The notes under the pieces: generated by a model
What the model saw: only the letters and a program-made list of their open reading frames with translations
Databases searched by the model: none
What the model was told of the DNA's origin: nothing
Program-made: the position numbers and the translations under genes
Origin: Candidatus Woesearchaeota archaeon
Lineage (GTDB): Archaea; Nanobdellota; Nanobdellia; Woesearchaeales; UBA10216
NCBI GenBank assembly: GCA_016184345.1
Contig: JACPCV010000005.1
Location: 97,017 to 161,016 of the forward strand
Direction of reading: 5' to 3'
DNA: 64,000 bases
In this document: positions 1 through 64,000 of the stretch, in pieces
How positions within the stretch are numbered: the stretch's first letter is position 1
Layout of the letters: the number at the start of each line of letters is the position of its first letter

Positions 1-471
1 ACGTATGGCTGGGCCATACTTGTCGTCCTGGTTGTTATCGGTGCGCTGGCGTATTTCGGCGTGCTGTCGCCATCAACATTGCTTCCTGAAAAGTGCACAT
101 TCCCTGTAAGCTTAAGCTGCACAGACCACTCTGTTAGTGGTACAGCCATTACTTTAATACTGCAGAACGGCGCAGGAAGAGACATGACTATAACAAGGAT
201 ATCAGCCGCTTCAGAGGCGCTGGGTGGTGGGGCAAACCCTGCCAACCTTGGCTGCGCGTGCGGCACAGGAGCCATCAGCACGACTTTCAGAAATGGTGGC
301 AGTGCAACTTTTATACTTAGCACTCCAGATGCAGGGTGCGCAACTTATTGCCAGTTCAGGGACACTGGCAGGGACAAGAACAGGTACAATATAACTCTCA
401 CGTACAGTTGGCTTGACAGCCCGACAATAACCCACCAGCTGTCTGGTGAATTGCTGGCAAGAAGGACGTAA
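1..471 (+). CDS. Archaeal type IV pilin-like protein, 5' end cut by window edge
   Basis: Frame is open from nt 1 (TYGWAILVVLVVIGALAYFGVLSPSTLLPEKCTFPV...). Hydrophobic pilin N-terminal helix. About 90% nt identity of nt 1-130 to 2002-2131 of the paralog at 1951-2526. Shared C-terminus GRDKNRYN..YSWLD..SGELLAR. Confidence 0.8.
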   Translation, partial: TYGWAILVVLVVIGALAYFGVLSPSTLLPEKCTFPVSLSCTDHSVSGTAITLILQNGAGRDMTITRISAASEALGGGANPANLGCACGTGAISTTFRNGGSATFILSTPDAGCATYCQFRDTGRDKNRYNITLTYSWLDSPTITHQLSGELLARRT

Positions 472-478
472 GTCAAGG

Positions 479-523
479 CTTTCTTTTTATTTTTCTTTTT
501 GTTTTCTTTTCTTTCTTTTTTCC
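479..523 (+). terminator. T/C-rich tract after the pilin gene; candidate archaeal oligo-T terminator
   Basis: ctttctttttatttttctttttgttttcttttctttctttttt lies directly after the stop codon at 469-471. Confidence 0.4.
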
Positions 524-577
524 AGTTTCTCATTCCAAAAAGTTAATATACACAGCTTTAGCTAATTGCCCTGCAAA

Positions 578-1360
578 ATGAAAAAAGAGAGGAAAGGCCA
601 GGCGGCTTTTGAATACATACTTGTAGCGGCTGTAATCGGGATAATGATACTCCCGGCAGCCTACCTTTTCTTCAGGTACTCGCACAGCACTGCAGACCAG
701 ATAGACAAGGCACAGCTTGACCAGCTTGGCAGGAACATTGTGGCTGCAGCCGAAAGGATTTACTTCCAGGGGCCGCCGTCAAGGACAGAGCTTGAGGCCA
801 GAATGCCAAAAAACGTGCTTAACGTGTCAGTCATAGGAAGCTGGAATACAGGGATGCAGGAGCTGGTGATGATAGCAGGGGGGGCAAACGGCGTGGCAGA
901 GTTCCCATACCCTTCAAAGGTGAACATAAACGGCTCATTCAACGGCAGCCTGCATGAGCTGGCAGTAGGCGCCGGCATAAAGAAGGTAAGCATTGAGGCG
1001 TACGAAACCCAGCCTGACAGCAGCGGAGGGGCAACAAGCTTTGTCAACATAAACTTCGGAGGAAGGTGCCCGGTCTCAACAGTTATTGACTACAACGGCG
1101 ACGGCTCTGTTGACGGGCAGGACTGGACTTTCTTCAACAGGTGCTTCTGCGACTCCCCAGGCTACCCCAAGTTCAGGCCGTCCAAAACGTGGAAAAGCGG
1201 ATGGTTTGACAACTCGGGCGCTTTTGGCCAGAGCAGTCAATACCTTGCGTGCGTGAATCTTGACTACAATGGCGACTGTGTTGTTGACCAGGATGATGCA
1301 GATCTTGCCTGCTCAACATTGGGAGCGCTTTGCGGAGCAGCGAGCTGCCCACCGCCATAA
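578..1360 (+). CDS. Pilin-like protein with C-terminal dockerin/EF-hand-like Ca-binding repeats
   Basis: ATG at 578 gives MKKERKGQ|AAFEYILVAAVIGIMIL, a class III signal peptide followed by a hydrophobic helix. Two DxNxDGxVDxxD-type segments: DYNGDGSVDGQD and DYNGDCVVDQDD. Confidence 0.75.
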   Translation: MKKERKGQAAFEYILVAAVIGIMILPAAYLFFRYSHSTADQIDKAQLDQLGRNIVAAAERIYFQGPPSRTELEARMPKNVLNVSVIGSWNTGMQELVMIAGGANGVAEFPYPSKVNINGSFNGSLHELAVGAGIKKVSIEAYETQPDSSGGATSFVNINFGGRCPVSTVIDYNGDGSVDGQDWTFFNRCFCDSPGYPKFRPSKTWKSGWFDNSGAFGQSSQYLACVNLDYNGDCVVDQDDADLACSTLGALCGAASCPPP

Positions 1361-1450
1361 GCGTTGCCGCACATCCCAAGTGCCTATAGAAACCTATTTA
1401 TACCAAAACATGCTTGGCTGTGCCATAAGTAAAAAAAGAGGCCATGGGTA

Positions 1451-1930
1451 ATGAAAAAGAAGCGCACTAGTTTATCAAATTTCAGGCTTATTGACGACCG
1501 CACTGCTGTTTTCGGATTTCTGGCTTTCCTTGTCATTGTGCTGTTCATATTTGATGCTGCTGCAGACCAGCAGGCACTTTTTGGCTACAAAAGCGCCCTC
1601 ACCACAACGGTGCAAAGCAGCGGAGGGGCGTGGAGCAGCACAGCAACCAGCCAAATACTTACAAAAGAGCTTGCCGACCAGGTGGTCTCAAAGCTGGTAA
1701 TTGACTCACGCGAAAAGGATGGGGTTGCATTCATAGTGAAAGACACTGTTGACCTGCAGCTGCTTGACTATTTCACGAGGATGGATTATGAAACAATAAA
1801 ATCCCAACTCGGCATCCAGAGCGACTTCGTGATTCACTTTGAAGACGAGGCAGGCATGGTCGTGCCAATGGGCAACAGGTTCTGCATTGGCAGCAAAAAC
1901 GCGAAAATAAACGGCGTGCCATGCAGCTAA
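1451..1930 (+). CDS. N-terminally membrane-anchored pilus-cluster protein (paralog of 3223-3639)
   Basis: N-terminal TM segment (AVFGFLAFLVIVLFIF). C-terminal block LGIQSDFVIHFEDEAGMVVPMGNRFCIGS resembles LGVGSDFCIYLEDENGNIVPMEGKVGIGS in 3223-3639. Confidence 0.65.
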   Translation: MKKKRTSLSNFRLIDDRTAVFGFLAFLVIVLFIFDAAADQQALFGYKSALTTTVQSSGGAWSSTATSQILTKELADQVVSKLVIDSREKDGVAFIVKDTVDLQLLDYFTRMDYETIKSQLGIQSDFVIHFEDEAGMVVPMGNRFCIGSKNAKINGVPCS

Positions 1931-1950
1931 ATCCGGAAGGATACAGTAAG

Positions 1951-2526
1951 ATGGGCGATTTTTCTCATAAGAAAGGCCAGGCTGCTTTGGAGTTCCTGAT
2001 GACGTATGGCTGGGCCATACTTGTCGTGCTTGTTGTTATCGGTGCGCTGGCTTATTTCGGCGTGCTGTCGCCATCAACCTTGCTGCCTGAGAAGTGCACG
2101 TTCCCTGTGAGCGTAAGCTGCACTGACCACATCATAGGGAACACGCCTTATGTTGCAGTAACGCTGCAGAACGGCGCTGGCAGGGATATGTTCATAAGGG
2201 GCATGACCGCAACAAGTGACGCCTTGGGCGCTGGCAACATATGCACCACCAAGGCGGCAGGCGGAACGCCTCTGCTGTCTGACGTTTGCCCAACATCCAA
2301 CGGCGTAATAGGGCCTGGCGGCGCCAACACAGGATGCTTTGGCGGCCCCACATTCAGGAATGGGGAGACAAAAACGATAGTGATGAACCAGCCCGGCGGA
2401 ACCTGCACATCCACAAGCACAGGCAGGGACAAGAACAGGTACAACGTTACAGTATTTTACAGCTGGCTTGACAGCCAGGGCATAATGCACCAGTTTTCCG
2501 GCGAGCTGCTGGCGCGAAAGTCATAA
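1951..2526 (+). CDS. Archaeal type IV pilin-like protein
   Basis: ATG at 1951 gives MGDFSHKKGQ|AALEFLMTYGWAILVVLVVIGALAYFGV, a class III signal peptide motif. Paralog of 1-471. Confidence 0.8.
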   Translation: MGDFSHKKGQAALEFLMTYGWAILVVLVVIGALAYFGVLSPSTLLPEKCTFPVSVSCTDHIIGNTPYVAVTLQNGAGRDMFIRGMTATSDALGAGNICTTKAAGGTPLLSDVCPTSNGVIGPGGANTGCFGGPTFRNGETKTIVMNQPGGTCTSTSTGRDKNRYNVTVFYSWLDSQGIMHQFSGELLARKS

Positions 2527-2600
2527 AGCCGCAGTTGCTTTTCCGGCGCTGTCAGCCGTTAACTTTCCGGGAAAGCGGCGAAACTATTAAATAGCCGCCG

Positions 2601-3182
2601 ATGCAGTTTTGGCAGCAGATGATAGTAAAAAAAAGAGGAGTCAAGGCAGGCAAAAAAGGGCAGTCAGCGAATGAGGCTGCTATGCTGATAACGTTCCTGA
2701 CATTTTCCCTTATCGTGACACTGGCAGCAATTTCAGACGACATTATCTCGGCAAGCGACAACAACTACAGAGCGCTCATACAGGATGTCGCTGGCGTCAT
2801 TGAGCAGGAAGCCCTGATAGCCTTCAGCTCCGAGAATGGCTACTACCACGCTTTCACCCTGCCGCCAAAGCTTAACGGCCAGCCTTACATCACTAGCATA
2901 CTGAATTCATCATCAATAAGCAGCCAGGCCAACATAACGATGATTGCAGTCGCCTCAAAAAGGTTAAGCGTGGCGATAAACGTCACAAAGGTGCTTCCAA
3001 GGGATGTGCTGGGCAACCTCGTGAGAGGCCAAAATACTGTTCGCAAGGAGCAGGGTAGGGTGATTTTCAGGCCCATACCGCTCACAGCAGCGCAGCAGGG
3101 CGACTGCAATCCAGGATGCGGCAGCGGCGGCACCGTAGCTCCTGAGGAGTGCTGCGACCACATGCGGCTATGTTGCACATAG
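2601..3182 (+). CDS. Pilin-like protein (class III signal peptide-like N-terminus), Cys-rich C-terminus
   Basis: ..KAGKKGQ|SANEAAMLITFLTFSLIVTLAAI. An alternative start at 2619 is possible. The C-terminus is CNPGCGSGGTVAPEECCDHMRLCC. Confidence 0.6.
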   Translation: MQFWQQMIVKKRGVKAGKKGQSANEAAMLITFLTFSLIVTLAAISDDIISASDNNYRALIQDVAGVIEQEALIAFSSENGYYHAFTLPPKLNGQPYITSILNSSSISSQANITMIAVASKRLSVAINVTKVLPRDVLGNLVRGQNTVRKEQGRVIFRPIPLTAAQQGDCNPGCGSGGTVAPEECCDHMRLCCT

Positions 3183-3222
3183 AGAATTGGCATAAAGATT
3201 TAAAAAAGCCTTGGCTTTGAAA

Positions 3223-3639
3223 ATGCCAGCAAGAGTGCAAAAAATGAAAAAGGGGCAAACATTCTCAACCGATGCCATAGTGGCTGTTGTGATGTTCGTT
3301 ATAGCTGTGATAATGCTTTACTACCTCTCCGGGCCAGCTACTACAAATAAGCAGTCTGAAAAGCTGCAGTCAGAGGCAGAGAAGCTGCCGGCAACACTCA
3401 GCTCGCAGCAGAACCTAAGCTCTATTTTCATACAGGGCTCAAGAATTGACGAGCAAAAGCTCAGCGAAGCCATAAACCTGAACTATGACAACCTCAAAAG
3501 CCTGCTCGGAGTGGGATCAGACTTCTGCATATACCTTGAAGATGAGAATGGCAACATCGTGCCGATGGAAGGGAAAGTAGGCATTGGCAGCCCGCTTGCC
3601 AACTTCAGCGGCAAAGGCTGCAATGAAACGTTACAATAG
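3223..3639 (+). CDS. Pilin-like / pilus-associated protein
   Basis: MPARVQKMKKGQ|TFSTDAIVAVVMFVIAVIML. A gatttaaaaaag box lies about 20 nt upstream. C-terminal block is paralogous to 1451-1930. Confidence 0.65.
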   Translation: MPARVQKMKKGQTFSTDAIVAVVMFVIAVIMLYYLSGPATTNKQSEKLQSEAEKLPATLSSQQNLSSIFIQGSRIDEQKLSEAINLNYDNLKSLLGVGSDFCIYLEDENGNIVPMEGKVGIGSPLANFSGKGCNETLQ

Positions 3640-3655
3640 GGCAGAACCGGCAAAA

Positions 3656-4174
3656 ATGCCACACCAAAGACTGTGCAATGGCAAAAAGGCCCAGTACCTT
3701 ACCATTGACGCTTTTATTGCATCAATGATAGTGGCAGTATCCCTTGTCATAGTCCTTGCTGCCAGGACAACCCTGCCTTACACTTCACAGTCAGAGGCTG
3801 TGTCAAAAGGCCTTGCTGAATCACTGTCGCAGGTGAAGCTCAGCGAACTCAACAACCCCCTTGTCATCAACATGTCAAGAAACGGCACAATAACAAATCT
3901 GGACAACACAATACTCCAGCAGGCGGCTGAGTTTTATTTCATCGGGAACAGGCACTACGCTTTTGAGCTGCTCAGGAATGTCAGCCAGACACTCATACCA
4001 AAGCAGTACAGCTTTGACGTCATAGTAAACAACGACCTGCTTTACAACAGGACAATAAAAACAGAGAACTCCAGCAGCGTGCTCGTGTCATCAAAGAAGC
4101 TTGTGTTTGGCGTTGTCAACAGGACAGCCCTTGTTTACGGCCCCACAATAGCTGAAGTCAGGCTCTGGCAATAA
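3656..4174 (+). CDS. Pilin-like / pilus-associated protein
   Basis: MPHQRLCNGKKAQ|YLTIDAFIASMIVAVSLVIVLAA. An alternative ATG at 3623 is possible. The stop codon lies inside the palindromic element at 4167-4202. Confidence 0.6.
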   Translation: MPHQRLCNGKKAQYLTIDAFIASMIVAVSLVIVLAARTTLPYTSQSEAVSKGLAESLSQVKLSELNNPLVINMSRNGTITNLDNTILQQAAEFYFIGNRHYAFELLRNVSQTLIPKQYSFDVIVNNDLLYNRTIKTENSSSVLVSSKKLVFGVVNRTALVYGPTIAEVRLWQ

Positions 4175-4202
4175 GGGGCTGCACCCCCTTATCAACCCCC
4201 GC
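4167..4202. repeat. 34-36-nt palindromic element, copy 1 (ggcaataagggg-ctgca-cccccttatcaacccccgc)
   Basis: Reverse complement of the consensus GGGGTTGATAAGGGG-N-CCCCTTATTGCC, which is also seen at 15626-15715, 54029-54062 and 57146-57177. It contains the TAA stop of ORF 3656-4174. Confidence 0.85.
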
Positions 4203-4206
4203 TAAA

Positions 4207-5370
4207 ATGAAAAAAACACTCATTCGCAACAAAAGAGGAATTTTCTTCACGTCAATAGCCATACTAATCTCAGCGGTGCTCGTGCTTACATTTGGCACGC
4301 CGGCCAGCGTAACGACAAAGGAGCAAATCCCGCTGACACAGGCAAAAGCAGACATGGCAAATGCGCAGGCGCGCGACCTCAAATACAGCTACCTGCCCCA
4401 GTCACTTTACGTCTCAACCTACAGCGCCCTCTACGCCATGTCAGAGTACATGCGGCTAAGGGGCGGCTACTTCCAGGGAGCTGATGCCGACCAGAAATTC
4501 AACGCAACGCTGAAAGAGGTTATGATTAACGGCACCATATGCTGCGGCCTGGCAGGCCACCTTCCCCCATGCGATTCTGATTCCCTGGCTGACGTGAATA
4601 ACCCAGCCATCCATAAAGGGGCTGATGACTGCCTCGGCAAAGCCATAATGAAAGACAGGAACTTCACCAAGCGGCTTAAGGACATGGAAAACGCTTCCTT
4701 CACTGCCTTCAGGATAAACACGACGTTCAACAAGGACTATAATAACATGGTAATCCAGCTGTTCCAGGACAACCAGACCGGGCCCTGGCAAATCGGCGTT
4801 AACATAAGCGTGAACTACTCAATAACAGCCGGTGATGTCATGATAAACAACTCTGAAAACGTAAGCGTCATATTCGGCATAGAGGGAATACCAGACCCGC
4901 TGTACGCAGTGCAAAGCCAGCAAACGCCCCAGGACGGCAGTATTACGTACACCAACTACTTTAACGCCACGAACATTACAAACTGGAACATATCAGCGTT
5001 CTACCACGAGATAGAGTGGCGCCTCTACAGGCACGAGCCAAACGGCTCAAGCTTCCTCAACAGGTTCTACGGAAGGGATGAGCGCTCGCCATGCTGCGGC
5101 GTTGAGAGCCTGATAAACCCAGCGGACATGGGCACGGTCAACGGGGCATTGGAGAAGCCGTACGTTGACTGGTGCTACTACGGCAGAAACAACCGCTGCA
5201 CCACAGCCCAGACAGGAGCCATGTGGAACGTCACATGCGTCACGGCAGCCGTTGACGGCGAAAAGTTCTTCAAATACGCCATTGACACGTTCCACGCAAC
5301 GCAGTACAACATAACCAATTACCTATATGACCTGCCCCCATCGACATGCCCAGAGATACCTTTCCCGTGA
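4207..5370 (+). CDS. Large secreted/anchored pilus-cluster protein, Cys-rich, many N-glycosylation sequons
   Basis: N-terminus MKKTLIRNKRG|IFFTSIAILISAVLVLTF. More than 15 NxS/T sequons (for example NATNITNWNIS). Multiple Cys pairs. Confidence 0.65.
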   Translation: MKKTLIRNKRGIFFTSIAILISAVLVLTFGTPASVTTKEQIPLTQAKADMANAQARDLKYSYLPQSLYVSTYSALYAMSEYMRLRGGYFQGADADQKFNATLKEVMINGTICCGLAGHLPPCDSDSLADVNNPAIHKGADDCLGKAIMKDRNFTKRLKDMENASFTAFRINTTFNKDYNNMVIQLFQDNQTGPWQIGVNISVNYSITAGDVMINNSENVSVIFGIEGIPDPLYAVQSQQTPQDGSITYTNYFNATNITNWNISAFYHEIEWRLYRHEPNGSSFLNRFYGRDERSPCCGVESLINPADMGTVNGALEKPYVDWCYYGRNNRCTTAQTGAMWNVTCVTAAVDGEKFFKYAIDTFHATQYNITNYLYDLPPSTCPEIPFP

Positions 5371-5378
5371 CACTCTTT

Positions 5379-5476
5379 GGGAAAGAGGTTCAATCCAGAA
5401 AACGAAAGCTTTTTGATTAACCTTTCCCAAATCGTGCAAACGCACGATTGGGCCCAGTCGCTGGAGGCGACTTGGG
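5379..5476. repeat. Composite hairpin element (long hairpin plus twin bulged hairpins)
   Basis: Hairpin gggaaagaggttcaatc..gattaacctttccc (5379-5428). Twin hairpins cccaaatcg..cgattggg (5426-5452) and cccagtcgc..gcgacttggg (5453-5476). Same modules as the proS insert at 34257-34345. Confidence 0.85.
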
Positions 5477-5492
5477 TTCTTAAAAAGGTTAA

Positions 5493-6320
5493 ATGATAAA
5501 GAAAACATTCACAGTTGCAAAGAATACCGCGGCATTCTTCATTGCTGCAGTAAACGCGTTCAACCCGTTTGCTTACGGCGGCATCACGCAAAAGTCGCTG
5601 CAGGCAGTCATTATGCAGCTGCTTTACCTACTGCTGATTGTTACCCTGGCAATGGCTGCATTAACAATCCCTTCACTGGCATCGGTAGGAAGCAAAAGCC
5701 AGCTTCCCCTTGACAAGTTCTCAAATCTCACCTTGAAAGCGGAAATAGCCACGAAAGCACCAATTGAATCAGAACTCTTCTGGCTTGGCAACGCAAAGGT
5801 CCTTGTCAACACGACAGCAGATGCGGCAGCAACAGGCAAATATGACTTTGTGCTCACCAGCACTGAGCTAAGGAGCAGGCCGTTCCCCTGCCTCTTCAGG
5901 CAGGAGCTTTGCAGCATTCTGGGAATAAAGCACAAGGCAGTGCCAATCAAAGAGCTTGACCTTGCCCAGAGGGCACAAAAAAACAGGGCAGCGCTCCAGG
6001 CTTTCATCCTGCTGCTCCTGCCTGGCCTTATAATCCTGCTGTTCCTGTCAATGGTCGTCAAGTACGTCGCAGTTTCAGCAGCAGCTGCGCTCATAGGCTT
6101 TATTATCCTTAAGATAGCAAGGAAGGACACCGGCCTTTTTGACGCCCTTAAGATAGCATTTTACGCTGCAAACGCGCTTGTAATCCTGGACGCTGCGCTC
6201 TTCCTGCTCAGGCACACAGGCGCTGAAATACCAAGCTTCATTCCCCTGGCGGCGTACCTTGTCCTAATCATAGCCGCAGTCATGGCGAACGAGCAAAGGC
6301 TTTCCGACAGCATGATTTAA
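5493..6320 (+). CDS. Polytopic membrane protein of unknown function (end of pilin cluster)
   Basis: 275-aa ORF with several long hydrophobic segments. No recognisable motif. Confidence 0.55.
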   Translation: MIKKTFTVAKNTAAFFIAAVNAFNPFAYGGITQKSLQAVIMQLLYLLLIVTLAMAALTIPSLASVGSKSQLPLDKFSNLTLKAEIATKAPIESELFWLGNAKVLVNTTADAAATGKYDFVLTSTELRSRPFPCLFRQELCSILGIKHKAVPIKELDLAQRAQKNRAALQAFILLLLPGLIILLFLSMVVKYVAVSAAAALIGFIILKIARKDTGLFDALKIAFYAANALVILDAALFLLRHTGAEIPSFIPLAAYLVLIIAAVMANEQRLSDSMI

Positions 6321-6349
6321 AAAAAGCACACAAAACCTGCCTTTGCAAG

Positions 6350-7339
6350 ATGAAAGAGCGATTAGTGTGCCTTGGAATTGAAAGCACAGCCCACACTTTC
6401 GGGGTCGGCATCGCTACTACTGGTAAGACTGGCGGCCGTATCCTTGCCAACGTCATCAAGCAGTTCACAACCAGGAAAGGCGGCATAATACCTGCAGAGG
6501 CAGCAGAGCACCACGTTGACATCTGTGATGTTGCTATAACTGAGGCGTTAGCCGCAGCTGCAATTACGCTGAAAGACGTTGATATTGTTTCATTCTCTCA
6601 GGGACCGGGCATAGGCAACTGCCTTAGAGTTGGAGCGGCAGCAGCTCGCACACTGTCTCTTGCCCACAAAAAGCCCCTTGTTGGCGTTAACCACTGCATC
6701 TCACATCTTGAGATAGGCAAATTACTGACTGCAGCCAAAGACCCGGTGCTGCTGTACGTCTCAGGCGCAAACACGCAAGTCATTGCTTTTGAAACTGGGA
6801 AGTACCGCATCTTTGGGGAAACGCTTGACATTGGGGTTGGCAACATGCTTGACGTTTTTGCGAGGCACATCGGCATAGGATTCCCGGGAGGGCCGCGGAT
6901 TATGCGGCTTGCAACAGCCGGCAAGAGATACATAGAACTCCCTTACGTTGTAAAGGGGATGGACGTGAGCTTTGGCGGCATACTCACGAACATCAAGCGC
7001 AAATATGACAGCGGGGATTACAGAAAGGAAGACCTGTGCTACTCACTTCAGGAAACAGTCTTTGCAATGCTTGTTGAAACAGCCGAAAGGGCCCTTGCCC
7101 ACACCGGAAAAAGTGAGCTTCTCCTCGGCGGAGGGGTGGCATGCAACACCCGCCTTCAGGAAATGTGCAGGGCAATGTGCGAGGAAAGGGGAGCCAAGCT
7201 GTTTGTTCCGGAAAGGCAGTTCCTCGTTGACAACGGGGCAATGATTGCGTGGCTAGGCATCCTTGAATACCTCAAAGGCACAAGGACACAAGTTGAAAAG
7301 TCAGAGATACTGCCGTACTGGAGGACGGATGAGGCTTAA
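6350..7339 (+). CDS. kae1: tRNA N6-adenosine threonylcarbamoyltransferase Kae1
   Basis: CLGIESTAHTFGVGI, NHCISHLEIG (metal-binding His pair), LLLGGGVACN, VDNGAMIAW. It is stand-alone, with no Bud32 fusion. Confidence 0.9.
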   Translation: MKERLVCLGIESTAHTFGVGIATTGKTGGRILANVIKQFTTRKGGIIPAEAAEHHVDICDVAITEALAAAAITLKDVDIVSFSQGPGIGNCLRVGAAAARTLSLAHKKPLVGVNHCISHLEIGKLLTAAKDPVLLYVSGANTQVIAFETGKYRIFGETLDIGVGNMLDVFARHIGIGFPGGPRIMRLATAGKRYIELPYVVKGMDVSFGGILTNIKRKYDSGDYRKEDLCYSLQETVFAMLVETAERALAHTGKSELLLGGGVACNTRLQEMCRAMCEERGAKLFVPERQFLVDNGAMIAWLGILEYLKGTRTQVEKSEILPYWRTDEA

Positions 7340-7417
7340 CTCACAGAAACAGTCGCAGACTCGATTACTCGCTTAAGGTCACCGGTGAAGATTTTACTTG
7401 CCTTTATAATTTCAATA

Positions 7418-7792
7418 TTAAGCAACTACCGGCACAGGAATAGGCAGTTTCTTCTCAACGATAGTGTTTTCATTCTTCCCTGGAATGGAGAGTTTAATCC
7501 ATACTATGGCATAATCTGCCCTCTTGCTAACAGTTATTTCTGCGCTTTTGAGTTCAGCTAGGTGCTCTTTTTGCACACCAACGTGATTAAGGAACTCCGA
7601 GGCATAAACCAATTCAATGCCAACAATGTTGCTGTTTTTGTCAAAATCAAAACTGAAGTCAGAAAGCTCTGCACTTCCTTCAACCTTCTTCCCTCTTCTG
7701 TGTATGTTCAATATGTCGGATTTCTCATTATAATCCCACACAAAATATCTGTCCTGGCCAGCTGTCATGGTTTCCATTACATCATTTATCAT
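7418..7792 (-). CDS. DUF2283-like small protein (putative antitoxin partner)
   Basis: YFVWDYNEKSDILNIHRR...FDFDKNSNIVGIELVYASEFL follows the DUF2283 pattern. It lies immediately downstream of 7795-8127. Confidence 0.45.
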   Translation of the reverse strand: MINDVMETMTAGQDRYFVWDYNEKSDILNIHRRGKKVEGSAELSDFSFDFDKNSNIVGIELVYASEFLNHVGVQKEHLAELKSAEITVSKRADYAIVWIKLSIPGKNENTIVEKKLPIPVPVVA

Positions 7793-7794
7793 AT

Positions 7795-8127
7795 TTAAAA
7801 CCTTCGTCTTTTGACTGATCCTAACCTGAAATTACTGCTTAGTCTCTTAACTGTCCGGATATTTACCTTCCTGTAGACTAATAAATCCACTATTATTTTC
7901 AGTTCAGTTTTCCTGTTAAGCTTATAGTAGAGCTTATAAACCTTGGGCCTATCTTCAACCACTCTTATAAGTTCGTGTGCCTTCCCACGCAATACGCTCT
8001 TAACATACTCCAAAGTTATGCCATTCTCCTCGCAGCGCATAGCGACATGCGGCTGGTCAGCAGTAATGTCTTCCTCACTAAGCCCTTGAGCTAGCTTATT
8101 AAAATCGGCAGGTTCCATGCAACTCAA
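7795..8127 (-). CDS. DUF4258-like small protein (putative toxin partner)
   Basis: PHVAMRCEENGITLEYVKSVLRG resembles the DUF4258 H..RM.ERGI core. Adjacent to the DUF2283-like gene with a 2-nt gap. Confidence 0.35.
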   Translation of the reverse strand: MSCMEPADFNKLAQGLSEEDITADQPHVAMRCEENGITLEYVKSVLRGKAHELIRVVEDRPKVYKLYYKLNRKTELKIIVDLLVYRKVNIRTVKRLSSNFRLGSVKRRRF

Positions 8128-8177
8128 CTTCTTTCTCAGGTTCAGGAGAACTCGTATTTAAACCCCAGCCGGGCATC

Positions 8178-8283
8178 TGTCCAGTGCAAATCGGTTACGC
8201 CGATTGCACACAGCATCGGCAACAGCCGATGCGTATAGGCGGCGTAACCGCCTATATTCCGCATCGCGGAATTGTGTCCAGTG
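8178..8283. repeat. Four-hairpin array flanked by 9-bp direct repeats TGTCCAGTG
   Basis: Direct repeats at 8178-8186 and 8275-8283. Hairpins at 8186-8207 (bulged), 8213-8232 (gcatcggc/gccgatgc), 8235-8255 (ataggcgg/ccgcctat) and 8256-8272 (attccgc/gcggaat). Confidence 0.85.
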
Positions 8284-8430
8284 GATCCTACGAAAATTTT
8301 GAAAATATTTCAATAAATTGACGATTTTCCGAAATTCATCTGCCGCTTTCCGAATTATTTCCGGCCGTAGCAGAATTCTTCCAACTTTTTGTGGCTAAAG
8401 CTCATTAATCCTGACTGCCTATGTGGCGTT

Positions 8431-8835
8431 ATGATAGTGTCAGAGAAAAAACTCGTTGTTGCGTGCGTAATAGTGGCTGCTGCGGGTATTTTTACTCTTT
8501 TATTCCTGTCATCAGTTCTGCAGCCGCTGCAGTTGCCTGTTTCAAAGGCGTCAGAGCTGGCGTGCTCAAAAACAGGAAACAGCGAGAAAGTGCGCATTCT
8601 CGGCTTCATTGACTCTGTTTCCATACGTAGCAATCACGCCCTGATTACGGTTTCAGGCAGTGAAACAATAGAGGCAATAAGCTTTGACACGGCTCAGGTT
8701 AAGGAACTAGGGCTTAAAAGGTTCCAGCGTGTTGAAATCACAGGCCAGCTCAGGAATTACAACGGCAAGCCTTCATTAGTTATAACAAAATTAAGGCAGG
8801 TTAATGGCAGTTACGGCTGCAGCTGCGGTGGTTAG
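8431..8835 (+). CDS. Membrane-anchored OB-fold protein
   Basis: N-terminal TM (LVVACVIVAAAGIFTLLFL). The C-terminal part, VRILGFIDSV...RVEITGQLRNYNGKPSLVI, is typical of OB-fold nucleic-acid-binding domains. The start could be 8389. Confidence 0.5.
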   Translation: MIVSEKKLVVACVIVAAAGIFTLLFLSSVLQPLQLPVSKASELACSKTGNSEKVRILGFIDSVSIRSNHALITVSGSETIEAISFDTAQVKELGLKRFQRVEITGQLRNYNGKPSLVITKLRQVNGSYGCSCGG

Positions 8836-10065
8836 ATGGCAGAGCCTGCCTATTTGCTTATGTACGCTGCTGCCGCATTTGCAGGCATTATTGCTGGCAT
8901 GTTCACAGGCATCCTTCCAGGGCTGCACATAAACCTCGTGGCGGTTATTGTGGCGTCAATATTCTACACAACTGCCGTAACGGCTTCTTCACATTCGCTT
9001 GCAGTTGCCATCTTCCTCCTTGCCATGTCAATAAGCCACGTGTTCCACGAGTTCCTGCCGTCTGTTTTCCTCGGCTTTTCAGAGTCTGATGCAGCCCTTG
9101 CTGTCTTGCCAGGGCACAGGATGCTGCTGGAAGGGCAGGGAAGGAAGGCAGTTCTCCTCGCAGCTTTTGGCGGCCTGGCAGGTGTTATGGCGCTTGTCAT
9201 GCTTTCGCCGCTGCTCCTGCTGGCAATAAAGCCGCTGTTTTACGCTGCAAAGGACAACATAGGGCTGATACTGATTGCGGTGATTGCAGTACATTTCCTG
9301 AAGAACCGAAGGCCAAAAACCTTTGCCATAAGCGCACTGGTGCTGCTCCTCTCCGGCTCATTCGGCATTGCAGTCTTCAGCCTGCCCAGCATTCGCGAAC
9401 CTCTCCTGCCAATGTTTGCAGGGCTGTTCGGGCTCAGCTCGCTAATCAGCGGATTGCTAAACCGGTCTTCCTTTCCCCCGCAGCAGCAGACAGCAGCCAT
9501 CAAAGTGAAAAACCCCCTGAAAGCCGCAAAGCTCCTTGCTGTAGGGATATTTTCAAGCTCGCTTATGGGGATGTTCCCGGCACTTGGCCCTGCCCAGGCC
9601 GCGATGATTGGAACCGCAACGCTAAGGAGGATTAGCGCTCCTGCGTACATGTTTCTCCTTGGAGTAATCTCCTCTGCCTCAATGCTTTTTGCAGTCCTGA
9701 CGCTTTACTCGTTCGGAAAGGCGAGAAACGGCTCAATAGCAGTGATGGGTGACATGATTGGGATAACAGGGAATAGTGTCATTATGCTTCTGGTTGTAGC
9801 GGTTATTGCGGCAGCGCTGTCCTGCGTAAGCGTGATTTACATTTCCAGACTGTTCTCTGCAGCTGCAAAAAAAACAAATTACCAGCTACTGAGCTTTATT
9901 GTTATAATTTTCCTGATTGCTGCCGCAGCCGTTTTTTCCGGAGCAGTCGGTCTCCTTGTCCTATCAGTCGCAACAGCCATAGGCATGGTTCCAGTGCTGA
10001 CACGGTCAAGCAGGCAGCTGCTCATGGCGTGCCTGATGGTGCCTGTGATTGGGTATTATATGTGA
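8836..10065 (+). CDS. TctA/DUF112-like polytopic membrane transporter
   Basis: 409 aa with about 10 TM segments. Duplicated G.(L/F)PG(L/A).. motifs (GILPGLHINL; GMFPALGPAQ). Confidence 0.5.
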   Translation: MAEPAYLLMYAAAAFAGIIAGMFTGILPGLHINLVAVIVASIFYTTAVTASSHSLAVAIFLLAMSISHVFHEFLPSVFLGFSESDAALAVLPGHRMLLEGQGRKAVLLAAFGGLAGVMALVMLSPLLLLAIKPLFYAAKDNIGLILIAVIAVHFLKNRRPKTFAISALVLLLSGSFGIAVFSLPSIREPLLPMFAGLFGLSSLISGLLNRSSFPPQQQTAAIKVKNPLKAAKLLAVGIFSSSLMGMFPALGPAQAAMIGTATLRRISAPAYMFLLGVISSASMLFAVLTLYSFGKARNGSIAVMGDMIGITGNSVIMLLVVAVIAAALSCVSVIYISRLFSAAAKKTNYQLLSFIVIIFLIAAAAVFSGAVGLLVLSVATAIGMVPVLTRSSRQLLMACLMVPVIGYYM

Positions 10066-10245
10066 TTGAAAATGCTGAGGATAAACAAGAGGCATCCAAC
10101 AGGAAGATGGGAAGTTTCCTTGATTGAGCTTCAAAGCAGCTGAGGAAAGAAATTCAAAGTGACCAGAAGGCTGCCGGAGATGTCTGTTGCAGAAACTAAG
10201 GTATTCATTTCAAAGAGAAAAGCAAAGAGGCGATTTAATGAATGG

Positions 10246-10551
10246 CTAAAATAATTGGCCTACTTTCTCTGTCAGTGCCTTGATAAGCTCTGGTTGGCCA
10301 TACCGGTAGACGTCTGGTATGTCAAGCGAAAGGATGCGCTTCTGCAGATACTGCTTTGGAAAACGGCTTGCAATTTCTGCCCTTTGCGAATCTTCCATAA
10401 CTACAACAACGTCTGCCCAGGAAAGCTGTTTTTCACTTACCGGCTTTTCGTTGTAAAGCCCTGCAGATTTAGTCTGGAATTTCCCTTTGAAGATGCGTTC
10501 CGCCGTCTTGCTCCTATTCAGGTTCTGGTTGCAGATGAACAGGACATTCAT
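10246..10551 (-). CDS. Low-molecular-weight phosphatase / ArsC-like protein
   Basis: ATG at 10551 gives MNVLFICNQNLNRSKTAE, which is the CX5R(S/T) P-loop. Confidence 0.7.
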   Translation of the reverse strand: MNVLFICNQNLNRSKTAERIFKGKFQTKSAGLYNEKPVSEKQLSWADVVVVMEDSQRAEIASRFPKQYLQKRILSLDIPDVYRYGQPELIKALTEKVGQLF

Positions 10552-10600
10552 GAAGTGCTCAATCGCGAACTGTAAATTTAAATGTTGTGAAATTTCCAAT

Positions 10601-10837
10601 TTAATTAAGCTTCAGCGCCTTCTTCAGCGCGTTCTTGTCAAAGCCGACTATGAACTGGCTGTCAATCTCAGTCACAGGAACGCCCATCTGGCCTGACTTC
10701 TCAATCATGCGCTGCGCTGCCTTCTGGTCAGCAGCTACGTTAACATCCTCGAACGGGATGTTGTTCTCCTTCAAAAACTCCTTCTCCTTGTGGCACCACG
10801 GGCACGTTGGAGTGCTGTAAACAGTCACTTTTGGCAT
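10601..10837 (-). CDS. Glutaredoxin-like protein
   Basis: VTVYSTPTCPWCHKEKEFL (CPWC active site) and GVPVTEI. Confidence 0.8.
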   Translation of the reverse strand: MPKVTVYSTPTCPWCHKEKEFLKENNIPFEDVNVAADQKAAQRMIEKSGQMGVPVTEIDSQFIVGFDKNALKKALKLN

Positions 10838-10913
10838 ACTTCATTACCTCCTCAATTTCTTTTTTTGTGTTGCTGTCAGCACAAGCTGCTATAAATACTT
10901 AACGCTTGGTAAG

Positions 10914-10987
10914 CGCCCTCTCCGGGATTTGAACCCGGATTAAAAGCTCCGGAAGCTCTTGTCATGTCCGGATTAGACCAAGAGGGC
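10914..10987 (-). tRNA. tRNA-Arg (CCG), intron-less
   Basis: The reverse complement folds as GCCCTCT/AGAGGGC acceptor, anticodon arm AGAGC-TTCCGGA-GCTTT, and T-arm CCGGG-TTCAAAT-CCCGG. Discriminator G; no encoded CCA. Confidence 0.85.
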
Positions 10988-11001
10988 ATGAACAGACATT
11001 A

Positions 11002-11115
11002 AAACGCCCCCACTGGGAATCCGCGCCCTGATGGGCTTGGAACCCAGTGGATGGATGGCTAAACGCCCCCACTGGGTGACTTCGCCTTTCGGCTCAGGAC
11101 CCATTGGTGGCTAAA
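11002..11115 (-). repeat. Two extra tandem copies of the tRNA-Arg 3' end (T-stem plus acceptor plus trailer)
   Basis: aaacgcccccactggg occurs at 11002-11017, 11061-11076 and 11113-11128; the last copy belongs to the tRNA at 11116-11248. Copies 2 and 3 have T-stem-like helices closing non-tRNA loops. Confidence 0.8.
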
Positions 11116-11248
11116 CGCCCCCACTGGGAATTGAACCCAGATCTCAGCCTGCCTGCTGACGGATACTCGCCGTCGTTTTTGGGTTGAACCTTTTTCGCAA
11201 AAAAGGGTCATTCGCGGGGCCGCATCTTGTCCGTTGGACCATAGGGGC
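11116..11248 (-). tRNA. tRNA-Arg (GCG, tentative) with a ~61-nt anticodon-loop intron
   Basis: Acceptor GCCCCTA/TGGGGGC. Anticodon stem CGGCC/GGCTG with loop CCGCGAA (C33 is atypical). Intron about 11150-11210, starting TGACCCTTTTTT. T-arm CTGGG-TTCAATT-CCCAG. Confidence 0.65.
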
Positions 11249-11250
11249 AT

Positions 11251-11340
11251 GACCTTCTTAGGAAGAATGTCACCGGAGAGGTGACATCCTTCGGCTACCC
11301 GCCGAAGTAAGGCCAATCAAGAAGCCTTCTCTTAAGCGGT
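11251..11340. repeat. Array of four short hairpins directly upstream of the tRNA-Arg(GCG) 5' end
   Basis: ttctt/aagaa, gtcac/gtgac, cttcggc/gccgaag and agaag/cttct stems. On the tRNA strand the segment begins GCCCCTT (11362), which mimics the tRNA 5' acceptor strand. Confidence 0.6.
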
Positions 11341-11368
11341 CGAACGCATTGTGTTGAAGGGGCGTTTA

Positions 11369-11469
11369 AATATAGAGGACTTTGAATAACCCCTATTTAT
11401 CACTTTTGTTCAAAGTCCTCTAAGACAACTTTGACACTTTACAGATAGATAATCAAAGTTGTCTATATT
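11369..11469. repeat. ~100-bp double-hairpin repeat 'X', copy 1
   Basis: Near-identical to the reverse complement of 30779-30920, except for a 43-nt insertion in that copy and a different second loop. Stems are agaggactttgaa/ttcaaagtcctct and agacaactttga/tcaaagttgtct. Confidence 0.9.
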
Positions 11470-11537
11470 GCTGTGGCGGCAGCCGCGGAGTGGCGGCGGC
11501 AAAAGCTTATTAACTATTGCCTTTTCCTGACACTTCC

Positions 11538-12278
11538 ATGCTGCAGCGTCTACAAAAAATACTCTCGGCAGCGGGGATCGCTTCCAGGAGGAAGAGCGAG
11601 GAGCTAATCCTGCAGGGCAGGGTTCTGGTCAACGGGAAGCCAGCCATCCTGGGGCAGAAGGCTGATGCTGAGAAAGATGCCATCACTGTTGACAACGTCA
11701 GGATAGGCGTGGAGAAGAAAAAATACATCCTTCTTTACAAGCCCTCAGGCTACGTCACAACAACGGCAGACAAGTTCGCGAAAAGAAAGGTTACAGACCT
11801 TATAAACATGCCTGAAAGAGTTTACCCGGTAGGCAGGCTTGACGTTGATGCTGAAGGCCTGCTCATCCTGACAAATGACGGCGAGTTCGCAAACCGGCTT
11901 ATGCACCCAAGGTTTGAAGTTGAGAAGACATACATGGTCAAGCTGCGGCAGAAGCTCCATGATGATGACATTGAGCAGATAAGGCGGGGGGTGTTTGTTG
12001 ACGGAAGAAGGGTTGCTGCGAGGATAAAGCTGCTCCAGAAGGATATAGCTGAAGTTACCGTGCACGAGGGCAGGCACAAGATAGTGAAGAGGCTCTTCAA
12101 GCAACTTGGCAACTATGTGCTTAGGATAACGCGGACAAGAATAGGCAGCGTTGGAATCGGAAAGCTCAAGCCAGGCATGTGGAGGGAGCTGAGCAGGGAA
12201 GAAGTGGCTGCGCTAAGCGAAGAATCCGGAAAACACGCTGGTTCCAATCTTCATGGCCACAAAGTACACGACCTGTGA
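11538..12278 (+). CDS. RsuA/RluB-family pseudouridine synthase with S4 domain
   Basis: LQKILSAAGIASRRKSEELILQGRVLVNG (S4 domain) and GRLDVDAEGLLILTNDG (catalytic Asp motif). Confidence 0.85.
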   Translation: MLQRLQKILSAAGIASRRKSEELILQGRVLVNGKPAILGQKADAEKDAITVDNVRIGVEKKKYILLYKPSGYVTTTADKFAKRKVTDLINMPERVYPVGRLDVDAEGLLILTNDGEFANRLMHPRFEVEKTYMVKLRQKLHDDDIEQIRRGVFVDGRRVAARIKLLQKDIAEVTVHEGRHKIVKRLFKQLGNYVLRITRTRIGSVGIGKLKPGMWRELSREEVAALSEESGKHAGSNLHGHKVHDL

Positions 12279-13253
12279 GCCGATAAAAAGGAAAGGCAGG
12301 AACTTTATACCGCCCTTGATGCTTCCCTTGCTTATCAGGGAAACTATCATGCTTGCAAACAGGGAAAGGACCATGAGGGAGTATCTTGAGAAGTCCCTGA
12401 ACGTTTCAGGAGCTATTGAGGCGTTGCCGAAATGGATGGGCAGGCCGGCAGCAGCGCTTTCTGCGCCTGACGCGCTTATCCTCTCCCCAAGGCCCTGAAG
12501 TATGGTAAGGAACTGGAACGAAAGCGTAAAAAGGCCTGGTGCAACAACCATGACGATTACAATGACGAAGATGACGTAAGACAGGTTGGTCGCGGCCATC
12601 TCGGACTTCAGCTCCTTCGTTTCCTCTATTGTGTCAATTACCCGGTCAATGACGTCAGCAGTCCTGCCGCCTCCCTTCATGCCTTCAAGGATAAGGTCAA
12701 ACGACCTTCTCAGCATTGGCGAGTCATACTTGCCCGTGAACTCAGAGATTGCAATGTCGACATCGGCTCCGGTCATGACCTTCTTTGCAGCGAGCCTGAC
12801 TTCCTGGCCCAGTATCCCGAACTCAGGCTTGATTGCGCTCCACAGAGACTTCTCGAACGGCATGCCGCCCTTAAGGTTTTCAGACACCAGGCGCAAAAAG
12901 TCAGGAAGCACTGCCTCCATCTTCTTTGTCCTGTTGAAAATCCTGAGGTCAAGGTACAGGTAGATTGCAATAAAGATTCCTGCCAGCACAGCGCCGTGCA
13001 CGATTGTCCAGGCTATTATCGCAAACAAAAACTGGATTGCCGGATTTGAGGTTTTCTCAACTATCACCCTCCAGATAGTGAACATGAAAATGTAAGCTAC
13101 AGGGATTATGCTGAGCCAGAAGAACAGGCCCATGTAGCCGTAAGGCACTTCAGCAATCCCGCTCTTTGCCAGGTAGCCCCTTAGCTTTGGCCTGAAGCGC
13201 TCAAAGATGAACGCCTTTCCAACGCCCTCAAACAATTCGCCGCTGAACCCCAT
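12213..13253 (-). CDS. Type IV pilus platform protein, T2SS-F/TadC/EpdK-like
   Basis: 346 aa. TM segments flank a cytoplasmic T2SS-F-like domain (LRLVSENLKGGMPFEKSLW...LILEGMKGGG). In an operon with the ATPase. Confidence 0.7.
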   Translation of the reverse strand: MGFSGELFEGVGKAFIFERFRPKLRGYLAKSGIAEVPYGYMGLFFWLSIIPVAYIFMFTIWRVIVEKTSNPAIQFLFAIIAWTIVHGAVLAGIFIAIYLYLDLRIFNRTKKMEAVLPDFLRLVSENLKGGMPFEKSLWSAIKPEFGILGQEVRLAAKKVMTGADVDIAISEFTGKYDSPMLRRSFDLILEGMKGGGRTADVIDRVIDTIEETKELKSEMAATNLSYVIFVIVIVMVVAPGLFTLSFQFLTILQGLGERISASGAESAAAGLPIHFGNASIAPETFRDFSRYSLMVLSLFASMIVSLISKGSIKGGIKFLPFLFIGSQVVYFVAMKIGTSVFSGFFA

Positions 13254-13267
13254 TTCAAGTCACTGCT

Positions 13268-14086
13268 TCACAGCTCTACCATCGGCCTTGCTGACTTAAT
13301 CAGCACCAGGAAAAAGCCCTGGAGCACCGCCAGCAAAAAAAGGATGCCATACATCACGCTGCCGCTTATCTGCAGGTTGATAAAGCTGCCTATGATCAAA
13401 AACATCGTAAGGCCAAGTGACGGCGCCACACACGCCATGACCATGTAGAAGAGCATTAGCGAGTTGAGCTTCTTGCCATACTCTTTAATCTCTATAACCT
13501 GCTCGTTGGCTATTGCAGCCAGGGTCGCCTTCAGGGGGCCTGTCACGTCAGTTCCTGTTTTCAGGGTTGTAACGAGTTGCCAAAGAACCCTCCTGAACTT
13601 TTCCGATGACGTGTAATTCCTGGCTTCCTCAAGCGCGTCCTCAACAGGGACGCCTGTGTTAATCTGGTCAACTATCTCCCTGAAATATTTCGCGGCAATG
13701 CCGTAGCCCTTTGAGGCGTCAACGAGCGTTGCGATTATCGGGCTGCCTGACTCAAGCTTCATCAGGAGGTATCTCCCTGCAAAAAGCACGTCCTTGTCAA
13801 TCTCGCGCTGCCTCTTCCTGATTACGCCCTTTGGCGCGTTTACGAGGAAAAAAAACACCATGATAAACGAAGCAGCCATGGCAACCAGCACTATAACCAG
13901 CACTTTTTGCGGAGGCATTGTTTTTGCCGTAACAAAGAAGGCGGTTGCCGCCAGCGCAAACGCTGCATAGAACGCGAGCCGAAGCGCCCTTTTGACATAC
14001 TGCTCAGGATTCTGCTTTATGTGAGCCATCCTCAATGCTTTCTTCAGGCCAGGAAGCTTCCTCACCACTATGCTTTCTATTCCCAT
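13268..14086 (-). CDS. Type IV pilus platform protein, T2SS-F/TadB/EpdJ-like
   Basis: 272 aa. T2SS-F-like domain (LMKLESGSPIIATLVDA...QLVTTLKTGTDV) followed by TM helices. Confidence 0.7.
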   Translation of the reverse strand: MGIESIVVRKLPGLKKALRMAHIKQNPEQYVKRALRLAFYAAFALAATAFFVTAKTMPPQKVLVIVLVAMAASFIMVFFFLVNAPKGVIRKRQREIDKDVLFAGRYLLMKLESGSPIIATLVDASKGYGIAAKYFREIVDQINTGVPVEDALEEARNYTSSEKFRRVLWQLVTTLKTGTDVTGPLKATLAAIANEQVIEIKEYGKKLNSLMLFYMVMACVAPSLGLTMFLIIGSFINLQISGSVMYGILFLLAVLQGFFLVLIKSARPMVEL

Positions 14087-14092
14087 AGAAAC

Positions 14093-15568
14093 TCACTGCA
14101 TTCTGAACTTTCCGGCATAATATTTCGCCATGATGAGGCCAATCTTGTGGACGTCAGTTATCTGCTGCGAAACAAGCCACTTGAGTATGCGCGCCTTTTC
14201 CTGGAGGTCCTTACTAATCTCGTCAGGGCTCATTCCCGTGTAGAGGCCAAGCGTTTCAAGCACCCTGCCCGGAGAGGCAATCTGGACAAGCTTGTCCTTC
14301 ATCACATCCAGCTGGATGAGGGCCTTTGCATCGCCATTCGCCTGTATCTCTGCAAACTGGAGCGTCCTCCTGAAGCCTGTTCGCCTGTTCCTGTTCTGCA
14401 CGAGTATGGCCGAAAGGGAGGAAAGCACTGTCCTGGGAACCTCAATCGGCGGGTTGGTGAGCCTTGTTATCGTTTCCTCTGCATTGTTGGCGTGCAAAGT
14501 CCCGTAAACGCTGTGCCCTGTGTGCATTGCCTCGAAAAGGACCTCAGCCTCGGCTTTTCTCCTGATTTCACCCATTATGATGCGGTCAGGCCTCATCCTG
14601 AGCGAGTTCACGACAAGGTCAAGCATGCTGACCTCGCCCTTGCCTTCGGGGTTGGGAAGCCTTGTCGCGAGGGGAACCCAGTGCAGGGTGTTGGGCAGGG
14701 TCAGCTCGCGAGTGTCCTCTATTGAAATTATCCTCTGGTTTGGCGGGAAGAAGTTTGCAATTGCGTTCAGGGCAGAGGTCTTGCCTGAGCCGGTGCCGCC
14801 TGCTATTATCATTGAAAGCTCCTGCTGCACGCAAAGCCACACCCAGGCAGCAGTCTCAGCATCCATCGTCTTTGTCAGGATAAGGTCGGTGATTGACCAC
14901 GGCTTTTCAGAGAACTTCCTTATCGTGATTGTATTGCCCTTGCTTGAAATCGGGCTTAAAGTGGCATTCACCCTGTCTCCTGTAAGCAGGTTGGCGTCCA
15001 TCAGGGGCTGGAGCAGCGTGATTTCCTTGCCCACGTCCCTTCCGATTGTCGTGGCGTAATGCCTTATCCTTGCCTCGTTTGGTATGGTAATGTTCGTCTT
15101 GAGCCAGCCGTGCTTCCTGTGGTAAACCCATACGGGCTCCTGCGAGTTGTTAATGACGATTTCTTCCAGGTTTTTGTCCCTCAGCAGGATTTCTATGTTG
15201 CCCAGGCCGACGTTCTGCTGCATGACATGGCTCACAAGAAGGTTGGTTGTGTCATAGTCTATGCCGGGGAAGTACTTCCTGATAAGCAGCCTGATCTCAC
15301 CTTCAAACTTTTTCTTGATGTCAACGCCGCTTTCCTCGCCAAGCTGGATTGTGCCGATAACAACCTTGGAAAGGAACTCCTCCCTGAGCTTGTTGAGAAT
15401 CCTAAGCGTGGCGTCGCTTATGTTAAGGAACGAGATGGTGTATATGGGCACAGCTTCCTGCTCTGTGGTGAAAATCCTCACATCTACAACGACGCCGTTA
15501 ATGTCCAGCTTGTACGAGTCCACGAGCTGGCGCACTCCTTCAAAGCCTGCCGGTCCTGCCGTTGCCAT
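14093..15568 (-). CDS. Type II/IV secretion (FlaI/TadA/VirB11-family) ATPase
   Basis: Walker A IIAGGTGSGKTSALNA; RIISIEDTRELTL; Walker B/His box IIMGEIR...GHSVYGTLHA. Confidence 0.9.
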   Translation of the reverse strand: MATAGPAGFEGVRQLVDSYKLDINGVVVDVRIFTTEQEAVPIYTISFLNISDATLRILNKLREEFLSKVVIGTIQLGEESGVDIKKKFEGEIRLLIRKYFPGIDYDTTNLLVSHVMQQNVGLGNIEILLRDKNLEEIVINNSQEPVWVYHRKHGWLKTNITIPNEARIRHYATTIGRDVGKEITLLQPLMDANLLTGDRVNATLSPISSKGNTITIRKFSEKPWSITDLILTKTMDAETAAWVWLCVQQELSMIIAGGTGSGKTSALNAIANFFPPNQRIISIEDTRELTLPNTLHWVPLATRLPNPEGKGEVSMLDLVVNSLRMRPDRIIMGEIRRKAEAEVLFEAMHTGHSVYGTLHANNAEETITRLTNPPIEVPRTVLSSLSAILVQNRNRRTGFRRTLQFAEIQANGDAKALIQLDVMKDKLVQIASPGRVLETLGLYTGMSPDEISKDLQEKARILKWLVSQQITDVHKIGLIMAKYYAGKFRMQ

Positions 15569-15625
15569 ACACCTCTTTTAAAACCTCTTTTTCGATTTGT
15601 GGCTTATTTTAGCCGTAGCCCGCGA

Positions 15626-15715
15626 GGGTTGATAAGGCACAAGTCGTGCAAGCACGACTGTGCACAGTCGCCGCAAGGCGACTTGTGGCGGGAGCGAAGC
15701 GACTGCCCTTATTGC
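15626..15715. repeat. Long form of the palindromic element, with a twin-hairpin cassette nested in its loop
   Basis: The arms gggttgataagg (15626-15637) and cccttattgc (15706-15715) enclose cacaagtcg..cgactgtg and cacagtcg..cgacttgtg (15638-15687). It contains the stop codon of the 720-aa ORF. Confidence 0.85.
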
Positions 15716-17871
15716 TGTGGAAACTTCACAGTTGCCTTGCTAAGGCCCTTGAGCTCTTCAATCTTCTTCTCAATGTCATCTATTTCCTTATCAATGTTTT
15801 CAATGTCCTCATCACCATAACTGCCTGCTTCACCGGAATCATGCTCAACAGCTGCTGTTTCCTGCTGCGGAACGGCTTCCTCTTCGGCATCCGCAGTTTC
15901 AGGCAATGCGGCTCCTGTTCCTTCCGCTACTGCGGTTTCGGCACCTGCTGCGCCCTGCCTGCTATGCCAATCCAGCTCGCTGACAGGAACTTCCCTTGTC
16001 AGATGCAGAGGAGCCGGAAGCACATCCTTCTCAGGCTCGTACACTGGAGTAACATCAGAAGTGATTTTCTGGGCTGCTGTTGCAGGTGGCGGTTCGACCT
16101 GCTGCGCAATCGGGAGAAGCCCGATTTGCGCCTGCATGGCAGGGGCTTCTGACAGCAGTGCCTTGTAAAGGCGAAGCACTCTTTCCCTTACCCCTGACTT
16201 TTGCAGGGCAAAGCCCGGAGGCAGTGTGTTGTAAAGGGCCATAACACTTGAGTAGGCAGCATTGGCAGACTCAAAGTCTTTCCGCTTCACCTGGGCTTCG
16301 GCCTTGTCAAGAAGCTTCGTTATGTTTGAAATTGTTGAAGAGGAGCTGCTCGTTTCCACCTGCTTGGCTTTCTTCAGGTAAGCCTCGTAAGCCTGCACTA
16401 TCTGGTCCTGCAGCGTTGTTTCCTCGTGCAGGAAGCCCTTTGGCATTTTCAGGTAAAGCCGCTTGACCTTTTCGTACGCTGCCTCGGCTTCATCAAGCTC
16501 GCCCCTCGCAGTGTGAGAGTTCATGGCGCCAAGCAGTGTCGCGATTTCAGCAGACTTTGTCTTGAGCGTGCTGACCGATTCCTTTGTATAGATGGAGGTT
16601 ATTGCCGTGTGCAGCGGCACAATCTTCTCCTGCAAGGCAGCCTTCTCCTTGAGAAAACCTGCGGGAAGGCTGCTGTAAAGCTGCTTAACTTCCCTATATG
16701 CCTGGATTGCTGGCTCAATCTTGTAGTCCTTCAGCAGCTCCTGAATCTGGCTGATAAGCTCCCCCACCTGCCTGGCAGCCCTGTCAAACTTCTGCCTGAT
16801 GGCTTTCTCCCTTTCCCTCGCGAGGGTGCTGTAAAAAGCAAGCACCTTTTCCTGAATCTCTTTTTTTTCATCAATAAATCCAGGAGGCAGGGTTTCATAC
16901 TCGTGCTTGATAGCCTGGTAATACGATTCTGCAGTCTCAAACTCTCCCTTTCTCAGGAGCCTGTTGCCGGCATTCAGGAGCAGGGCTATCCTCTCCCCGG
17001 CCCTTTTGAGCTTTTCAAGGTTGGCCTGGTCAACGTTTTTGGCCAGGTCCTTGTTAAGCTTGACAAGGTCATCCTCCATCTGCCTCTTTTTCTCAATGAA
17101 CTCCTTTGCAAGGTTCTGGTGGGCAAACTTCAGCTTCTCGTAAAGGTCATTTGCTTCCTCAATCTTGCCTTCCTGCATGAGCTCGTACGCCTTCCCAAGC
17201 AGGTCCTTATAGTCCTTGGTCGCCTGGATGGACTGCAAAGTTGTAATCTGGTCGTAAAGCTTGTTCAGCTCTTCAATGGCAAGCCTTGCCTGCTCGTAAA
17301 GACGCGTGTAGGAAGAGCTGGCATAGTCAAACTTGCCTTCGCTGGCATGAGAAGCTGCCTCCTGCAGCTGTTCATCAAGCGACCTCATAAGCTCGTTAAG
17401 CCCGGCCTTTTTTTGCGGCACAATGTCAGCCTGGGTAACAAGCCTGTCATGCACTCCCTTAAGCTTTGAGAGCAGGTTGTAATAAGTTTGTTTCAGCAGG
17501 CCAAACTCGCCAGCTGTCTTTTCTTCACCGGCTTTTGACAGGATATCCCGCATGCTGCCAAGCTCAGTCTTCAGTTCAGAGAACTCAACGCCTTCGGCAG
17601 GCAAGCCTGATTCATGGCCGAGCTGCCTTGCCTTTGGGATTTCAGGGACAGCCACGTAAGGAGTGGTGAACTTGTACTTTACAATTACAAGGCCATCCTC
17701 TTCAAGAAAGTTTGCCCAGGCCTCAACCGTCTGCAAGCTGGCGCCAAGCTCCTTGGCAGCAGCTGCCATGGCTACCTCTTTAGACCTCCTTACAAGGTCA
17801 AGAAGCCTGTCAGCGCCTGTCTTTACCTCTTCAGGCATAGGCTCTTCTGATTCCTCAGCTTTTCCAACCAT
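15709..17871 (-). CDS. 720-aa repeat protein (~74-aa helical repeats with LPxGF motif), co-oriented with the pilus ATPase
   Basis: At least four clear repeats: Y.TLPPGFIDEKKEIQEKV, YSSLPAGFLKEKAALQEKI, YLKMPKGFLHEETTLQDQI, YNTLPPGFALQKSGVRERV. The N-terminus (LDLVRRSKEVAMAAAAKELGASLQTVEAWANFLEEDGLV) looks like a winged helix. The C-terminus is acidic. Confidence 0.7.
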   Translation of the reverse strand: MVGKAEESEEPMPEEVKTGADRLLDLVRRSKEVAMAAAAKELGASLQTVEAWANFLEEDGLVIVKYKFTTPYVAVPEIPKARQLGHESGLPAEGVEFSELKTELGSMRDILSKAGEEKTAGEFGLLKQTYYNLLSKLKGVHDRLVTQADIVPQKKAGLNELMRSLDEQLQEAASHASEGKFDYASSSYTRLYEQARLAIEELNKLYDQITTLQSIQATKDYKDLLGKAYELMQEGKIEEANDLYEKLKFAHQNLAKEFIEKKRQMEDDLVKLNKDLAKNVDQANLEKLKRAGERIALLLNAGNRLLRKGEFETAESYYQAIKHEYETLPPGFIDEKKEIQEKVLAFYSTLAREREKAIRQKFDRAARQVGELISQIQELLKDYKIEPAIQAYREVKQLYSSLPAGFLKEKAALQEKIVPLHTAITSIYTKESVSTLKTKSAEIATLLGAMNSHTARGELDEAEAAYEKVKRLYLKMPKGFLHEETTLQDQIVQAYEAYLKKAKQVETSSSSSTISNITKLLDKAEAQVKRKDFESANAAYSSVMALYNTLPPGFALQKSGVRERVLRLYKALLSEAPAMQAQIGLLPIAQQVEPPPATAAQKITSDVTPVYEPEKDVLPAPLHLTREVPVSELDWHSRQGAAGAETAVAEGTGAALPETADAEEEAVPQQETAAVEHDSGEAGSYGDEDIENIDKEIDDIEKKIEELKGLSKATVKFPQQ

Positions 17872-17996
17872 GTTAAACTACTCTTCAGCTCTTTTTGATG
17901 CAAAACCTGCTTTTTGATAGTGCTATGGCTACCACTTCTTTTTCTCATTGCCCACTTTAAGAACATTTTTAACTACTAAAGAATAAATAGCTGAAA

Positions 17997-18728
17997 TCAT
18001 GCCTCAGCTGCCTTCTCGCCAGCTTCAGCAGCCACTGCTGATTCTTCGCTTTCATTGCCTTCCTTTGCGCTAATCGCCACTTCAGCGGGATTCTCAGGCG
18101 CTGTGCCTCTCTCAGCAGCTGCTTCTTTCTCGCCAGCTTCTGCTGCGGATGCCGGCTCATGAGCCAGAAGCCACAGAGAAGTTATCTCTACAGCCTTCAA
18201 AGGGTAAATCTTCTTCAGGTCAGCCTTGACAGCCATCTGGAGCTTTGAAGTTATTATTTCATTGATCAGGGAATCAAAGGTGTGCTTCTTCACAATCTGC
18301 ACCAGGCTGTTAATGAGCATCTTCCTGACAGAGCGGTGCACTGCGCTGTTGGTTATCGTCTTGGTAATGGCCATGGGCTTAATCCTGACCCTGTTTCCGT
18401 CGCTGGTCTCGCAGACGAACGATTCATCAAGCCTGTCAGAGCCCCTCCTGACTATGCGCCTTATCGCAGAAGCAGCCATCTGGTAGCCGATGACGTCAGC
18501 AATGCCTGCCTCGCCTTCCATTGAATTCACTATGAACTTGAGGGTGACGGACTGCTGCCTTATGTCTCCGGTAAGGTTTGCAAGGTTGGCAGCGACAGTC
18601 TTGCCCATAAGCAGCTCAGGGCTGGCAACGTAGCATTCGCCAAGCAGCTCATTGTCAAAGAACTTGCTAGCCCTTATCTGCAGCCACTTCTTCTTGATAA
18701 CCTTCAATGCCTGTTTAGTCTCAGCCAT
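17997..18728 (-). CDS. rps3ae: 30S ribosomal protein S3Ae (eS1) with Ala/Glu-rich C-terminal extension
   Basis: KKKWLQIRASKFFDNELLGECYV...RIRRIVRRGSDR...KIYPLKAVEI. The last ~45 aa are low complexity. Confidence 0.85.
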   Translation of the reverse strand: MAETKQALKVIKKKWLQIRASKFFDNELLGECYVASPELLMGKTVAANLANLTGDIRQQSVTLKFIVNSMEGEAGIADVIGYQMAASAIRRIVRRGSDRLDESFVCETSDGNRVRIKPMAITKTITNSAVHRSVRKMLINSLVQIVKKHTFDSLINEIITSKLQMAVKADLKKIYPLKAVEITSLWLLAHEPASAAEAGEKEAAAERGTAPENPAEVAISAKEGNESEESAVAAEAGEKAAEA

Positions 18729-18780
18729 ACAGCTCCCGAGAATTAAGGGGTAATTTAAAAAGGTTACGATGGTCTGCGCC

Positions 18781-19698
18781 CTACTGTACGCGGTGATTTC
18801 CCACCAAATCCTCCAAAAGCTTTCTTTCCTCTGCCTCCCTTAGCAAAGCAGCCCTAGCGGTCATTGCCTGAAGTTTGCCAGCAGCACCCGAAGACGCGAC
18901 AATGCCTCTTGCTCTTTCATACAGCGATTGGCTGCCGTGAATCAATACGCCTTCCGAAATTATCTTGCAAGCGGCAGCTTCCTTTGGGGTGCTCATTGCC
19001 GCCTGCTCTTTTACGCGGTTAATGCTCTTGATTACATAGTCAACTTCCTCCCTTTCCCGTTTTAAAGCAGCCCATTTCAGGTCAAGCAGATTTTTATCAA
19101 ATGTATCCAGAATAGCTGCAGGAGCGTCTTCTGAATGAATTATGACGATGTCCAGATCAGAGCCCTTCACATATTCGCCGTTGACTTCCCTTCTGAAGTC
19201 AGAGGACATTCCATATGCCACATCACCGACCAGCAGAAAGCACATACCGACAGAAATGTCACTCTGCGGGTGGGCGTAACCAACGCGCCTCTCGCATTCT
19301 GCAATAATCCCTCTTGCCAAGGCCTTTTTGCCTTCGCTGACTTTGGCGTGATAATCCATAATCTGCTCTGCCTTGGCAGCAACCTCTTCAGTATTCATGC
19401 CCAGCACAGTGAAATCGGCGAACTCCCTCGGAATAGCTGGCGTTATCCCAAGCTTACCTGTATCCTTGTCAATCCTCAAATACCTTGTTCCAACGGTCTT
19501 TCTTGCCATGGCGCATGAGTTGGTGCAAACAGCCCAGAGATAAAAAATCAGCTCTCTGTCTTCATAATAATCAGCTCCAAACTGTTCAGTAATCTCCCTT
19601 CCCGTCAACGGGTCCCTTTCAGCAAGCACTTCGACTACGTCCTGCTCCGTTACGGAGCTTCCGCCTTTGCCACCACGGCCTATATTGGCCAATAACAT
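18781..19698 (-). CDS. Pol-beta-superfamily nucleotidyltransferase domain protein
   Basis: LLVGDVAYGMSSDF...GSDLDIVIIH fits the hG[GS]..D.D nucleotidyltransferase motif. Confidence 0.5.
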   Translation of the reverse strand: MLLANIGRGGKGGSSVTEQDVVEVLAERDPLTGREITEQFGADYYEDRELIFYLWAVCTNSCAMARKTVGTRYLRIDKDTGKLGITPAIPREFADFTVLGMNTEEVAAKAEQIMDYHAKVSEGKKALARGIIAECERRVGYAHPQSDISVGMCFLLVGDVAYGMSSDFRREVNGEYVKGSDLDIVIIHSEDAPAAILDTFDKNLLDLKWAALKREREEVDYVIKSINRVKEQAAMSTPKEAAACKIISEGVLIHGSQSLYERARGIVASSGAAGKLQAMTARAALLREAEERKLLEDLVGNHRVQ

Positions 19699-19800
19699 AT
19701 TATGCAGGGAATTAGTAGCTATTTTTTAACCTTTCTGATGAGGTAATGATTCTCACTAAAATTAGAAGGAAAGGCAGAGTTAAACATTGAACTGTGCTAA

Positions 19801-21741
19801 CTACACATCCAGATTCTTTACTTCCAATGCATGCGCTTCAATGAACATCCTTCTCGGCTCCACTTCCTCGCCCATAAGCAGCGTGAATATCTTGTCCGCT
19901 TCAACAGCGTCGTCAACACTGACTTTCAGCAGCACCCTCCTTTCAGGGTCCATTGTGGTTGACCATAGCTGCTCAGGGTTCATCTCGCCAAGGCCCTTGT
20001 ACCTCTGGAGTGAGATGCCATCCTCGCCAACCTGCTGCAGCAGCTCCTGAAGCTTTGCATCATTGTAGACATAATATTCCTTCCTGCCTTTTGCGACCCT
20101 GTAAAGCGGGGGTTGGGCAATGTAGACGTGGCCCTGCTCAATGAGCTGCCTCATGTACCTGAAAAAGAACGTAAGCAGCAAGGTCCGTATGTGGGAGCCG
20201 TCAACGTCAGCGTCGCACATCAGGATTATCTTGTGGTAGCGCAGCTTGCTGACGTCAAAATCATCCCCTACTCCAGTGCCGATTGCTGACGCAAGCGCTA
20301 CAATCTCCCTGTTTGCAAAAATCTTCAGCAGCCTGGCTTTTTCAACATTCAGAATCTTCCCCTTGAGCGGCAGCACTGCCTGGTATTCCCTGTTCCTCGC
20401 CTGCTTGCAGCTGCCACCTGCGCTGTCGCCCTCAACTATGAAAAGCTCGCAGGCAGCAGCGTCATTGCTGGAGCAGTCGGCAAGCTTGCCCGGAAGGGAG
20501 CTTCCCTCAAACAGGGTTTTCCTCCTCACGAGGTCCTTTGCCTTCCTTGCAGCCTCCCTTGCAGTTGCGGCATTAACGCACTTCTCAACTATGGCCCTTG
20601 CAACTTTCGGGTTCTCCTCAAAGAGCGTTGAAAGCGAAGGCCCGACTATTGACTCAACAAGCCCTTTTACTTCTGAGTTGCCGAGCTTCCTCTTGGTCTG
20701 GCCCTCGAACTGCGGCTCAGGAATCTTGACAGAAACAACGGCAGACATGCCCTCAACGGCGTCCTCGCTTGAAATCCTCACGTCCTTGTCAAGAAGCCCA
20801 TGCTTTTCGGCATAGCTGTTTATCGTCCTTGTAAGGGCTGTCCTGAAGCCCGAAAGGTGCGTGCCCCCTTCGGTGGTGTTTATCGTGTTGACAAAGCTGA
20901 AAATATTGGGAATGTAGCCCTCGTTGTACTGGAAGGCAGCATCAAGATGGGTTCCGTTTTTGTCTCCAGAAACGTAAACGACATCGTGCAGGGCCTTTTT
21001 GTTCTGGTTGATGAACTCAACAAAAGACTTTATGCCTCCATCGTACTTGAAAGAGTGCTCCTTGCCGGAGCGCTCGTCCCTTATTGAAATCTCCAGCCCT
21101 GTGTTCAGGAAAGCCAGCTCCCTCAGCCTGCTTGAAAGGATGTCAAAATTGAAGTCGGTTGTCTCAAAAATCGTGGCATCAGGCACAAACGTTACGGTAG
21201 TTCCGCTTTCACCTGCTGCTGCATCACCAATTAATTCCACTGGCGAAACAGGAACACCTTTTTCATACCTCTGGCTGCACACCTTGCCATCGCGCCTGAC
21301 CTCAACAGTCATGCTCGTAGAAAGGCCGTTGACAACCGAGACGCCAACGCCGTGCAGCCCGCCTGAGACCTTATAGCTTTTCTTGTCAAACTTGCCGCCA
21401 GCGTGGAGCTTTGTCATCACTACTTCAAGGGCGGTCTTGTTATACTGCGGCATGACATCAAAAGGAATCCCCCTGCCGTTATCAGATACTGTTACCGAGC
21501 CGTCAGGATGGATAACAACAGATACCCTGCTGCAAAATCCGGCAAGGGCCTCATCAACAGAATTATCCACAACCTCATAAACAAGGTGGTGCAGCCCTGT
21601 AATGCTTGTGCTGCCTATGTACATGCCGGGCCTTTTCCTTACCGACTCAAGCCCCTCAAGTACCTGGATGCTTGAGGCGTCATACGTGCCCTTCACTTTC
21701 TCATTAGCCTTGTCCGCTGTTGAATCTGCCATTTTTGCCAC
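19801..21741 (-). CDS. gyrB: DNA gyrase subunit B
   Basis: [31 protein letters not shown]-like motif, [47 protein letters not shown]. Confidence 0.95.
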
Positions 21742-21976
21742 TACTTCCCGCGTTCTTTGCTGCCTTTTCCCTATGTACAGAATTTGCCTTTCCGGGCATT
21801 TTTTAAGCTGTCTTACGGCTGTTCCGGACGCTGTTTTGTCGTCGGAAAACCATGCAAAAAACGATGCTTCGCCTATTTAAATAAGTTTCGGTCAGCAAAG
21901 GCGGAAAATGCCGGGAAAAACGCGGCAGTAGCCAGTGTCAGAAAGCTTAATAAGCGGTTGTAAATTCCCTTGCAGA

Positions 21977-23485
21977 ATGGCGATTGAATCAAGGCTGCGC
22001 ACCCTTAAACTAAGAGGCAAAATACAGGGGAAACGTCAGCCAAGCCTTGATGAAATAGTTGGGAGCGAGGCTGTACGGTCCGCAATAGCGCGCATTATTG
22101 AACACCAGGGCAGGGGCGGCTCGGGCGTTTCTGAATCTGAAAGAGAGCGTCTTACCCGCGAAGCTGAGAAGTCAGTGCAAAACTATTTTCTTGGCATGCG
22201 TGCAAATATAAAGCATCCTGCGTGGTTCTTTGGAAGACTTCTGGCTCAGTTCTCAGTGTGGGCAGCTTTCTCGGAAGTCAATGTTACAGCGCCGCAAAAA
22301 ACCATTGACACGCTTAGGAGAGGCAATGCAGCTGTTTACTCCAGCCACTTCGCTTTCGATGATATAGGGATACTCCCGGTAGTTTTTGAAAGGCACGGAA
22401 TAAAAAGCGTGTATTATTTTGGCGGTGAGAACCTCTACGATGTAGGCATAGAGGTGGAAAACCGACAGCCCCGAAGGGCTAACTACAGGGCGTACGCCAT
22501 AGGCTCTGCTGTTAACTACCTTGTTAATAACCTAGCTAACCCGGCATTCGGGCACATAAAAAGTGCAGCAAGCTATGTTCTCAAAAAGACAATCAACCCC
22601 GCAGCTAAAGGGGCGCTGAGCTACCTGCTCAGGAATTCAGGCTTTGTCTCAATTAAGAGAGGGAAGGGCATACAGGGTGAAGGTTCACGTGAAAATGCGC
22701 TCTTGTTTAAAGCAACATCACCCACTTATGCTCGCGAGCTTTGTGAAAATAGGAATGTCATTGTAAACTTTGCCGGGAGAGGCAGGCACCACGGAGGAAA
22801 AATTGAAAATGTAGACGCTTCAGCCACTAAGGGAATACTTGAAGCAGAAGCGGAAGCAATAACTGTAACGATTACTTATGATACCCCGCCGGAAGACACG
22901 CTGTTTGCCAATAGCCTGAACGGGCAAAAGTCCTTAAAAGCCTCTGCAAAGGCGAAAAGAAAAAGCGCTTCAGTTTTACAGGCTATCTGGCTTGCAGCAA
23001 AGAAATACCCGAGACTTATTTTCCCTTTTGTTGAAACTTATGGTGCTGTTCATGTTGTCTTCAGCGACCCGATGCCTGCAAGGGACTATTTTTCAGGCAC
23101 AAAACCTACCGATGCAGAAGTTGGCAAGTTCCATGAGTACCTGACTCAGCGCATCATACAAAACGTCACGCTCACGCCCAAAAGCGCAGTGGCGTTGGCA
23201 ATAGACACTTTGGGCAGCGAGAGGCTTACAGTGCCGTCTTTGGAAAAGGAAGTTGACCACCTTGTTAAAACTGCAAGAAGCACGAACATGCACATATCAG
23301 AAAAGCTCACTGGCCCTGCCAGCTATGTGCATGTAACCAAAGCAATCGATTATTTTGCCGCCAGGAAGGCCTTTGAGGTAAGCACTGTTGGCGTTGTCAA
23401 AATAACAAATCCGGCACTTCTGACATATTATGCAAACACTGTGGCAAAAACATTCAGCCAGCACATTCAGCAGGGCGTTCATTAA
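21977..23485 (+). CDS. Putative GPAT/PlsB-like glycerolipid acyltransferase (motif-level call)
   Basis: Block I H(X)4D: SSHFAFDDIG. Block II: GFVSIKRG (compare GAFFIRR). Block III-like: FAGRGRHHGG (compare FxEGGRSRxG). Block IV-like: ITVTITYD. The blocks are in the correct order. Confidence 0.4.
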   Translation: MAIESRLRTLKLRGKIQGKRQPSLDEIVGSEAVRSAIARIIEHQGRGGSGVSESERERLTREAEKSVQNYFLGMRANIKHPAWFFGRLLAQFSVWAAFSEVNVTAPQKTIDTLRRGNAAVYSSHFAFDDIGILPVVFERHGIKSVYYFGGENLYDVGIEVENRQPRRANYRAYAIGSAVNYLVNNLANPAFGHIKSAASYVLKKTINPAAKGALSYLLRNSGFVSIKRGKGIQGEGSRENALLFKATSPTYARELCENRNVIVNFAGRGRHHGGKIENVDASATKGILEAEAEAITVTITYDTPPEDTLFANSLNGQKSLKASAKAKRKSASVLQAIWLAAKKYPRLIFPFVETYGAVHVVFSDPMPARDYFSGTKPTDAEVGKFHEYLTQRIIQNVTLTPKSAVALAIDTLGSERLTVPSLEKEVDHLVKTARSTNMHISEKLTGPASYVHVTKAIDYFAARKAFEVSTVGVVKITNPALLTYYANTVAKTFSQHIQQGVH

Positions 23486-23525
23486 CCCCTGGCTTTATAT
23501 CTGTTGTTGATCCTCTGCTATAGCA

Positions 23526-24212
23526 TTACTTCCCGACCAGCCCAAGCTTCCTTATCCTGAGGTAGCCTGAGTTGCTGCTTTCCATGACTTTTTCCGCTTC
23601 CAGAATCTCGATTCTTTTCTTGAAGATTGGGCCATCCAGGACCATTGTTTCAGCCTCGCCGCCTTCAAAGCCCAGGTGGAACTTTGTCCTGCTGCTGATT
23701 GCCTTCAGCCGTTCAACCATCCCAAGGTCAAGCTCTTTGCCAAGCAGCTCCCCGCCAAGCCCTTCTGCAGAAACAGATATTATGACAACCTTGAATCCGG
23801 CAGCGATGATTTCCTTCAGGTAACTTTCAACGTCATAATGCCAGTAAGGGGCAAAGCACGCCAATCCGAGCTCCCTGCAGATTCTCTTAACCCTGTCCTT
23901 CTGGTAACCAGAAGCAAGCGCGCCAGCAACGACGCCTTCAATCCCGTATTTTTCCCGGGCGGCAGAAATTATTTTTTTTAAGTCGTCAAGCTCTTTCTCC
24001 TTTACGCCTGAAGTTTTTGCCTGCAGCAGCGGAATGCCGAGCGCCTCAGAATGGTAAGTGGTAAGCTCAACGTTGGGGACCTGGAACATGTAGCTGTCAT
24101 TCCGCTCAGGGATAAGAGTAATGAGGCACTTAACATTGTGCCCTGCCTTGAGAGCCCAATACAAGGTAAAGGTGCTGTCCTTGCCGCCGGAATATAATGC
24201 TGCCAGATTCAT
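23526..24212 (-). CDS. Diphthine-ammonia ligase-like ATP pyrophosphatase (MJ0570/Dph6 family)
   Basis: MNLAALYSGGKDSTF (SGGKDS PP-loop), followed by the ..EGGE..T family pattern. Confidence 0.8.
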   Translation of the reverse strand: MNLAALYSGGKDSTFTLYWALKAGHNVKCLITLIPERNDSYMFQVPNVELTTYHSEALGIPLLQAKTSGVKEKELDDLKKIISAAREKYGIEGVVAGALASGYQKDRVKRICRELGLACFAPYWHYDVESYLKEIIAAGFKVVIISVSAEGLGGELLGKELDLGMVERLKAISSRTKFHLGFEGGEAETMVLDGPIFKKRIEILEAEKVMESSNSGYLRIRKLGLVGK

Positions 24213-24248
24213 ATAGGCACAGGATTCAGGGGCTGCTCATAAAGCTTA

Positions 24249-24791
24249 CTACTTCCACTTAATCGAGCACCCAATTACCGGAGTTGTCTTTCTTGTGACA
24301 GCCCTGCCAGCTGCCAGCTCAGCGAGCGCATCCCCGAGATACTGTTTAGTAACAGCTTTCTCGTTCTCCCAGTTGTCATCCACACCGCCCTGGTAAGAAA
24401 GCCTGCCTGACCTGTCGAACACGAAAATATGAGGCGTAACCAGGGCGCCATAAGCCCTGGCTGTCTCTTGGCTTTCATCATGCAAGTAAGGGTAAGGGAA
24501 ACGCTTCTCCATCGCCCTGATTTTCATGCTCTCAAAGCTGTCCTGCGGATAAGCTGAAGCATCATTTGAGTTTATCGCAATGAATTGCGCCTTTGCGGAA
24601 AACTCCCTGGCAAGCCTGATGAGCCGGTTCTCGTAAGCCTGGGCATAAGGGCAGTGGTTGCATGTAAAAATAACAACAAGAATCTCCCTGTTGAGGAAAT
24701 ACCTGAGCATGTAGGTCTTGCCATCAACGCCAGGCAAGTCAAAATCTATAGCCATTGTCCCAATCTTAAGCTTAAAATCCTCAGATTCCAT
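24249..24791 (-). CDS. Thioredoxin-fold redoxin family protein
   Basis: ATG at 24791. AIDFDLPGVDGKTYML...VVIFTCNHCPYA contains a CxxC in a redoxin context. Confidence 0.75.
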   Translation of the reverse strand: MESEDFKLKIGTMAIDFDLPGVDGKTYMLRYFLNREILVVIFTCNHCPYAQAYENRLIRLAREFSAKAQFIAINSNDASAYPQDSFESMKIRAMEKRFPYPYLHDESQETARAYGALVTPHIFVFDRSGRLSYQGGVDDNWENEKAVTKQYLGDALAELAAGRAVTRKTTPVIGCSIKWK

Positions 24792-24801
24792 CCAAGACAC
24801 C

Positions 24802-25131
24802 TCACGCAATCCTGTATCCGTCCGCAACCTTCCTTTCAGGCTGCAGAAGCACAATTTCCTTGTTTTCCATCACAACGCCAAGAACGAGGCACTCTGAGAC
24901 AAAATTAGCTATCTGCTTTGGCGGGAAGTTGACAACAGCTATTACTTGTTTTCCCACCAGTTCCTTTTTGCCGTATAGCTTTGTTATCTGCGCACTTGAC
25001 TTCTTAATCCCATAGCTGCCGAAATCAACCGTGAGCTTGTAAGCCGGGTTTTTCGCTTCGGGAAAATCCTCAGCAGAGATTACAGTACCCGTCCTTATCT
25101 CTACTTTTTCGAAATCCTGCCAGGTTATCAT
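24802..25131 (-). CDS. csaA: tRNA-binding domain protein (CsaA/Trbp111-like)
   Basis: DFEKVEIRTGTVISAEDFPEAKNPAYKLTVDFG...VVNFPPKQIANFVSE. Confidence 0.85.
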   Translation of the reverse strand: MITWQDFEKVEIRTGTVISAEDFPEAKNPAYKLTVDFGSYGIKKSSAQITKLYGKKELVGKQVIAVVNFPPKQIANFVSECLVLGVVMENKEIVLLQPERKVADGYRIA

Positions 25132-25256
25132 GACTTTGCAAACTTAACAGCTGTTATAAAAATTTATCTGTGTGACAGCTATTTCTTGCCAGCAAAAAGT
25201 ATATAAACCGTCCGTCAACGCTTTCTTGATTGACCTTCTTTTCTAAAGAAGGTCAT

Positions 25257-25449
25257 GCCCCGGTAGCTTAGACGCTGCCAACAGCGGAGCAACAGGTAGA
25301 GCGTGTGACACTTCGGTGGCAATCCATCGAGAGCTACGAAGCTGTTACTTGCTTAGCAGGGACCACAAATCCTTTAAAAGGAGTGGAGGGTCGCCAGTTC
25401 GAGACGCTTCTAAGCTAGTGCTTGAAGCGAAAAATTCTGGCCCGGGGCG
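25257..25449 (+). tRNA. tRNA (isotype unresolved) with insertions in the D-loop, anticodon region and T-loop
   Basis: Acceptor GCCCCGG/CCGGGGC. D-arm GCTT-AGAC[~21-nt insert 25274-25294]GGTA-GAGC. T-arm GCCAG-TTCGAGA[~32-nt insert]-CTGGC. About 70 extra nt lie in the anticodon region. I could not assign the anticodon by eye. Confidence 0.65.
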
Positions 25450-25464
25450 CTTATTATTATCATC

Positions 25465-25611
25465 GGGCCCATAGTTCAGCTTGGCTAGAACGCCGCACAA
25501 CCTTTTTCACAAAAAGGTTGATCAAAAACCTTGGAAAAGGTTGGGCGAGTCTGATATTCGGTTAGCGAATCAGTCAGGCGGAGGTCCTCGGTTCAAGTCC
25601 GAGTGGGCCCA
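25465..25611 (+). tRNA. tRNA-Ile (GAT, tentative) with two introns
   Basis: Acceptor GGGCCCA/TGGGCCC, D-arm GTTC..GAAC, T-arm CTCGG-TTCAAGT-CCGAG. The anticodon arm reconstructs as CCGC[53 nt, 25497-25549]T-CTGATA[19 nt, 25557-25575]A-GGCGG. Confidence 0.6.
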
Positions 25612-25621
25612 TTTTTTCTCA

Positions 25622-25948
25622 CTAGCCTATCAGGTACATGTCAGGATGGCTGTACTGCATTACGCCGGGATCATCTGCAAACACTAGCTGGGACATGAGC
25701 TTATATGATTCGAACAATTGCGTGTATGGCATCTGTTGGCCGGGCTGATTTCTTGCGGCAGTGACTTCACTCCTCAGTTTTCTTTCCATTTCAGGGTATA
25801 AGCCTTGGAACCTTCTGAAATGAGGGTGATTCCTGCGCGTTTGGCCCCAGTTCCCTTCCAAGAAGTGCGCGTAGTAATTATTCTGCCCTTTAATGAAATC
25901 ATCCAGAGATGCAAACTGCTTTTGGGGCGCAATCGTTGGCTGAACCAT
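25622..25948 (-). CDS. Hypothetical protein
   Basis: 108-aa ORF filling the gap between the tRNA and pip. No recognisable motif. Confidence 0.4.
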   Translation of the reverse strand: MVQPTIAPQKQFASLDDFIKGQNNYYAHFLEGNWGQTRRNHPHFRRFQGLYPEMERKLRSEVTAARNQPGQQMPYTQLFESYKLMSQLVFADDPGVMQYSHPDMYLIG

Positions 25949-25987
25949 AAGTGATTGAGAATCAAGGATAATTTATAAACTGTTGCG

Positions 25988-26968
25988 TCAGTTCTTTATA
26001 GTTCTGCCAAACCTCTTCATCTCCTCCACAAGCTTTACTGTCAAGGGAGAGTCTCCGCTGCCGTGGCCAGAAATCGCAAAGACGAGCTTTGACTTTGGAA
26101 GCGCCTTGTGAAGCAGCCAGGCCTGTGCAGGAGGGCAGAGAGCGTCGTAGCGGCCCTGTACGATTGTGACAGGGATTTTTGCTTTTGCTACCCGGCGGGC
26201 GTTGCTGAGAATGTAATTCTTCGGCAGGAAGCAGTTGTTCTTCATGTAATACGACTCAATAATGGCCATTGACTTGTGCCCCGGATGCGAACTCTTTTTT
26301 CCCATGATTTTCATAACATCCCTGTGAGTCATTTTAAGCTTCAGCAGCGAAAGCTCATAATATGCGAATTCAAATGCAAACTTGTTACTGATCTTCCTGT
26401 TCTTTGACTGCATCTGCCTCATGTAATAGCTTATTACATCATTTCTGTACCTCTGCGGCACATGACTGGCAAAACGTTCCCAAGCTTCAGGAAAGTAATC
26501 CTCTGCACCGCCGCCGTAAGTGTACAGGATGTCCTCTTTCCTCCCAAGGAATATCCCGCGCAGCAGCATTCCGGTAACGGTTCCAGGGTGCTTTATCGCG
26601 TACACAAGAGAAAGCGTTGAGCCCCAGCTCCCTCCGAAAAGGAAAACTTTGCCGATATTGAGGAATCGCAGCAGCTGCCGGATATCTGACACGAGCTTCC
26701 AGGTCGTGTTTGCCTTTAGGGAGCCGAACGGCTTGCTCCTGTTGGCACCCCTCTGGTCAAACAGTATAATGTTCCATGCCTTCGGGTTGAAGAACTGCCT
26801 GTCCTTCTCGCTGCAGCCAGCTCCTGGCCCGCCGTGCACATACAGCACAGGCTTGCCCTTCGGATTACCACATAATTCGTAATACAGCTTATGCCCATCC
26901 CCAACGTTGAGGTAGCCGTGGCGGTAGGGCCTGATTTTTGGGAACAATTTCATCCGCTTCATTAGCAC
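25988..26968 (-). CDS. pip: Proline iminopeptidase (alpha/beta hydrolase)
   Basis: VLYVHGGPGAG, FDQRGANRS, GGSWGSTL (nucleophile elbow). Confidence 0.9.
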   Translation of the reverse strand: MLMKRMKLFPKIRPYRHGYLNVGDGHKLYYELCGNPKGKPVLYVHGGPGAGCSEKDRQFFNPKAWNIILFDQRGANRSKPFGSLKANTTWKLVSDIRQLLRFLNIGKVFLFGGSWGSTLSLVYAIKHPGTVTGMLLRGIFLGRKEDILYTYGGGAEDYFPEAWERFASHVPQRYRNDVISYYMRQMQSKNRKISNKFAFEFAYYELSLLKLKMTHRDVMKIMGKKSSHPGHKSMAIIESYYMKNNCFLPKNYILSNARRVAKAKIPVTIVQGRYDALCPPAQAWLLHKALPKSKLVFAISGHGSGDSPLTVKLVEEMKRFGRTIKN

Positions 26969-27049
26969 TTCTGCTTTAGCTGGGGCTTAAATATCTTTTC
27001 CCAAACGCAGCAGCAAATATTAAAAGCGGCGCTACCTGCCTGCTGCTTC

Positions 27050-28666
27050 ATGGAACCTGCAACTGCCGAAAGCAAAATTGAAATTGAGGAAAAAACATCA
27101 ACTCCGACAGTTAACCTCGCCCTTGACACCGTGAAAATCGGCAAGCAGGCGCTTGTCTTTGTCAGCACGAGGCAGTCCGCAGAGAAATCAGCTGAGGAGA
27201 TAGCCCACCACCTGAAGCTTGCTGATTCAAAGCTTGCTGATGTTGCAGATGAAGCCCTCCACGCGCTTTCAAGGCCGACAAAGCAGTGCGAGCGGCTGGC
27301 ACGATGCATCAAAGGAGGAGCGGCCTTCCACCACAGCGGCCTGACTTCCAAGCAAAGGCAGCTGATTGAGGACAATTTCCGCAGCGGCGTGATTAAAATC
27401 ATTTGTTGTACTCCGACACTGGCAATGGGCGTGGATTTGCCGGCATACCGCGCAGTAATCCGCGATTTAAAGCGCTTTTCCGACAGAAGCGGCTACGGCT
27501 ACGGCGGCTCAAACTGGATACCTGTGCTTGAATACATGCAAATGACCGGAAGAGCCGGAAGGCCAAGGTTTGACACTGAAGGCCAGGCCATCCTCGTTGC
27601 AGGCACAGAATCAGAAGAGGAAGAGCTTACAGAGCGCTACGTTCACGGCGAGCCCGAGGACATCTTCTCAAAGCTTGCGGTTGAGCCTGTGCTCAGGACT
27701 TACCTTCTCTCGCTGATTGCAACAAGCATAGTCGGAAACCGCCAGGAGGTAATGGGATTCTTTTCAAGGACTTTCTGGTCGCACCAGTACAAGGACTTCA
27801 TCCAGCTTGAGAAGATACTTGACAAGATGCTTTTCCTGCTGGAGGAGTGGGAATTTGTAAGGAGCGGGGGGAATGGCAGCGAATTTACCTCGGCAGCAGA
27901 TGTGAAAAGCGGGGCATTAAAGCCAACGCTGCTTGGCACAAGGGTTGCCCAGCTATACCTTGACCCGCTGACAGCGCATGAAATAATACTCGGCCTGAGA
28001 AATGCAGCAGCCAAAAAAGTTACCACCGAGCCAGCACAGTTCCAGCTGCTTCAGTTAATCTCGTCAACGCTTGAAATGAGGCCCCTGCTCAAGGTGAAAG
28101 TAAGGGAGCTTGAGGACTTCCAGGCAGTCCTTGCCGAGCAGGGCAACATGCTTCTTGCTGAAGAACCCTCAATGTTTGAGGACGGCTACGATGACTTCCT
28201 TGCATCTGTCAAGACGGCCAAGTTCTTTGATGAGTGGATTGATGAGAAGGACGAGGAGTACCTCCTTGAAAAGTACGGCATAAGGCCCGGGGAAGTGCAC
28301 GCAAAGCTTGACAATGCTGACTGGCTGCTTTACTCTGCTGCAGAGATAGCAAAGCTGATGCAGATGCAGCAGCTGCTCAGGCACATTACAAAGTTGAGGT
28401 TCAGGGTCAAGCATGGCGTGAAGGAGGAATTGCTGCCGCTTCTGCAGCTAAGAGGCATAGGAAGGGTGAGGGCGCGAAAGCTGTTCAGCAACAGGGTAAA
28501 GAACATTGCCGACGTCAAAGCTGCTGATGTAAGCACCCTGACGCAAATCCTTGGCAGCGGGAAGATTGCTGTTGACGTAAAGCAGCAGCTGGGAGAGAAA
28601 ACCGAAGCTGTGAAGGAAGGGAAGAGGAAGGGCCAGATAAGCCTCAACGACTACGGCGAGGCATGA
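27050..28666 (+). CDS. hel308: Hel308/Ski2-like helicase lacking the N-terminal RecA1 (ATP-binding) domain
   Basis: Starts just before motif IV (ALVFVSTRQSAE). Has motif V (CTPTLAMGVDLPA), motif VI (QMTGRAGRP), the WH/ratchet region and a C-terminal HhH (LRGIGRVRARKL). There is no Walker A or DEAH, and pip on the opposite strand starts at 26968. Confidence 0.8.
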   Translation: MEPATAESKIEIEEKTSTPTVNLALDTVKIGKQALVFVSTRQSAEKSAEEIAHHLKLADSKLADVADEALHALSRPTKQCERLARCIKGGAAFHHSGLTSKQRQLIEDNFRSGVIKIICCTPTLAMGVDLPAYRAVIRDLKRFSDRSGYGYGGSNWIPVLEYMQMTGRAGRPRFDTEGQAILVAGTESEEEELTERYVHGEPEDIFSKLAVEPVLRTYLLSLIATSIVGNRQEVMGFFSRTFWSHQYKDFIQLEKILDKMLFLLEEWEFVRSGGNGSEFTSAADVKSGALKPTLLGTRVAQLYLDPLTAHEIILGLRNAAAKKVTTEPAQFQLLQLISSTLEMRPLLKVKVRELEDFQAVLAEQGNMLLAEEPSMFEDGYDDFLASVKTAKFFDEWIDEKDEEYLLEKYGIRPGEVHAKLDNADWLLYSAAEIAKLMQMQQLLRHITKLRFRVKHGVKEELLPLLQLRGIGRVRARKLFSNRVKNIADVKAADVSTLTQILGSGKIAVDVKQQLGEKTEAVKEGKRKGQISLNDYGEA

Positions 28667-28785
28667 GCCGGCACAAAACCCAAAAGTATTTAAACATCAT
28701 GGAGTGCCCTTTTTGCATCTGGTTTTTAGGTTCTGCTTCGGCAGCTTTTATCTATGATTGGATTATTGAGAGTCGTTAAAATAGT

Positions 28786-29055
28786 ATGATGGTGATGCAA
28801 ATGCAGGAAATACAAGATGAAAATATGCCTTTGAGCGACATGAAAGAGAGGCTTCGCGACATGAAAAAGAGAATTATGACCCTTGAGTGGGACAAGAGCC
28901 ACAACCAGCTAAATTCAAGCATGGAGCTGAAGTATTCGCAGATAAAGACAGAGTGCGAAACTCTCCAGAAGAAGGTCGACACCATGCAGGCTGAGCTCAA
29001 AGGGCAGGAAGCAACTGCAGCTGCAAAGATTGAGCAGGTAAAAGCAGCAGAGTAA
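28786..29055 (+). CDS. Small coiled-coil protein, unknown function
   Basis: 89-aa ORF rich in heptad-like charged residues. Confidence 0.4.
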   Translation: MMVMQMQEIQDENMPLSDMKERLRDMKKRIMTLEWDKSHNQLNSSMELKYSQIKTECETLQKKVDTMQAELKGQEATAAAKIEQVKAAE

Positions 29056-29059
29056 ACCC

Positions 29060-29404
29060 TTACAAAATCTTAAGCTGCCCGGTCACTTTGTCTATCTTTT
29101 CTTCCTTGTCAGGCCCAACGCCCAGGCACGTTACAGTCCCTGCAGGTATCGTGGTGTGGCCTGCATCAGTAATAAGCGCTGTAATGAGCTTTTCCTTCCT
29201 TGCCAGGGCTTCGTACTTCCTCAGCTCATCCAAATCAGCAGCTTTCAGCACAACCTTCTTTCCGCCTTCAGAGCGCCACTCGTCAATAACATCTCGGGAA
29301 GACTTCAGCGCTGCCTCAACAGAAGCGTGGGCAACCTGGACTGCAAGCTTGCCCTTCGGAAGCTTTAAATCCGTCCTGACGAGAATGACCTGTTTGTAAC
29401 CCAT
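29060..29404 (-). CDS. pth2: Peptidyl-tRNA hydrolase, archaeal type (Pth2)
   Basis: KQVILVRTDLKLPKGKLAVQVAHASV...ITDAGHTTIPAGTVTCLGVGP. Confidence 0.9.
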   Translation of the reverse strand: MGYKQVILVRTDLKLPKGKLAVQVAHASVEAALKSSRDVIDEWRSEGGKKVVLKAADLDELRKYEALARKEKLITALITDAGHTTIPAGTVTCLGVGPDKEEKIDKVTGQLKIL

Positions 29405-29545
29405 GGCAACTGCTTCTCTTCTGAAGCGGTTAAAAACTTTTCCTTTGACAGGGCATATTTGTTGCCTGCAAAAATTTTAAATTCAAAAGGACCTTTAATC
29501 ATAGCATCAGGCCGGCGAGCAACTTTAACAACTAAACCGGGGTTG

Positions 29546-29866
29546 ATGACTATGAGTGACAACTTAATCTTCATAGGCACAAAGCCGTTGATGAACTACG
29601 TGACTGCAGTTGTGATGCAGTTCACAACAAAAAACGCAGAATCTTTAATGGTAAAGGCACGGGGCAAGTTCATCAGCAAAGCCGTTGACGTAGCTGAAGT
29701 GGCAACGAAGCGCTTTCTTGAAGGCCAGGCTGAAATAAGCCGCATCACAACTAACTCTGAACAGTTCACCACGCCTGAAGGAAAGCAGGTCAAGGTATCT
29801 TCAATTGAGCTTACAATCAAGAGGAGCGGCAAATCTGCAGCTGCAGAGGCGGCCAGCACCGCTTAG
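29546..29866 (+). CDS. albA: Chromatin protein Alba
   Basis: NLIFIGTKPLMNYVTAVVMQF...VKARGKFISKAVDVAEV...SSIELTIKR. Confidence 0.85.
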   Translation: MTMSDNLIFIGTKPLMNYVTAVVMQFTTKNAESLMVKARGKFISKAVDVAEVATKRFLEGQAEISRITTNSEQFTTPEGKQVKVSSIELTIKRSGKSAAAEAASTA

Positions 29867-30480
29867 GCCAGCACCCTGAACAGCAGAGGCGCAACGAACG
29901 AGAACACCCATATGTTGAAGATTATGTGCGTAATCACAAAAAACGCAGTCCTGCCAAGGTTGCTTCCAAGCATTAGGTAGCCCGGAGCTATGATTGCGTC
30001 ATAAACCACGGTCAGAGCTATTCCTGTTGCTGTAATGCTTTCGCCGAGCATGTGGAAGACGTTTGGAGCGGTCAGCCCTGCGACAATTATGCCTACGAAT
30101 GAGACTAACGTTGAATAGGTGAACCTCTCTGAGACAATCTCTGCAAGGAAAAGCCCGACCATGCCGACAATCAGGCCAGGAAGCCTGCCGAAGGCAATTG
30201 AAGTGATAACAAGCCCGAGCATTACAAGCTCCACACCGATAGAGACCTTTATCCACCTGTTGTAAATCATGGATACGGCGCCAAGGAAGATGAAAAAAGC
30301 CATGGCTGCCAAAACTTTGACGTATGCCCAAAAAAAGAAAAGGAGCGCCATCACAGCAATGGCAACGATGACAATGAGCTTTTTCTCAAAGAGAAATCTG
30401 AGAAAAGATGTTAAACTTTCAAGCCCCGGCACCTTGGAGTGTGCCCATGAAGCAGCGTCCTTTTTCCTGCCAGAGTCCAT
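29863..30480 (-). CDS. ~200-aa polytopic membrane protein, paralog family member 1 of 4
   Basis: Shares architecture and motifs (..Y.RW/F...ELV..) with 30944-31534, 31538-32134 and 32171-32749. Confidence 0.6.
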   Translation of the reverse strand: MDSGRKKDAASWAHSKVPGLESLTSFLRFLFEKKLIVIVAIAVMALLFFFWAYVKVLAAMAFFIFLGAVSMIYNRWIKVSIGVELVMLGLVITSIAFGRLPGLIVGMVGLFLAEIVSERFTYSTLVSFVGIIVAGLTAPNVFHMLGESITATGIALTVVYDAIIAPGYLMLGSNLGRTAFFVITHIIFNIWVFSFVAPLLFRVLA

Positions 30481-30497
30481 TGAATAAGCACCTTGAG

Positions 30498-30709
30498 CGA
30501 GCCCGCCGGGACTTCCTCACTGGCGTTCGGGGCATAAATCGCTGATGCGATTGTGCCCAGTCGGTTTTGCACCGACTTGGGCATTGCCGCCTCGGGCGCC
30601 AATATTTGAACCCAGATCAATCGGTTGCTTCTTCTTCGTTTTTGATTGGCCTTTTTCCTAAAAAGGTCATCCGAAGCCGATCGCACTGTCCGGATTGTGC
30701 TACAGGCCC
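30498..30709 (-). tRNA. tRNA-Arg (TCG) with a 45-nt anticodon-loop intron and a 93-nt T-loop insertion
   Basis: Acceptor GGGCCTG/CGGGCTC (two G-U pairs), D-arm GCAC..GTGC. Anticodon arm ATCGG-CTTCGGA[30625-30669]-CCGAT. T-arm CTGGG-TTCAAAT[30511-30603]CCCGG. Confidence 0.7.
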
Positions 30710-30778
30710 ACGCCCTTGACTAATCCCGACCACTATTTAAAGCTATTTTTATGCTCCGCTCCGGGCTAATGAAAAAGA

Positions 30779-30920
30779 ATATAGACAACTTTGATTATCC
30801 CATAGTTATTTGTCAAAGTTGCCTCAGCGTATCGCTGAGGGATGTCAGCTATCAGCTGACATTGTCTTAGAGGACTTTGAACAAAAGTGATAAATAGGGG
30901 TTATTCAAAGTCCTCTATAT
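30779..30920. repeat. Double-hairpin repeat 'X', copy 2 (inverted), carrying a 40-nt twin-hairpin insertion with TTG duplication
   Basis: Reverse complement of 11369-11469. The extra segment at 30822-30864 is cctcagcg-tat-cgctgagg ga tgtcagct-atc-agctgaca, flanked by ttg at 30819-30821 and 30862-30864. Confidence 0.9.
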
Positions 30921-30943
30921 AAAAACAGCCAAAGAGTTGCCTT

Positions 30944-31534
30944 ATGCAAAAATTAAGAAAGCACTTTGCAAATGCAATCGGAATTTTAGCGAAAAACCTC
31001 ACAAAAAAGCAAGTTGCCATAATATCAGTAATAGCCCTAGCGTTCGTTGCCCTTTTTCATGATTTCTTCAAAGCGCTGACAGGGGTAACGTTGCTTTTCC
31101 TTCTCGGAGCGTTTTCCACCTTCTACAAAAAGAAGCTTGAGGGGTTTGGAGCAATAGGATTTGAACTGGTCACTTTCACAACAACAATAGCTGGTGTTGC
31201 TTTTGGCCCACTTGCCGGAGCGATGTTTGGCTTCGCAACTGCCCTGTCCTCTGTATTGATATCAAAGGATGTTGGTGTCACAACCCCCGTATTCCTGCTC
31301 GCCACAGCCATAGCTGGCGGGTTAGCACATCCTCTAAGTGCACTATTCAGCATAGTCCAATTAGGTATTATGCTCGTCCTTTTTTCAACAGCGACTATAC
31401 TGGTTTTTACATTCCTCTTTTACCGGGATGCCGAAATCAGGGCTGCAGGCATGCTCGGCATACTGACAAACCTGGCAGTTAATTACATCTTCTTCTCTTA
31501 CCTTGCAAAGCCCATCCTGGCCATTATTGCATAG
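30944..31534 (+). CDS. ~196-aa polytopic membrane protein, paralog family member 2 of 4
   Basis: FSTFYKKKLEGFGAIGFELVTFTTTIAGVAFGPLAGAMFG aligns with members 3 and 4. Confidence 0.65.
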   Translation: MQKLRKHFANAIGILAKNLTKKQVAIISVIALAFVALFHDFFKALTGVTLLFLLGAFSTFYKKKLEGFGAIGFELVTFTTTIAGVAFGPLAGAMFGFATALSSVLISKDVGVTTPVFLLATAIAGGLAHPLSALFSIVQLGIMLVLFSTATILVFTFLFYRDAEIRAAGMLGILTNLAVNYIFFSYLAKPILAIIA

Positions 31535-31537
31535 AAG

Positions 31538-32134
31538 TTACATGACCAGCCCTTTCACGAATGCTCCCAGCAGCGAGAAAATGATGAAGTTGGAAGAGAT
31601 GTTGATAATCACGAAAGCCAGAAGCTTTACCCTGAGCTCAGCATCGCTCTGCAGCGCATACAAGGGCTGCGCTACTAGGTTGTAAAGCACGCTCATCCAC
31701 AAGCCCAGCGTGACTATGTTGGCTGCAGGAAAAAACGCAGAAACAGCGCCTACAATCGCCCTTGCCGGTATGTAGCCTATTATGAAAGCGTCAACACCTG
31801 AATTGAATATCTCAGCAGCGAGGGTGATGACCGCCCCGAAAATGGCTCCAGTAACAGGGCCGTATGAAATGCCTACCATTACCGTGCTGAACGTCACAAG
31901 CTCAATGGCAGGAGGCACCCTCATGAAGCGCTTGTAAAATGTTGAAAACACCGCAATAATGCCAAGTGCGGCCAGGACAAGGGTATCCTTGACGTAATTC
32001 CTGAAAAGAAACATAAGCACAAGCCCGAGTGCAGCCCCAAAAAGAAGCTGCTTATGGCGGAGCAGGGAGGAAAAGTCCCTGGCAGCAAGTGCCTTCAACC
32101 GGCTTCCCCCCAGGTAAAAGTTTCCAAAAGCCAT
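31538..32134 (-). CDS. ~198-aa polytopic membrane protein, paralog family member 3 of 4
   Basis: FSTFYKRFMRVPPAIELVTFSTVMVGISYGPVTGAIFG; LYNLVAQPLY. Confidence 0.65.
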   Translation of the reverse strand: MAFGNFYLGGSRLKALAARDFSSLLRHKQLLFGAALGLVLMFLFRNYVKDTLVLAALGIIAVFSTFYKRFMRVPPAIELVTFSTVMVGISYGPVTGAIFGAVITLAAEIFNSGVDAFIIGYIPARAIVGAVSAFFPAANIVTLGLWMSVLYNLVAQPLYALQSDAELRVKLLAFVIINISSNFIIFSLLGAFVKGLVM

Positions 32135-32170
32135 ATCCTCCTTGTAAGGCGCCTGCCAATATAAACCTAT

Positions 32171-32749
32171 TCACGCGAGCTTTGACAAAACAGCGAACAG
32201 CGGCTCGCCGAGGAACTTGAAGATCAGGAAATTCATGGGTATGTTGAGCGAGCCGAAATAAATTGACTTTATGCGCTTCTCCGGGTCTGTCAGGTACCAG
32301 TAAACAGGCTGCTGGAGCAGGTTGTAGAGAAGGCTCATCAGCAGGCCAATCAGTGCAACACTAACCCCGCTATGGTAAAGCCACGGTGCCACAAACGCAG
32401 TGGCAATCCTGGGAGGTATGTAAGTCATGCTGAACGGGTCAAGGGCCTGCGAGGCAACCTCTGAAGTTATGCTTATGACGGCAGCGTACAGCGCCCCAAT
32501 CCAAGGGCCGTAGAATATGCCTACAGCCACTACAGTGAGCGTTATGAGCTCAAACGCCGGAGGCGCCTGGAACACCCTCTTGTAAAAAGTTGAGAAGGTG
32601 GCTGCAAGGCCAAGAATGCCCATTATTATGAAAGCCTTGACCTGTGACGTAAACAGGATAAACAGCAAAATAAACGCAAACGAGAAGAAGACATAGCTCT
32701 TATGCCTCATTATGAGCTTAAAGAGGGAGACAAGCCATGCTTTTGCCAT
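32171..32749 (-). CDS. ~192-aa polytopic membrane protein, paralog family member 4 of 4
   Basis: FSTFYKRVFQAPPAFELITLTVVAVGIFYGPWIGALYA; LYNLLQQPVY. Confidence 0.65.
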   Translation of the reverse strand: MAKAWLVSLFKLIMRHKSYVFFSFAFILLFILFTSQVKAFIIMGILGLAATFSTFYKRVFQAPPAFELITLTVVAVGIFYGPWIGALYAAVISITSEVASQALDPFSMTYIPPRIATAFVAPWLYHSGVSVALIGLLMSLLYNLLQQPVYWYLTDPEKRIKSIYFGSLNIPMNFLIFKFLGEPLFAVLSKLA

Positions 32750-32820
32750 TAAAAAAGCTGATGTGCCCCGGCTAAATATAAACTTTTTCGTTGCCGCAGC
32801 GTAAATGCGACTTGGGAAAC

Positions 32821-32829
32821 ATTTAAATA
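32821..32829 (+). promoter_or_regulatory. TATA box (atttaaata) for proS
   Basis: About 31-39 nt upstream of the ATG at 32860. The same box-to-ATG spacing recurs at many genes in the window. Confidence 0.55.
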
Positions 32830-32859
32830 CGCCCCACAGCTGATTTGAATGCGATAACT

Positions 32860-34407
32860 ATGTCTGATGGCAAAAACAAAAAGGCCGCTGCAGCAGCCGA
32901 AGACAAAAAGACAATCGGGCTTACCGTAAAGAAATCCGAGGACTTCTCAGAGTGGTACACACAGGTAATCGCCAAGGCAGAGCTTGCAGACTACACGAAA
33001 GTGTCAGGATGCCTGGTGCTCAGGCCTTACGCATACGCAATCTGGGAAAAGATAGTCAAAGAGGTTGATGCAAGGCTCAAGAAGATGAGGGTGCAGAACT
33101 GCTACTTCCCGCTGCTCATACCCGAGAGCCTGCTCAAGAAGGAGGAGCAGCACATCCAGGGATTCGCGCCCGAAGTTGCCTGGGTAACCCATGCAAGCGA
33201 CACCAAGCTTGATGAGCGGCTCGCAGTAAGGCCTACTTCCGAGACAATAATGTACGATTCTGTCTCAAAATGGGTAAGGAGCTGGAGGGATTTGCCTCTC
33301 AAGCTTAACCAGTGGAACAACGTTGTACGGTGGGAGTTCAAGCACCCCACGCCCTTCATAAGGACAAGAGAATTCCTCTGGAACGAAGGACACACTGCCT
33401 TTGCCACAAAAGAAGAGGCAGAGGCCGAGATAGGGGAGATACTGTCGCTATGGAAGGATATCACTGAAAATTTCCTTGCAGTTGCCGGAATTACAGGGCA
33501 AAAAAGCCAGTCCGAGAAGTTTGCCGGCGCAGTTGCCAGCTACAGCATAGAATTCTTCCTCCCAAACGGCAGGGCAGCGCAGGGGCCTGACGCACACTTT
33601 GACGGCCAGAACTTTGCCAAGGCGTTTGACATCACATTCCTGAACGAGAAAGGCGAAAAGGATTATGTCTGGCAGAACACGTGGGCAATAACCACAAGGA
33701 TGATTGGCATACTGGCAATGGTGCACGGCGACGACAAAGGCTTGGTTATCCCGCCAAACATAGCGCCTGTACAAATAGTTATTGTCCCGATATTGTTTGA
33801 AGACTCCAAAAAGGAAGTCCTGGCAGCTGCAAACAAGATAAGAAAAGAGCTGGAGAAAGAAAGCATAGCTGCCGAAGTTGACGGCCGCGAGACTTACACT
33901 GCCGGCTGGAAGTTCAACGAGTGGGAGCTTAAGGGCGTCCCAGTCAGGATAGAAATTGGACCTAGAGACATGCAGCAGAAGCAGGCCATCATCGTAAGGA
34001 GAGACACATCAGCGAAGGAAACCGTCAAGCTGGAAGCTGTTGCAGCTGCCGCAAGGAAAACGCTTGCCGAAATCCAGGAGTCACTCTACCAAAAGTCAAA
34101 GCAGCAGCTTGAAAACAGCATTGTGGCTGCCAAAAACATTGGTGAAATCGCCACTGCAGTGAAAAGCAAGAAGCTCGCAAAAGCAGATTTCTGCGGCTCA
34201 GCAAAGTGCGAGGCAGAAGTCAAGGAAAAAGCGGACGGAGCAACCTCAAGGTGCATGACCCTTTTAGAACCCAAATCGACAGAAGCCGATTGGGCCCAGT
34301 CGTCGCAACGACTTGGGAAAGGGTCAATCCAAAAACGCGAACAAATGGGCAAATGCGTTGTGTGCGGAAAAGAAGGAGTTGCGAGCTGGTTTGGGAAGGC
34401 GTACTGA
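32860..34407 (+). CDS. proS: Prolyl-tRNA synthetase, archaeal type, with an in-frame repeat-derived insertion near the C-terminus
   Basis: FSEWYTQVI, RPTSETIMY, WNNVVRWE (class II motifs), and the C-terminal ..CVVCGKEG..WFGKAY end. Extra residues TLLEPKSTEADWAQSSQRLGKGS.. are encoded by the element at 34257-34325. Confidence 0.9.
   Translation: MSDGKNKKAAAAAEDKKTIGLTVKKSEDFSEWYTQVIAKAELADYTKVSGCLVLRPYAYAIWEKIVKEVDARLKKMRVQNCYFPLLIPESLLKKEEQHIQGFAPEVAWVTHASDTKLDERLAVRPTSETIMYDSVSKWVRSWRDLPLKLNQWNNVVRWEFKHPTPFIRTREFLWNEGHTAFATKEEAEAEIGEILSLWKDITENFLAVAGITGQKSQSEKFAGAVASYSIEFFLPNGRAAQGPDAHFDGQNFAKAFDITFLNEKGEKDYVWQNTWAITTRMIGILAMVHGDDKGLVIPPNIAPVQIVIVPILFEDSKKEVLAAANKIRKELEKESIAAEVDGRETYTAGWKFNEWELKGVPVRIEIGPRDMQQKQAIIVRRDTSAKETVKLEAVAAAARKTLAEIQESLYQKSKQQLENSIVAAKNIGEIATAVKSKKLAKADFCGSAKCEAEVKEKADGATSRCMTLLEPKSTEADWAQSSQRLGKGSIQKREQMGKCVVCGKEGVASWFGKAY
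34257..34345 (+). repeat. Structured element inside proS: 8-bp outer stem enclosing twin bulged hairpins, followed by an AATCCAAAAACG tail
   Basis: gacccttt (34257-34264) pairs with aaagggtc (34318-34325). Inner hairpins are cccaaatcg/cgattggg and cccagtcg/cgacttggg. The core is 69 nt, or 23 codons. Related to tRNA intron modules and to 5379-5476. Confidence 0.85.
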
Positions 34408-34409
34408 CA

Positions 34410-34544
34410 ATGCTTAATGACCAAGATTTTATTGTGAAAGCGCGACTTAAGGAAATAAAGGTCAATCCTTTAATTGGAAGATCGGAAAAAGAACTTGACG
34501 CTTACCTTGCAAAAAGAGGAGTAAAAGTTGTTCAGAATATTTAA
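34410..34544 (+). CDS. Small putative antitoxin (44 aa)
   Basis: MLNDQDFIVKARLKEIK.... Overlaps the start of the RelE-like gene by 17 nt. Confidence 0.4.
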   Translation: MLNDQDFIVKARLKEIKVNPLIGRSEKELDAYLAKRGVKVVQNI

Positions 34545-34857
34545 GTCGGCAACGTTTGATAAGGACTTCGATAAGCTTGATAATTCAGAGCAGAAGCGGG
34601 TAGATAAGATTCTGAATCAATTGCTGGAGCGCGGCGGCGAAGTTGGAAAGCCGCTTTCAGGATTACCTTTCTTTAAAGAAAAGAAGTTTGACGGGAAAAG
34701 GCTTTATTTCCTTGTTTATGAAAACCTTCATGTTGTTCTTGTTCTTGCAATAAGCGACAAAAAAGCGCAGCAAACTACTATTAATTTAATTCTGCGTGAC
34801 TTGGCACAATATCAGCAATACGTTCTTGCCGAACTTAAAAAGAAAGCAGTTACTTAA
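34528..34857 (+). CDS. relE: RelE/ParE-superfamily toxin-like protein
   Basis: TTG start. FDKDFDKLDNSEQKRVDKILNQL...GKPLSG...KFDGKRLYFLVYENLHVVLVLAISDKK is typical of a RelE-like addiction-module toxin. Confidence 0.55.
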   Translation: MFRIFKSATFDKDFDKLDNSEQKRVDKILNQLLERGGEVGKPLSGLPFFKEKKFDGKRLYFLVYENLHVVLVLAISDKKAQQTTINLILRDLAQYQQYVLAELKKKAVT

Positions 34858-35008
34858 ATTGTTTAGGCTTCCACTCGCTTATTCTGCCGTGCTTAACGTC
34901 TTCCAGGCTTCTGCGGATTTTTTCCACCAGTTCGTAATCTATTTCAGCCTCTTGTGCCTTCCTCTTAAGAGTCTCGTACTCTTCTTTTGAGATAGTTACT
35001 GTTTCCAT
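34850..35008 (-). CDS. Small ORF (52 aa), antitoxin-like; not in the supplied ORF track
   Basis: METVTISKEEYETLKRKAQEAEIDYELVEKIRRSLEDVKHGRISEWKPKQFK. Convergent with the RelE-like gene, overlapping its end by 8 nt. Confidence 0.35.
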   Translation of the reverse strand: METVTISKEEYETLKRKAQEAEIDYELVEKIRRSLEDVKHGRISEWKPKQFK

Positions 35009-35057
35009 TTCAGTTTAACGCTATTCAGAGTTTATACTATTTAAATTTTCCGCCTTT

Positions 35058-35108
35058 ATCGTGTGCGGCAAGGAAGGAACGGTTGCGTGGTTTGGAAAAG
35101 CTTACTAG
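35058..35108 (+). repeat. Displaced copy 2 of the proS 3' end
   Basis: Translates as IVCGKEGTVAWFGKAY*, against CVVCGKEGVASWFGKAY* in proS. The nt sequence has diverged mainly at synonymous positions. Confidence 0.85.
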
Positions 35109-35109
35109 C

Positions 35110-35409
35110 TTACTTTAGCATTCGTAGTTCTTTCTCTAAATCCTCTATTGAGTAGCTGGACCTGTAGCCGTTATCGACTAAGTACTGTTCCATCTCCCAA
35201 ATTGTGAGCTCTGCTTTGCGTGCCGCTTCTGAAATGCTTATCTTGCCCTTCATGTACTCGCCTGCAGCCTTTTTTTCCAACAGGGCTTTAAGTCCTATTG
35301 TAACCGCCTTCCTGATTATCGTGCTTCTATCCTCCAGTTCTGATTTTCCCAAGTACTCTGCCTTTTTTAGAATATCATCCGATAGCCTCACTCCCACCGC
35401 TGCTGTCAT
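35110..35409 (-). CDS. RHH/UPF0175-like antitoxin
   Basis: VRLSDDILKKAEYL...RSTIIRKAV (ribbon-helix-helix-like) followed by ISISEAARKAELTIWEMEQYL (UPF0175-like). Overlaps the upstream PIN-like gene by 4 nt. Confidence 0.5.
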   Translation of the reverse strand: MTAAVGVRLSDDILKKAEYLGKSELEDRSTIIRKAVTIGLKALLEKKAAGEYMKGKISISEAARKAELTIWEMEQYLVDNGYRSSYSIEDLEKELRMLK

Positions 35410-35906
35410 TTTGTGCCCTCCATTAAAGCCTTATCAAGTATAGCATCCCCGAACCAGCCAATCTTCCTCAATTCTGTGATGGATTCCTTAAACTTCATAT
35501 AGTCAATAAGCTTTGCAAGCTTTAGCCTGAGCACAATTGCCAACGTTCCAATCGTTCTTACGTCAATTAAAACCGCTTTCTTCCTTACATTGTCATCGTC
35601 GGTTGCCAGCATTTCTGCTTTTTCCTGCCAGTAGAGTGCAACTGCTTCAGCTTCCCCGCCTTTGATGTTAAACTCATTTGCCTTTTTAACCAAAGTAGCA
35701 TCCTTGACGCGTACAACCCTTAGTTTGCGCTCATTAACCAGATTCTCAACAACCCTCGCATCAGCATACCCTTTGCTTAAGCCTTCCATAACCTCTTCAT
35801 ACACCAGTCTTGGAGTGATAACTTCCTTAAAGTAACCACAGCTTTTCTCCAAAAGTGATATCTTGGCCAGATGGATTAAAACCATTGCATCCTTGACAAT
35901 CAACAT
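35406..35906 (-). CDS. PIN-like (DUF3368-type) toxin
   Basis: ATG at 35906, with tatttaaat 25-33 nt upstream. MLIVKDAMVLIHLAKISLL...LATDDDNVRKKA.... Confidence 0.5.
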   Translation of the reverse strand: MLIVKDAMVLIHLAKISLLEKSCGYFKEVITPRLVYEEVMEGLSKGYADARVVENLVNERKLRVVRVKDATLVKKANEFNIKGGEAEAVALYWQEKAEMLATDDDNVRKKAVLIDVRTIGTLAIVLRLKLAKLIDYMKFKESITELRKIGWFGDAILDKALMEGTK

Positions 35907-35977
35907 TTGTAATACAATGTGCACATTGTATATTTAAATGTTTCTGTTTCACTCAAAAATACAGAAACCCAGAAAAA

Positions 35978-36037
35978 GGCGGCTGTGCTGTGTGTGGCAA
36001 GGAAGAAATAGTTACGTGGTTCGGGAAGGCGTATTGA
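35978..36037 (+). repeat. Displaced copy 3 of the proS 3' end
   Basis: Translates as GGCAVCGKEEIVTWFGKAY*. Confidence 0.85.
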
Positions 36038-36068
36038 ACTTAGAGAATCAGAAAAAATGAGCATGACT

Positions 36069-37151
36069 TTAAGGTCTTCTTATCAACCTTCCTACACCAC
36101 TAAAATTAAACCTGCTAGCTAAGCCCTTAAGCCCTCTTCTGGCTGCCTGAGCCTGCCTCAGCCCAGCAACCTGCCTCTTGATGCCGATTGAGTTCAGCGT
36201 CCCTGTTTTAGTTTCTCCCTTCAAATCATTTAGCCGTCTTTGAATAAGCTGCTGCACTTTGTTAACGTCATTCCCCTCCAACGCCCTAAGCCCTGCCTGT
36301 ATTTTGTCAATGTCTGAGATGGCAGCTTCAAGCTGAAGTATTGCGTGTGGGATGTCATTTGCACGCAGGTATGCCTCTGCCTTTGTGAAATAATTGGTAA
36401 AAGCCCTCTCGAGTTGGCCTACAGCAACCGCGTGCGTTTCCAAAGTGCTCTTGACAGTGGCGACCTGCTCGTTTATTCTCCTCTTTGCGTCCTGCTCAAA
36501 CTTGCCCTTCACCTGTGCCCATTTCGCGTTGTTAGGTCCCTTGCCTGCCCAGCCAGAAGCTTTCCTCGCAACAATCTCTTCTGAAATCTCTTTCCTGGTG
36601 CCTGCAAACATTTTGTTAATGTTATTATTTTCAGCAATCTCAAGCTGTTCCAGCTGCCCGATTAGCCCCCTCAATTCCTGCTCCAAGTTACTAATCCTGC
36701 TTGAATACTGCACAATCTCGCCAACCTTCAGCCTCACTTCTTCAACAAGGTCTGGACTCTCTCTGCCGGCTTTAACCATTTTTCGTAAAGCATCAATCAT
36801 CCTCTTACAAGCGTTTTTGATTTCGTCCCAAAGCTTGCTCTCATTGAATGTCAGGCTCCGAATCATGCGAATATCAATGAGCTCCCTGGCTTCCTCCGCA
36901 AGCTCAGTAGCGCGCTCTTTTGCTTCAGTACCTTCCTCGGCAAGCGCAGCCTGGTCCTCAGCTGTTGCAACGGCAGCACTGCCTGGTCTGCTGCCGCCTC
37001 TGCCACCAAAGAGATTGCCGCCCCAACTGCCGCCGTCTCCACCCTGGTTGCTGTCTCCTCTAAATACGCCAATTACTTCTTTAATTGCTAGGATAACAAG
37101 GGCAACTTCCAAGAATCCAACAAAATCAGCTACAGCATCAAACAGTACCAT
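36069..37151 (-). CDS. Membrane-anchored Gly-rich/coiled-coil protein (FHA operon gene 3)
   Basis: The ATG at 37151 lies 1 nt after the upstream stop. N-terminal TM (FVGFLEVALVILAI), GGDGGSWGGNLFGGRGGSRPG, then a long helical region. The track's longer N-terminal extension overlaps the upstream gene. Confidence 0.6.
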   Translation of the reverse strand: MVLFDAVADFVGFLEVALVILAIKEVIGVFRGDSNQGGDGGSWGGNLFGGRGGSRPGSAAVATAEDQAALAEEGTEAKERATELAEEARELIDIRMIRSLTFNESKLWDEIKNACKRMIDALRKMVKAGRESPDLVEEVRLKVGEIVQYSSRISNLEQELRGLIGQLEQLEIAENNNINKMFAGTRKEISEEIVARKASGWAGKGPNNAKWAQVKGKFEQDAKRRINEQVATVKSTLETHAVAVGQLERAFTNYFTKAEAYLRANDIPHAILQLEAAISDIDKIQAGLRALEGNDVNKVQQLIQRRLNDLKGETKTGTLNSIGIKRQVAGLRQAQAARRGLKGLASRFNFSGVGRLIRRP

Positions 37152-37152
37152 C

Positions 37153-37869
37153 TTACTTTTTCGCCCCGAATCTTTGTAACTTTCTGGCGGCTGTGGCCGC
37201 GAGTTTAATGCCTCTTTTAGATATCTGCTCCAAACTGAACCTGTCACTAAAACGTATAAAGTATACTGTGGTGAGAATGCCAAAACCACGGGGAGTTCCC
37301 CCGCCACCGGTAAACTTGTCTGCCACAAAACCGCTAATGTGGTCAAGTATGTACAAAAGAAGTATGATAAAAACAAGTCTCGTAAGTGCTAGAATCCTTC
37401 CTGGCGGTACCATAGTTGGCAAGCCACCGTAAAGAAATGCGAGGAGTCCAATGGCAAGAAAACCAACCAAAGCCGCAGCCACAACAGTGCTGTAGCTTTC
37501 ACCAATGCCTATAAGTAATTGAGGGCTTATAAAAATACTGCCCACTGTGGCGAAAACCATTGCAATGGCCATGGAAGCTCCGCCTGCGAACATGCCTGCT
37601 CCTGCAGCACCACCTCCTAGTCTTCTAAGCGCTGTCCACACCACAGTAAAGACAACAATCCAGACCATTATTCTCATAAATCCAGCAAGCTTTGCAGCAT
37701 CATTATCCAAAAAGTTAAGTTGTGCTATGCTCAGTAAGCTATCAGAAGTCCTCTTCCAAAAATTCTCTCTCTGCGCAGCTACAGTCGCAGAAAGGGAGAG
37801 GAACATTACCGCAGCTATTACGACAAGTAGTAAGACTCTCTTATTGCCCTCATTCATTAATCTACACAC
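37153..37869 (-). CDS. Polytopic membrane protein (FHA operon gene 2)
   Basis: 238 aa with about 6 hydrophobic segments. Confidence 0.6.
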   Translation of the reverse strand: MCRLMNEGNKRVLLLVVIAAVMFLSLSATVAAQRENFWKRTSDSLLSIAQLNFLDNDAAKLAGFMRIMVWIVVFTVVWTALRRLGGGAAGAGMFAGGASMAIAMVFATVGSIFISPQLLIGIGESYSTVVAAALVGFLAIGLLAFLYGGLPTMVPPGRILALTRLVFIILLLYILDHISGFVADKFTGGGGTPRGFGILTTVYFIRFSDRFSLEQISKRGIKLAATAARKLQRFGAKK

Positions 37870-37953
37870 CTTTTTGGACTACTATAACTTAAACTATAAC
37901 CACTTTCTGATGTCTCTATATTTAAATATTTCTTCCAAGAAGGAGATTGCCAC

Positions 37954-38613
37954 CTACCGGATGTAAACTGCCAGCCTTGGCACATTTGGCTTCCCATCAG
38001 GTCCGGTGATTGCTGCTGGAGGGCGTAATGTGTTCTTGCCAGCCGCACCTGTTGCCGCAGCAACTATCCCAGACTGCGTGACAATGTCGTAATTAAAGCC
38101 GGGTAAAATAGTATCTCCATTTCTTAACAGCAGCCCATGCGGAGATATGTGGGCGTGAATGTTATAAACTTCTGCTTCATTGGTAACTGCGCTTCTGGTA
38201 AGGTAACCTGAAATGTCGTTTACGCCTCCAACATTTGTAACCTGGAAGCGCAACACAGGCAAGCCAGCAAATGCGCCACTCTGCCTGCGTTCAATCACCG
38301 TTCCATATCGGGAATTATCCTCATAGATGACAGTCCCGTCAGGAAGAAAAGACACTACTCCGTGGACACGAGAAACCCTTGCAAGTCTTGGAGGATCAAA
38401 ATTCCCGTCTAAGTTCAGGTAATCTGCAAGAACTGGCGCTCCTGCAAATGCGCCAAGAACAATACGACTGCCTCTGGTTTCAGTACTGGCAAGCACTTTT
38501 TTTGTTTCAGTATCCACTATCTCAACGAGCCTTCGCCTTGCCGATTCACTTGGAGGAACCGGCTTGACCAATTCCTGTGAAGGTTCTACACTCAAAAAAT
38601 CCCAAATCCCCAT
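37954..38613 (-). CDS. FHA-domain-like protein (FHA operon gene 1)
   Basis: RIVLGAF...LARVSRVHGVVSFLPDGTVIYEDNSRYGTVIE fits the FHA core (G.R..SR.Ha...DG...D.S.NGT). tatttaaat lies 24 nt upstream of the ATG. Confidence 0.55.
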   Translation of the reverse strand: MGIWDFLSVEPSQELVKPVPPSESARRRLVEIVDTETKKVLASTETRGSRIVLGAFAGAPVLADYLNLDGNFDPPRLARVSRVHGVVSFLPDGTVIYEDNSRYGTVIERRQSGAFAGLPVLRFQVTNVGGVNDISGYLTRSAVTNEAEVYNIHAHISPHGLLLRNGDTILPGFNYDIVTQSGIVAAATGAAGKNTLRPPAAITGPDGKPNVPRLAVYIR

Positions 38614-38636
38614 ACGTTACCCCTAGTAAGTAGTAG

Positions 38637-38645
38637 TATTTAAAT
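38637..38645 (-). promoter_or_regulatory. TATA box for the FHA operon
   Basis: tatttaaat lies 24-32 nt from the start codon at 38613. Confidence 0.5.
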
Positions 38646-38690
38646 CTTTCTATGTTTTTGGCTAAAAAATGAAAATTCAAGGCTTTAGAA

Positions 38691-39131
38691 CTAAAACCCC
38701 TGCGTTCCCCCGTATATTAGGAGGAAGCCTGTAACTATGTACAGCGTGTTGATGACGACTGCTGCAAGCTCGGGCAGGGTGAAGCCTATCACGCCAAAGC
38801 TGTGAAGCAGCGGGATAAGGCCGACTGCCAGCAGCACAAGCGCCATGACGAACGTTGCCATCCTTGCCATCTGGGCAAAGCCCATCATTGCCATGTTCTC
38901 TGAGATGGCGTTCCAGAGCAGGAAAACTGCCCCAAAAACGCTCAGGGCGTACAGGATAGTTTGCGGAAGCACAGGTATGGTAAAGCCGATTACTTTCATG
39001 CTGTTAAGAAGAGGGATGCCGCCAAAAGCGAGGAACACCAGCCCCGTGACAAGGCTTATCGGCTTTCTGGGGCCGCCCATCATCATGCCCTGGCCTTTTT
39101 TGCCCAGAAGCAACAGCATTAAGTGAACCAT
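38691..39131 (-). CDS. Small 4-TM membrane protein with internal duplication
   Basis: GGIPLLNSMKVIGFTIPVLP and VGLIPLLHSFGVIGFTLPEL are repeated halves. Confidence 0.55.
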   Translation of the reverse strand: MVHLMLLLLGKKGQGMMMGGPRKPISLVTGLVFLAFGGIPLLNSMKVIGFTIPVLPQTILYALSVFGAVFLLWNAISENMAMMGFAQMARMATFVMALVLLAVGLIPLLHSFGVIGFTLPELAAVVINTLYIVTGFLLIYGGTQGF

Positions 39132-39198
39132 CTACACACCTCTTACAGCAATTCGCGCAATATACTGCACTTCCAAGCACTTTTCACAAATCGTGTTT

Positions 39199-39600
39199 TT
39201 AAATGTTTCGCAGCAATTCCGCAGCTGTGACTATTTTTGCGCTTCTGAACTTTTTAAGCACTAGCAGGTCTTTATCGCCAGATATTATGTAATCAGCATT
39301 ACCCTCTAAAGCTGCCTCTAACAGCTTATTATCATCAGGGTCTCTGCATACGCTTCTTACCTTCTCTTTTGGCATAACAACCTCAGCTGCTTCGATAAGC
39401 GCGTTTACGAAGTCGTTAACCTCTTCCTCACTAAAGCCGAACTTAGGCCTTAAAGCTACCTCTTTGAATTCGTCAAGAACATCTACGGAAGTGATAATAA
39501 TAATTTCTCTCACAAAACATTTCTCAATCAGCCGGTACTCGTTCCCTTCCACTATAAGAGCAGAAATTAGGACGTTTGTGTCAGGAACTACCCGCAGCAT
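39199..39600 (-). CDS. vapC: PIN-domain toxin (VapC-like)
   Basis: MLRVVPDTNVLISALI...IISGDKDLL. Confidence 0.8.
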   Translation of the reverse strand: MLRVVPDTNVLISALIVEGNEYRLIEKCFVREIIIITSVDVLDEFKEVALRPKFGFSEEEVNDFVNALIEAAEVVMPKEKVRSVCRDPDDNKLLEAALEGNADYIISGDKDLLVLKKFRSAKIVTAAELLRNI

Positions 39601-39859
39601 GCCTTGCCTTCCTCACAGCCTTAATCTCCCTTGCAATGTCTTCCCTAGTTATGCCGCGCTCCTTGAAGCGCTTTGTAGCCTCGGCTGCTAATTCGCGAAA
39701 AACCTCAATCGGCTCTCTTTTCTTTCTTATCAAGATTGTGTCGTCTGAGTAAAAGAAGTCAAGAACTTGCCCCTCTTCCAGTTCCAGGGCCTCTCTTATG
39801 GAGGCGGGTAGCGTTATCTGACCTTGCCTTGTTATCTTATAAGTTCCTGCGGTCTTCAT
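39581..39859 (-). CDS. vapB: AbrB/SpoVT-type antitoxin (VapB-like)
   Basis: YKITRQGQITLPASIREALELEEGQVLDF. Overlaps vapC by 20 nt. tatttaaa lies 24 nt upstream. Confidence 0.75.
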   Translation of the reverse strand: MKTAGTYKITRQGQITLPASIREALELEEGQVLDFFYSDDTILIRKKREPIEVFRELAAEATKRFKERGITREDIAREIKAVRKARHAAGSS

Positions 39860-40053
39860 AATAGTATTTGTAGTAGAGATAGTATTTAAACTTTTCTGTT
39901 TTATTGCGCCATTGAAAAGTTGCCGTTGTTCGGCCAGCTTGACACTACCCGTTGCAGCTGTTCGGCAGCAGTGCAGCCTCCTTAGCGACCAAAAGCTTTA
40001 TATTCTTACATTTCTTACAAATAAGAAGAATAGACGATACGGAGGTGGTTGAG

Positions 40054-40302
40054 ATGGAGCTGCTTGAGATGAAGAGTGCCAAGATAACAAAGAAAGGGCA
40101 GATTGCCATTCCCAAAAGTGTAAGAAAGCTTGAAGGATTTAGTGAAGGCTCAAAGGTGGCAATTCTTGCGTTTAAGGACAGAGTTGAACTGAAGCCTATG
40201 AAGCAAATCAGCAGAATCGCGCTTACAGCCCTGGCAAGCGAAAAAACGCTTGCGAAAGACTGGGATACTAAAGAGGAAGATGACGCATGGAAAAACTTGT
40301 GA
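40054..40302 (+). CDS. mazE: AbrB/MazE-type antitoxin
   Basis: ggaggtg RBS at 40041-40047. KITKKGQIAIPKSVRKLEGFSEGSKVAI. Confidence 0.7.
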   Translation: MELLEMKSAKITKKGQIAIPKSVRKLEGFSEGSKVAILAFKDRVELKPMKQISRIALTALASEKTLAKDWDTKEEDDAWKNL

Positions 40303-40619
40303 AGGGAGACATAGTCGTTGTGCCGTTTCCTTTTTCCGACCTGAGCGCTTCAAAGAAAAGACCTGCACTTGTGATTGCATCTTTAACAGGAAATGACCTC
40401 ATTCTCTGCCAGATAACAAGCAAAGCAAAATTTGACGGCTATTCGATAAGCCTTGCCGGTGCAGATTTTGAAAAAGGAGGGCTGAATGTGCCAAGCAGGA
40501 TAAGGCCGAATCGGTTGTTTACAGCTGACAACTCAATAATCCTGTACAAAGCAGGCTCACTTCGGCAGGGGAAAATCAATGAGGTTGAAGAAGCACTGGT
40601 CAGGATAATCCGGGGTTAA
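40287..40619 (+). CDS. mazF: MazF/PemK-family toxin
   Basis: GDIVVVPFPFSDLSASKKRPALVI...RPNRLFT. Confidence 0.85.
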   Translation: MEKLVKGDIVVVPFPFSDLSASKKRPALVIASLTGNDLILCQITSKAKFDGYSISLAGADFEKGGLNVPSRIRPNRLFTADNSIILYKAGSLRQGKINEVEEALVRIIRG

Positions 40620-41449
40620 TGAGGTTAGGTATGCGCTTCATTACTGCAACTGATGTTAAGCTGAAAAAGAGGAAGCCTGACAGCCACAAAGGCGAGAACG
40701 GCCGCGTTTTGGTCGTTGCAGGCTCAATTGACTACGTTGGCGCTGCTTACCTGGCAGGGATGGCTGCTTTCCGGTCTGGTGTTGACGCTGTTGTCGTTGC
40801 AGCCCCTGAGAAGGTTGCGTGGGCAATCAACTGCCTTTCCCCTGATTTCATAACGAAGAAGTTCAGGGGCGATTTCTTCACAGCTGCGACAGCGAAGGAA
40901 ATAGTTGAGATGAGCAAAAAGTTTGACGTCACATTAATTGGCAACGGCGTAGGGAAAAGTATTGAAACGCTAAAATTTGCTGCAGCCGTATGCAGGAAAA
41001 TAGAAAGCACTAAAGTGATTGATGCCGATGCCATCTCCGCAGTGAGAATGCAGGAAGTGCAAAACGCCATATTCACGCCGCACCATGCAGAATATGACCT
41101 GCTGCTGAGAAATAGCCACTGTAGTGAAAAGCGACTGCAAACGGTTATTGGCACGAATGTCATACTGCTCAAAGGCAGGATAGATGCGATAATTGCAAAG
41201 GGAAAAACAGCTTACAACAGGACAGGAAACGCCGGCATGACGGTCGGGGGAACTGGCGACGTACTTGCAGGGCTTACTGCAGGCATTTTGGCGCAGGAAA
41301 AGGACCTGTTCAAGGCAGCAGCTGCGGCGGCTTACGTTAACGGGAAAGCAGGAGACCTGCTGCTGAGGGAATATGGCTATGGGTTCACTGCCAGTGATTT
41401 GCTCCAGGAACTGCCTGCTGTGCTGAAGCAGCTGTGGGGCATCGAATAA
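40619..41449 (+). CDS. nnrD: ADP-dependent NAD(P)H-hydrate dehydratase (YjeF C-terminal type)
   Basis: HKGENGRVLVVAGS..YVGAAYLA, TPHHAEY, GGTGDVLAGL. Confidence 0.85.
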   Translation: MRLGMRFITATDVKLKKRKPDSHKGENGRVLVVAGSIDYVGAAYLAGMAAFRSGVDAVVVAAPEKVAWAINCLSPDFITKKFRGDFFTAATAKEIVEMSKKFDVTLIGNGVGKSIETLKFAAAVCRKIESTKVIDADAISAVRMQEVQNAIFTPHHAEYDLLLRNSHCSEKRLQTVIGTNVILLKGRIDAIIAKGKTAYNRTGNAGMTVGGTGDVLAGLTAGILAQEKDLFKAAAAAAYVNGKAGDLLLREYGYGFTASDLLQELPAVLKQLWGIE

Positions 41450-41508
41450 GCACAATTTTACTTAAAATTTTAGTAAAATTTATAAATACTAAGGTTCTTA
41501 GTAATGTT

Positions 41509-41757
41509 ATGAGTGAAACGACTGTCGTAACACGGGGAAGTCAGATAACCCTGACAAAAGCCATAAGGGAAAAAACCGGCATAAGGGAGGGAGATACGGT
41601 TACACTAAACGTGGCTGGGGGAAATGTAATCGTTGCCAAAAGGGACCCGTCTGTGTTTGACAATCTTAAAAGATTCCTGCCTGATAATTTTGAAGAAATC
41701 CTAAAAAAGACGCGAACAGACGACAGGAAACGGTTAAAGAGGCTTGGCATTATTTAA
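41509..41757 (+). CDS. vapB: AbrB/SpoVT-type antitoxin (VapB-like)
   Basis: VVTRGSQITLTKAIREKTGIREGDTVTL. tttataaata lies about 25 nt upstream. Confidence 0.7.
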   Translation: MSETTVVTRGSQITLTKAIREKTGIREGDTVTLNVAGGNVIVAKRDPSVFDNLKRFLPDNFEEILKKTRTDDRKRLKRLGII

Positions 41758-41760
41758 ACA

Positions 41761-41913
41761 ACAGAATTCCACTCATCTATGATGAGTGGGGTTCTGTGTG
41801 CTCAAAAACCACCGGTTCGTGGAATTCTGAGCGTCAAAACAGCATCGGCAGCAGCCGATGCGTATCGACCCGAGGTCGATAAATGCCACCGGTCTCTGAC
41901 CGGTGGTTTTTGA
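41761..41913. repeat. Multi-hairpin element inserted between vapB and vapC
   Basis: Hairpins at 41769-41789, 41842-41861 (gcatcggc/gccgatgc, as at 8213-8232), 41863-41881 and 41887-41907. A 14-bp long-range stem pairs 41804-41817 with 41900-41913. Confidence 0.85.
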
Positions 41914-41926
41914 CAGGCGATAATTC

Positions 41927-42355
41927 ATGAAGATACTCTTTGACACCAGCGCACTGATAGAGCTGGAAAGGCAAAATCAGGAAGCTATTGTGCTTGTCAA
42001 AGGCTTAATCACAGGCAAAGAAGAAATTGTGATAAGCACCGTAACTATTTCTGAAGTATTGTTAGGCGTTTATTTCCAGAAAGCTTATGAAAAAATTGTA
42101 GAGGCCAAAAAGCTCCTATCCCAGTTTAAATGGATACCTTTGGATGAAAACATAGCCGATATGGCGGCCCAGTATGAGGCGTTGCTGCTGAACATTGGGA
42201 ACGAAATTGAATTCAAGGATGTTGCAATAGCCGCAACCTTTGCAGCCACGAAATCAGATTTTTTAATTACACAAAACAAGAGGCATTTTCAAATTTTGCC
42301 AGATATTGGAAACAGTGCCAAAACGATTGCAGAATTTAGCAAAATTTATCGGTAA
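41927..42355 (+). CDS. vapC: PIN-domain toxin (VapC-like)
   Basis: MKILFDTSALIELER...DVAIAATF...LITQNKRHF. Confidence 0.8.
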   Translation: MKILFDTSALIELERQNQEAIVLVKGLITGKEEIVISTVTISEVLLGVYFQKAYEKIVEAKKLLSQFKWIPLDENIADMAAQYEALLLNIGNEIEFKDVAIAATFAATKSDFLITQNKRHFQILPDIGNSAKTIAEFSKIYR

Positions 42356-42450
42356 ACATTTATATATCAGTGTATCTTTTAGTATACTAGAGATAGTGTG
42401 AAGACTACTCCGCGCTTATCAATGGCGCATCAAAAAAGGTGTCATTCAAT

Positions 42451-43977
42451 ATGGCAGCAGAGCATAATCCGGTTGAGCTTCTGAAGAAATACAATTTTGG
42501 AGAGCAGGAAGAAGCTGAGCTTGTCAGCGGGGTGAAGGAAAAGACAAATTACCCGAGCCCTGCTTACAGGTACAGGGTTGTGGTTGAGGCAGTGCACGCC
42601 TACATTGAGGAGGCTTACTACTGGACACTTGACGAGCTTGAGATGAGCTGGAGCTTCAACAAGTTTGACAAGATAACAGACATCCACGCAGCTTCAGAGC
42701 AGTCAGCTTTCTTCGGAGTCTCAGAGCAGCGCATTGGCCTGCAGCAGGACAAGGCGGCTCAGTACCTACGCGGGATAAGTGAGATGCTCAAGGCGCTTTT
42801 CCAGATAGTAAGGGAGCTCAGGGTGATAGATGAGCGCACTGGCTACTACAAGCAAACCTTCAACAGGAAAAACGAGGAAGAGGCAGTCGGCTCTGACATC
42901 ACGCTCAAAGGCGTGTGGGTGGACCAGGTTGAAGGCGGCACAAAGAACGCCGCATCGGTTTACGGCCTTGCGCAAACAGTCGGATTCTCTGTCCTGCCTG
43001 ACCTCTTCTTCAGAGTAAGGGCAAACGACATTGGGGGAGACAAGGCAAAGCCTGAGGAATATGATGCGTTTGTGAAGCGCGTAATTGAGGACGTTGACAA
43101 GAAAGTAAAGGGCATTGAAGGCTTTAACGAAAAAGTCAAGGAAGTGCTCACCAGAAAACTGGTGCAGTACTACATGTGGAAACTGCGCACATTCAAGGAG
43201 CTTGACGCGAGAAGGAAGTTCACCATAAAATACCTCAGGCAGCACTATGACACCATTAAGCTGTACATGGGCTGGATAAAGCCTTACCTCAGGAACATAC
43301 TCAAGCTGCAGATGGCGGAAAAGCTCATCCAGGGAGAAAAGGCAAGGGAGCTGATTACGGCATTTGAAGGCTCGCTAATTGAAGTTGAAGTCCTGTCGTA
43401 CAAGCACAGGGAAGGAAGGAAATTCCACCCGTGCGTGCTGCTGAATATTTTCTACAGGACCTCGCCGTCAATGGTGTACGTGCAGGAAGGCTACCAGAGG
43501 GGGCCTTCGCACACAGGCAAGTTTGACATGACACTGCGCGGCTACGTATGGAGTGATGAGCAGATTACGAACTACAAGCGCATGCGCGAGGAAGAGGACC
43601 TGCACATGCTCAGCATGATAAATGAGGACATTAAAGCATCAATGGACGCATTAGGGGATGAGCTTAAGCAGTACCTCAGGGAGGCAGGCGAGATTTTCCC
43701 TGAAGACGAGCAGAAGAGGGAAGAGCTGAAGACGTCAAACAGCCCGCTTGAGCCGTTCATTGGGGTGTTTGGCGGCCTGAAGGACATAGCGTCAGCATTC
43801 GGAGGTGCAAAGCCTGCCGGAGCTCCAAGCAAGCAGAGCATCAAGAAGCAACTCACCGGCGGAAAATCAGATGTCCAGCTTGACATCCAAATCACAGAAG
43901 CCAGGGAGGAGCTGAAAAGGGCAATCTGGCAGACATACAAGAACTACAAGAAGCTCCACGGCATGCTTACATGGTAA
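42451..43977 (+). CDS. Uncharacterised 508-aa protein (operon gene 1)
   Basis: Long ORF with a clean ATG. Largely helical and charged, with no motif I recognise. Followed 35 nt later by gene 2. Confidence 0.6.
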   Translation: MAAEHNPVELLKKYNFGEQEEAELVSGVKEKTNYPSPAYRYRVVVEAVHAYIEEAYYWTLDELEMSWSFNKFDKITDIHAASEQSAFFGVSEQRIGLQQDKAAQYLRGISEMLKALFQIVRELRVIDERTGYYKQTFNRKNEEEAVGSDITLKGVWVDQVEGGTKNAASVYGLAQTVGFSVLPDLFFRVRANDIGGDKAKPEEYDAFVKRVIEDVDKKVKGIEGFNEKVKEVLTRKLVQYYMWKLRTFKELDARRKFTIKYLRQHYDTIKLYMGWIKPYLRNILKLQMAEKLIQGEKARELITAFEGSLIEVEVLSYKHREGRKFHPCVLLNIFYRTSPSMVYVQEGYQRGPSHTGKFDMTLRGYVWSDEQITNYKRMREEEDLHMLSMINEDIKASMDALGDELKQYLREAGEIFPEDEQKREELKTSNSPLEPFIGVFGGLKDIASAFGGAKPAGAPSKQSIKKQLTGGKSDVQLDIQITEAREELKRAIWQTYKNYKKLHGMLTW

Positions 43978-44012
43978 CAAGGTTTTTATTCGGCAAGGCA
44001 TAGACACAGGTC

Positions 44013-44684
44013 ATGGTTACTGTTGACGAGCTCAAGAAGCTAAGCCCTGAAGAAAGAATCAAGCGGCTGAAAGAGCTTGAGGAGGAGCGCAAGAAGGAGA
44101 TAGCAGAAGCGGAAGAGCTAATCAAGGAAACAGCAAAGGAGCTTGCCGAAGCCGAGGAAAAAAGGAGGATACCGATTCCAGAGGCAAGGGCAACCGACCT
44201 GTCCACGCTTGACACGCTTGAGGAAAAACAGCTCGTCGCAACACACCACCTCCTTGCAGCGGAAACAACAGCAACCCACCAGCCGCAAAGCCCGCAGCAG
44301 CCAAAAAGCCTGGAGGAAGTCGCAGCAGAGGAAGCGCCTGCAGCAGGCCAACAAACGCAGCATGACCTTTTAGGAAAAGGTCAATCAAAATTACAAAAGC
44401 CCGAATACGCCATAGGCACGGAGCAACAGAGGCCAGCGTTCGGGGAATACCTTTCAAAATCGCAGCAGACAGTAACAGGAGGAACTCCCCCGGGCAGCAG
44501 CGAGCTGGAAAAGATTACGGAAATTTACAAGGACAGGGCAGTAACCGGAGCCGAGACAGGAGATGCCCAGCAAAAATACTTTGGCACGCAACAGCACGTA
44601 ACCGGAGGATATGAGCTGAGGAAAAGAGAGGAAGAGGACAGAAGGGAAAGAACAGAGTACAGAAGAAGGGGAGGGCCTGCTTAA
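44013..44684 (+). CDS. Uncharacterised 223-aa coiled-coil/low-complexity protein (operon gene 2)
   Basis: The N-terminus ELKKLSPEERIKRLKELEEERKKEIAEAEELIKE is coiled-coil, followed by a Q/T/E-rich tail. Its stop abuts the ATG of gene 3. Confidence 0.55.
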   Translation: MVTVDELKKLSPEERIKRLKELEEERKKEIAEAEELIKETAKELAEAEEKRRIPIPEARATDLSTLDTLEEKQLVATHHLLAAETTATHQPQSPQQPKSLEEVAAEEAPAAGQQTQHDLLGKGQSKLQKPEYAIGTEQQRPAFGEYLSKSQQTVTGGTPPGSSELEKITEIYKDRAVTGAETGDAQQKYFGTQQHVTGGYELRKREEEDRRERTEYRRRGGPA

Positions 44685-46643
44685 ATGATATTCAACCAGT
44701 CTTACTACACTGCAATGGACAGGGGCTATTACATGCCGCTGCAGGAAGGCCAGGGCCTGCCAGGAGAAAGCCCTGAAGCTATTCCCGAGATTGGAGTCAG
44801 CCCCAAGGACATTGGCGTTTCAGCCCATCCGGCACAGGACCAGCTCCAGCAGGTAAAGGCAAGGATATTCCAGGGCGCATCAAGGGTTGAGCTCGGCTTC
44901 TTCGGCAGGGGCAAAGGCAGCTTCCAGGGAGGGAACACAACCCCTGAAATGTACGGCAAGGAAGAAAGGATTGACATGAGGGAGCTTGCAAAGGTAAACA
45001 AGGTCAAGCTGACAACGCACGCAACAACAGGCGCAGGCAGCCTTGCAGGCATGGGTCAGCAGGGCTTTGATGAGCACGTAAGGGAGCAGGCCCTGCACGA
45101 GATAGAAAGGGCAGTTGACTTCGCAGCGGATGTAACGAGAGGCGGGGCAATTGTTGTGCACGCAAACGAGTTCCCAAGAGCCATAATGCCTGAGTGGGGA
45201 AAAGAAGGATTCTCAGCCTACCCTGAAGAGGAGAAAAGGGCAGTGTTCCACCTCGTTGACGACAGGAGCGGCCAGATGATGCCTGTCAGGAAGAACGACG
45301 TTTTCTATGAGCCAAGGTATAAGGACTACCCTGGTGACTCAACAGCCTGGCTAGGCATCCGCGGCCAAAGGATTCCCAAGAATACCCGTGACACAAATCT
45401 GCTGTTTGAACGCGTGCCGCAAGTAGAGTACGATCAGAACGGCGTGCCAAAATTCACCCCCAATAAAGTGACTTGGGATGAGATTGAGCGCAGGGCTGCG
45501 GAACTCAAGAAGGTTGACCCCACAGCAACACCGGAAAAACTTTTTTACCAAATTCAGATTGAGAACCAGATTGCCCAGGCAAGAGGCAGCTCGCTGTTCT
45601 ATGGGCTGCGCTACAAGGAATGGGAGGAAGATATTAAAAAGTTGCAAGCAGCATATGGATTTTACAAAAAGCTGGACGAATCCCTTCCTGAAAGCGAAAA
45701 ATGGAAGCTAAAGCAGTCACTACAATCAGGGGTATTCCTGCCGCCTGAAGTTGTCAATCCGGTCGAGTACCTCAAAGACAGGCTGGAGCAGATGGAAAAC
45801 CAGCTAAGGCAGGTTCACCAGTCCTCAGCAGCGGCAGACGCCCAGGCAGAACAGCAAAGAGAGAACCTTCTGCACCTTCATCCGATCAAAGAATATGCCC
45901 TCGGCAAAACAGCAGACACGGTAGCCAGGGCAGCCATATACGCCTGGGACAAGGAAAAGCACCTCCGCCAGGACGTTACCAACGGCGAGAAGATGGAAAA
46001 GCCGCTGTTCGTTGCTGTAGAGAATTACTTCCCTGAAGTTTACGGCGGGCATCCTGACGAGATTAAGGAGATAGTGACAACAGCAAGGAAGGCAATGGTT
46101 GATGAGATAATGAGAAACGGCGAAAAGTACGGCGTCCATGACAAAAGCGAGGCAGAAACGCTGGCGAAGGAGCACATCAAGGCAACATGGGACACAGGGC
46201 ATGCGTTCATCTGGAAAAAATACTTCAAAGGCAGCGATGAGGAGTTCAAGAGCTGGTACTTACAGAAGGCAAAAGAGTGGAAAGAGGAAGGCATAATGGG
46301 GCACGCGCACATCTCAGACAACTTCGGCTGGGAGGACGAGCACGTCATACCCGGGCAGGGCATCGCCCCAATCAAGGAATTTGTCTCATTAATACGGGAC
46401 AAGGTTGACAAAGGGGAGATTGACCTGATAGTCGAGCCGGCACACCAGGACTACCGAGCACTCCTGGGAGGCTGGAGGCTGTTTGGAAGCTCAATCTACG
46501 GCACTGCATTCGGGAAGAGGGACAGCTGGGTAGACTTGGAGAGAAGCTACTTCGGCCGCACAGCGCCGCCATACTTCCTCTACGGAGAAACAGCGCCAGA
46601 CCCGGAATCATGGACATTATGGAGTGGGCAAAGGCTGGAGTAA
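44685..46643 (+). CDS. AP-endonuclease-2 / xylose-isomerase-like TIM-barrel protein with a ~270-aa helical insertion (operon gene 3)
   Basis: Ordered metal-site motifs: KLTTHATT, AIVVHANEF, LFVAVENYF, ATWDTGHAFIW, GHAHISDNFGWEDEHVIPGQGIAPI, DLIVEP. The pattern is as in the Endo IV / sugar isomerase fold. Confidence 0.65.
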   Translation: MIFNQSYYTAMDRGYYMPLQEGQGLPGESPEAIPEIGVSPKDIGVSAHPAQDQLQQVKARIFQGASRVELGFFGRGKGSFQGGNTTPEMYGKEERIDMRELAKVNKVKLTTHATTGAGSLAGMGQQGFDEHVREQALHEIERAVDFAADVTRGGAIVVHANEFPRAIMPEWGKEGFSAYPEEEKRAVFHLVDDRSGQMMPVRKNDVFYEPRYKDYPGDSTAWLGIRGQRIPKNTRDTNLLFERVPQVEYDQNGVPKFTPNKVTWDEIERRAAELKKVDPTATPEKLFYQIQIENQIAQARGSSLFYGLRYKEWEEDIKKLQAAYGFYKKLDESLPESEKWKLKQSLQSGVFLPPEVVNPVEYLKDRLEQMENQLRQVHQSSAAADAQAEQQRENLLHLHPIKEYALGKTADTVARAAIYAWDKEKHLRQDVTNGEKMEKPLFVAVENYFPEVYGGHPDEIKEIVTTARKAMVDEIMRNGEKYGVHDKSEAETLAKEHIKATWDTGHAFIWKKYFKGSDEEFKSWYLQKAKEWKEEGIMGHAHISDNFGWEDEHVIPGQGIAPIKEFVSLIRDKVDKGEIDLIVEPAHQDYRALLGGWRLFGSSIYGTAFGKRDSWVDLERSYFGRTAPPYFLYGETAPDPESWTLWSGQRLE

Positions 46644-46652
46644 TAATTGATG

Positions 46653-47045
46653 CTACTTAACAAACTCCACGTTTTCTAGCCCTTCAAACTCCCTGTCGCC
46701 AGTAAGGAATTTTACTTTTAATTTCCTTGCCAAAACGTATCCGATGCAGTCAACGAAAGAAATATTACTTCCCTTTATCTTCGCCTTAATTTCCGCCCTT
46801 AAGGAAGCAGATTCCTTAATGGTTTCATCGCTGATTCCGACGCAAAAATCCTTGAACTCATTGAAAGCTATCTCTGCCGCGTTCCTTCCGTGCTTTACAA
46901 GATAACTGTAGTAAAGTTCCATGAGGTTCAGTTTTGTAGTCGCAATTCCTGACAGATTGCTGTAAGGTTCATAGGCTTCGTCGCCCTCTTTTATCTTGTG
47001 CAAGGCATATGTATCGAAGAAATAATTGCTCAATCTTTTCCCCAC
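46653..47045 (-). CDS. vapC: PIN-domain toxin
   Basis: YFFDTYALHKI...FVDCIGYVLA...FLTGDREF. Confidence 0.75.
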   Translation of the reverse strand: MGKRLSNYFFDTYALHKIKEGDEAYEPYSNLSGIATTKLNLMELYYSYLVKHGRNAAEIAFNEFKDFCVGISDETIKESASLRAEIKAKIKGSNISFVDCIGYVLARKLKVKFLTGDREFEGLENVEFVK

Positions 47046-47248
47046 CCTTCCCTAGCCCTGTCCTTGAATTTTTGGCTGTTTTCACCAGTCTTCAGGCTAC
47101 CAAAAATTTTGGATAGGTCTGCCTTCTTAATGACAATTGGAAGCGACAGGACGTCACCTTCCTTTATGTTTTGCATAGCGACAAGCTCCTTTGGCAGGAC
47201 TACGCCAAGAGAGTTTCCCCATTTTCTTACTACCGTTTCAGTTTCCAT
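47030..47248 (-). CDS. AbrB/SpoVT (MazE-like) antitoxin
   Basis: VVRKWGNSLGVVLPKELVAMQNIKEGDVL. Overlaps the PIN gene by 16 nt. Confidence 0.75.
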   Translation of the reverse strand: METETVVRKWGNSLGVVLPKELVAMQNIKEGDVLSLPIVIKKADLSKIFGSLKTGENSQKFKDRAREGWGKD

Positions 47249-47298
47249 AAAGGATGTTTAGATGCTTCTATTTATATAATTTTTGGTTATACTGATAA

Positions 47299-48987
47299 TT
47301 ATATCTGCTGAAGCAGCTTCACAGCCCTATCTCCAAGCGCCAGCAAAAACGGCGCAAGCTTCGGCCCCCTCTCTTTGTTCAGCAGCACAAGATACGCTGC
47401 CCTGAAGAATTCAGGAGGCTGAATGCCAGCTTCCTTAGCAATGTTGTAGCACTCGTTGTAAAGCTCCTTCTCATCCCACTTCTTTGACTTCAGCTTTTCT
47501 GCCAGAGTTTTCAGCGCTTTTACCTGCAGCTGCAACAATTTTGATCTCACTTCACCAGAAACCTCCTGCTGCAGCACGTACTTGACTTCCTCGGGCGCAT
47601 GCAGGCCAATCCATGCCCGGGCCTCCTTGATGCGCTGCATTATCTGCCTATGCTCTTCCCTGTGGTAGTGCCCGGTTTTCTCAAGGCTGCCGATTATGTC
47701 CTTCTCATCGCTGAACACCTGGGCGACCATCGCGGCATGGCTGAAGCTCAGTGTTGAAGGCACATCAATTGCCTTGCTGCCCGGGCGGTTTGAAATCTCA
47801 TACAACCGCATGGTGTGCTTCATTTCCTTTTCGTTTTCCACCACGGCCTTGCCAAAATAAACAGCTGCTGCCTTGTCATACTCATCGTACAGCAAAGGAA
47901 GTTCCTTCCATGAGAAGCTCCTTGAGGTCATCAACCTCTTGTTGTAGAAAAACCGCAGAAGCTGCGGGGAGGCAACCTCAAGCCACTGCCTCGGGTAAAC
48001 AACATTCCCCAATGAAGCTGACATCTTCACACCCTCAATGGTAAGGTGCTCGTAAAATATCGGCTCAGGGCTGGGAAAATCAAGCACTTTTTCGCAAATC
48101 TCAGCATTAATCCAGAAAGCAGAATTCGGGACCTGGTACTCTTTGCCTGCTCCCTCGCAGCTAACCTGCCACCTTGCCCACTGCGCAGCCCACTCGCTCT
48201 TCCACACCAGCTTGCCAGGGTCATTCAGCGGGTCTGCCTCCCCCTTGTGGCCGCAGCCCTTCGCAATTGTAGCCTCAAAAAGATAATCCTTGCAGACATA
48301 CGAAACAACCCCTGTTTTTTCATCAACAGCGCTAATCCTGGTCGTGATTATCTTGCCGCAGCTGCTGCACAATGGAGACCACGGCATCCAGTCCTTCTTC
48401 AGCGGATTGGTGCGTTGCTTGTTCTGGATTTCCCTTATGGTGCCAGCATTTTCAATCAGCTTTTTTATGAAAGGGCTGAAATTCCCCTTGGCATACTCCT
48501 CCTGCATTGAGAACCTTTCCATATCCTCAAAGACAAACTCGTTGAGAACCTTGAAGTACTCGTCAGTGTGATGCTCAGCGTATGACTTGTGGCACCCTTC
48601 AGCATCAGGCAGCGTGGAAACAGCAGTGCCAATGTACTTCTCATAGCTGGCAGGCACGCCGGCAGGAATCTTCCTCAACGGGTCCATGTCCTCTGCAACC
48701 CAGATGAACCTTGCCTTCTCCCCGGCATCAACAAGGGCGCGGTAAACAGTAGCGCCCCTTACAGTGTCGCTCAGCCTCCCGATATGCAGCACACCGGAAA
48801 TTGAAGCCGAGGTCTTCACAACAAAAGTGCCCGGCTTGCTGAACTTTTTGTCAGAATAGCGGAACCTGTCGCGCTTTGCAATCTTGTCAGCAAGCTGGTC
48901 AGCCCAGAATAGGTCAAATTCCTCCTTGTCTTTTCCAGCTGCTGCAGGTTTTGCGGTGCTGTTGCCTTTAGTCATGTTGGTTTTCAC
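47299..48987 (-). CDS. lysK: Lysyl-tRNA synthetase, class I
   Basis: SGVLHIGRLSD (HIGH-type motif), GVKMSASLGN (KMSKS-type motif), and Cys-rich CSSCGK..C..C. Confidence 0.9.
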   Translation of the reverse strand: MKTNMTKGNSTAKPAAAGKDKEEFDLFWADQLADKIAKRDRFRYSDKKFSKPGTFVVKTSASISGVLHIGRLSDTVRGATVYRALVDAGEKARFIWVAEDMDPLRKIPAGVPASYEKYIGTAVSTLPDAEGCHKSYAEHHTDEYFKVLNEFVFEDMERFSMQEEYAKGNFSPFIKKLIENAGTIREIQNKQRTNPLKKDWMPWSPLCSSCGKIITTRISAVDEKTGVVSYVCKDYLFEATIAKGCGHKGEADPLNDPGKLVWKSEWAAQWARWQVSCEGAGKEYQVPNSAFWINAEICEKVLDFPSPEPIFYEHLTIEGVKMSASLGNVVYPRQWLEVASPQLLRFFYNKRLMTSRSFSWKELPLLYDEYDKAAAVYFGKAVVENEKEMKHTMRLYEISNRPGSKAIDVPSTLSFSHAAMVAQVFSDEKDIIGSLEKTGHYHREEHRQIMQRIKEARAWIGLHAPEEVKYVLQQEVSGEVRSKLLQLQVKALKTLAEKLKSKKWDEKELYNECYNIAKEAGIQPPEFFRAAYLVLLNKERGPKLAPFLLALGDRAVKLLQQI

Positions 48988-49033
48988 AAAAATACCGTTC
49001 CTGCTTCTTATATAAAGATTCTGTAATTACCAA

Positions 49034-50266
49034 TCATACCTTAGCTTTCCCGGAAAGCGCCATCTTCGCAAGCAGCAAAGGCATAAGAGGAAGATTGAGT
49101 GCAACTTTTTTTGCAAGCCAGCCAAGGCTCACATCGCCTGCAAGAGCGTTCCTCCAGCCGGGGTCAGTTGACCTGCTAATCTTTTTCAAGGCATAATCAA
49201 GCAGCCGGTCGTTGCCGCTGAACCTGTTGGCAAGCCGCTGGAGGAAATAGCAGGCAAGGTAGCTCCTGTAATATTTTCTCTTCCATGCGGCTTCATAGCC
49301 CTTTAATTCAGCGCTGACGCCTTTTTTAACAGCTGCCGATGCCGCTTCTGCCGCCATTTCTGCAGAATCCATCACAAACCTCACACCTTCGCCCACAACA
49401 GGGTTTACCTGCAGCGCAGAATCCCCAACAATTATGAGGTTGCCCTTGACAATAGTCCTCAACGGCCTGCCTGTCCTTAAAGTTGCAGAATGGTACGCAA
49501 TTGGCCTGTTTTCAACACGCTCCGCCACCCTGGCCATGCCGAACATTCCATCAAGAACCTTCTTTTGGGAGCCGTACATCTTCTGCTGCAAAGTCCCGCA
49601 TCCAATAATTGCAGTGCTGTTGTTTAGCGGCGCAATCCAGCCATACCCGCCAAGGAACCTGCTCCCGACGTACAGGTCAATTGTTCCCGGCTCTGACTTC
49701 AGGGGAACAGTGTATTCTGCGCCAACAGCAAGCTCAACCTTCTGCCTGATAATGCCAAGCCTGTTGCCAAGGGAGCAGCTCACACCAGAGCAGTCAGCAA
49801 ACACTTTTGCGGTTACTGTTCTTTCTGCTTTGCTATTTTCGCTGCCCCGGCCACCCTCTGCAAAAGTTATTGACTTTATTCCAGCTGCTGCATCATTAGT
49901 CTCAATGCCATCCAGCGTTACCCCGTAATTTGTCTGTGCCCCGCTTTTCCTTGCATTCCGGTCAATGAAATCCAGGAGGCCTGCCCTGCCAATAACATGC
50001 GCATCGCAGGCGAACCTGCCTGTCTCATTTGCGGAACCAAAGTAGCACGAGTCAATAGGTTGGGTGATGGCCTTAGGCACCTGCCACCGCTCGAGGTTCA
50101 TGAAGCTGCCAAGGGTGGTGTAGTTGACGTCGCCAGGATTTTTCTTCTTGTCAATTGCCAGGACGCTCAGCCCCTTCTCAGCAGCCTTCCACGCCAAAGT
50201 CAGGCCCGCAGGGCCGCAGCCAAGAACCACAATGTCATAGGTTTCAGTATCAGGCATTTCAGTCAC
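49034..50266 (-). CDS. Geranylgeranyl-reductase-family FAD-dependent oxidoreductase
   Basis: YDIVVLGCGPAGLTLA (dinucleotide fold) and LIIVGDSALQVNPVVGEG. Confidence 0.8.
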   Translation of the reverse strand: MTEMPDTETYDIVVLGCGPAGLTLAWKAAEKGLSVLAIDKKKNPGDVNYTTLGSFMNLERWQVPKAITQPIDSCYFGSANETGRFACDAHVIGRAGLLDFIDRNARKSGAQTNYGVTLDGIETNDAAAGIKSITFAEGGRGSENSKAERTVTAKVFADCSGVSCSLGNRLGIIRQKVELAVGAEYTVPLKSEPGTIDLYVGSRFLGGYGWIAPLNNSTAIIGCGTLQQKMYGSQKKVLDGMFGMARVAERVENRPIAYHSATLRTGRPLRTIVKGNLIIVGDSALQVNPVVGEGVRFVMDSAEMAAEAASAAVKKGVSAELKGYEAAWKRKYYRSYLACYFLQRLANRFSGNDRLLDYALKKISRSTDPGWRNALAGDVSLGWLAKKVALNLPLMPLLLAKMALSGKAKV

Positions 50267-50314
50267 TGCTGCTGCAGTAGTTGGTTATATAAATATTTAC
50301 GCAGAAAAAATGAG

Positions 50315-50436
50315 CGGGCCCACAGGGACTTTCAAGCCTTTTTGGTTGAGCTTTTTGTGCGCTCACAAAAAGGTCATTTGAACCCTGGACCTGTTCGTTA
50401 AGAGCGAACCGCTCTACCAGGCTAAGCTATGGGCCC
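50315..50436 (-). tRNA. tRNA-Lys (CTT) with a 48-nt insertion in the T-loop
   Basis: GGGCCCA-TA-GCTT..GAGC-G-GTTCG-CTCTTAA-CGAAC-AGGTC-CAGGG-TTCAAAT[50328-50375]CCCTG-TGGGCCC-G. Confidence 0.8.
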
Positions 50437-50494
50437 GTAAACAACAGCGACAAAGAATTTGTTTAAAAAGATTGCTGTTGCCTATCAAAGAGTG

Positions 50495-50605
50495 CGGCGT
50501 GGCCGGGAACTTCACCAGCGCCTAGGCACTGATTTGAACCCGGATACCAAAGGGTTTGGTACTGGTTTCTTAGACCTGCGCGATACCAGCTTTCGCATCC
50601 ACGCC
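50495..50605 (-). tRNA. Class II tRNA (long variable arm), apparent anticodon AAG (Leu, tentative), 24-nt T-loop insertion
   Basis: Acceptor GGCGTGG/CCACGCC, D-arm GCGA..TCGC. Anticodon arm CAGGT-CTAAGAA-ACCAG with an A-A mismatch. Variable arm TACCAAA-CCC-TTTGGTA. T-arm CCGGG-TTCAAAT[50508-50531]CCCGG. Confidence 0.6.
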
Positions 50606-50644
50606 GTGGGGAAAATTAAGGTTTAATTCTTTATGTGCCTATCT

Positions 50645-50790
50645 GTCGTTTTTCCGAAAAGTATATAGAAATGTCGAAAAATTTCTGGTACCTATCGAAA
50701 AAATTTCAAAAAATAGCTAAAAAAGCGAAAACGTTCTGTTTTTCCCGAAAAATCATTATCCGAAAAACTCAATAAAAACGAAAGTTTTAT
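50645..50790. repeat. AT-rich non-coding region with seven spaced CGAAA(A) motifs
   Basis: CGAAA starts at 50655, 50675, 50696, 50726, 50746, 50761 and 50779. Spacings are 20, 21, 30, 20, 15 and 18 nt. Confidence 0.7.
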
Positions 50791-50889
50791 TAAGCTGTTC
50801 CCTATTTATGACTTATACCAAAGGGACGGGTTAAGCGAGAACCAGTTTCGCATTTCCCAAATCGTTCTGAGCGGTTTGGGGTTTCTTTT

Positions 50890-52245
50890 TCACTTTGTTT
50901 CTGCAATTGTTTTATCAACTATGCTTCTGTACTCAGCATGCAAATGCTTCAGCATTCCATCATCTCTTGCCTCAATTACTATGCATACTTCCGGCATGTT
51001 GTTGCTTTTCCTAAGCATGACCCACTCAAGCTCGTTGAGGAAGAACTTAATGCCGTCCCTTGTTAGCGTTGCATCCGGATGCTGTTTTTTTGCGGCAGCA
51101 ACTAACTTTGAAATGACTTTCTCCTTCTTCTCATGAGTGCCGCAGCCAACGTATTCCTTCAGCATGGGGGCGAATTTCACTTCATCAGCCATCTTTGACA
51201 GCTTCTCGCTGCCGTTACTGAGGATTTCAGCCATCTTCAGACCGCACAGGAAGCCATCGCTGAAGGGGTACTGCTCAAACCACATATGGCTGCTCATCTC
51301 ACCGCCGTAAACAGCATTGCTGTCATGCACTGCCTTGCCTATGAAGCTGTGGCCAACGTCACTCCACACAAGCCTGCCGCCAAACGATTCGGCAAGCGGC
51401 TTCAATTCGCTGTTGCAGTCAACAGTCATCACAACGCTCCTCCTGTTTTGAGGATGCTGCGGAAGAATTTTCCTGATAAAAATAGCGGAGCTTATGCTGC
51501 CGTTCAACTCCCTGCCTTTGTCATCAACTATCACCGAGCGGTCGCAGTCGCCATCAAGTGCAACGCCAAAATCAGCACCTTTTGCAATGATTATGCTGCC
51601 AAGCTCCTTCAGGTTCTCGCCTTTCGGCTCAGGCCTCTGCTTGTTGAAATCAGGCATCGGGATTGCATGGACTGGAATGACTTTCAGCCCAAGCTCCTCA
51701 TATAGTCTGGGGATGATTACAGCTCCGGATGCGTAAAGGCACTCCACAGCAACCGTGATTTTCTTCTTTGGATTTAGCCTGATGTTTTTCCTGAGAAACT
51801 CCCTGTAGGGAATGTAGCCGTCTGCCTCTTTCACGCTGCCCTTGCCTGATGCAAACCTGCCGCTTTCGTAAACCTGCTTCATTTCCTCATACTGGCTGAG
51901 GAATGAAAGACCATTTGGCTCAACAAACTTGAAGCCGGTGTACTCTGCAGGGTTGTGGCTCGCAGTAATCACGGCTCCAAACTGCCTCAGGTTGAAAGCA
52001 TTGAAAAAAAGCACAGGGCTGGGGCACTCGCCAATGTCTGTCACTGGGCAGCCAACCGATACAAGCCCCCGGATGAACGTGGGAGCAATCTTCTTGGAGG
52101 AATGGCGTATGTCCCTTCCGACAACGACAGGCTTTCCTTTTATTATGGTGCCAAATGCCCTGCCTATCCTTTCGGCTGTCTCATCGTTCAGCTCAGAATC
52201 AATCAGGCCGCGGATGTCGTATGCGTGAAAAAAGCTCGTGTCCAT
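50890..52245 (-). CDS. Phosphomannomutase/phosphoglucomutase-family protein
   Basis: The ATG at 52245 overlaps the upstream stop (TAATG). FHAYDIRG, TASHNPAEYTGFK (active-site Ser), GVALDGDCDR (Mg site). The track's GTG at 52263 is an alternative start. Confidence 0.9.
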   Translation of the reverse strand: MDTSFFHAYDIRGLIDSELNDETAERIGRAFGTIIKGKPVVVGRDIRHSSKKIAPTFIRGLVSVGCPVTDIGECPSPVLFFNAFNLRQFGAVITASHNPAEYTGFKFVEPNGLSFLSQYEEMKQVYESGRFASGKGSVKEADGYIPYREFLRKNIRLNPKKKITVAVECLYASGAVIIPRLYEELGLKVIPVHAIPMPDFNKQRPEPKGENLKELGSIIIAKGADFGVALDGDCDRSVIVDDKGRELNGSISSAIFIRKILPQHPQNRRSVVMTVDCNSELKPLAESFGGRLVWSDVGHSFIGKAVHDSNAVYGGEMSSHMWFEQYPFSDGFLCGLKMAEILSNGSEKLSKMADEVKFAPMLKEYVGCGTHEKKEKVISKLVAAAKKQHPDATLTRDGIKFFLNELEWVMLRKSNNMPEVCIVIEARDDGMLKHLHAEYRSIVDKTIAETK

Positions 52246-53084
52246 TATGAAATATCCTTCCACTCCTTGATTGCCTTCTCGTAAAGCTCAAGGGTGCCTG
52301 TGTTGTACCACTGGCCTGAGAACGGGTAGCCGAAAAGCCTGCCCTCCTGCGCCAGCTTCGGGAATACGTCCTTCTCAAGCATGCAGTAGCCATCCCCGAT
52401 GTAGTCAAGCACTTCCGGCTCCATCATGTAAAGCCCGGAGTTAATCAGGTTGGAAGGAGCCTCCTCCTTCTTCGGCTTCTCAACAAACTCAAGTATCTTG
52501 CCGCCCTGCATCCTTGCAACGCCGTAAGCACTCGGGTTGTCAACTGTCGTCAGGGCAATCGTGACCAGTGCCTTGTTCTCTTTATGGAAGAGGTACATGT
52601 CATGCAGGTCAATGTCCTTAAGCTCATCAGCGTTTTCCGCCACAAACGTGCCTGTGATTAAGGGCTTTGCCAGCCTGATTGGGCCGCCTGTCCCAAGCGG
52701 CTTGCTCTCCTCAACATAGCTCACATTAACGCCAAATCTTTTCCCGTCTCCAATCGCGTGCTTTATCTTGTCGCCCTTGTAGCCGATGGAAACAACTATG
52801 CTCTTGATGCCATGCCTCTTGAAAAGGTCAAACTGGTGCTCAAGCAAAGTCCTGTCGTGGACCAAAACAAGGGGCTTTGGAATCTCAAAGGTTATTGGCT
52901 GCAGCCTTGTGCCGACACCGCCTGCAAGTATGATGGCAAGCTTTGGCATGTCCGCGTTTCCCATGGCCTGCATCAGGAGAAGCTCTACGGCGTGGCTCCG
53001 GTTCTTTATCTTGTGCCCGTCAACCCTCCGGTCAACATTGGCCAATATGTTGGCATCCAGTGTAAGCGTTACCCTCTCTTTCAT
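52245..53084 (-). CDS. Sugar-1-phosphate nucleotidyltransferase with an N-terminal ribbon-helix-helix (CopG-like) domain
   Basis: The N-terminus ERVTLTLDANILANVDRRVDGHKIKNRSHAVELLLMQAM is an RHH pattern. It is followed by AIILAGGVGTRLQPIT..PKPLV, the NTP-transferase signature. Confidence 0.8.
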   Translation of the reverse strand: MKERVTLTLDANILANVDRRVDGHKIKNRSHAVELLLMQAMGNADMPKLAIILAGGVGTRLQPITFEIPKPLVLVHDRTLLEHQFDLFKRHGIKSIVVSIGYKGDKIKHAIGDGKRFGVNVSYVEESKPLGTGGPIRLAKPLITGTFVAENADELKDIDLHDMYLFHKENKALVTIALTTVDNPSAYGVARMQGGKILEFVEKPKKEEAPSNLINSGLYMMEPEVLDYIGDGYCMLEKDVFPKLAQEGRLFGYPFSGQWYNTGTLELYEKAIKEWKDIS

Positions 53085-53252
53085 TGCAAAAGCCCCATAC
53101 CTTTTCTGCCAGATTCAGCTGGTGGCATATATAAACATTTCGATTCGTATGAGAACGTAATATAAGCAAAAGATTTAAATATCAGTATCACATAATATAT
53201 GATATCATCATATGATGGGTGATTAAAAAGGCGCAGCAAGGAGGTGATGAGC

Positions 53253-53381
53253 ATGGAAGAGAACGACGACTTTTACGAGTCATTTGAGACTGGCCTTGAC
53301 GACGATGAAATCAGCCCTGAAGAGGAAGGCTTCATCAAGGGCTTCATGGATGACATGTTCAGCGATGAAGAAGGCCCTTAA
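53253..53381 (+). CDS. Small acidic peptide (42 aa); not in the supplied ORF track
   Basis: Strong RBS aaggaggtga 6-15 nt upstream. MEENDDFYESFETGLDDDEISPEEEGFIKGFMDDMFSDEEGP. The 3' end overlaps the convergent MtaB-like gene by 23 nt. Confidence 0.35.
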   Translation: MEENDDFYESFETGLDDDEISPEEEGFIKGFMDDMFSDEEGP

Positions 53382-54645
53382 GGTGTGTTACGGCCGCACC
53401 AGTGACTTCAACCTCTACAAACTTTCCCAGCATGCCCTCGCTGCCCCTGATGACAACAGGCTTGTAGGCAAAATTTCTTGCTACGACCGTGCCAGGCTCC
53501 TTCCCCTTCTCATCAACAACAGCCCTGCCCTTCCAGCCAACCCAGCCAAGGTTCCTGTCAAGCGCAATCTTTTTTGCCAATGCGTGCAGTTTCCTGCTCC
53601 TTTCCATCACAGTTTCATCAGGCAGCCTTTCCATTTTTGCAGCTGCAGTGCCGGGCCTGGGCCAGAACCTGGAAACGTTCACGACATCAGGCTTTATCTC
53701 TTCAATGACAGCCATAGTTTCCCCAAACTGCCTGTCTGTCTCGATTGGAAAGCCGCAGATTATGTCGGTTGCTATCGTAATTTGCGGTAGCTGCTTTCTA
53801 AATTCCGCAACGATTTTTTTGAAAGTTTCAACTTTATACCCGCGCTTCATGGCCGCCAGGACGCTGTTGCTGCCTGACTGAAGCGGGATGTGCAGGAACT
53901 TGAAAACCTTGTCATGCTTGAACGCCTCAATAAGAGACTGCAGCAGGTGGTTCGCAAGGGTCGGGTTCATCATCCCAACACGGATTTGGAAATCGCCATC
54001 AATGCCGCATAGCTGCTGCAACAGCTGCGGCAATAAGGGGGTACCCCTTATCAACCCCCGCCTATCAAGCCCGTAAGTGCCGGTATCCTGGCTTGTCAGC
54101 CAAACCTCCCTGCAGCCTGCCTTAACAGATTCCTCAGCGCTGTTGCGGATTGTCCCGATGAGGTAAGAGAGCGTGTTGCCCCTGGCTGCTTTTGTAATGC
54201 AAAACGAGCATGAACCGAGACAGCCCTCGTTAATCTGGATGATGCTCACCGCGCTGTTAAAGCTCAGCTTCGGCAGCGATGCCTTGTCAACGCTGCTGCC
54301 ACCGACAGCAAGATTAGCCTTCCCTTCAACAACATCAACAATCTCGTTTATTTTATGAGTTCCGATTACGGCTGCAGCTGGTGATAATAGCCGTACGCTT
54401 TCGGTTTGCGCCTCTGACATGCAGCCTGCAATCACAAGGCGCTTGCTGCAATCTTGCAAGTCATGAATCCTTCTCCTGATTTTCTCCTCAGTCGGGCCTT
54501 TTACCGTGCATGTGTTGACAATTATGGCATCAGCATCCTCAGAAGCTGCGACCACCTGATGCCCACCCTTGTTGAGCAGCCCGGCCATTATCTCGGAATC
54601 ATTCACATTGGCAGAGCAGCCGTAAGTTTCTATGCAGACTTTCAT
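53359..54645 (-). CDS. MiaB/MtaB-like tRNA methylthiotransferase (radical SAM plus TRAM)
   Basis: MKVCIETYGCSANVNDSE, INEGCLGSCSFCITK (CxxxCxxC), C-terminal TRAM-like region. It contains palindromic element copy 3 in frame (RRGLIRGTPLLP). Confidence 0.9.
   Translation of the reverse strand: MKVCIETYGCSANVNDSEIMAGLLNKGGHQVVAASEDADAIIVNTCTVKGPTEEKIRRRIHDLQDCSKRLVIAGCMSEAQTESVRLLSPAAAVIGTHKINEIVDVVEGKANLAVGGSSVDKASLPKLSFNSAVSIIQINEGCLGSCSFCITKAARGNTLSYLIGTIRNSAEESVKAGCREVWLTSQDTGTYGLDRRGLIRGTPLLPQLLQQLCGIDGDFQIRVGMMNPTLANHLLQSLIEAFKHDKVFKFLHIPLQSGSNSVLAAMKRGYKVETFKKIVAEFRKQLPQITIATDIICGFPIETDRQFGETMAVIEEIKPDVVNVSRFWPRPGTAAAKMERLPDETVMERSRKLHALAKKIALDRNLGWVGWKGRAVVDEKGKEPGTVVARNFAYKPVVIRGSEGMLGKFVEVEVTGAAVTHLKGLLHR
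54029..54062. repeat. Palindromic element, copy 3, inside the MtaB-like CDS
   Basis: ggcaataaggggg-ta-ccccttatcaacccccgcc. Read on the minus strand it encodes GGLIRGTPLLP with no stop. Confidence 0.85.
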
Positions 54646-54723
54646 TCAACCATGGCAGCCGCAGCTTGTTTTAAATATTTTCACACCGCAAATTTTTTAT
54701 ACGTTCCCGGCAACGTTATCCTC

Positions 54724-55050
54724 ATGGCAGATGACAAGTTCTCCCCTGAAGGCGAAGTCAGGCTTATGGGCTTTCAGGCTATTGACGAGGCAGTGATAGG
54801 GGATATCAAGCTCATTGTCGGGAAAAAGCTGAAAAGGTTTTCAGAGCTTTGCAAGGGCTTTGAGCAGGTCGTATTGCACCTCAAGAAGGTGCATGCCCAG
54901 CCGCATTCTGAGAAGTACGAGCTCCACGCTTCGCTCAAGGACAAGGGAAAGCTGTACACTACCATAACCAGTCATAAAGACCTTCTTCTTGCTGTTGAGG
55001 AAGCCCTGGAGAAGCTTGAGAGCGAGGCAAGCAAGGCGAGGACGCTGTGA
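54724..55050 (+). CDS. Small protein with HPF/RaiA-like (S30AE) sequence pattern; tentative
   Basis: ATG at 54724. VVLHLKKVHAQPHSEKYELHASLKDKGKLYTTITSHKDLLLAVEEALEKLESE resembles the beta-alpha-beta-beta-beta-alpha pattern of ribosome hibernation factors. Confidence 0.35.
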   Translation: MADDKFSPEGEVRLMGFQAIDEAVIGDIKLIVGKKLKRFSELCKGFEQVVLHLKKVHAQPHSEKYELHASLKDKGKLYTTITSHKDLLLAVEEALEKLESEASKARTL

Positions 55051-55135
55051 AGTTGCATTCCATGATTAGCCTGTTTAGCTACTTCTGGAAGTTGCTAGCG
55101 GAAAGCTTAAATAAGCCTGCAGCATATATTTGAGC

Positions 55136-55519
55136 ATGGTAGCGTATTTGACAAATGATGAAGTCATGGCAATTAATAAGGAAGTTTTATCCTCAATAAA
55201 GGTTAAAAAAGCAGACAGCTTTAAGGTGCTAAGCCACCGCAAATTGAACGCTGTTTTGGAGAAGGTGGCAGAAGCCTCGGGCGATGTTTATGACAAAGCT
55301 GTGGCACTACTAAAAGGCATATCGCAGGAGCACCCCTTTGCAAGCGGGAACAGGAGGACATCAATGGTTGCTACAGTAAGATTCCTTAGGATGAATGGTG
55401 AAGAGGCGCTAGTGAAGGACGATGCAAAAATCCTTCAAGGAGTGCGTGAGAGCTACTATACCGACGCTGAAATAAAGCAATGGCTTAAAGGAGGTGATAT
55501 GCGTGAATTCAAAAGATGA
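55136..55519 (+). CDS. doc: Fic/Doc-family toxin (Doc-like)
   Basis: ISQEHPFASGNRRTSMVA matches the Doc-type Fic motif H.F..GN(K/R)R. Confidence 0.7.
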   Translation: MVAYLTNDEVMAINKEVLSSIKVKKADSFKVLSHRKLNAVLEKVAEASGDVYDKAVALLKGISQEHPFASGNRRTSMVATVRFLRMNGEEALVKDDAKILQGVRESYYTDAEIKQWLKGGDMREFKR

Positions 55520-55697
55520 AAAAGATGAGAAAGTGAGCAAAGAGTTCATAGAGGCAGTAAGAAAGGACATTGAAGACTATAAGCAGTTCCTGATAAAAAT
55601 AGGAAAGCTGTAGTTGCATTCCTTGATTCGTCTATTCAGCTTCTGCAAGCAGTGCGAGTAAATACTTTTAAATAGCATTCACAGCTTCTTTTTCCTT

Positions 55698-57059
55698 ATG
55701 GTGCTTGATAACCTTGGCGAATCGCTCCGCAATGCCCTGCAAAAAGTAGCCAGGAGCATGTTCGTAGATGACGCTGCAGTCAATGAGCTAATCAAGGAGC
55801 TGCAAAGGGCGCTGCTGCAGTCTGATGTGAATGTCAAGCTCGTCTTCAGCCTGAGCCAGCGCATCAAGGAAAGGATTCTCAAGGAGGAAACGCCTGGCGG
55901 GCTCACTAAAAGGGAATTCCTCGTAAAAGTAGTCTATGAAGAGCTCGTCAAGTTCCTCGGCGGGGAAGAAAGCCAGCTTGACGCTTCAGCAATACCAACA
56001 ATAATAATGCTCTCGGGGCTTTTCGGCTCTGGAAAAACAACAACCGCGGCCAAGCTGGCAAGGTACTTCTCAAAGAGGGGCTTAAAAGTTGCCATGGTGC
56101 AGCTTGACGTCTACAGGCCGGCAGCGCTTGACCAGCTGCAGCAGCTTGGGAAGCAGATTGGAGTGCCTGTTTTCGGCAACAAAAGCGAGAAAGACCCGCT
56201 AAAGATTTTCAGCAGCTGCCAGAACGAGCTGAGAAAGTTTGACGTCGTGATAGTTGACACCGCAGGAAGGGATGCGCTGTCAGCAGAACTGATTGCAGAG
56301 CTGAAGGCTGTTGCTGCCGCTGTCCAGCCGAATGAGAACCTGCTCGTGATAAGTGCTGACATAGGCCAGGCAGCTGAAAGGCAGGCAACAGCATTCCATG
56401 ACGCATGCAAAATCACAGGTGTAATAGTAACGAAGCTTGAAGGCACTGCAAAAGGGGGAGGGGCATTGAGCGCCTGCTCGGTTTCAGGGGCGCCGATAAA
56501 GTTCGTGGGCGTTGGGGAGAAGATTGAGGACATGGAAAAGTTCAACCCCAAGGGCTTCGTAGGACGCTTATTGGGCATGGGTGACATAGAGGCGCTGCTT
56601 GAAAAGGCAAACGAAGCGGTGACAGAGGAAGAAGCAAAGGACATGAGCGAGAAATTCCTGAAAGGCGAGTTCACGCTTTTGGATCTCTACGAGCAGATGC
56701 AGGCAATCAAGAAAATGGGGCCGATAGCAAAGGTAATGGAGATGATTCCCGGATTTGGCCAGCTCAAGCTGCCAAAAGACGTCCTTGACGTTCAGGAGGC
56801 AAACCTCAAAAAGTGGAAATTCGCAATGGACAGCATGACGAAAAAGGAGCTTGAAGACCCTGAAGCAGTTACTTCAGACAGGATAGAGCGCATCGCCAAG
56901 GGCTCAGGCATCGGCACAGGAGAGGTAAAAGACCTGCTGAAGCAGTACAGGCAAAGCAAAAAGGTAGTCAAGATGTTCAAGGGAGCAAGCCCAAAGAAGA
57001 TGCAGCAGATGATAGGCAAAATGGGCGGGATGAAAGGCATGGAAGGGCTGAAGGGCTAA
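55698..57059 (+). CDS. srp54: Signal recognition particle protein SRP54
   Basis: GLFGSGKTTTAAKLA, DTAGR, TKLEGTAKGG, and a Met-rich M domain (MQQMIGKMGGMKGMEG). Confidence 0.95.
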   Translation: MVLDNLGESLRNALQKVARSMFVDDAAVNELIKELQRALLQSDVNVKLVFSLSQRIKERILKEETPGGLTKREFLVKVVYEELVKFLGGEESQLDASAIPTIIMLSGLFGSGKTTTAAKLARYFSKRGLKVAMVQLDVYRPAALDQLQQLGKQIGVPVFGNKSEKDPLKIFSSCQNELRKFDVVIVDTAGRDALSAELIAELKAVAAAVQPNENLLVISADIGQAAERQATAFHDACKITGVIVTKLEGTAKGGGALSACSVSGAPIKFVGVGEKIEDMEKFNPKGFVGRLLGMGDIEALLEKANEAVTEEEAKDMSEKFLKGEFTLLDLYEQMQAIKKMGPIAKVMEMIPGFGQLKLPKDVLDVQEANLKKWKFAMDSMTKKELEDPEAVTSDRIERIAKGSGIGTGEVKDLLKQYRQSKKVVKMFKGASPKKMQQMIGKMGGMKGMEGLKG

Positions 57060-57107
57060 ACCTTCTTTGTCCTGCAACAGATTTATAAATCGTTCTCAAA
57101 TCTCGTA

Positions 57108-57177
57108 GGGTTGATAAGGGCGCGCTGCCTCATCGCCCCCGTCGTGGGGTTGATAAGGGGTGGAGCCCCTTATTGCC
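57108..57177. repeat. Palindromic element: half copy (57108-57120) plus full copy 4 (57146-57177), abutting the tRNA-Ser 5' end
   Basis: gggttgataaggg is the half copy. ggggttgataagggg-tggag-ccccttattgcc is the full copy, and its last three nt are the first nt of tRNA-Ser. Confidence 0.85.
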
Positions 57178-57308
57178 GGGATCGCATAACCTGGTATTGC
57201 GCAAGCCTGGAAACAGAAGCGCGATAGCTTGTTCCCGCAAGGGTGTCTGGGTTCAAAACACGGCGACGCAAAAGAGTCGTCGCTGCTGTGAAAGTCCCAG
57301 TCCCGGCG
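57175..57308 (+). tRNA. tRNA-Ser (GGA) with a 13-nt anticodon-loop intron and a 37-nt T-loop insertion
   Basis: Acceptor GCCGGGA/TCCCGGC, discriminator G. Anticodon arm CAAGC-CTGGAA[13 nt]A-GCTTG. Long variable arm TTCCCGCAAGGGTGT. T-arm CTGGG-TTCAAAA[57259-57295]CCCAG. A T-tract follows. Confidence 0.8.
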
Positions 57309-57365
57309 CTTTTTATTTATGTGGTGGAAAACATTTTTAAATTGCTTCAAGGCAAGGCAAAAGTC

Positions 57366-59111
57366 ATGAATGCTGGCGACGTGCACCCGCTCGGGACAAA
57401 AGCGAGGGTTCTCCTGTCAAGCGTTTTCGGCCCATACGCCCAGGATGATGAGTATGGAAGCAGGAAAATAAACCCGATGGAGCTTTACCACAACCAGGTA
57501 ACAAGGGTGCAGGGGCCTTTCTCAATCAGGATGTTCCACCCCTCGTTCGGGTTAAGGATGATTCAGGACAACATCAGCGCGCCATGCACAATACTGGATT
57601 TCCCGACGCTTGACAGGTTTATTGGCGAAATAAAAAGCAACGAGTATGACATAGTCGGGATAACCTCAATCCTGGTAAATATTGGCAAGGTGAAGAAGAT
57701 GTGCGAGGAGATACGGAAATGCCTGCCAAACGCAGCCATCGTGCTGGGGGGGCACCTTGCCAACAAGCCAGGCATAGAAACCCTTGTCGACGCCGATTAT
57801 TTTGTAAAGGGAGAAGGCGTAAGATGGTTCCGCAATTTCCTTAGCGAAGATGTGAATGCACCATTGAATCACTCCATTGAATTCGCACAGTTCGGGCTCA
57901 GAGTCATGGGACTACAGCTTAAGCGGCCGAAGAACAGCTGTGCAATCCTGATGCCATCCCTTGGTTGTCCTGTCGGCTGCAATTTCTGCGCAACATCAGC
58001 TAAGTTCGGCGGCAAAGGCAAATTCATTAATTTCTTTGAGACAGGAGACGCCCTTTTTTCAGAAATGTGCAGGATAGAGAAGGCTCTTGGCAACTCATAT
58101 TTTTTCATATTGGATGAGAATTTTTTATTGCACAGGACAAGGGCATTGCGGCTGCTGGAACTAATGCAGCAAAACAACAAAAGCTGGATATTAAGCGTAT
58201 TCAGCTCGGCCCGCGTTTTGAAATCTTACACGATAGAGCAGCTTGTCGGGCTGGGAATAACCTGGGTTTGGATGGGCCTGGAGGGGAAAGGCAGCCAGTA
58301 TGCGAAGCTGAACGGCATAGATACCAAGCAGCTTGTAAATGAGCTGCAGGAAAACGGAATCAGGGTCCTTGGATCCACAATAATCGGCCTTGAGGAGCAC
58401 ACGCCTGAAAACATTGATGAGGCAATAGACTGGGCTGTGAGCCACAACACAGCACTCCACCAATTTATGCTCTACACTCCGCTTCCGGGCACTGCACTGT
58501 TCGAGCTGCATTCGAAAGACGGAAGCATACTTTCGGAACAGGAGCATAACCCGGCAGACATCCACGGGCAATTCAGATTCAATTACAAGCACAAAAACAT
58601 CCATAACGGCCAGGAAGCTGAATTTATCCTTCGGGCATTCAAGCGCGATTTTGAAGTAAACGGCCCAAGTGTCATCCGAACGATAAGAGTGACCTTGCAA
58701 GGCTGGCAAAAGCACAAGAACCACCCTGATGAGAGAATCAGGAAAAGGGTTGAGCTGGAAGCGAGGGGCCTAAAGCATACGCTGGCAGGCGCAGTCTGGG
58801 GAGCGAAGCAGTGGTATAAGTACGATAAGAAAGACGCTGCAATGACTGATAAGCTAAACAAGCTTTTGAACGATTTGTACGCTGAATTTGGCCTCCGCAC
58901 CAGGCTGCTGGCACCAATAATAGGGCGGTACGTTCATCGAATGATTAAAAAAGAAGCGCAGCGGCTGGAAAATGGCTGGACGTACGAGCCTGGAACGATA
59001 TACCTGAAAAATGCGCAGGCACTGGCATTGAAATCCGGGCAAGCCAAGGAGTTGCAGCCCGCCCCTGCCTTATCACCTTCTTCAAGCATTAGCGCCGCCC
59101 GCACAGCCTAA
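57366..59111 (+). CDS. B12-binding-domain radical SAM protein
   Basis: ATG at 57366, downstream of the tRNA. VGITSILVNIGKVKKMCEEIRK...IVLGGHLA (B12-binding-like) and PSLGCPVGCNFCA (CxxxCxxC). Confidence 0.85.
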   Translation: MNAGDVHPLGTKARVLLSSVFGPYAQDDEYGSRKINPMELYHNQVTRVQGPFSIRMFHPSFGLRMIQDNISAPCTILDFPTLDRFIGEIKSNEYDIVGITSILVNIGKVKKMCEEIRKCLPNAAIVLGGHLANKPGIETLVDADYFVKGEGVRWFRNFLSEDVNAPLNHSIEFAQFGLRVMGLQLKRPKNSCAILMPSLGCPVGCNFCATSAKFGGKGKFINFFETGDALFSEMCRIEKALGNSYFFILDENFLLHRTRALRLLELMQQNNKSWILSVFSSARVLKSYTIEQLVGLGITWVWMGLEGKGSQYAKLNGIDTKQLVNELQENGIRVLGSTIIGLEEHTPENIDEAIDWAVSHNTALHQFMLYTPLPGTALFELHSKDGSILSEQEHNPADIHGQFRFNYKHKNIHNGQEAEFILRAFKRDFEVNGPSVIRTIRVTLQGWQKHKNHPDERIRKRVELEARGLKHTLAGAVWGAKQWYKYDKKDAAMTDKLNKLLNDLYAEFGLRTRLLAPIIGRYVHRMIKKEAQRLENGWTYEPGTIYLKNAQALALKSGQAKELQPAPALSPSSSISAARTA

Positions 59112-60326
59112 GCCGGAATATTGCCGCAGCGTGGCAGCCCGCTTTAGCGCCTCTCCCTTGTTTGAATAGTTCAGCCCGGCTGCCTTTTCGTAAGCATTTG
59201 CAGCCTCTTCATTCCTGCCAAGCTTTTCAAGCGCAACGCCAAGGTTGTAGAACGCACGGCTGTTGTTTTTGTCAATGCTGACAACCTGCTGCAGTATCTC
59301 GGCTCCGATTTCCGGATGGCCGCCCTGCTCGTAAATGGCGCCCAGGTTTGTAAGCGCATTGAAGTCATTTGGGTTCCTTTTCAAGCCTTCTTCTATTGCA
59401 TCCCTCGCGTCATTAAGCCTGCCAAGGCGCGAATATGCAACTCCCAGGCTGAAGTAAGCAGTTGGATATTCAGGATTGAGCTCAATCGCCTTCCTGAATG
59501 CGGCAATTGCACTGTCAACGTCTCCAAGGCTGCTGCAGCACATTCCCAAGCCCTGCCACGCCTCAACCATGCTTCCGTCAAGCTCAACCGCTTTCTGGAA
59601 ATACCCTTTTGCCTTTGCGAAATTGCCTGCCTCCCTTTCAACTGTGCCCATCTCCTGCCACGCTCTTGCATTATTGGGCTCGTCTGCCAGTTTCTTCTCT
59701 CCTATCCTGCGGTAGTGGCCGGGCTTCGCCTTGAGGTAATCCTGTGATTTGAGCTCCTTGAAGTGGTGTATTGGAATATCAATAGCACAGAATTTGCCGC
59801 CGCTTTTTTTGATTGAGCCCTCAACGAGTTCGTGGGCAATGCCTTCAAACCTTATTTCAGGCTTGTTCCTGAAAAGCCGCACAATCAGCCTGGGAACCCA
59901 GCCGGTAAAGCCCTTGCTTTCCCCGTAAGGGTCGTTTACTGCCCAGATGAAATCTTCTCTGTATGTATCGTTGGCGTAGTTTCGCTGGACAAGAGCGTAG
60001 CCGTCATATTCGCTACCAGCAAGCAGCTGCTTTATCCTGTCAAAGTCAGAAGCCGCTATTGTTTCATCAGCGTCCAAAACCAGAATCCAGTCGCCGGTTG
60101 CGTGCTTCAAACCCTCATTCCTTGCGGCAGAGGTGTCATCGTTCCACTCAAAATGGTAAACCTCAGCCCCAAGCCCTTTAGCTATTTCAACAGTGTTGTC
60201 GCTGCTGCCTGTGTCAACCACAACCATCTGGCCGACAAGCCCCTTGGCGGCAGCCAGGCACTTCCCAATCCACTCGCTTTCATCCTTCACAATCATGCAC
60301 AGGCTTATTGTAGCTTCGTTCGCCAT
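59082..60326 (-). CDS. Family 2 glycosyltransferase fused to TPR repeats
   Basis: ISLCMIVKDES...VVVDTGSSDNT...LVLDADE (GT2), followed by multiple TPR units (AWQGLGMC..GDVDSAIAAFRKAIELNP and others). Confidence 0.85.
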   Translation of the reverse strand: MANEATISLCMIVKDESEWIGKCLAAAKGLVGQMVVVDTGSSDNTVEIAKGLGAEVYHFEWNDDTSAARNEGLKHATGDWILVLDADETIAASDFDRIKQLLAGSEYDGYALVQRNYANDTYREDFIWAVNDPYGESKGFTGWVPRLIVRLFRNKPEIRFEGIAHELVEGSIKKSGGKFCAIDIPIHHFKELKSQDYLKAKPGHYRRIGEKKLADEPNNARAWQEMGTVEREAGNFAKAKGYFQKAVELDGSMVEAWQGLGMCCSSLGDVDSAIAAFRKAIELNPEYPTAYFSLGVAYSRLGRLNDARDAIEEGLKRNPNDFNALTNLGAIYEQGGHPEIGAEILQQVVSIDKNNSRAFYNLGVALEKLGRNEEAANAYEKAAGLNYSNKGEALKRAATLRQYSGLGCAGGANA

Positions 60327-60350
60327 AACTTAAGGGCTTGCTGTAAAGGA

Positions 60351-60360
60351 TTAAATATTT
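60351..60360. promoter_or_regulatory. Shared/bidirectional TATA-like box between divergent genes
   Basis: ttaaatattt lies 25 nt from the ATG at 60326 (minus strand) and 22 nt from the ATG at 60382 (plus strand). Confidence 0.45.
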
Positions 60361-60381
60361 TGCTGCCTTAACGCTGCCGGG

Positions 60382-61038
60382 ATGGGCGTGCTCACGCTGT
60401 TAAGGGGAAAATACTCTGAAATAATCGGCGCATTGCTGCTGCTGCACTGGGTGGCGCTCCTGATAGACAGGCTAACAGGGAAATTCCTCTACAACCTTCT
60501 TTGGATGTCGCACATAGGGCTGCTCCTTGCCGCCGTTGGCTTCCTGAGAAGGAACAACCTGCTCCTGAGCGCTGCACTTATAAGCGTTTTCCTGGGCCAC
60601 GGCCTGTGGATATACGACTTTGCAATGCTCATGGTAACAGGCGCTTCCCCTCTTGACTACAGCATAAGGCCTGCCGGCCTGCTGCAGGTGCCCCTGACAT
60701 CCCACCACCTCTACCTTGCACCCCTTCTCCTGTTAGCGCTGTGGAGGCAAAGGAAAATCAGCCCTAAAGGCTGGATGGTGGCGTCAGCAGTTTTTGCCTT
60801 CGCATCAACCGCCTCTTTCCTTTTTGTCTCTCCGGAATTCAATGTGAACTGCATACATTCGCCCTGCGAAGAGCTTCCGAGAATATTTCCATTCCTCCAG
60901 TCGCTTGAGCTTAACCCGTTGGCGTATTTCCTGCTTGCAAACGCCACTATGGCTGCAATTGGCTTCTTCCTGCCAAACCTGCTCCTCTTGCGGCTCTTTA
61001 GGCCTGCGAGCAATAAAGGCAGCAGGCGTGCCGGCTAA
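60382..61038 (+). CDS. Polytopic membrane protein, unknown function
   Basis: 218 aa with 5-6 hydrophobic segments. Confidence 0.55.
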   Translation: MGVLTLLRGKYSEIIGALLLLHWVALLIDRLTGKFLYNLLWMSHIGLLLAAVGFLRRNNLLLSAALISVFLGHGLWIYDFAMLMVTGASPLDYSIRPAGLLQVPLTSHHLYLAPLLLLALWRQRKISPKGWMVASAVFAFASTASFLFVSPEFNVNCIHSPCEELPRIFPFLQSLELNPLAYFLLANATMAAIGFFLPNLLLLRLFRPASNKGSRRAG

Positions 61039-61155
61039 CCAAGGAATGCAACGTTACCTTTATATACTGGCCGGAAAGCGCAATTCACAGTATCACCCCT
61101 AGTTAGTTGAACTAAGTGTATACGAACATAGAAGAACATCGAAGGTGAAAGGAAA

Positions 61156-61335
61156 ATGGGATATGGAGAAAGGTCAGGCGGCGGAGGCGGCTTCAGGGGA
61201 GGCGGCTTTGGCCCAAGAGAGATGCACAAAGCAGTATGCTCTGACTGCGGGCAGGAATGCGAAGTTCCATTCAAGCCAGCAGAGGGAAAGCCTGTTTACT
61301 GCAGGGACTGCTACCAGAAGCACAAGAAGTTCTGA
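61156..61335 (+). CDS. Small RGG-rich zinc-ribbon protein (59 aa); not in the supplied ORF track
   Basis: gaaggtga RBS. MGYGERSGGGGGFRGGGFGPREMHKAVCSDCGQECEVPFKPAEGKPVYCRDCYQKHKKF has CxxC...CxxC. Confidence 0.65.
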   Translation: MGYGERSGGGGGFRGGGFGPREMHKAVCSDCGQECEVPFKPAEGKPVYCRDCYQKHKKF

Positions 61336-61373
61336 TTACAGTTTTTTGATTTATTTTTTTATTTTTATTATTC

Positions 61374-62270
61374 TTACATTTCCTCAAGCCGCTTTATCCT
61401 CTCGCCAATTGGCGGGTGCGTTGAGAACAGCTTGACAAGGAAGTGGTCCTTTTTCCTGAACGGCGTGGAGATGAACAGGTGGGCGGTAGCTTTATTGGCC
61501 GTGTCAACCAGCGGGTCAGGGTCCTTGGATATTTTCTTTAACGCACCAGCAAGACCTGGCGGGTATCTTGTGAGAACAGCAGCGTTGGCGTCAGCGAGAA
61601 ACTCCCTTCTCCTGCTTATTGCGAGCTTGACAAGCTGCCCAATTAAAGGCGTAAGCACGGCCAAAGCAATGCCCGCAAGGATTAGCACCAGAGTTACCTG
61701 GTTTCCTTCCCTCTTCCTGTCCTTGCCTCCCCACAGGAATGTCCTCAGGAGCATGTCGCTCAGCAGGGTCACTACACCTACCAGGACAACGGTAAGCATC
61801 ATGAACCTCACATCGTAGTTTTTTATGTGCGACATCTCATGGGCGACAACGCCCTCAAGCTCCTGCCTGTTCATGGCTTTCAGGAGCCCTGTCGTGACAG
61901 CAATGGAAGCATTTTTCGGGTCGCGGCCTGTTGCAAAGGCATTCAGGGCTGAGTCTTCAATGACGTATGCATTGGGTGTTGGCATGCCTGCAGCCAGGGC
62001 GAGCCCTTCAAGCGTGTTGTAAAGGTAAGGGTACTCCTTTTTTGTTACCGGCTTGGCCCCTGAGATGCCCAGGATAAGCCTGTCGCCGGAATAAAAGGCT
62101 ATGAGCGAGTAAACAACCGAGGCAACAACGGCAACCCCGATGCCCATGTATGTGCTGCCGTAGGCAATGCCGAACACTGCTCCTAAAAGGCCGATTAGAA
62201 TGATGAAGAATGACAGGAGCAAAAGCGACTTCAGCTTGTTGCTGTTGACCTCATTGAACATCAGCCGCAT
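61374..62270 (-). CDS. htpX: Zinc metalloprotease HtpX (M48)
   Basis: HEMSHIKNYD (HExxH), TM segments, and FSTHPPIGERI. Confidence 0.9.
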   Translation of the reverse strand: MRLMFNEVNSNKLKSLLLLSFFIILIGLLGAVFGIAYGSTYMGIGVAVVASVVYSLIAFYSGDRLILGISGAKPVTKKEYPYLYNTLEGLALAAGMPTPNAYVIEDSALNAFATGRDPKNASIAVTTGLLKAMNRQELEGVVAHEMSHIKNYDVRFMMLTVVLVGVVTLLSDMLLRTFLWGGKDRKREGNQVTLVLILAGIALAVLTPLIGQLVKLAISRRREFLADANAAVLTRYPPGLAGALKKISKDPDPLVDTANKATAHLFISTPFRKKDHFLVKLFSTHPPIGERIKRLEEM

Positions 62271-62825
62271 TTAGAACTCAACCTTGACAGCCTTTCTCTC
62301 GCTCTCGGCAGCCTTGAAAAGCTCCTCCTGCCGGAAGCTGAACATGGATGCGAAGATGTTGCTCGGGAAAGATTCAATTTTGTTGTTGAGCGCCATTACC
62401 ATGTCATTGTAGTGCTGCCTTGCATACGCAATCTTGCTCTCAGTGCCGGACAGCTCTTCCTGGAGCTGCAGGAAATTCTCATTTGCCTTGAGCGTTGGGT
62501 AGCCCTCGGCAACCGCAAACAGGGATTTTAACGTCTGGGACAGCTGGTTTGATGCCCTTGCCTTCTCGCCCATTGTCTTTGCAGCCAGTATTGCAGACCT
62601 GGCCTTCGTGACGTTTTCAAGCACGCCTTTTTCATGCCGCATATAGCCCTTGACAGTCTCAACAAGGTTCGGGATAAGGTCATTCCTTCTCTTAAGCTGG
62701 ACATCTATCTGTGAAAATGAGTTCTTCACCTGGTTCCTCAGGCTTACCAGGCTGTTAAAAGTAAATATGACGAACAGGACCACAAGGACAACAACGCCCA
62801 CAGCAACCACCAGCACGCTTACCAT
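62271..62825 (-). CDS. lemA: LemA family protein
   Basis: N-terminal [41 protein letters not shown], and [18 protein letters not shown]. Confidence 0.9.
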
Positions 62826-62847
62826 GCGGCTTCGGCTTATTGACAGC

Positions 62848-62880
62848 TATTTAAATATTTCCCCTGCAAATGTTTATAAC
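62848..62880. promoter_or_regulatory. Divergent promoter region with two TATA-like boxes
   Basis: tatttaaatattt (62848-62860) lies about 24 nt from the lemA ATG at 62825. tttataa (62873-62879) lies about 25 nt from the dinB ATG at 62904. Confidence 0.45.
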
Positions 62881-62903
62881 CTGCAAAAGCCTCTCTTAAT
62901 TCC

Positions 62904-63989
62904 ATGGCGAGAACCATAATGCACATTGACCTGGACGCTTTTTACGCTGCTGTTGAGCAGCGCGAGCACCCTGAATGGAAAGGGCTGCCTGTTGTTGTTG
63001 GCGCTGACCCGAAGGAAGGGCTTGGCCGCGGGGTGGCAATGACCGCAAGCTACGAAGCCCGCAAGTTTGGGATAAAATCAGCCATGCCGATATCGCAGGC
63101 CTACAGGCTCTGCCCGACAGCAATATTCACGCCACCAAACTTCCCTCTCTACATGGCAGCATCAGAGGGAGTAATGAAAATCCTCCGCAGCCACGCTGAA
63201 AAGTTTGAGCAGGTCAGCATTGACGAAGCGTTCATTGACGTGACTGAGAAGCTTGGCAACAGCAGCAAAGATGAAATAGAAAAATTCGCGGCAGCAATAA
63301 AAAGTGAAATAATGGAAAAAGAGCGGTTAAGCTGCAGCATTGGAGCTGCCTCCAATAAATCGGTTGCCAAGATAGCCTCTGACTTCAGGAAGCCGGACGG
63401 CCTGACAATTGTTGAGCCTGGGGACGAGAGAGTGTTCCTCTCATCTTTGCCGGTGCGGAAGCTCATTGGAGTTGGTGAGAAGACAGAGATTGCCCTCAAG
63501 GAACTCGGGATAAGCACTATTGGCGAGCTTGCAGCCTTGCCTCCTGAATTCATGCAGACAGAGTTCGGCAAGGCAGGGCTCTACCTGCTTGAGGCAGCAA
63601 ACGGCATAGATGGCAGCGAGGTTGAGGAAAACTACGAGATAAAGTCAATCAGCCGCAACACAACCTTTGACGAGGACACAAGGGATGAGGCAACAATATT
63701 TGCTGCCATTGGCGAGATGCTTGAAGACGCGCACAACTACCTTACTGCTGGCAACTTCCGCTGCAGAACTGTTGGCATAAGAGTGAGGTTTGAAGACTTT
63801 GAAACGCACACAAAGGAAAAAACATTGGCAGAACCCACGACAGATTTGGAACTCATCAAGGCAACAGCAAGGCAGCTGCTGCAGCCATTCTTCAGCGACA
63901 CAAGAAAGATAAGGCAGGTTGGGATAAGGCTTGCGCAGCTTGAGGAAGTTGACAAGAGGCAGAAGCTTGTGCACGAATACTTTAGTTAG
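62904..63989 (+). CDS. dinB: Y-family DNA polymerase IV (DinB/Dpo4)
   Basis: MHIDLDAFYAAVEQRE, SIDEAFIDVT, SIGAASNKSVAKIASD. Confidence 0.95.
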   Translation: MARTIMHIDLDAFYAAVEQREHPEWKGLPVVVGADPKEGLGRGVAMTASYEARKFGIKSAMPISQAYRLCPTAIFTPPNFPLYMAASEGVMKILRSHAEKFEQVSIDEAFIDVTEKLGNSSKDEIEKFAAAIKSEIMEKERLSCSIGAASNKSVAKIASDFRKPDGLTIVEPGDERVFLSSLPVRKLIGVGEKTEIALKELGISTIGELAALPPEFMQTEFGKAGLYLLEAANGIDGSEVEENYEIKSISRNTTFDEDTRDEATIFAAIGEMLEDAHNYLTAGNFRCRTVGIRVRFEDFETHTKEKTLAEPTTDLELIKATARQLLQPFFSDTRKIRQVGIRLAQLEEVDKRQKLVHEYFS

Positions 63990-64000
63990 TCCATCACAGG

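Follow-up and report, generated by a model that had tools for sequence, protein, structure and literature searches.

The insert in the prolyl-tRNA synthetase (ProRS) gene proS of the 64,000-nucleotide stretch of archaeal DNA analyzed here (the window) is, with a probability that we place at about 0.7, one small, non-autonomous palindromic repeat nested within another, an archaeal counterpart of the Rickettsia palindromic elements (RPEs), and is most likely translated. The preliminary description of this DNA had set two readings side by side, a palindromic element that colonized a coding region in frame and an mRNA intron cut out by the tRNA splicing endonuclease. The former is upheld by repeats that occur in multiple copies, are absent from orthologues, stand in frame in unrelated enzymes and, in proS, occupy a site predicted to form a disordered loop; the mRNA-intron reading of the proS insert is not supported.

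Host gene and position of the insert

The source lineage of the proS insert is a groundwater Woesearchaeota-like archaeon, and the proS product has ~8000 homologues, the top non-self matches being Woesearchaeota ProRS with 75-82% identity. Alignment to orthologues defines a net insertion of 66 nt, equal to 22 stop-free codons, in place of the ~29 extra residues originally counted; the 69-nt core described as 23 codons without a stop is indeed stop-free but is not codon-aligned, its first base being the third of a Met codon. That the segment is an insertion is confirmed by its absence from ~40 aligned ProRS orthologues (47-82% identical) and from all relatives that are 68-82% identical to the window ProRS, the absence having been checked in 16 orthologues and 30 close homologues, plus DNA alignments.

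The insert lies in a short, variable, hydrophilic linker of the C-terminal domain, leading from the RCM(T)L strand to the GKCxxCG zinc knuckle and comprising 8-10 residues in orthologues. The residues RCM-T-L are native ProRS sequence outside the insert, and E-Q-M preceding GKC is probably native as well. At the DNA level, the 5' arm of the inserted module, ATGACCCTT, overlaps native proS coding sequence (Table 1); orthologues without the insert read TGCATGACC(A/C)T, TGCATGAACCTT or similar at this site, and the other coding or open-frame module copies seen likewise begin with (G)CATGRCC. In the AlphaFold model of ProRS, residues 472-493 have pLDDT values below 50, and the 10-residue blocks flanking blocks 471-500 average 87 and 96; the position of the insert is thus predicted to be compatible with the protein fold, as a loop modeled as disordered. 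Peptides expected from a translated insert include STEADWAQSSQR and GSIQK.

Table 1. Coordinates of proS, its insert and the related elements in the window
Feature	Position	Strand	Remarks
proS, archaeal-type prolyl-tRNA synthetase, 515 aa	32860-34407	+	Carries the insert; Pfam tRNA-synt_2b + HGTP_anticodon + ProRS-C_1
Native proS GCATGACCCTT (C-M-T-L), also module 5' end + 5' arm; microhomology or target site	34253-34263	+	From orthologue DNA
Module 5' arm GACCCTTTT + loop AGAA	34257-34269	+	Pairs with 34318-34325
Twin-hairpin repeat, 48 nt, inside the module loop; one bulged base per hairpin	34270-34317	+	Missing from the otherwise identical L081 proS module
Module 3' arm AAAGGGTC + tail AATCCAAAAACG	34318-34337	+	Matches tRNA-intron module tails; same in L081 proS
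Module-like hairpin + tail, CTCTTT-GGG-AAAGAG-GTTCAATCCAGAAAAC	5371-5403	+	Directly past the stop codon of ORF 4207-5370
Intergenic composite (module + nested twin hairpin)	5409-5490	-	G-C and A-T pairs of the hairpins swapped relative to proS
tRNA-Arg(GCG) intron, module at its start	11151-11211	-
tRNA-Ile(GAT) intron at 30/31, module at its start	25497-25549	+
tRNA-Ile(GAT) second intron, canonical	25557-25575	+
tRNA-Arg(TCG) T-loop insertion, 93 nt, with diverged twin hairpin at 30533-30581	30511-30603	-
tRNA-Arg(TCG) intron at 37/38, module at its start	30626-30670	-	BHB: H CTTC/GAAG, h 4/4
Bare module in ORF 44013-44684, in frame, encodes DLLGKGQSK	44364-44390	+
tRNA-Lys(CTT) T-loop intron, module at its start	50329-50376	-	BHB: H TTCA/TGAA 4/4, h 4/4, h' 3/4; canonical spliced tRNA

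Architecture of the proS element

The three-way junction element at 34257-34325 is a composite of a module and a nested twin hairpin. A perfect 8-bp outer stem (gacccttt, 34257-34264, paired with aaagggtc, 34318-34325) encloses hairpin 1 (cccaaatcg/cgattggg, 34270-34294) and hairpin 2 (cccagtcg/cgacttggg, 34295-34317), and the 69-nt core folds with -29.6 kcal/mol vs -16.4 ± 2.9 kcal/mol for shuffled sequences (z = -4.62; 0/200 shuffles equal it). The junction, its 8-bp stem and its two bulged hairpins are therefore as first described in coordinates, sequences and fold. The arm and loop at 34257-34269 are shared with the module in proS of a second Woesearchaeota genome, L081, and with the tRNA-Arg(TCG) intron of L083. 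No Rfam 15 family matches the proS region 34150-34450 up to E = 10, and in the entire window the gathering score is reached by tRNA-Arg(CCG) only. A K-turn or C/D box reading of the ATGA... sequence was rejected by eye, there being no D box and the geometry being unfit.

The module in tRNA introns and the twin-hairpin family

The module consists of a T-run/A-run hairpin followed by an AAYCCAAAAAC tail, roughly 30 nt in all. A regular-expression search of the window returned six full modules, at the places named in the preliminary description and in an intergenic copy at 5410-5490; the copy in ORF 44013-44684 brings the count to seven. The module is confirmed as shared by the introns of tRNA-Lys, tRNA-Arg(TCG), tRNA-Arg(GCG) and tRNA-Ile, which lie within 1 nt of the coordinates first given, and the similarity exceeds chance (four matches to the tail vs 0.21 expected in the window). 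In all four introns the module starts at or within 1 nt of the 5' splice site and makes up the 5' part only, and an exon-complementary 3' part forms the bulge-helix-bulge (BHB) motif; excision of the four introns in silico yields canonical 75-nt tRNAs. Orthologous module-bearing tRNA-Arg(TCG) introns are found in L001 and L081-L085. The T-loop insertion of the same tRNA is common only to L121 and is absent in L001 and L081-L084. Standard tRNA finders report merely one to three of the five tRNA genes identified in the window.

The recurrence of the twin hairpin in the tRNA-Arg(TCG) T-loop insertion and near 5426-5476 also held up, its core being repeated exactly at 5445-5460 and with one mismatch at 30548-30563; the core has eight matches on both strands of the window vs 0.33 expected. 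In metagenomes, the family comprises 44 loci with 27 unique sequences, which have unrelated flanks, lie in either orientation and are often nested at varying points of the module, and a search of viral contigs with the twin-hairpin pattern gave 0 matches. The stems are invariant across the family and the loops covary: 44 of 46 loops prolong the stem, and at the variable pair all 27 elements are Watson-Crick. As judged by comparison among family members, the strict conservation of the stems and the covariation of the loops show selection on the folded nucleic acid, which a purely selfish, translated reading would leave unexplained. Lengths are divisible by 3 in 20 of the 27 unique elements, wherever these are located, with a bias to 48 and 51 nt, and the six copies not divisible by 3 in length all lie between ORFs. 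Because the length of the family is mostly divisible by 3, the in-frame status of its coding copies is weaker evidence than it would seem. A relative that is 92% identical, L105, has a full twin hairpin upstream of proS, where the window retains a 9-nt remnant.

Two gains at the proS site

At the same proS site, L081 carries a bare module (GCCCCTTT-AGAA-AAAGGGCC-AATCCAAAAACG), and the window proS corresponds to an L081-type module with the twin hairpin immediately after AGAA. The nearest relatives of the window ProRS (P0003 and P0006) lack the module, as does P0023, which shares 83% identity with the L081 protein P0022; since the nearest relatives of both carriers are without it, the site has been hit twice. 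In each carrier, the 5'-arm variant of the proS module recurs in the tRNA-Arg(TCG) intron of the same genome, as ATGACC in the window and as TGGCC in L081, and the proS module is near-identical to that of the L083 Arg(TCG) intron. A tRNA-intron module may have been the source from which the proS module was copied within one genome. Within the module, the window and L081 agree at every third codon position (9/9, vs 59% in the remaining gene), which points to recent copying or a constraint at the nucleotide level, not the protein level.

Comparison of filled with bare modules and their flanks revealed no target-site duplication; a 10-nt direct repeat in L081 (ATGAGCAKGG) was rejected as such a duplication, as it misfits the 24-nt net insertion. 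Pfam scans of 39 window ORFs detected no transposase or integrase domains. The element thus has the inverted termini of a MITE but falls outside the strict definition, as neither a target-site duplication nor a cognate transposase was found.

In-frame copies in other protein genes

The twin hairpin also stands in frame within a PfkB kinase, where the insert falls within 2420-2520 of L122, within a carbamoyltransferase, at 1598-1645 of L090, and within an MBL-fold protein. Relative to PDB 3kd6, the PfkB kinase has a 25-residue insert in the same module frame (MTLLGK...GSIQ). Among the orthologues of ORF 44013-44684, some carry the module and others the variant NLFGEKGLSK, and 34/43 aligned sequences have neither. 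A search for genes split by out-of-frame elements gave two candidates only, both plainly separate genes, and no out-of-frame coding copies of the elements were found. The repeats therefore share the hallmarks of RPEs: they are multi-copy at non-homologous loci, have a palindromic, stable fold, and are in frame and stop-free in unrelated genes (proS twice, PfkB, carbamoyltransferase, MBL-fold and the ORF 44013 family) while being absent from orthologues. Gene callers silently take such inserts as protein sequence.

Search for a splicing motif at the proS insert

All combinations of 5' sites at 34245-34275 and 3' sites at 34310-34352 were scored exhaustively for a BHB motif, with random window regions as background. 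The best score at the proS insert was 9/12, which 96% of random window regions equal or beat, so the proposed search at the insert boundaries returned background; a strict scan found nothing at the proS insert, in the window or in L081. As positive controls, the tRNA introns of the window scored H 4/4, or 3/4 in Arg(GCG), and had 3-nt bulges; a 4-bp flanking helix was present except in the second Ile intron, which was scored on the unspliced precursor. No in-frame proS candidate combines a 4-bp Watson-Crick central helix with a 4-bp flank. A BHB placed on the outer stem would remove either 76 nt, giving a frameshift, or 78 nt, an over-deletion that leaves RC|KREQMGKC with a 5-residue linker, below that of every orthologue. 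The exon-complementary 3' segment found in every tRNA intron is also missing in proS.

Alternative explanations

These results weigh directly on the suggestion that the insert is a BHB intron of the proS pre-mRNA, cut by an EndA-type enzyme and joined by RtcB in the manner of cbf5. Its attraction is that four genuine tRNA introns have the module as their 5' part, near the 5' splice sites, and that taking out 66-69 nt would restore an orthologue-like linker length; DPANN endonucleases with an L3 loop have moreover been linked to relaxed substrates (PMC5829648). With no motif above background at the boundaries, no in-frame candidate like most real tRNA introns, and analogous cuts that break the frame or over-shorten the linker, we nevertheless regard such an intron as distinctly unlikely; the frame is kept by the module, by the twin hairpin and by the 6-nt difference relative to L081, a property that an intron does not need, and no out-of-frame coding copies accompany them. 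Excision by a structure-directed, non-BHB cut-and-ligate process, in which the inverted arms would pair, is by analogy an archaeal version of SOS splicing, the process whose principle has been proven in animals (PMC12779559). The perfect outer stem and the conserved, covarying hairpins would be a suitable signal, and RtcB-type ligation is the usual archaeal tRNA-splicing route; yet every coding copy is free of stops and in frame, with no gene broken, as expected if the copies are not removed, and we consider this kind of excision very unlikely. A broader proposal, that module and twin repeats are substrates of archaeal structure-directed excision (by RtcB together with the splicing endonuclease or a different nuclease) from any transcript, proS included, such that mobile units would both seed tRNA introns and be tolerated in genes, strikes us as improbable. 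As a counterpoint to translation, the matching modules in tRNAs are removed as intron parts.

A function in place would make the structure either an att-like recombination site for cassettes behind proS or an RNA signal regulating ProRS synthesis. The final 65 nt of proS recur in two downstream copies, each behind a small cassette, and L085 has the same repeat pattern of the proS 3' end with a Fic cassette; the insert ends 18 nt upstream of the repeated 3' end, and hairpins with extrahelical bases resemble attC sites and IS200/IS605 ends. However, module and duplicates do not go together, as L085 has the cassette and the duplicate but no module and L081 has the module but no duplicate, and the homology of the downstream proS copies sets in within or past the CxxC codons rather than at the module. 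Because the module and duplicates are independent and the homology starts downstream of the module, the att-site reading was rejected. For the RNA-signal variant, no Rfam family matches, and a tRNA-like anticodon mimic regulating ProRS was discarded, since no loop presents any Pro anticodon; the same repeats furthermore occur in dozens of unrelated contexts, and a local function of either kind has, in our view, very little chance of being correct. The chance that the insert is a native lineage-specific loop with fortuitous hairpins is close to nil: the RCxxx-GxCxxC linker does vary in length among ProRS, but this candidate is refuted by the absence of the insert in all 68-82% identical relatives, by the fold (z = -4.6) and by the exact membership of both parts in repeat families.

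Proposed origin and relation to known systems

In the preferred, RPE-like reading, a module of ~30 nt entered the stretch encoding the ProRS linker at native GCATGACC, which resembles the module's own 5' end, and the 48-nt twin-hairpin repeat subsequently landed in the module loop. Because the 66-nt sum has no stop codon, proS stays open; the mRNA would be read through, giving ProRS 22 additional residues as a surface loop that is probably disordered. The enzyme probably gains nothing useful from the insert, which would survive because the ProRS loop tolerates insertion. The same repeats occupy the introns and flanks of tRNAs, spacers and permissive protein loops, places at which RNA processing or relaxed constraint presumably renders them harmless.

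Textbooks present in-frame palindromic repeats as an oddity of Rickettsia. The twin hairpin recalls REP/RAYT elements, IS200/IS605-derived palindromes and attC sites, which have conserved stems, extrahelical bases and variable loops and make no target-site duplication. The twin hairpin shares this pattern of stems, bulges and loops and the lack of target-site duplication; unlike them, it is two-fold symmetric with mutually inverted hairpins (two adjacent hairpins vs the one stem of attC), and neither an HUH transposase nor an integrase turned up in the window ORFs scanned. For Thermoproteales, Fujishima et al. in 2010 (a study cited in PMC4090602 and PMC4033280) reportedly described tRNA intron transposition, with near-identical introns at different tRNA genes and positions of one genome implying copying. 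The present case is alike in that near-identical intron sequence is shared between tRNA genes, but here the shared unit is the intron module only, and it also occurs outside tRNA genes and inside coding sequence.

RPEs are in-frame, MITE-like repeats (PMC10969869), and the proS elements resemble them as multi-copy palindromes with stable hairpins that lie in frame and without stops in unrelated housekeeping genes, are lacking in orthologues and sit where the protein fold tolerates them. They differ in their DPANN archaeal host and in their size (~30 nt and 48-52 nt vs ~100-150 nt for RPEs), and in that the archaeal units nest, form the 5' parts of tRNA introns and abut tRNA ends; they are probably retained in mRNA and protein. 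The cbf5 pre-mRNA intron of Crenarchaeota (PMC2738675) is likewise an extra, tRNA-intron-like segment in an archaeal housekeeping gene, but it is BHB-bounded and endonuclease-cut, whereas proS keeps an open frame and shows no BHB at its insert. SOS splicing removes DNA transposons from animal mRNAs in an RTCB-dependent manner with AKAP17A and CAAP1 (PMC12779559); it too concerns inverted-repeat elements in coding sequence, whose paired arms could mark RTCB-dependent excision, but it is known in animals only and archaeal excision is hypothetical.

A literature search found no archaeal counterpart of in-frame palindromic repeats, and the phenomenon therefore appears to be extended to DPANN archaea, with in-frame repeats that recur in several genes across this groundwater Woesearchaeota-like clade. 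The small units that make up the 5' parts of tRNA introns also stand next to tRNA ends and enter protein genes, and one lies in the lineage-specific T-loop insertion of tRNA-Arg(TCG). They offer a testable system for the origin of archaeal non-canonical tRNA introns and their possible movement as DNA elements; the excision reading, if true, would reveal an archaeal counterpart of SOS splicing and the live birth of introns from mobile DNA.

The proS insertion and its composite structure

Among species representatives, a set outside which the window's own genome lies, the closest match by ProRS was a groundwater Candidatus Woesearchaeota MAG (75% identity). The sequence reported for 34257-34325 in the preliminary description matches the window DNA exactly, and the three-way junction proposed for it is also the fold computed for this segment alone (−29.6 kcal/mol, z = −4.62; 0/200 shuffles as low). 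Alignments of 16 ProRS C-termini and of 30 close homologues place the segment between RCM(T/N)L and GKCxxCG in the window ProRS alone, bearing out its description as an insertion, peculiar to the window within these sets. Insert-free relatives read TGC ATG ACC (C/A)Tx, three variable codons, GAx AAG AAA GGC; the window reads TGC ATG ACC CTT / TTA GAA, 48 nt, AAA GGG TCA ATC CAA AAA CGC / GAA CAA ATG GGC. The net gain is 66 nt (22 codons), not the approximately 29 residues first estimated, and the outer stem takes its 5' arm, ATGACCCTT, from native proS coding sequence. In an AlphaFold2 model (60-sequence alignment, mean pLDDT 85.7), residues 472-493 fall below pLDDT 50 while the strands on either side and the C-terminal zinc domain are confident; the modeled stretch has the look of an exposed, disordered excursion.

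P0022, a ProRS encoded at locus L081 (genome GCA_016180065.1) and 65% identical to that of the window by BLASTP (67% over shared alignment columns), has 8 additional residues at this site. The corresponding DNA, GCCCCTTT-AGAA-AAAGGGCC-AATCCAAAAACG, is the bare module, the small T-run/A-run hairpin and AAYCCAAAAAC tail that opens several tRNA introns. The window proS has the same module plus the 48-nt twin hairpin (two adjacent bulged hairpins) directly after AGAA; its insert is made up of two repeats. By neighbour joining, P0022 pairs with P0023 (83% identical) and the window ProRS clusters with P0003 and P0006; because these neighbours are all without the module, the site was hit in two lineages. 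The module is conserved at the nucleotide level, with 9/9 third codon positions identical between window and L081, versus 59% gene-wide. Within each genome, the proS module and the tRNA-Arg(TCG) intron have a 5'-arm variant in common (ATGACC in the window, TGGCC in L081), and the module of the tRNA-Arg(TCG) intron at locus L083, GACCCTTTT-AGAA-AAAGGGTC-GATCCAAAAC, is near-identical to that in the window proS. The tRNA-Arg(TCG) gene and proS are separated by a few kb in these genomes, the tRNA gene lying upstream (distance in the window and L081 ~2.2-2.6 kb).

Modules and tRNA introns

Seven module copies are present in the window, including all four previously noted in tRNA introns (Lys, Arg(TCG), Arg(GCG) and Ile), whose coordinates were correct to within 1 nt.

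Features of the window (module copies, proS and neighbouring repeats)
Feature	Position	Strand	Remark
proS, archaeal-type prolyl-tRNA synthetase	32860-34407	+	Pfam tRNA-synt_2b, HGTP_anticodon, ProRS-C_1
Module, tRNA-Ile intron at 30/31	25497-25549		
Module, tRNA-Lys T-loop intron	50329-50376		
Module, tRNA-Arg(TCG) intron at 37/38	30626-30670		
Module, tRNA-Arg(GCG) intron	11151-11211		
Module, proS	34257-34337		
Module, spacer copy	5409-5490		
Module, in frame within ORF 44013-44684	44364-44390		
Module-like hairpin	5371-5403		Same tail as modules; directly past a stop codon
Last twin-hairpin arm, spacer upstream of proS	32808-32816		CGACTTGGG
T-loop insertion, tRNA-Arg(TCG)	30511-30603		93 nt
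tRNA-Arg 3' ends	10992-11017, 11051-11076, 11103-11128		Minus-strand sense
Inverted repeats	11364-11469, 30778-30926		65 nt (97% complementary) and adjoining 50 nt (80%)
proS last ~65 nt	34343-34407		..CGKEG..WFGKAY, stop
proS-end repeats	35044-35108, 35973-36037		
First cassette	34528-35008		Two unannotated ORFs
Second cassette	35110-35924		UPF0175 + DUF3368 (PIN-like) toxin-antitoxin pair
Direct repeats	1-129, 2002-2130		129 nt, 92% identical
Direct repeats	363-471, 2418-2526		109 nt, 74%

In tRNA genes the module forms just the 5' part of the intron; the 3' part is complementary to the upstream exon and forms the bulge-helix-bulge (BHB) motif. Once the deduced introns are excised in silico, canonical 75-nt tRNAs remain. 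At the splice sites the central helix has 4/4 Watson-Crick pairs (3/4 in Arg(GCG)) and the bulges are 3 nt long; a 4-bp flanking helix is present except at the second Ile intron, which was scored on the unspliced precursor. Elsewhere, the module directly adjoins a tRNA 3' end (L001) or directly precedes a tRNA 5' end (L091/L098). In-frame variants, HDLLGKGQSK or NLF(G/A/D)EKGLSK, occur in 9 of 43 aligned members of the ORF 44013 family, and neither in the other 34. This protein family (with homologues P0121-P0163) is conserved in Woesearchaeota and matches no Pfam entry; it has an N-terminus resembling a coiled coil and a linker rich in Q, in which the variants sit; the variant (HDLLGKGQSK, NLFGEKGLSK or none) differs by orthologue. 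Tandem arrays of a module variant with the tail AATCGGAAAAC (..CCCCTTTGCGAAAGCGGTCAATCGGAAAAC..) and a period of ~40 nt were seen in L092 (~2480-2620) and in L111, L126 and L130 near their twin hairpins, some units with a twin hairpin inside.

No fewer than five tRNA genes lie in the window, namely Arg CCG, Arg GCG, Ile, Arg TCG and Lys, and four of these carry one or two introns; default ARAGORN and Rfam reported a single tRNA in the 64 kb, and ARAGORN with introns allowed three, one with a mis-set intron. The tRNA-Arg(TCG) T-loop insertion is found in the window and L121 only, the T-arm being intact in L001 and L081-L084; the insertion has a relaxed BHB (H 3/4, h 4/4) whose bulges equal those of the Lys T-loop intron. 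Between tRNA-Arg(GCG) and tRNA-Arg(CCG), a tRNA-Arg 3' end (T-stem 3' strand plus acceptor 3' strand, CCCAGTGGGGGCG) occurs three times, one extra copy being T-arm-like with a small insertion of its own; integration may have left these as scars, or they may be alternative 3' exons or pseudo-fragments. The inverted repeats are flank-adjacent to the tRNA-Arg(GCG) and tRNA-Arg(TCG) genes, 19 kb apart.

The twin-hairpin family

A metagenome scan found the twin hairpin at 44 loci, every one from groundwater-type assemblies. Its four stem arms are invariant and its single variable pair is G-C or A-T in 27/27; the loops vary by copy, yet lengthen the stem in 44/46 (mean 1.8 extra pairs versus 0.51 in shuffles). 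Selection clearly acts on the fold. About half of the copies sit inside modules, where their position varies (loop, AAAAA^GGTC, GACC^TTTTT), and the remainder have unrelated flanks, with both orientations seen; comparison of filled and bare modules revealed no target-site duplication. Larger variants contain additional hairpins within hairpin 2: in L104 (526-640), L110, L112/L124, L125 and L085, two conserved ones (CAAATCG..CGATTG and GCGCATTCCGC..GCGGAATTGCGC) are nested there, in L085 within a very long tRNA-Arg(TCG) intron. L105, a Hainich groundwater metagenome locus whose encoded ProRS N-terminus shares 92% identity with that of the window, has a complete twin hairpin (391-439) in the proS upstream spacer; at that place the window has just the last arm. 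Such elements are gained and lost over short time scales.

Counting twin hairpins with or without the module, in-frame coding copies occur in a PfkB kinase (a 25-residue insert versus PDB 3kd6, in the same module frame as in proS, MTLLGK...GSIQ), a carbamoyltransferase and an MBL-fold protein. The six unique copies whose length is not divisible by three all fall in spaces between ORFs, and no gene split into two frames by an element was found. As 20/27 unique elements are 48 or 51 nt regardless of location, this in-frame pattern is only moderate evidence.

Surroundings of proS

The end of proS is repeated twice downstream, each time after a small cassette. Copy 1 matches L001 over the proximal half, copy 3 over the distal half; serial site-specific integration, with the crossover close to GGCAARGAAGG, would be expected to give this pattern. 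In L085, a Fic cassette precedes a duplicate of the same kind (12535-12609). Gene content directly after proS differs in every relative, and no integrase was seen. The 39 window ORFs scanned, mostly housekeeping or without a Pfam match (they include Kae1, GyrB, class I LysRS, SRP54 and S3Ae), contain no transposase or integrase domain. The direct repeats at the window start, ~2 kb apart, suggest tandem duplication of small genes without a Pfam match.

Interpretation

That the insert serves the cassettes downstream of proS as a recombination site is unlikely, since the module and the cassette duplicates are found independently of each other. Excision at the RNA level, through a relaxed endonuclease or a route like SOS splicing (PMC12779559), is improbable on the whole and would be an exciting outcome if true. 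The mRNA intron raised in the preliminary description fared poorly in the BHB search: the best score over all splice-site pairs around the insert was 9/12, equalled or bettered in 96% of random regions, and the L081 proS gave zero candidates. Cuts by analogy with the tRNA introns would excise either 76 nt, shifting the frame, or 78 nt, leaving a linker shorter than any orthologue's, and the exon-complementary 3' segment of every real intron is absent from the insert, which matched no Rfam family.

We favor, at a probability of about 0.7, an archaeal counterpart of Rickettsia palindromic elements (PMC10969869), in which nested selfish palindromic repeats would have entered a permissive ProRS linker and be read through. 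Against this stand the identity of the proS module to modules of spliced introns, its nucleotide conservation (9/9 third positions versus 59%) and the clear selection for the hairpin's folded form. The repeat families occupy spacers and protein loops as well as the introns and flanks of tRNAs. Such places are presumably harmless, which would be why the families persist there.

What the first reader, a model, noticed from the sequence alone, without database searches (positions are those of the whole stretch)
34359..36037. Three copies of the proS 3' end with toxin-antitoxin cassettes between them: serial site-specific insertion into a protein-gene terminus
The last ~16-19 codons of proS (..CVVCGKEGVASWFGKAY*) recur at 35058-35108 (IVCGKEGTVAWFGKAY*) and 35978-36037 (GGCAVCGKEEIVTWFGKAY*). 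The copies are conserved at the protein level but diverged at many synonymous sites. The first interval holds a RelE-like pair plus a small ORF, and the second holds a UPF0175/PIN-like pair. This is the signature left when integrative elements target a gene's 3' end and bring their own replacement end, as is classic for tRNA genes. Here the target is an aaRS gene, the cargo is TA modules, and no integrase is visible. The synonymous divergence suggests each cassette arrived with a proS end from a different donor lineage.
Basis: partly seen in the sequence, partly recalled or inferred. Interest (0 to 1): 0.82.

Follow-up and report, generated by a model that had tools for sequence, protein, structure and literature searches.

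The report
Toxin-antitoxin cassettes stacked at proS end
In a tiny DPANN archaeon, small toxin-antitoxin gene cassettes have been inserted one after another into the very end of the essential prolyl-tRNA synthetase gene, each insertion leaving an old copy of the gene's last ~17 codons behind; this is a new example of a known way in which mobile DNA targets gene ends, unusual because no integrase is seen in or near any of the arrays examined.

Summary
The last 16-22 codons of an archaeal-type proS (32860-34407, Woesearchaeota) recur at 35055-35108 and 35972-36037. No other part of proS recurs, and proS is the only one of 68 genes in the window with a repeated end. The copies differ mostly at third codon positions. 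Cassette 1 holds a weakly RelE/ParE-like ORF and two small ORFs. Cassette 2 is a UPF0175/DUF3368 (PIN-like) pair.

Related Woesearchaeota show every state at the same spot: empty (L081, L001), cassette 1 only (L082), cassette 2 only (L093, L097), another cassette plus cassette 2 (L096, L100) and a Fic cassette (L084). Unrelated single cassettes lie between proS-end repeats in two distant DPANN lineages (L012, L071). Cassette 2 is much more alike between two genomes than their host genes are, which points to horizontal exchange.

No integrase was found in the window or in the gene tables of the related loci. Cassettes are 0.4-1.2 kb and visibly eroding.

Best reading: relics of serial recombination at an att-like site in the proS terminus, reduced to toxin-antitoxin islets. 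The recombinase is unknown, and homology-driven exchange remains a live rival. I rate it a new variant of a known kind, of moderate interest.

The parts
32860..34407 (+). proS, archaeal-type prolyl-tRNA synthetase (515 aa from the ATG at 32860; a TTG at 32845 is also open)
   Evidence: Pfam tRNA-synt_2b, HGTP_anticodon and ProRS-C_1. Best homologues are Woesearchaeota ProRS at 75-82% identity.
34266..34328 (+). 63-nt in-frame insert of a double-hairpin repeat element inside proS, just 5' of the repeated end. It is probably unrelated to the cassettes.
   Evidence: Absent from the 15 closest ProRS. The same element occurs at 5426-5476 and 30533-30582. DNA fold -20.6 kcal/mol, z = -3.9.
34354..34407 (+). 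Copy w1: the working proS end (CVVCGKEGVASWFGKAY*), proximal att-like repeat
34410..34544 (+). orf44, a truncated remnant of a 67-aa gene that is intact in the first cassette of L100
   Evidence: tblastn 72% identity over 39 aa to L100 5111-5227. No family hit.
34528..34857 (+). 109-aa ORF, weakly RelE/ParE-like (cassette 1)
   Evidence: TIGR02683 E 6e-4, below cut-off. PDB RelE E 0.65. The homologue in L082 has an in-frame TAG.
34850..35008 (-). 52-aa ORF (cassette 1), conserved in L082 (90%) and L086 (87%); possible antitoxin, unassigned
35055..35108 (+). Copy w2: relic proS end ((F)IVCGKEGTVAWFGKAY*), not part of any ORF of 30 aa or more
35110..35409 (-). UPF0175-family putative antitoxin (cassette 2). 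Its stop codon lies 1 nt from the stop of w2. The same junction (stop-C-TTA) follows the working proS end in L093.
   Evidence: PF03683, 31.4 bits against a cut-off of 27.9; junction
35406..35906 (-). DUF3368 (PIN-like) putative toxin (cassette 2), 166 aa from the ATG at 35906
   Evidence: PF11848. An identical protein is on 13 contigs.
35913..35938 (-). Cassette 2's own control region: an 18-bp perfect palindrome TACAATGTGCACATTGTA (35913-35930), then a TATA-like ATATTTAAA (35930-38). It is conserved in L093, L094, L096, L097 and L100.
   Evidence: Read from the sequence. Function is inferred.
35972..36037 (+). Copy w3: distal relic proS end (EKGGCAVCGKEEIVTWFGKAY*), the longest copy, 31 nt from the stop of the next gene
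36069..37376 (-). Conserved convergent neighbour (membrane/coiled-coil protein). It abuts proS directly in the cassette-free relatives and so marks the far edge of the insertion.
   Evidence: Synteny with L001 and L081

Best explanation
The 1.63 kb between the proS stop (34407) and the third copy (36037) is a fossil array. It was left by serial recombination of small mobile elements into an att-like site formed by the last ~40-66 nt of proS.

Each event was a Campbell-type crossover between the resident gene end and a proS-end mimic carried by the incoming DNA. The crossover rebuilt a complete, working end next to the gene body and pushed the previous end downstream as a non-coding relic. ProRS of this type needs its exact C-terminus, so only events that rebuild it survive.

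The elements have since eroded to integrase-less toxin-antitoxin islets. These are held by addiction, trimmed by deletions, and lost again by recombination between the repeats. At least cassette 2 is still exchanged between lineages.

Shown: the repeats, their coding-type divergence, the empty and differently filled sites, the chimeric make-up of relics, the erosion, and the horizontal exchange of cassette 2. Inferred: that the original insertions were catalysed by a site-specific (tyrosine-type) recombinase that was lost from the elements or acts in trans.
For: - **Repeat anatomy and statistics:**
- **Empty sites with conserved synteny:** L001 and L081.
- **Alternative fillings of the same site:** cassette 1 only in L082/L083; Fic cassette in L084/L085; cassette 2 only in L093 and L097; a 93-aa antitoxin-like gene plus cassette 2 in L096; another cassette plus cassette 2 with three copies in L100.
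- **Independent cases:** unrelated cargo between proS-end repeats in distant DPANN lineages L012 and L071.
- **Chimeric relics as a crossover inside the end predicts:** the 3' part of the L082 relic matches the native end of L081 at 25 of 30 nt, including GTCCTGAGC. The two genomes are sisters, with 78% identity at four-fold sites. Copy w2 shares its 5' part with the L082 relic (17 of 21) and a 15-nt run GTTGCGTGGTTTGGA with the end that precedes cassette 2 in L093.
- **Decayed relics elsewhere** show that distal copies are non-functional: a frameshift in L094, a lost stop and a 1-nt deletion in L100, W>R in L082 and L093.
- **Horizontal exchange of cassette 2:** identity at four-fold sites is 67/91 in the cassette against 399/849 in eight flanking host genes for window vs L096 (P = 1.4e-6). 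For L097 vs L100 it is 59/95 against 59/156 (P = 2.5e-4).
- **Literature:** integration into 3'-distal regions of archaeal protein genes and tandem arrays are documented (PMC6563490). Erosion of mobile elements to toxin-antitoxin-only islets has been proposed (PMC13617665).
Against: - No integrase, transposase or recombinase family was found in the 64-kb window or in the Pfam gene tables of the related loci that came with one. L012, L071 and L086 had no such table. None recurs within 4 kb downstream of proS in 78 other archaeal genomes. No intact element has been seen.
- No free or viral form carrying a proS end was found.
- The three copies share no long identical core. The longest runs common to all three are about 5 nt.
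- The 5' limit of the relic differs among copies of the same cassette (about 39, 54 and 66 nt for cassette 2), which a fixed crossover point does not predict unless later deletions trimmed it.
- The recently exchanged tract of cassette 2 excludes the repeats.
- Cassette 1 shows no excess similarity over host genes between the window and L082 (107/162 against 302/476 third positions, P = 0.57). It may simply be old and vertically inherited.
- Why w2, w3 and the relics of L096 and L097 still read as perfect proS ends, when synonymous sites of the host genes are near saturation, is not explained by a single ancient event.
Confidence: 0.55

Rival explanations
1. Integrase-free, homology-anchored cassette exchange. 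Once a cassette sits between two proS ends, ordinary homologous recombination moves it. This could be a double crossover, with the long proS body as the left arm and the ~50-nt relic pairing with the recipient's own proS end as the right arm. It could also be a single crossover of an excised circle. The same process replaces or deletes cassettes. The highly conserved proS terminus serves as a portable homology arm, because the next gene downstream is too variable to do so.
For: - No recombinase gene in any array.
- Variable repeat lengths of 33-66 nt and variable 5' limits.
- The downstream gene is only 24-33% identical in protein between the window and three relatives (68% with L096), whereas ProRS is 73-85% identical.
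- The relics of L084 and L097 are 85% identical although the cassettes beside them differ (Fic against cassette 2). This looks like cassette replacement between fixed arms.
- In L093 both copies share the lineage-specific FGRAY and 24 identical nt running past the stop, as conversion or a donor from the same population would give.
- Toxin-antitoxin islets spreading by homologous recombination at flanking core genes has been proposed for bacteria (PMC13617665).
Against: - It does not explain how each of at least six unrelated cassettes first came to lie between two proS ends, including in distant lineages (L012, L071).
- No other gene of the window has a duplicated end, and the other polymorphic toxin-antitoxin loci (39.2-42.4 kb) have no flanking repeats.
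- Arms of 50 nt at 70-85% identity are poor substrates for homologous recombination.
- The high-identity tract of cassette 2 ends inside the cassette, not in the arms. That fits allele replacement within an existing cassette rather than arm-mediated import.
Confidence: 0.25
2. One ancient array, inherited vertically and lost differentially. On this reading the relics stay recognisable because they have a present function at the DNA or RNA level, such as a terminator or 3' region of the convergent neighbour, or an upstream element of the cassette 2 promoter. They would not be records of recent events.
For: - Cassette 2 lies next to proS in six different genomes, down to 63% PIN identity.
- Cassette 1's divergence equals that of the host.
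- Relics are better conserved than neighbouring intergenic DNA.
Against: - Cassette 2 is far more similar than host genes in two genome pairs, so it is not purely vertical.
- Relics lie in different contexts: before a convergent gene, before a co-directional gene in L084 and L097, and between two cassettes for w2.
- What is conserved is the codon pattern of ProRS, with third-position changes, not a structure. No fold is better than shuffles.
- Several relics are frameshifted or have lost the stop without loss of the cassette.
- Unrelated cassettes occur in L012, L071 and L084.
Confidence: 0.1
3. Local tandem duplication of the proS 3' end (replication slippage or unequal crossing-over), followed by unrelated insertion of toxin-antitoxin genes between the copies; or an assembly artefact.
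For: The repeats are direct, close together and on one strand.
Against: - Copies of one genome differ at 27-33% of positions with a coding bias that neutral decay of a duplicate would not give.
- Relics match the ends of other genomes better than their own working end.
- Only the last 16-24 codons are repeated.
- The same architecture is seen in independent assemblies. Identical contigs from independent sequencing runs span the array.
Confidence: 0.05

Closest known systems
[quoted passage not shown] 14 of 68 thaumarchaeal elements; tandem arrays at one site), PMC6563490
   Same: The target is the 3' end of a conserved protein gene. att-like direct repeats flank the insert, one of them being the gene's own end. 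The gene is rebuilt by sequence from the element. Relatives have empty sites. The same site is re-used to give arrays.
   Different: Those elements are kilobases long and most carry a tyrosine integrase or casposase, with att sites that are generally short (13 bp in the example shown). Here every unit is 0.4-1.2 kb and carries only toxin-antitoxin-type genes. None has an integrase, the repeats are 33-66 nt, the host is a DPANN archaeon and the target is an aminoacyl-tRNA synthetase gene.
CIMEs (cis-mobilizable elements) and accretion at the 3' end of fda in Streptococcus thermophilus/salivarius (ICESt1/ICESt3 family; reviewed in PMC5704250, PMC7563491; details from my own knowledge)
   Same: Integrase-less units are bounded by att sites at the 3' end of a housekeeping gene and stacked in tandem by successive site-specific events. 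They are thought to be decayed integrative elements that a related element can mobilise in cis.
   Different: For CIMEs the cognate integrative element with the same att site and integrase is known. Here no such partner has been found. CIMEs are bacterial and larger.
Toxin-antitoxin-only 'islets' left by erosion of mobile elements (Photorhabdus study, PMC13617665)
   Same: Very small islands hold only toxin-antitoxin genes and lie between core genes without integrase or transposase. They vary between close relatives and are proposed to persist by addiction and spread by homologous recombination at the flanks. Pseudogenisation is seen (the RelE-like gene of L082).
   Different: No duplicated gene ends are described there. 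In the present case the islets keep a readable record of each insertion.
Integron cassette arrays (toxin-antitoxin cassettes of chromosomal integrons, PMC13108822)
   Same: An ordered array of one- or two-gene cassettes, each followed by a ~50-60-nt recombination-site-like repeat and anchored at one fixed site. Toxin-antitoxin cargo. The same cassette occurs in different combinations in different genomes.
   Different: There is no intI next to the array. The repeats do not fold into attC-like hairpins. Cassette 2 carries its own promoter-like and operator-like sequence. The repeats are copies of a coding end.
Mobile endonuclease ORFs in organelle and phage genes that bring a replacement C-terminus and leave the original one downstream (e.g. 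atp6 of Allomyces macrogynus; from my own knowledge, not checked here)
   Same: An insertion into the 3' part of an essential gene that supplies a foreign, synonymous-diverged copy of the gene's end and displaces the resident end as a downstream relic.
   Different: Those elements encode the DNA endonuclease that drives homing. No DNA endonuclease is recognisable here: PIN-like, RelE-like and Fic proteins are not known homing enzymes.

Membership tests
Site-specific integrative element at a gene 3' end (tyrosine-recombinase type) | Direct att repeats flank the insert, one overlapping the 3' end of the target gene, which stays intact | tested here: met
   Three copies in register, with the working end at 34354-34407. 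The same holds in L012, L071, L082, L084, L093, L096, L097 and L100.
Site-specific integrative element at a gene 3' end (tyrosine-recombinase type) | Empty target site in related genomes | tested here: met
   In L001 and L081 the proS stop is followed within about 15-20 nt by the conserved convergent gene.
Site-specific integrative element at a gene 3' end (tyrosine-recombinase type) | Integrase gene inside or next to the element | tested here: not met
   No Phage_integrase, resolvase or transposase family in the window (the last third of the window was only partly listed) or in the gene tables of the relatives. None recurs downstream of proS in 78 genomes.
Site-specific integrative element at a gene 3' end (tyrosine-recombinase type) | A common identical core at which strand exchange occurs | tested here: inconclusive
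   Window copies share only runs of about 5 nt. Younger pairs share 24-36 nt (L093, L012, L071). Chimeric relics place the crossover near the KEG codons.
Site-specific integrative element at a gene 3' end (tyrosine-recombinase type) | Excised circular form or free replicon carrying attP | not testable with these tools
   No reads are available. Pattern and protein scans of viral contigs found nothing.
CIME (cis-mobilizable element) | Bounded by att sites and lacking recombination and transfer genes | tested here: met
   Anatomy as above.
CIME (cis-mobilizable element) | A cognate autonomous element with the same att site exists and can mobilise it | tested here: not met
   No larger element lies between proS-end copies within 10 kb in 85 proS loci. 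None was found in viral contigs.
Integron | intI integrase and attI next to the array | tested here: not met
   Upstream of proS lie three paralogous membrane-protein genes. No integrase in the window.
Integron | attC sites: imperfect palindromes that fold as hairpins | tested here: not met
   All three copies, on both strands, fold no better than shuffles (z from -0.7 to +2.2).
IMEX (elements exploiting Xer at dif) | Repeats are dif-like 28-bp imperfect palindromes | tested here: not met
   There is no dyad symmetry in the copies.
Transposon / casposon | Terminal inverted repeats and a target-site duplication of fixed length | tested here: not met
   No inverted repeats bound the cassettes. 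Repeat length ranges from 33 to 66 nt.
Type II toxin-antitoxin module (cassette 2) | Two small adjacent, overlapping genes from a known antitoxin/toxin family pair | tested here: met
   UPF0175 (PF03683) and DUF3368 (PF11848) overlap by 4 nt. The pair is conserved in six genomes.
Type II toxin-antitoxin module (cassette 2) | Toxicity neutralised by the partner protein | not testable with these tools
   Needs expression experiments.
RelE/ParE toxin (109-aa ORF of cassette 1) | Significant match to a RelE/ParE family model | tested here: inconclusive
   No Pfam hit. TIGR02683 scores 20 bits against a cut-off of 62.9. PDB RelE E 0.65 over residues 12-83.

The most novel reading that the evidence does not exclude
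The proS terminus of these DPANN archaea is a working cassette platform without a resident integrase. The nearly invariant last codons of an essential synthetase gene act as the shared recombination or homology site. Through it, one- and two-gene toxin-antitoxin cassettes are gained, swapped and lost among lineages, as in an integron but with a coding gene end in place of attC. Repeated cycles of loss, in which a relic becomes the working end again, would keep the relics coding-competent. That would explain why several relics still read as perfect ProRS ends although host synonymous sites are near saturation.
Probability: 0.2. Interest if true: 0.8.

Novelty: new variant of a known kind. Interest (0 to 1): 0.55.

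Why it matters
DPANN archaea have tiny genomes, and their mobile elements and routes of gene exchange are poorly known. This locus shows that an essential synthetase gene's terminus is used repeatedly as a landing site. That has happened in at least three separate lineages, with unrelated cargo. Because the relic gene ends are kept, the order and source of past insertions can partly be read from the sequence.

It also gives a concrete case for an open question about toxin-antitoxin genes: how do they move when no integrase or transposase accompanies them? If the exchange proves independent of an integrase, it would be a cassette system built on a coding sequence rather than a dedicated recombination site. 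If an integrase acting in trans is found, it would define a new attB in archaea and give a handle on DPANN mobile elements.

Tried and rejected
- **Longer proS pseudogenes:** rejected. Only the last 16-24 residues recur.
- **attC-like hairpins in the copies:** rejected.
- **Integrase in the window:** not found in three Pfam batches plus a direct scan of five ORFs from the last third. The third batch listed only 25 of 72 families.
- **Integrase recurring downstream of proS in 78 archaeal genomes:** not among the 25 most frequent families. Single occurrences cannot be excluded.
- **Free elements carrying a proS end:** a degenerate DNA pattern found nothing in viral contigs. In metagenome contigs it found only two loci, L086 (an informative array fragment) and L087 (a proS end followed by a gene with a weak sub-threshold match to DNA damage-inducible protein D, no second copy).
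- **Cassette proteins in viral contigs:** none.
- **Repeats flanking the other toxin-antitoxin loci of the window (38.6-42.6 kb):** none convincing.
- **Duplicated ends of other genes in the window:** none.
- **tRNA genes near the arrays:** none.
- **Look-ups of the window's own ProRS and PIN by exact sequence** failed with my start codons.
- **Logan contig break at window 34307:** at first this looked like evidence for an alternative junction. It falls in the loop of a multi-copy hairpin repeat, so it is more simply an assembly break at a repeat.
- **Recent transfer of cassette 1:** tested and not supported.

Full report
**1. The observation**

The window comes from a Woesearchaeota (DPANN) genome. 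The ProRS encoded at 32860-34407 has its best matches (75-82% identity) in Woesearchaeota MAGs. It has the class II core, the anticodon-binding domain and the ProRS-C_1 domain.

The repeat finder returns one outstanding family, three direct copies ending at 34407, 35108 and 36037. In the alignment, similarity ends at the stop codon in all three. The copies encode CVVCGKEGVASWFGKAY*, (F)IVCGKEGTVAWFGKAY* and (EKGG)CAVCGKEEIVTWFGKAY*.

- A tblastn of the whole ProRS against 34408-36100 finds only residues 500-515 and 492-515. Nothing else scores below E = 0.5, so these are not remains of longer pseudogenes.
- Of 68 ORFs in the window, only proS has its C-terminal peptide plus stop repeated outside a full paralogue.
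- The copies differ at 14-17 of 51 nt, mostly at third positions, and keep 12 of 17 residues. Random substitution gives this with P = 0.0001-0.0024. Each copy therefore diverged while it served as a coding end.
- Neither relic lies in an ORF of 30 aa or more.
- Four of five Logan contigs from independent sequencing runs, identical to the window, span all three copies.

**2. The cargo**

Cassette 2 (35109-35971) is a UPF0175/DUF3368 (PIN-like) pair on the minus strand. Between the PIN start and w3 it has its own 18-bp palindrome and a TATA-like box. Both are conserved in every homologous cassette.

Cassette 1 (34408-35054) is not a clean unit.
- The 109-aa ORF matches RelE/ParE only below threshold.
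- The 52-aa ORF is convergent to it.
- orf44, which starts 3 nt after the proS stop, is the C-terminal 39 residues of a 67-aa gene that is intact in the first cassette of L100.
- A HicB-like gene is intact beside the 52-aa ORF in L086, reduced to an ~80-nt stump in L082 and absent from the window.

The cassettes are therefore eroding by deletion.

**3. Comparison with other genomes**

Synteny around proS is conserved.

| Locus | Content between proS and its neighbour |
|---|---|
| L001, L081 | Empty: the convergent neighbour follows the proS stop within ~15-20 nt |
| L082/L083 | Cassette 1 only; the RelE-like gene has an in-frame TAG; decayed relic CIVCGKEGVLSRFWKAY* |
| L084/L085 | A Fic gene between the working end and a relic |
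| L093, L097 | Cassette 2 only |
| L096 | A 93-aa antitoxin-like gene plus cassette 2, between two copies |
| L100-L103 | Three copies and two cassettes, as in the window, but with decayed relics |
| L094 | Cassette 2 with a frameshifted relic |

Among 80 proS loci from GTDB representative genomes, almost all archaeal, two further lineages carry a single unrelated cassette between proS-end repeats. These are L012 (36 of 42 nt identical) and L071, an Aenigmatarchaeote (about 33 nt). No pair of copies encloses more than 1.2 kb.

**4. Evidence on how the array formed**

A crossover inside the gene end predicts chimeric copies. The working end should be host 5' part plus element 3' part. The relic should be element 5' part plus the previous end's 3' part. 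Both predictions are seen.
- L081 and L082 are sister genomes, with 78% identity at four-fold sites. The 3' part of the L082 relic carries the variable-region codons of L081's native end (GTCCTGAGC; 25 of 30 nt), not those of L082's own working end.
- Copy w2 shares its 5' part, including an unusual ATC codon, with the relic to the right of cassette 1 in L082.
- Copy w2 also shares a 15-nt run with the end that precedes cassette 2 in L093. There the junction stop-C-TTA is the same as in the window.

Cassette 2 has moved between lineages. At four-fold degenerate sites it is 74% identical between the window and L096, against 47% for eight flanking host genes (P = 1.4e-6). Between L097 and L100 the figures are 62% and 38% (P = 2.5e-4). 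Cassette 1 shows no such excess.

**5. What does not fit a simple integrase model**

- No integrase, transposase or recombinase family appears in the window or in the gene tables of the related loci. None recurs downstream of proS in 78 other genomes.
- No viral or free form was found.
- The copies have no hairpin and no long shared core.
- The relic's 5' limit varies among copies of the same cassette.
- The tract of cassette 2 recently shared with L096 (~35125-35945, ~92% identity) stops short of both relics, which are 40-55% identical.
- The relics of L084 and L097 are 85% identical although the cassettes beside them differ.
- Both copies in L093 share a lineage-specific Lys>Arg change.

These points are better explained by homologous exchange, conversion and deletion acting on an existing array. 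Several relics remain perfect coding ends although host synonymous sites are near saturation. I cannot explain this with a single ancient event. Either turnover is frequent or the relics are under some constraint.

**6. Conclusion and comparison with known systems**

Integration of archaeal elements into 3'-distal regions of protein genes, with rebuilding of the gene end and tandem arrays, is documented (PMC6563490). Integrase-less att-bounded remnants stacked at the 3' end of a housekeeping gene are known in streptococci as CIMEs (PMC5704250, PMC7563491). Erosion of mobile elements to toxin-antitoxin-only islets that then spread by flanking homology has been proposed (PMC13617665). The present locus combines these.

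Its differences are the host (DPANN), the target (a synthetase whose exact C-terminus is needed; that need is from my own knowledge of ProRS structures), the uniformly tiny integrase-less units, the long repeats, and the recurrence in separate lineages.

It fails the defining tests for an integron, an IMEX and a transposon. It meets the anatomical tests, but not the enzymatic ones, for a site-specific integrative element.

I rate it a new variant of a known kind. I put 0.55 on serial att-type insertion followed by erosion and 0.25 on an integrase-free, homology-driven mechanism.

Noticed in passing
window 34266-34328 (inside proS); also 5426-5476, 30533-30582, a half copy at ~32806-32820 just upstream of the proS TATA-like box; L084 3488-3784 and 5900-5950: A 63-nt in-frame insert in proS (LEPKSTEADWAQSSQRLGKGS) is absent from the 15 closest ProRS. 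It is a copy of a short repeated element made of two adjacent hairpins with conserved stems and variable loops (CCCAAATCG-loop-CGATTGGG, CCCAGTCG-loop-CGACTTGGG). Other copies lie in intergenic, promoter-proximal positions, including upstream of proS in L084. DNA fold z = -3.9; no Rfam family. It recalls the palindromic elements inserted in frame in Rickettsia genes (comparison from my own knowledge).
   Followed up: partly
window 34307; loci L088-L092: Logan contigs L088-L091, each from a different sequencing run and 100% identical to the window, all end at exactly 34307. This is the loop of the second hairpin of that repeat element, so it is probably an assembly break at a multi-copy repeat. 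One short contig (L092) ends inside w2 (35100) and inside w3 (36016), which could hint at variant junctions in that sample.
   Followed up: partly
window 39199-42355, 46653-47045, 7418-8127, 55130-55519: The window carries many further toxin-antitoxin-type genes (PIN_3/MazE, MazE/PemK, MazE/PIN, a lone PIN, DUF2283, a short Fic/Doc). Those at 39.2-40.6 kb vary between relatives: present in L096 and partly in L081, absent in L082 and L094. They have no flanking direct repeats or duplicated gene ends.
   Followed up: partly
window 35913-35938: A perfect 18-bp palindrome TACAATGTGCACATTGTA next to a TATA-like box lies between the PIN-like gene's start and w3. It is conserved in all six homologous cassettes and is probably the operator and promoter of the UPF0175/DUF3368 operon.
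   Followed up: partly
window 61-471 and 1921-2526: Two paralogous small proteins share an identical 16-residue stretch (LSPSTLLPEKCTFPVS) and similar C-termini. They sit in a cluster of genes, several starting with KKGQ-type pilin-like N-termini, near type IV pilus/secretion genes (T2SSE, T2SSF).
   Followed up: no
window 30944-32749: Three paralogous 192-198-aa membrane-protein genes with no family assignment lie directly upstream of proS. Their order is conserved in L001, L081, L082, L084 and L096.
   Followed up: no
L087 690-1547: In a 364-kb metagenome contig, the proS end (SCVKCGKEGVLAYFGKAY*) is followed by a 285-aa gene on the opposite strand with only a weak, sub-threshold match to DNA damage-inducible protein D (NCBIfam, 30 bits against a cut-off of 242). 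By eye its N-terminus resembles phage Bro-N/antirepressor domains. No second proS-end copy lies in the 2.9 kb available.
   Followed up: no

Follow-up and report, generated by a model that had tools for sequence, protein, structure and literature searches.

A conserved proS–lysK interval in a Woesearchaeota-type archaeon, probably invaded by small toxin–antitoxin cassettes

The 13-kb interval between proS and lysK (34408-47248) in the window, the whole 64,000-nucleotide stretch of DNA analysed here, is best explained as a conserved stretch of chromosome invaded by small toxin-antitoxin (TA) cassettes, and not as a mobile island. The same explanation takes operon B (genes B1-B2-B3, 42451-46643, + strand) as a lineage-wide core or housekeeping module that is neither accessory nor a defence system, and as a whole it is given a probability of about 0.75. 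The interval would have been inherited vertically, with type II TA cassettes settling between its genes at various times; the part that is truly mobile lies at 34408-36037. The DNA belongs to a DPANN archaeon of Woesearchaeota type, and the named matches for B1 and B3 are from Candidatus Woesearchaeota or Nanoarchaeota.

The backbone common to relatives, whose loci are numbered here with the prefix L, consists of proS, A1, nnrD, B1-B2-B3, lysK and PGM. Pfam agrees with the preliminary description on both flanks and on nnrD: proS (32845..34407, + strand) encodes an archaeal-type prolyl-tRNA synthetase (tRNA-synt_2b, HGTP_anticodon, ProRS-C_1) with 65-76% identity to those of L001, L006 and L007, lysK (47299..48987, - strand) encodes a class I lysyl-tRNA synthetase (tRNA-synt_1f, 3.6e-94), and nnrD (40619..41449, + strand) encodes NAD(P)HX dehydratase (Carb_kinase, 6e-47) and is syntenic in L001, L002, L005, L059 and L062. 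The gene order of L001 is identical from the A1 homologue through lysK, including three TA pairs. Both L002 and L005 contain nnrD, a Na/H exchanger, B1-B2-B3, lysK directly 3' of B3, PGM and an NTP-transferase; at the matching locus TA genes are absent from L005, and L002 lacks a complete TA pair. In L059 and L062, nnrD, B1, B3 and proS all lie within 11 kb. The composition of the interval is that of core-like genes interspersed with low-GC genes, with GC3 of 0.54-0.69 in proS, A1, nnrD, B1, B3 and lysK and of 0.24-0.52 in the TA genes.

The concentration of TA modules between proS and lysK, as first described, is borne out by Pfam, PHROGs and PADLOC. Seven TA-like pairs had been claimed; six pairs stand, but the seventh, a 52-aa orphan ORF, is antitoxin-like by appearance only and matches no family. 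The window's other 51 kb holds only about two TA-like loci, a DUF2283 gene with its neighbour (7418-8127) and a Fic/Doc gene (55130-55519), so that 6 of ~8 loci fall within 20% of the window (binomial P ~0.001, calculated post hoc). Beyond the proS end, a VapBC-type pair on the - strand comprises a PIN_3 toxin (39199-39600; Pfam, 4.5e-20) and an AbrB/MazE-fold antitoxin (39581-39859; Pfam MazE_antitoxin, 1.5e-11), with a GC of 0.42-0.49. Relatives hold a different TA family in this slot, for example an unrelated PIN with an RHH-type VapB in L001. On the + strand, MazE (40054-40302) and PemK/MazF (40287-40619), both recognized by Pfam, are followed by nnrD, whose start codon overlaps the MazF stop codon; the pair is kept in L001 at 75-89% identity with an identical nnrD overlap. 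A second VapBC-type pair on the + strand consists of AbrB (41509-41757) and PIN (41927-42355; both Pfam). Its genes are separated by a highly structured 169-nt spacer (41758-41926; -86.3 kcal/mol, z -10.3) with no match in Rfam, whereas those of its L001 counterpart overlap. A third, on the - strand between the 3' ends of B3 and lysK, consists of PIN (46653-47045) and AbrB (47030-47248; both Pfam), and is present in L001 at 58% and 80% identity, and not in L002 or L005. MazEF and the AbrB/PIN pairs at 41509-42355 and 46653-47248 would be older residents, common to a genus-level relative and behaving as long-term addiction modules.

The two blocks of uncharacterised genes in the interval were correctly read as real ORFs, with which independent gene calls on same-population contigs concur. 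The first, 'operon A' (39131-36069, - strand), is a composite of A1, a split A3/A4 gene and a rare A2. It had been taken for one operon, and because TATA-like boxes precede A1, A2 and A3, the sequence instead suggests about three transcription units. The backbone gene A1 (38691..39131, - strand) encodes a small, conserved membrane protein that is internally duplicated and, judged from sequence, crosses the membrane four times. Homologues occupy the matching position in L001, L002, L006 and L007 (49-73% identity), and among the window genes tested none exceeds A1 in GC3 (0.69) or has a more core-like codon score. The 219-aa A2 (37954..38613, - strand, with its own TATA-like box) is weakly FHA-like (Pfam FHA, E=0.017, below the cut-off) and atypical in codon usage; it shares 33% identity with the C-terminal end of an L002 protein of 527 aa. 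A3 (37153-37857, - strand, 234 aa) contains a signal peptide and TM helices, and A4 (36069-37151, - strand, 360 aa) a TM helix, a Gly-rich linker and a coiled coil. The A4 start is corrected to 37151 from the ORF start at 37376, and the boundaries of both genes are supported by gene calls on the same-population contigs. Neither has a family in Pfam, NCBIfam or PADLOC, and codon usage is atypical in A3 and intermediate in A4. Together they resemble one fast-evolving membrane/coiled-coil protein of 413-535 aa, split here. Genes of this type occur with the same position and architecture next to A1 in L001, L006 and L007, and the equivalence is based on these features and on a weak, colinear similarity to the 531-aa L001 protein (E ~0.3).

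'Operon A' is probably a cell-envelope module, in which a conserved A1 would stand beside a rapidly evolving envelope/coiled-coil gene (A3/A4) plus A2. Given the variability and atypical composition of A2-A4, a role in conflict or at the surface has to be weighed, in which A2-A3-A4 form a variable conflict, surface-variation or host-interaction (including defence) module and not an ordinary envelope component. This reading, possible though doubtful, draws on the atypical codon usage, on the near-uniqueness of A2 (one other homologue, 69% identical, in a word-indexed search of 5.8 billion proteins), on the divergence of the A3/A4-type orthologues, on a proS-to-A1 gap that varies across relatives from 1.3 kb (L007) to ~5 kb, and on the adjoining TA cassettes. 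Against it, PADLOC gives only a chance-level coiled-coil match, no enzymatic or nucleic-acid-binding domain was found in these proteins, and the A3/A4-type gene is always beside the conserved A1, which suggests a standing cellular role.

The youngest insertions would be two low-GC TA cassettes at the 3' end of proS (34408-36037), and an in-frame copy of that end bounds each of them. The window thus holds three in-frame copies of the proS end, found by repeat search as family D1; their local alignment scores 54, and none of 100 shuffles exceeded 28. In the interval, proS is the only gene whose end is repeated. Copy 1 (34343..34407, + strand) is the functional end (...CVVCGKEGVASWFGKAY*). Cassette 1 (34408..35108, GC 0.39) contains an N-terminally shortened, antitoxin-like ORF (34410-34544, + strand; 44 aa, compared with 67 aa in its L008 homologue), a RelE-like toxin (34528-34857, + strand; PHROGs 'RelE-like toxin', 1.3e-8; NCBIfam RelE/ParE, 6e-4, below the family cut-off), the 52-aa orphan ORF (34850-35008, - strand) and the displaced copy 2 (35044-35108); the cassette is not present in L006, L007 or L001. 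Cassette 2 (35109..36037, GC 0.43) contains a UPF0175 antitoxin (35110-35409, - strand) and a DUF3368/PIN-like toxin (35406-35924, - strand), both assigned by Pfam, with a PADLOC match to PDC-S70 (1.5e-18), and ends in the displaced copy 3 (35973-36037; ...CAVCGKEEIVTWFGKAY*). In L006, cassette 2 occurs alone, directly 3' of proS and with its own in-frame remnant, and in L007 no cassette follows proS. HicAB-type cassettes followed by in-frame proS-end remnants are found in L060 and L029. The signature is present in 5 of 64 loci examined, always in direct orientation, and because it occurs with other TA families in four relatives, the proS 3' end is an integration hotspot.

Neither the cassettes nor the window ORFs scanned yielded an integrase or any other recombinase, and we therefore infer the mechanism of insertion: each cassette would have entered through recombination in the final 10-20 codons of proS and left behind, on its distal side, an in-frame copy of the gene end in direct orientation, and the events would be nested, giving the order proS, cassette 1, copy 2, cassette 2, copy 3. 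Scans of viral and metagenome contigs yielded no useful free element with a proS-end fragment, and contig-level read mapping revealed no excised or empty-site form. An unlikely alternative is that the copies are not att remnants but arose as long target duplications on insertion, or through gene conversion or a local duplication, and later drifted. The missing recombinase, the short L060 remnant (~29 nt), nearly identical to the functional end as target duplication predicts, and an identity along proS without a clear crossover point are all in keeping with it. However, the copies span 27-65 nt, and typical transposon target duplications are shorter. Moreover, copy 2 matches the functional proS end of L006 at 88%, and copy 3 is slightly nearer to the native ends of L006 and L007 (83%) than to the window's functional end (75%); these identities therefore fit displaced older ends, though the numbers are small.

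Operon B belongs to the backbone. The start of B1 given earlier (42451) is the most likely one in an ORF that opens at 42439, and the 508-aa product (42451..43977, + strand) has at least 1226 homologues. Its family comprises 677 clusters at 50% identity; among the clusters listed, most are of 440-560 aa, and the shorter ones are mainly N-terminally cut fragments. None of Pfam, NCBIfam, PADLOC and PHROGs places B1 in a family, and its moderate-confidence AlphaFold2 model (pLDDT 75), a split beta-sheet with a long inserted helical hairpin, has no match in PDB or BFVD at E<1e-3. The charged, low-complexity B2 (44013..44684, + strand, 223 aa) is conserved only in its N-terminal ~70 residues, which are matched in L001, L002 and L004 by tblastn, and B1 and B3 are separated by a gene of 142-229 aa in L001, L002/L003, L004, L005 and L096. 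Judging by identities for B1, lysK and nnrD of 77%, 75% and 79% in L001 and of 61%, 60% and 60% in L002, operon B has diverged at the same pace as the aminoacyl-tRNA synthetase genes beside it. It is kept in unrelated neighbourhoods in L004 and L096; one distant homologue of B1, in L095, lacks a neighbouring B3.

B3 (44685..46643, + strand) encodes a 652-aa endonuclease IV-like TIM-barrel metalloenzyme (Pfam AP_endonuc_2, 48.4 bits, cut-off 31.1). Its nearest solved relative by sequence is MJ1311 (PDB profile match, 2.6e-7), which is listed as the predicted archaeal Endo IV homologue (PMC2770678), and the best fold match of its AlphaFold2 model (pLDDT 83) is E. coli Endo IV (1qtw; E=6.6e-4, probability 1.0). 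The nine Endo IV metal ligands (H69, H109, E145, D179, H182, H216, D229, H231, E261) are matched by motif to H112, H159, E446, D503, H506, H542, D551, H553 and E584 of B3, which show no variation across 52 sequences (37-87% identity). In an hhalign comparison with a single Nfo sequence, only the six C-terminal ligands were aligned, and at low probability. Barrel strands 3 and 4 of B3 are separated by an insertion of ~280 residues (~165-440). B3 is thus predicted, from sequence and model, to be an active, endonuclease IV-type phosphodiesterase using three metals, which would most likely cut DNA at abasic sites or remove 3' blocking groups; the Endo IV-like Pyrococcus PF1383 lacks AP endonuclease activity (PMC2770678). 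B3 would probably work in a complex with B1 and the partly disordered B2, their genes lying close to its own or overlapping it.

Both unknown operons had been put forward as defence candidates. Operon A gained no positive support, and operon B is lineage-wide and has no family match in PADLOC or PHROGs, neither of which gives evidence of a new defence system in the interval. It is very unlikely that the lineage has fixed B1-B2-B3 as a system for defence or conflict, in which, for example, B3 would serve as nuclease effector and B1 as its sensor or scaffold. The nuclease-like B3, the TAs flanking the operon here and in L001, the B1 fold without known relative, and a Pol-beta-type nucleotidyltransferase directly or two genes 3' of B3 in three distant loci could be so read, but divergence and synteny look vertical, as for aminoacyl-tRNA synthetase genes, and codon usage is core-like, in B1 as in the operon. 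Furthermore, the B1 family is large and uniform in length, unlike patchy defence genes, and L004, L005 and L096 have housekeeping neighbours and no TA or defence genes nearby (no TA gene within 10 kb of B1-B2-B3 in L004 and L005). The gene order of operon B is conserved across the lineage and also in loci without TA genes, the pattern that the preliminary description had named as contrary to its view; for operon A this holds by half, A1 being conserved and A2-A4 variable.

The preliminary description's own view, that the whole 13 kb bounded by proS and lysK is a single horizontally acquired accessory or defence island with operons A and B as its cargo, is extremely improbable, since despite the high TA density, the local lowering of GC to 0.42-0.46 and the uncharacterised genes among the TAs, it is contradicted by the synteny of A1, nnrD and B1-B3 in relatives (45-79% identity), by their core-like codon usage and by the absence of an integrase in the interval and of repeats flanking it at its outer borders, and proS and lysK adjoin in none of the relatives examined. 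What survives of it is accessory content in the TA cassettes and the A2-A4 segment, but not in the remainder of the interval.

Within proS itself, an in-frame insertion of ~66 nt (34259..34330, + strand), a double-hairpin repeat element, corresponds to a gap in the L006 and L007 genes, the relatives lacking the element at that position. Related copies lie at 5425-5485 and 30528-30590; the folding z is -5.2 and -4.7 for these intergenic copies, and only -1.9 for the one in proS. In groundwater runs, the proS insertion is covered at ~8-fold contig depth, and the assembly breaks there.

The interval between proS (32845-34407, plus strand) and class I lysK (47299-48987, minus strand), both assigned by Pfam, is a mosaic of conserved backbone with inserted cassettes and not one island, because its gene order is kept in relatives, the identity of its backbone genes tracks that of their neighbours, and its genes split into two groups by composition. 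The map of 34408-47248 was built from an ORF listing and family scans (Pfam, NCBIfam, PADLOC and PHROGs), and contains two multi-gene operons (A and B), nnrD (40619-41449, plus strand), and six toxin-antitoxin (TA) pairs plus one orphan. The surrounding genes are of housekeeping type, and encode a Hel308-type helicase, a geranylgeranyl-reductase-like flavoprotein, PGM, an NTP-transferase, a MiaB-like enzyme and SRP54. The clustering of TA modules claimed in the preliminary description is real, since only two such loci, DUF2283 with its partner and Fic/Doc, were found elsewhere in the window. The TA-like DUF2283 gene and its 110-aa neighbour (7418-8127) are located in a low-GC patch (GC 0.44), and the TA-like Fic/Doc-family gene is found at 55130-55519. 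The single tRNA gene in the window, a tRNA-Arg and its sole Rfam match, is distant from the interval, and the region contains no meaningful tandem repeats.

Evidence for the backbone comes from the loci of relatives that carry homologues of these genes. In contig L001, where B1 is 77% identical, proS is followed by two additional genes, a gene for a membrane/coiled-coil protein of 531 aa, A1, and a PIN/VapB pair unlike that of the window; next come MazEF, nnrD, a further gene, AbrB/PIN, B1-B2-B3, PIN/AbrB, lysK, a transposase, PGM and NTP-transferase. In L002 and L005, contigs of about 1.0 Mb (B1 57-61% identical), nnrD is followed by a Na/H exchanger, B1-B2-B3, lysK, PGM and NTP-transferase; the nnrD-to-NTP-transferase stretch of L005 contains no TA gene, and the TA content of L002 is an orphan VapB-type antitoxin gene nearby, with no complete pair. 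B1-B2-B3 is also kept in unrelated neighbourhoods (L004 and L096), and nnrD, B1, B3 and proS all lie within 11 kb in two further loci (L059 and L062). The identity of B1 and B3 to their relatives parallels that of lysK, proS and nnrD. Both have hundreds of homologues, of which the named ones are from Candidatus Woesearchaeota or Nanoarchaeota, and the relatives of ProRS agree. GC content and codon usage, proposed earlier as a check, gave a divided answer: all TA genes (GC 0.33-0.49, neutral or negative codon scores) are atypical, as are A2 and A3 in both composition and codon usage, whereas proS, A1, nnrD, B1, B3 and lysK are core-like (GC3 0.54-0.69, window-typical codon preferences). A single accessory island spanning 34408-47248, as originally proposed, is contradicted by the finding that proS and lysK are never adjacent in the relatives examined while A1, nnrD and B1-B3 are syntenic, by the absence of an integrase or recombinase domain from all genes scanned within the window, and by the lack of border repeats joining the two ends. 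For genome scans, this means that TA density here is no marker of a defence island: the genes without assigned function are core, and the TAs are the intruders.

The TA cluster itself is a known kind of thing, consisting of small, low-GC two-gene units with overlapping or adjacent genes, as in type II modules (VapBC, MazEF, RelBE-like, UPF0175+DUF3368), most of whose members here exceed their Pfam cut-offs. Three pairs have the VapBC arrangement, in which a PIN toxin gene adjoins, on the same strand, the gene of a small DNA-binding antitoxin: PIN_3/AbrB at 39199-39859 (39199-39600 and 39581-39859, minus strand; Pfam PIN_3 4.5e-20 and MazE_antitoxin 1.5e-11), AbrB/PIN at 41509-42355 (41509-41757 and 41927-42355, plus strand; Pfam PIN 8.5e-12, and AbrB 2.3e-4, below cut-off) and PIN/AbrB at 46653-47248 (46653-47045 and 47030-47248, minus strand; Pfam PIN 2.2e-6 and MazE_antitoxin 1.9e-9). 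The PIN toxins appear on inspection to retain the conserved acidic residues. The UPF0175 gene (35110-35409, minus strand; 31.4 bits, cut-off 27.9) overlaps that of its DUF3368/PIN-like partner (35406-35924, minus strand), which scores 21.2 bits, under the cut-off of 27.3, and matches the PADLOC candidate PDC-S70 over its whole length (1.5e-18). The assignment of the RelE-like toxin (34528-34857, plus strand) is tentative, with a PHROGs match (‘RelE-like toxin’, 1.3e-8), no Pfam match and with sub-threshold matches to NCBIfam TIGR02683 (20 bits versus a cut-off of 62.85) and, in the PDB, to E. coli RelE (E=0.65, near full-length alignment). MazE and MazF (40054-40619, plus strand), whose genes overlap by 16 nt, match MazE_antitoxin (31 bits, cut-off 24.7) and PemK_toxin (46.7 bits, cut-off 23.1). 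The MazF stop codon shares one base (40619) with the nnrD start codon, and because this overlap is also kept in L001 (6993-7325 / 7325-8152), the MazEF pair seems to have become attached to a transcription unit of housekeeping type.

As in clustered TA modules of other archaea and bacteria, one intergenic slot holds different TA families among the relatives. Unlike typical type II modules, some pairs show signs of erosion (as in the N-terminally shortened partner of RelE), one antitoxin-like ORF lacks a toxin, and one AbrB and PIN pair is parted by a 169-nt structured insert. The 44-aa ORF upstream of the RelE-like toxin (34410-34544, plus strand) begins 2 nt past the proS stop codon; its homologue in locus L008 (6781-6984) has 67 aa, and the window version, which lacks the N-terminal 23 residues, looks shortened as though an insertion junction had cut an antitoxin gene. 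A 52-aa orphan ORF (34850-35008, minus strand) follows the toxin. The 169-nt insert (41758-41926) separates two genes that overlap in L001, is extremely structured (MFE -86.3 kcal/mol, z -10.3), and contains several near-perfect hairpins and the inverted repeat AAAACCACCGGT at 41805 and 41899; it has no match in Rfam, and a small RNA or an insertion of MITE type are possible identities.

The most instructive new detail is a hotspot with nested remnants at the 3' end of proS. The final 16-24 codons of proS, complete with a stop codon, are present in frame three times, at 34343-34407 (the functional end), 35044-35108 and 35973-36037 (alignment score 54, versus at most 28 in 100 shuffles), and these copies bracket two low-GC cassettes, the RelE-type cassette 1 (34408-35108, GC 0.39) and the UPF0175/PIN-like cassette 2 (35109-36037, GC 0.43). 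Integration of cassettes at 34408-36037 is indicated by these direct repeats of the target end together with an empty site in a relative, L007, where proS is followed by the membrane/coiled-coil gene and A1 without a cassette. A further relative, L006, carries cassette 2 alone (63-72% protein identity; window 35061-35945 aligned with L006 7693-8586), followed by its own in-frame remnant (..VCGKEGVAAWFGKAY and a stop), and the second copy in the window matches the functional proS end of L006 at 88% identity. From the stages preserved in L007 and L006 and this likeness of copy 2 to L006, it follows that cassette 2 came first, and that cassette 1 was inserted later between proS and cassette 2. 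The nested gene-end remnants thus record the arrival order of TA cassettes of different families.

The proS-end signature was found in 5 of 64 loci, in direct orientation every time. A strict peptide regex applied to 85 loci gave no extra proS ends outside the window, and nucleotide local alignment then gave four more loci. In L060, HicB and HicA are followed by ..WALFGKGY and a stop, in L029 a HicAB-like cassette is followed by ..KFWAVFGKGY and a stop, and in L008 the cargo is a UPF0175 gene and the 67-aa homologue of the RelE partner. Gene-end remnants above shuffle background were absent beside nnrD, lysK, B3, A4, A1, MazF and PIN2, and no crossover point was apparent from the identity along proS relative to L006 and L007. 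The pattern fits recombination into a gene end, by analogy with integrative elements that enter a tRNA or protein gene at its 3' end and rebuild it from their own copy: the inserts lie between direct repeats of the target end, which resemble att-site remnants, proS is intact, successive insertions are nested, and the site recurs in several lineages. The units differ from such elements in their size of only 0.5-1 kb and in consisting of a TA pair without an integrase, no cognate recombinase being found among the window genes scanned; they also differ from the TA cassettes of Vibrio superintegrons, as neither attC-like sites nor an integron integrase came to light. A scan for donor or free elements with a degenerate proS-end pattern gave no matches in viral contigs and two uninformative matches in metagenome contigs, and public groundwater contigs covering 33800-36400 contained no joints, excised forms or empty sites at contig level. 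The copies could conceivably represent a long target duplication instead. Literature searches gave no description of TA insertion at proS. The hotspot offers a tractable system for studying how integrase-less TA cassettes move in archaea.

Just upstream of the functional end, at 34259-34330, proS contains in frame a ~60-nt repeat with two hairpins (CCCAAATCG..CGATTGGG CCCAGTCG..CGACTTGGG), which gives the window ProRS about 21 extra residues absent from relatives. Related copies are intergenic at 5425-5485 and 30528-30590 (fold z -5.2 and -4.7, versus only -1.9 for the proS copy), and another is present in L008 (4961-4976). The repeat has no Rfam match at the gathering threshold. In groundwater runs the segment behaves as a high-copy repeat, with about 8-fold contig depth, and assemblies break at 34256-34336.

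Operon B (42451-46643, plus strand), which the preliminary description put forward as a candidate defence or conflict system, is a core, uncharacterised module with an endonuclease IV-like enzyme of unusual build. We assign a probability of about 0.85 to its being a core housekeeping module rather than a defence system. Searches of the operon A and B proteins against PADLOC, NCBIfam, Pfam and PHROGs returned no informative family except AP_endonuc_2 for B3, and the matches in PADLOC-DB v2 (LmuB 0.0037, in a coiled coil, and Cas8a 0.0046) were at chance level. The proposal of an accessory island with candidate defence operons is therefore upheld only in part. The genes B1 (42451-43977), B2 (44013-44684) and B3 (44685-46643) are closely spaced in the window and overlap in L004 and L005, and B3 is still near B1 in two of three distant members examined. 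Among 1.84 billion representatives, a profile of B1 matched 677 clusters (50% identity), with lengths of mostly 440-560 aa among the matches listed, the shorter ones being mainly N-terminally cut fragments. One distant B1 homologue (L095 6001-7569; E=1.3e-92 to the profile) has no adjoining B2 or B3, and lies 5 kb downstream of a tyrosine integrase gene. A Pol-beta-type nucleotidyltransferase gene (262-356 aa) directly follows B3 in two distant loci (L096 5748-6536 and JGI 3300072015), and is located two genes downstream of B3 in L004 (15268-16338), while none follows B3 in the window; the nucleotidyltransferase is a possible facultative fourth component of the module.

The AlphaFold2 model of B1 (pLDDT 75) contains a beta-sheet whose two halves, residues 23-85 and 312-372, are separated by a long helical hairpin (92-141, 231-298). 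The nearest look-alikes of this topology, a beta domain built from both termini and split by a helical hairpin, are membrane-fusion-protein/EnvC-like proteins, and EnvC (8tzl_E) is the best fold match, at a non-significant E=0.011 for which homology is not claimed. B1 has no significant structural or sequence match, and no signal peptide or membrane helix on sequence inspection. Foldseek searches of the model against the PDB and viral structures gave nothing at E<1e-3, only non-significant coiled-coil look-alikes, a sequence-profile search of the PDB gave no match, and hhalign detected no domain shared by B1 and B3. Because it has no detectable structural relative, B1 is a well-defined target for structural and interaction studies. 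In B2, conservation is confined to the N-terminal ~70 residues. No description of the module was found in the literature, and for DPANN research it provides a lead: a three-gene module conserved across a large uncultured lineage, whose catalytic subunit is directly assayable as an endonuclease IV-type enzyme.

The TIM-barrel assignment of B3 follows from a Pfam AP_endonuc_2 match above cut-off and from Foldseek (top matches 1qtw, 1qum and 2nq9, probability 1.0), with E. coli endonuclease IV (1qtw, E=6.6e-4) as the best match of its AlphaFold2 model (pLDDT 83). Its nine metal-ligand residues (H112, H159, E446, D503, H506, H542, D551, H553 and E584) do not vary across 52 homologues (37-87% identity), and lie in motifs corresponding to those of E. 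coli Nfo (Nfo/B3: LTTH/ILPH, VVHAN/NFHPG, VAVEN/AVIEN, WDTGHAF/IDTCHAF, AHISD/MHLND, EDEH..PGQG/VDRH..LGEG and LIVEP/LILET); the last six ligands were aligned by hhalign, and the first three were matched by motif and barrel-strand position only. These features support the prediction that B3 is an active three-metal phosphodiesterase. It differs from the Nfo family in its length (652 aa versus ~285 aa), in an insertion of ~280 residues (~165-440) that adds a beta subdomain and long helices between strands 3 and 4 of the barrel, and in being encoded in one operon with B1 and B2, both of unknown fold, with which it probably acts. The B3 profile also matches MJ1311 (PDB 3wqo), a predicted archaeal Endo IV homologue according to Kiyonari et al. 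(PMC2770678), who also described a protein of Endo IV-like type, PF1383, that lacks AP endonuclease activity. The likeliest specific role of B3 would be that of the Endo IV-type repair nuclease of the lineage, and we consider it somewhat doubtful. Taken jointly, two bolder readings are unlikely: that B1-B2-B3 is an undescribed Woesearchaeota-wide machine for a core process specific to ultrasmall archaea, in which B1 and the partly disordered B2 would steer the insertion-bearing B3 away from ordinary abasic DNA to another substrate, and that the integrase-less minimal TA cassettes are self-contained mobile units targeting the last codons of proS, which would be moved by a recombinase acting in trans or by a host recombination pathway.

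Operon A (39131-36069, minus strand) can be read as an envelope-associated module with a fast-evolving component. Its first gene, A1 (38691-39131), encodes a conserved small membrane protein, 49-73% identical and in matching position in L001, L002, L006 and L007, and no other gene tested has codon usage as core-like. In L001, L006 and L007, A1 is adjoined by a gene for a single protein of 413-535 aa, which combines a signal peptide and membrane helices with a Gly-rich linker and a long coiled coil. The window splits this architecture between A3 (37153-37857, 234 aa) and A4 (36069-37151, 360 aa), genes that overlap by a few bases; the two are colinear with the single-gene protein with weak similarity (E about 0.3), and the split is seen on all contigs of the same population. 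A2 (37954-38613) has a weak Pfam FHA match over residues 78-111 (15.9 bits versus a cut-off of 20.7, E=0.017), one other homologue in a word-indexed search of 5.8 billion proteins, and a distant resemblance to the C-terminal part of an L002 protein of 527 aa. A TATA-like box lies upstream of each of A1, A2 and A3, which hints at roughly three transcription units. A conflict or host-interaction role for operon A is possible but unsupported. Residues 118-171 of A4, a coiled-coil stretch, weakly match phrog_17169 (unknown function, E=5e-6), probably for compositional reasons. Between proS and the membrane/coiled-coil gene, L001 (1799-3832) and L006 (8825-10895) contain two genes of ~243 aa and ~418 aa, the latter with TPR repeats. 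Neither the window nor L007 has this two-gene block, so the flexibility of the proS-to-A1 gap extends beyond its TA cassettes.
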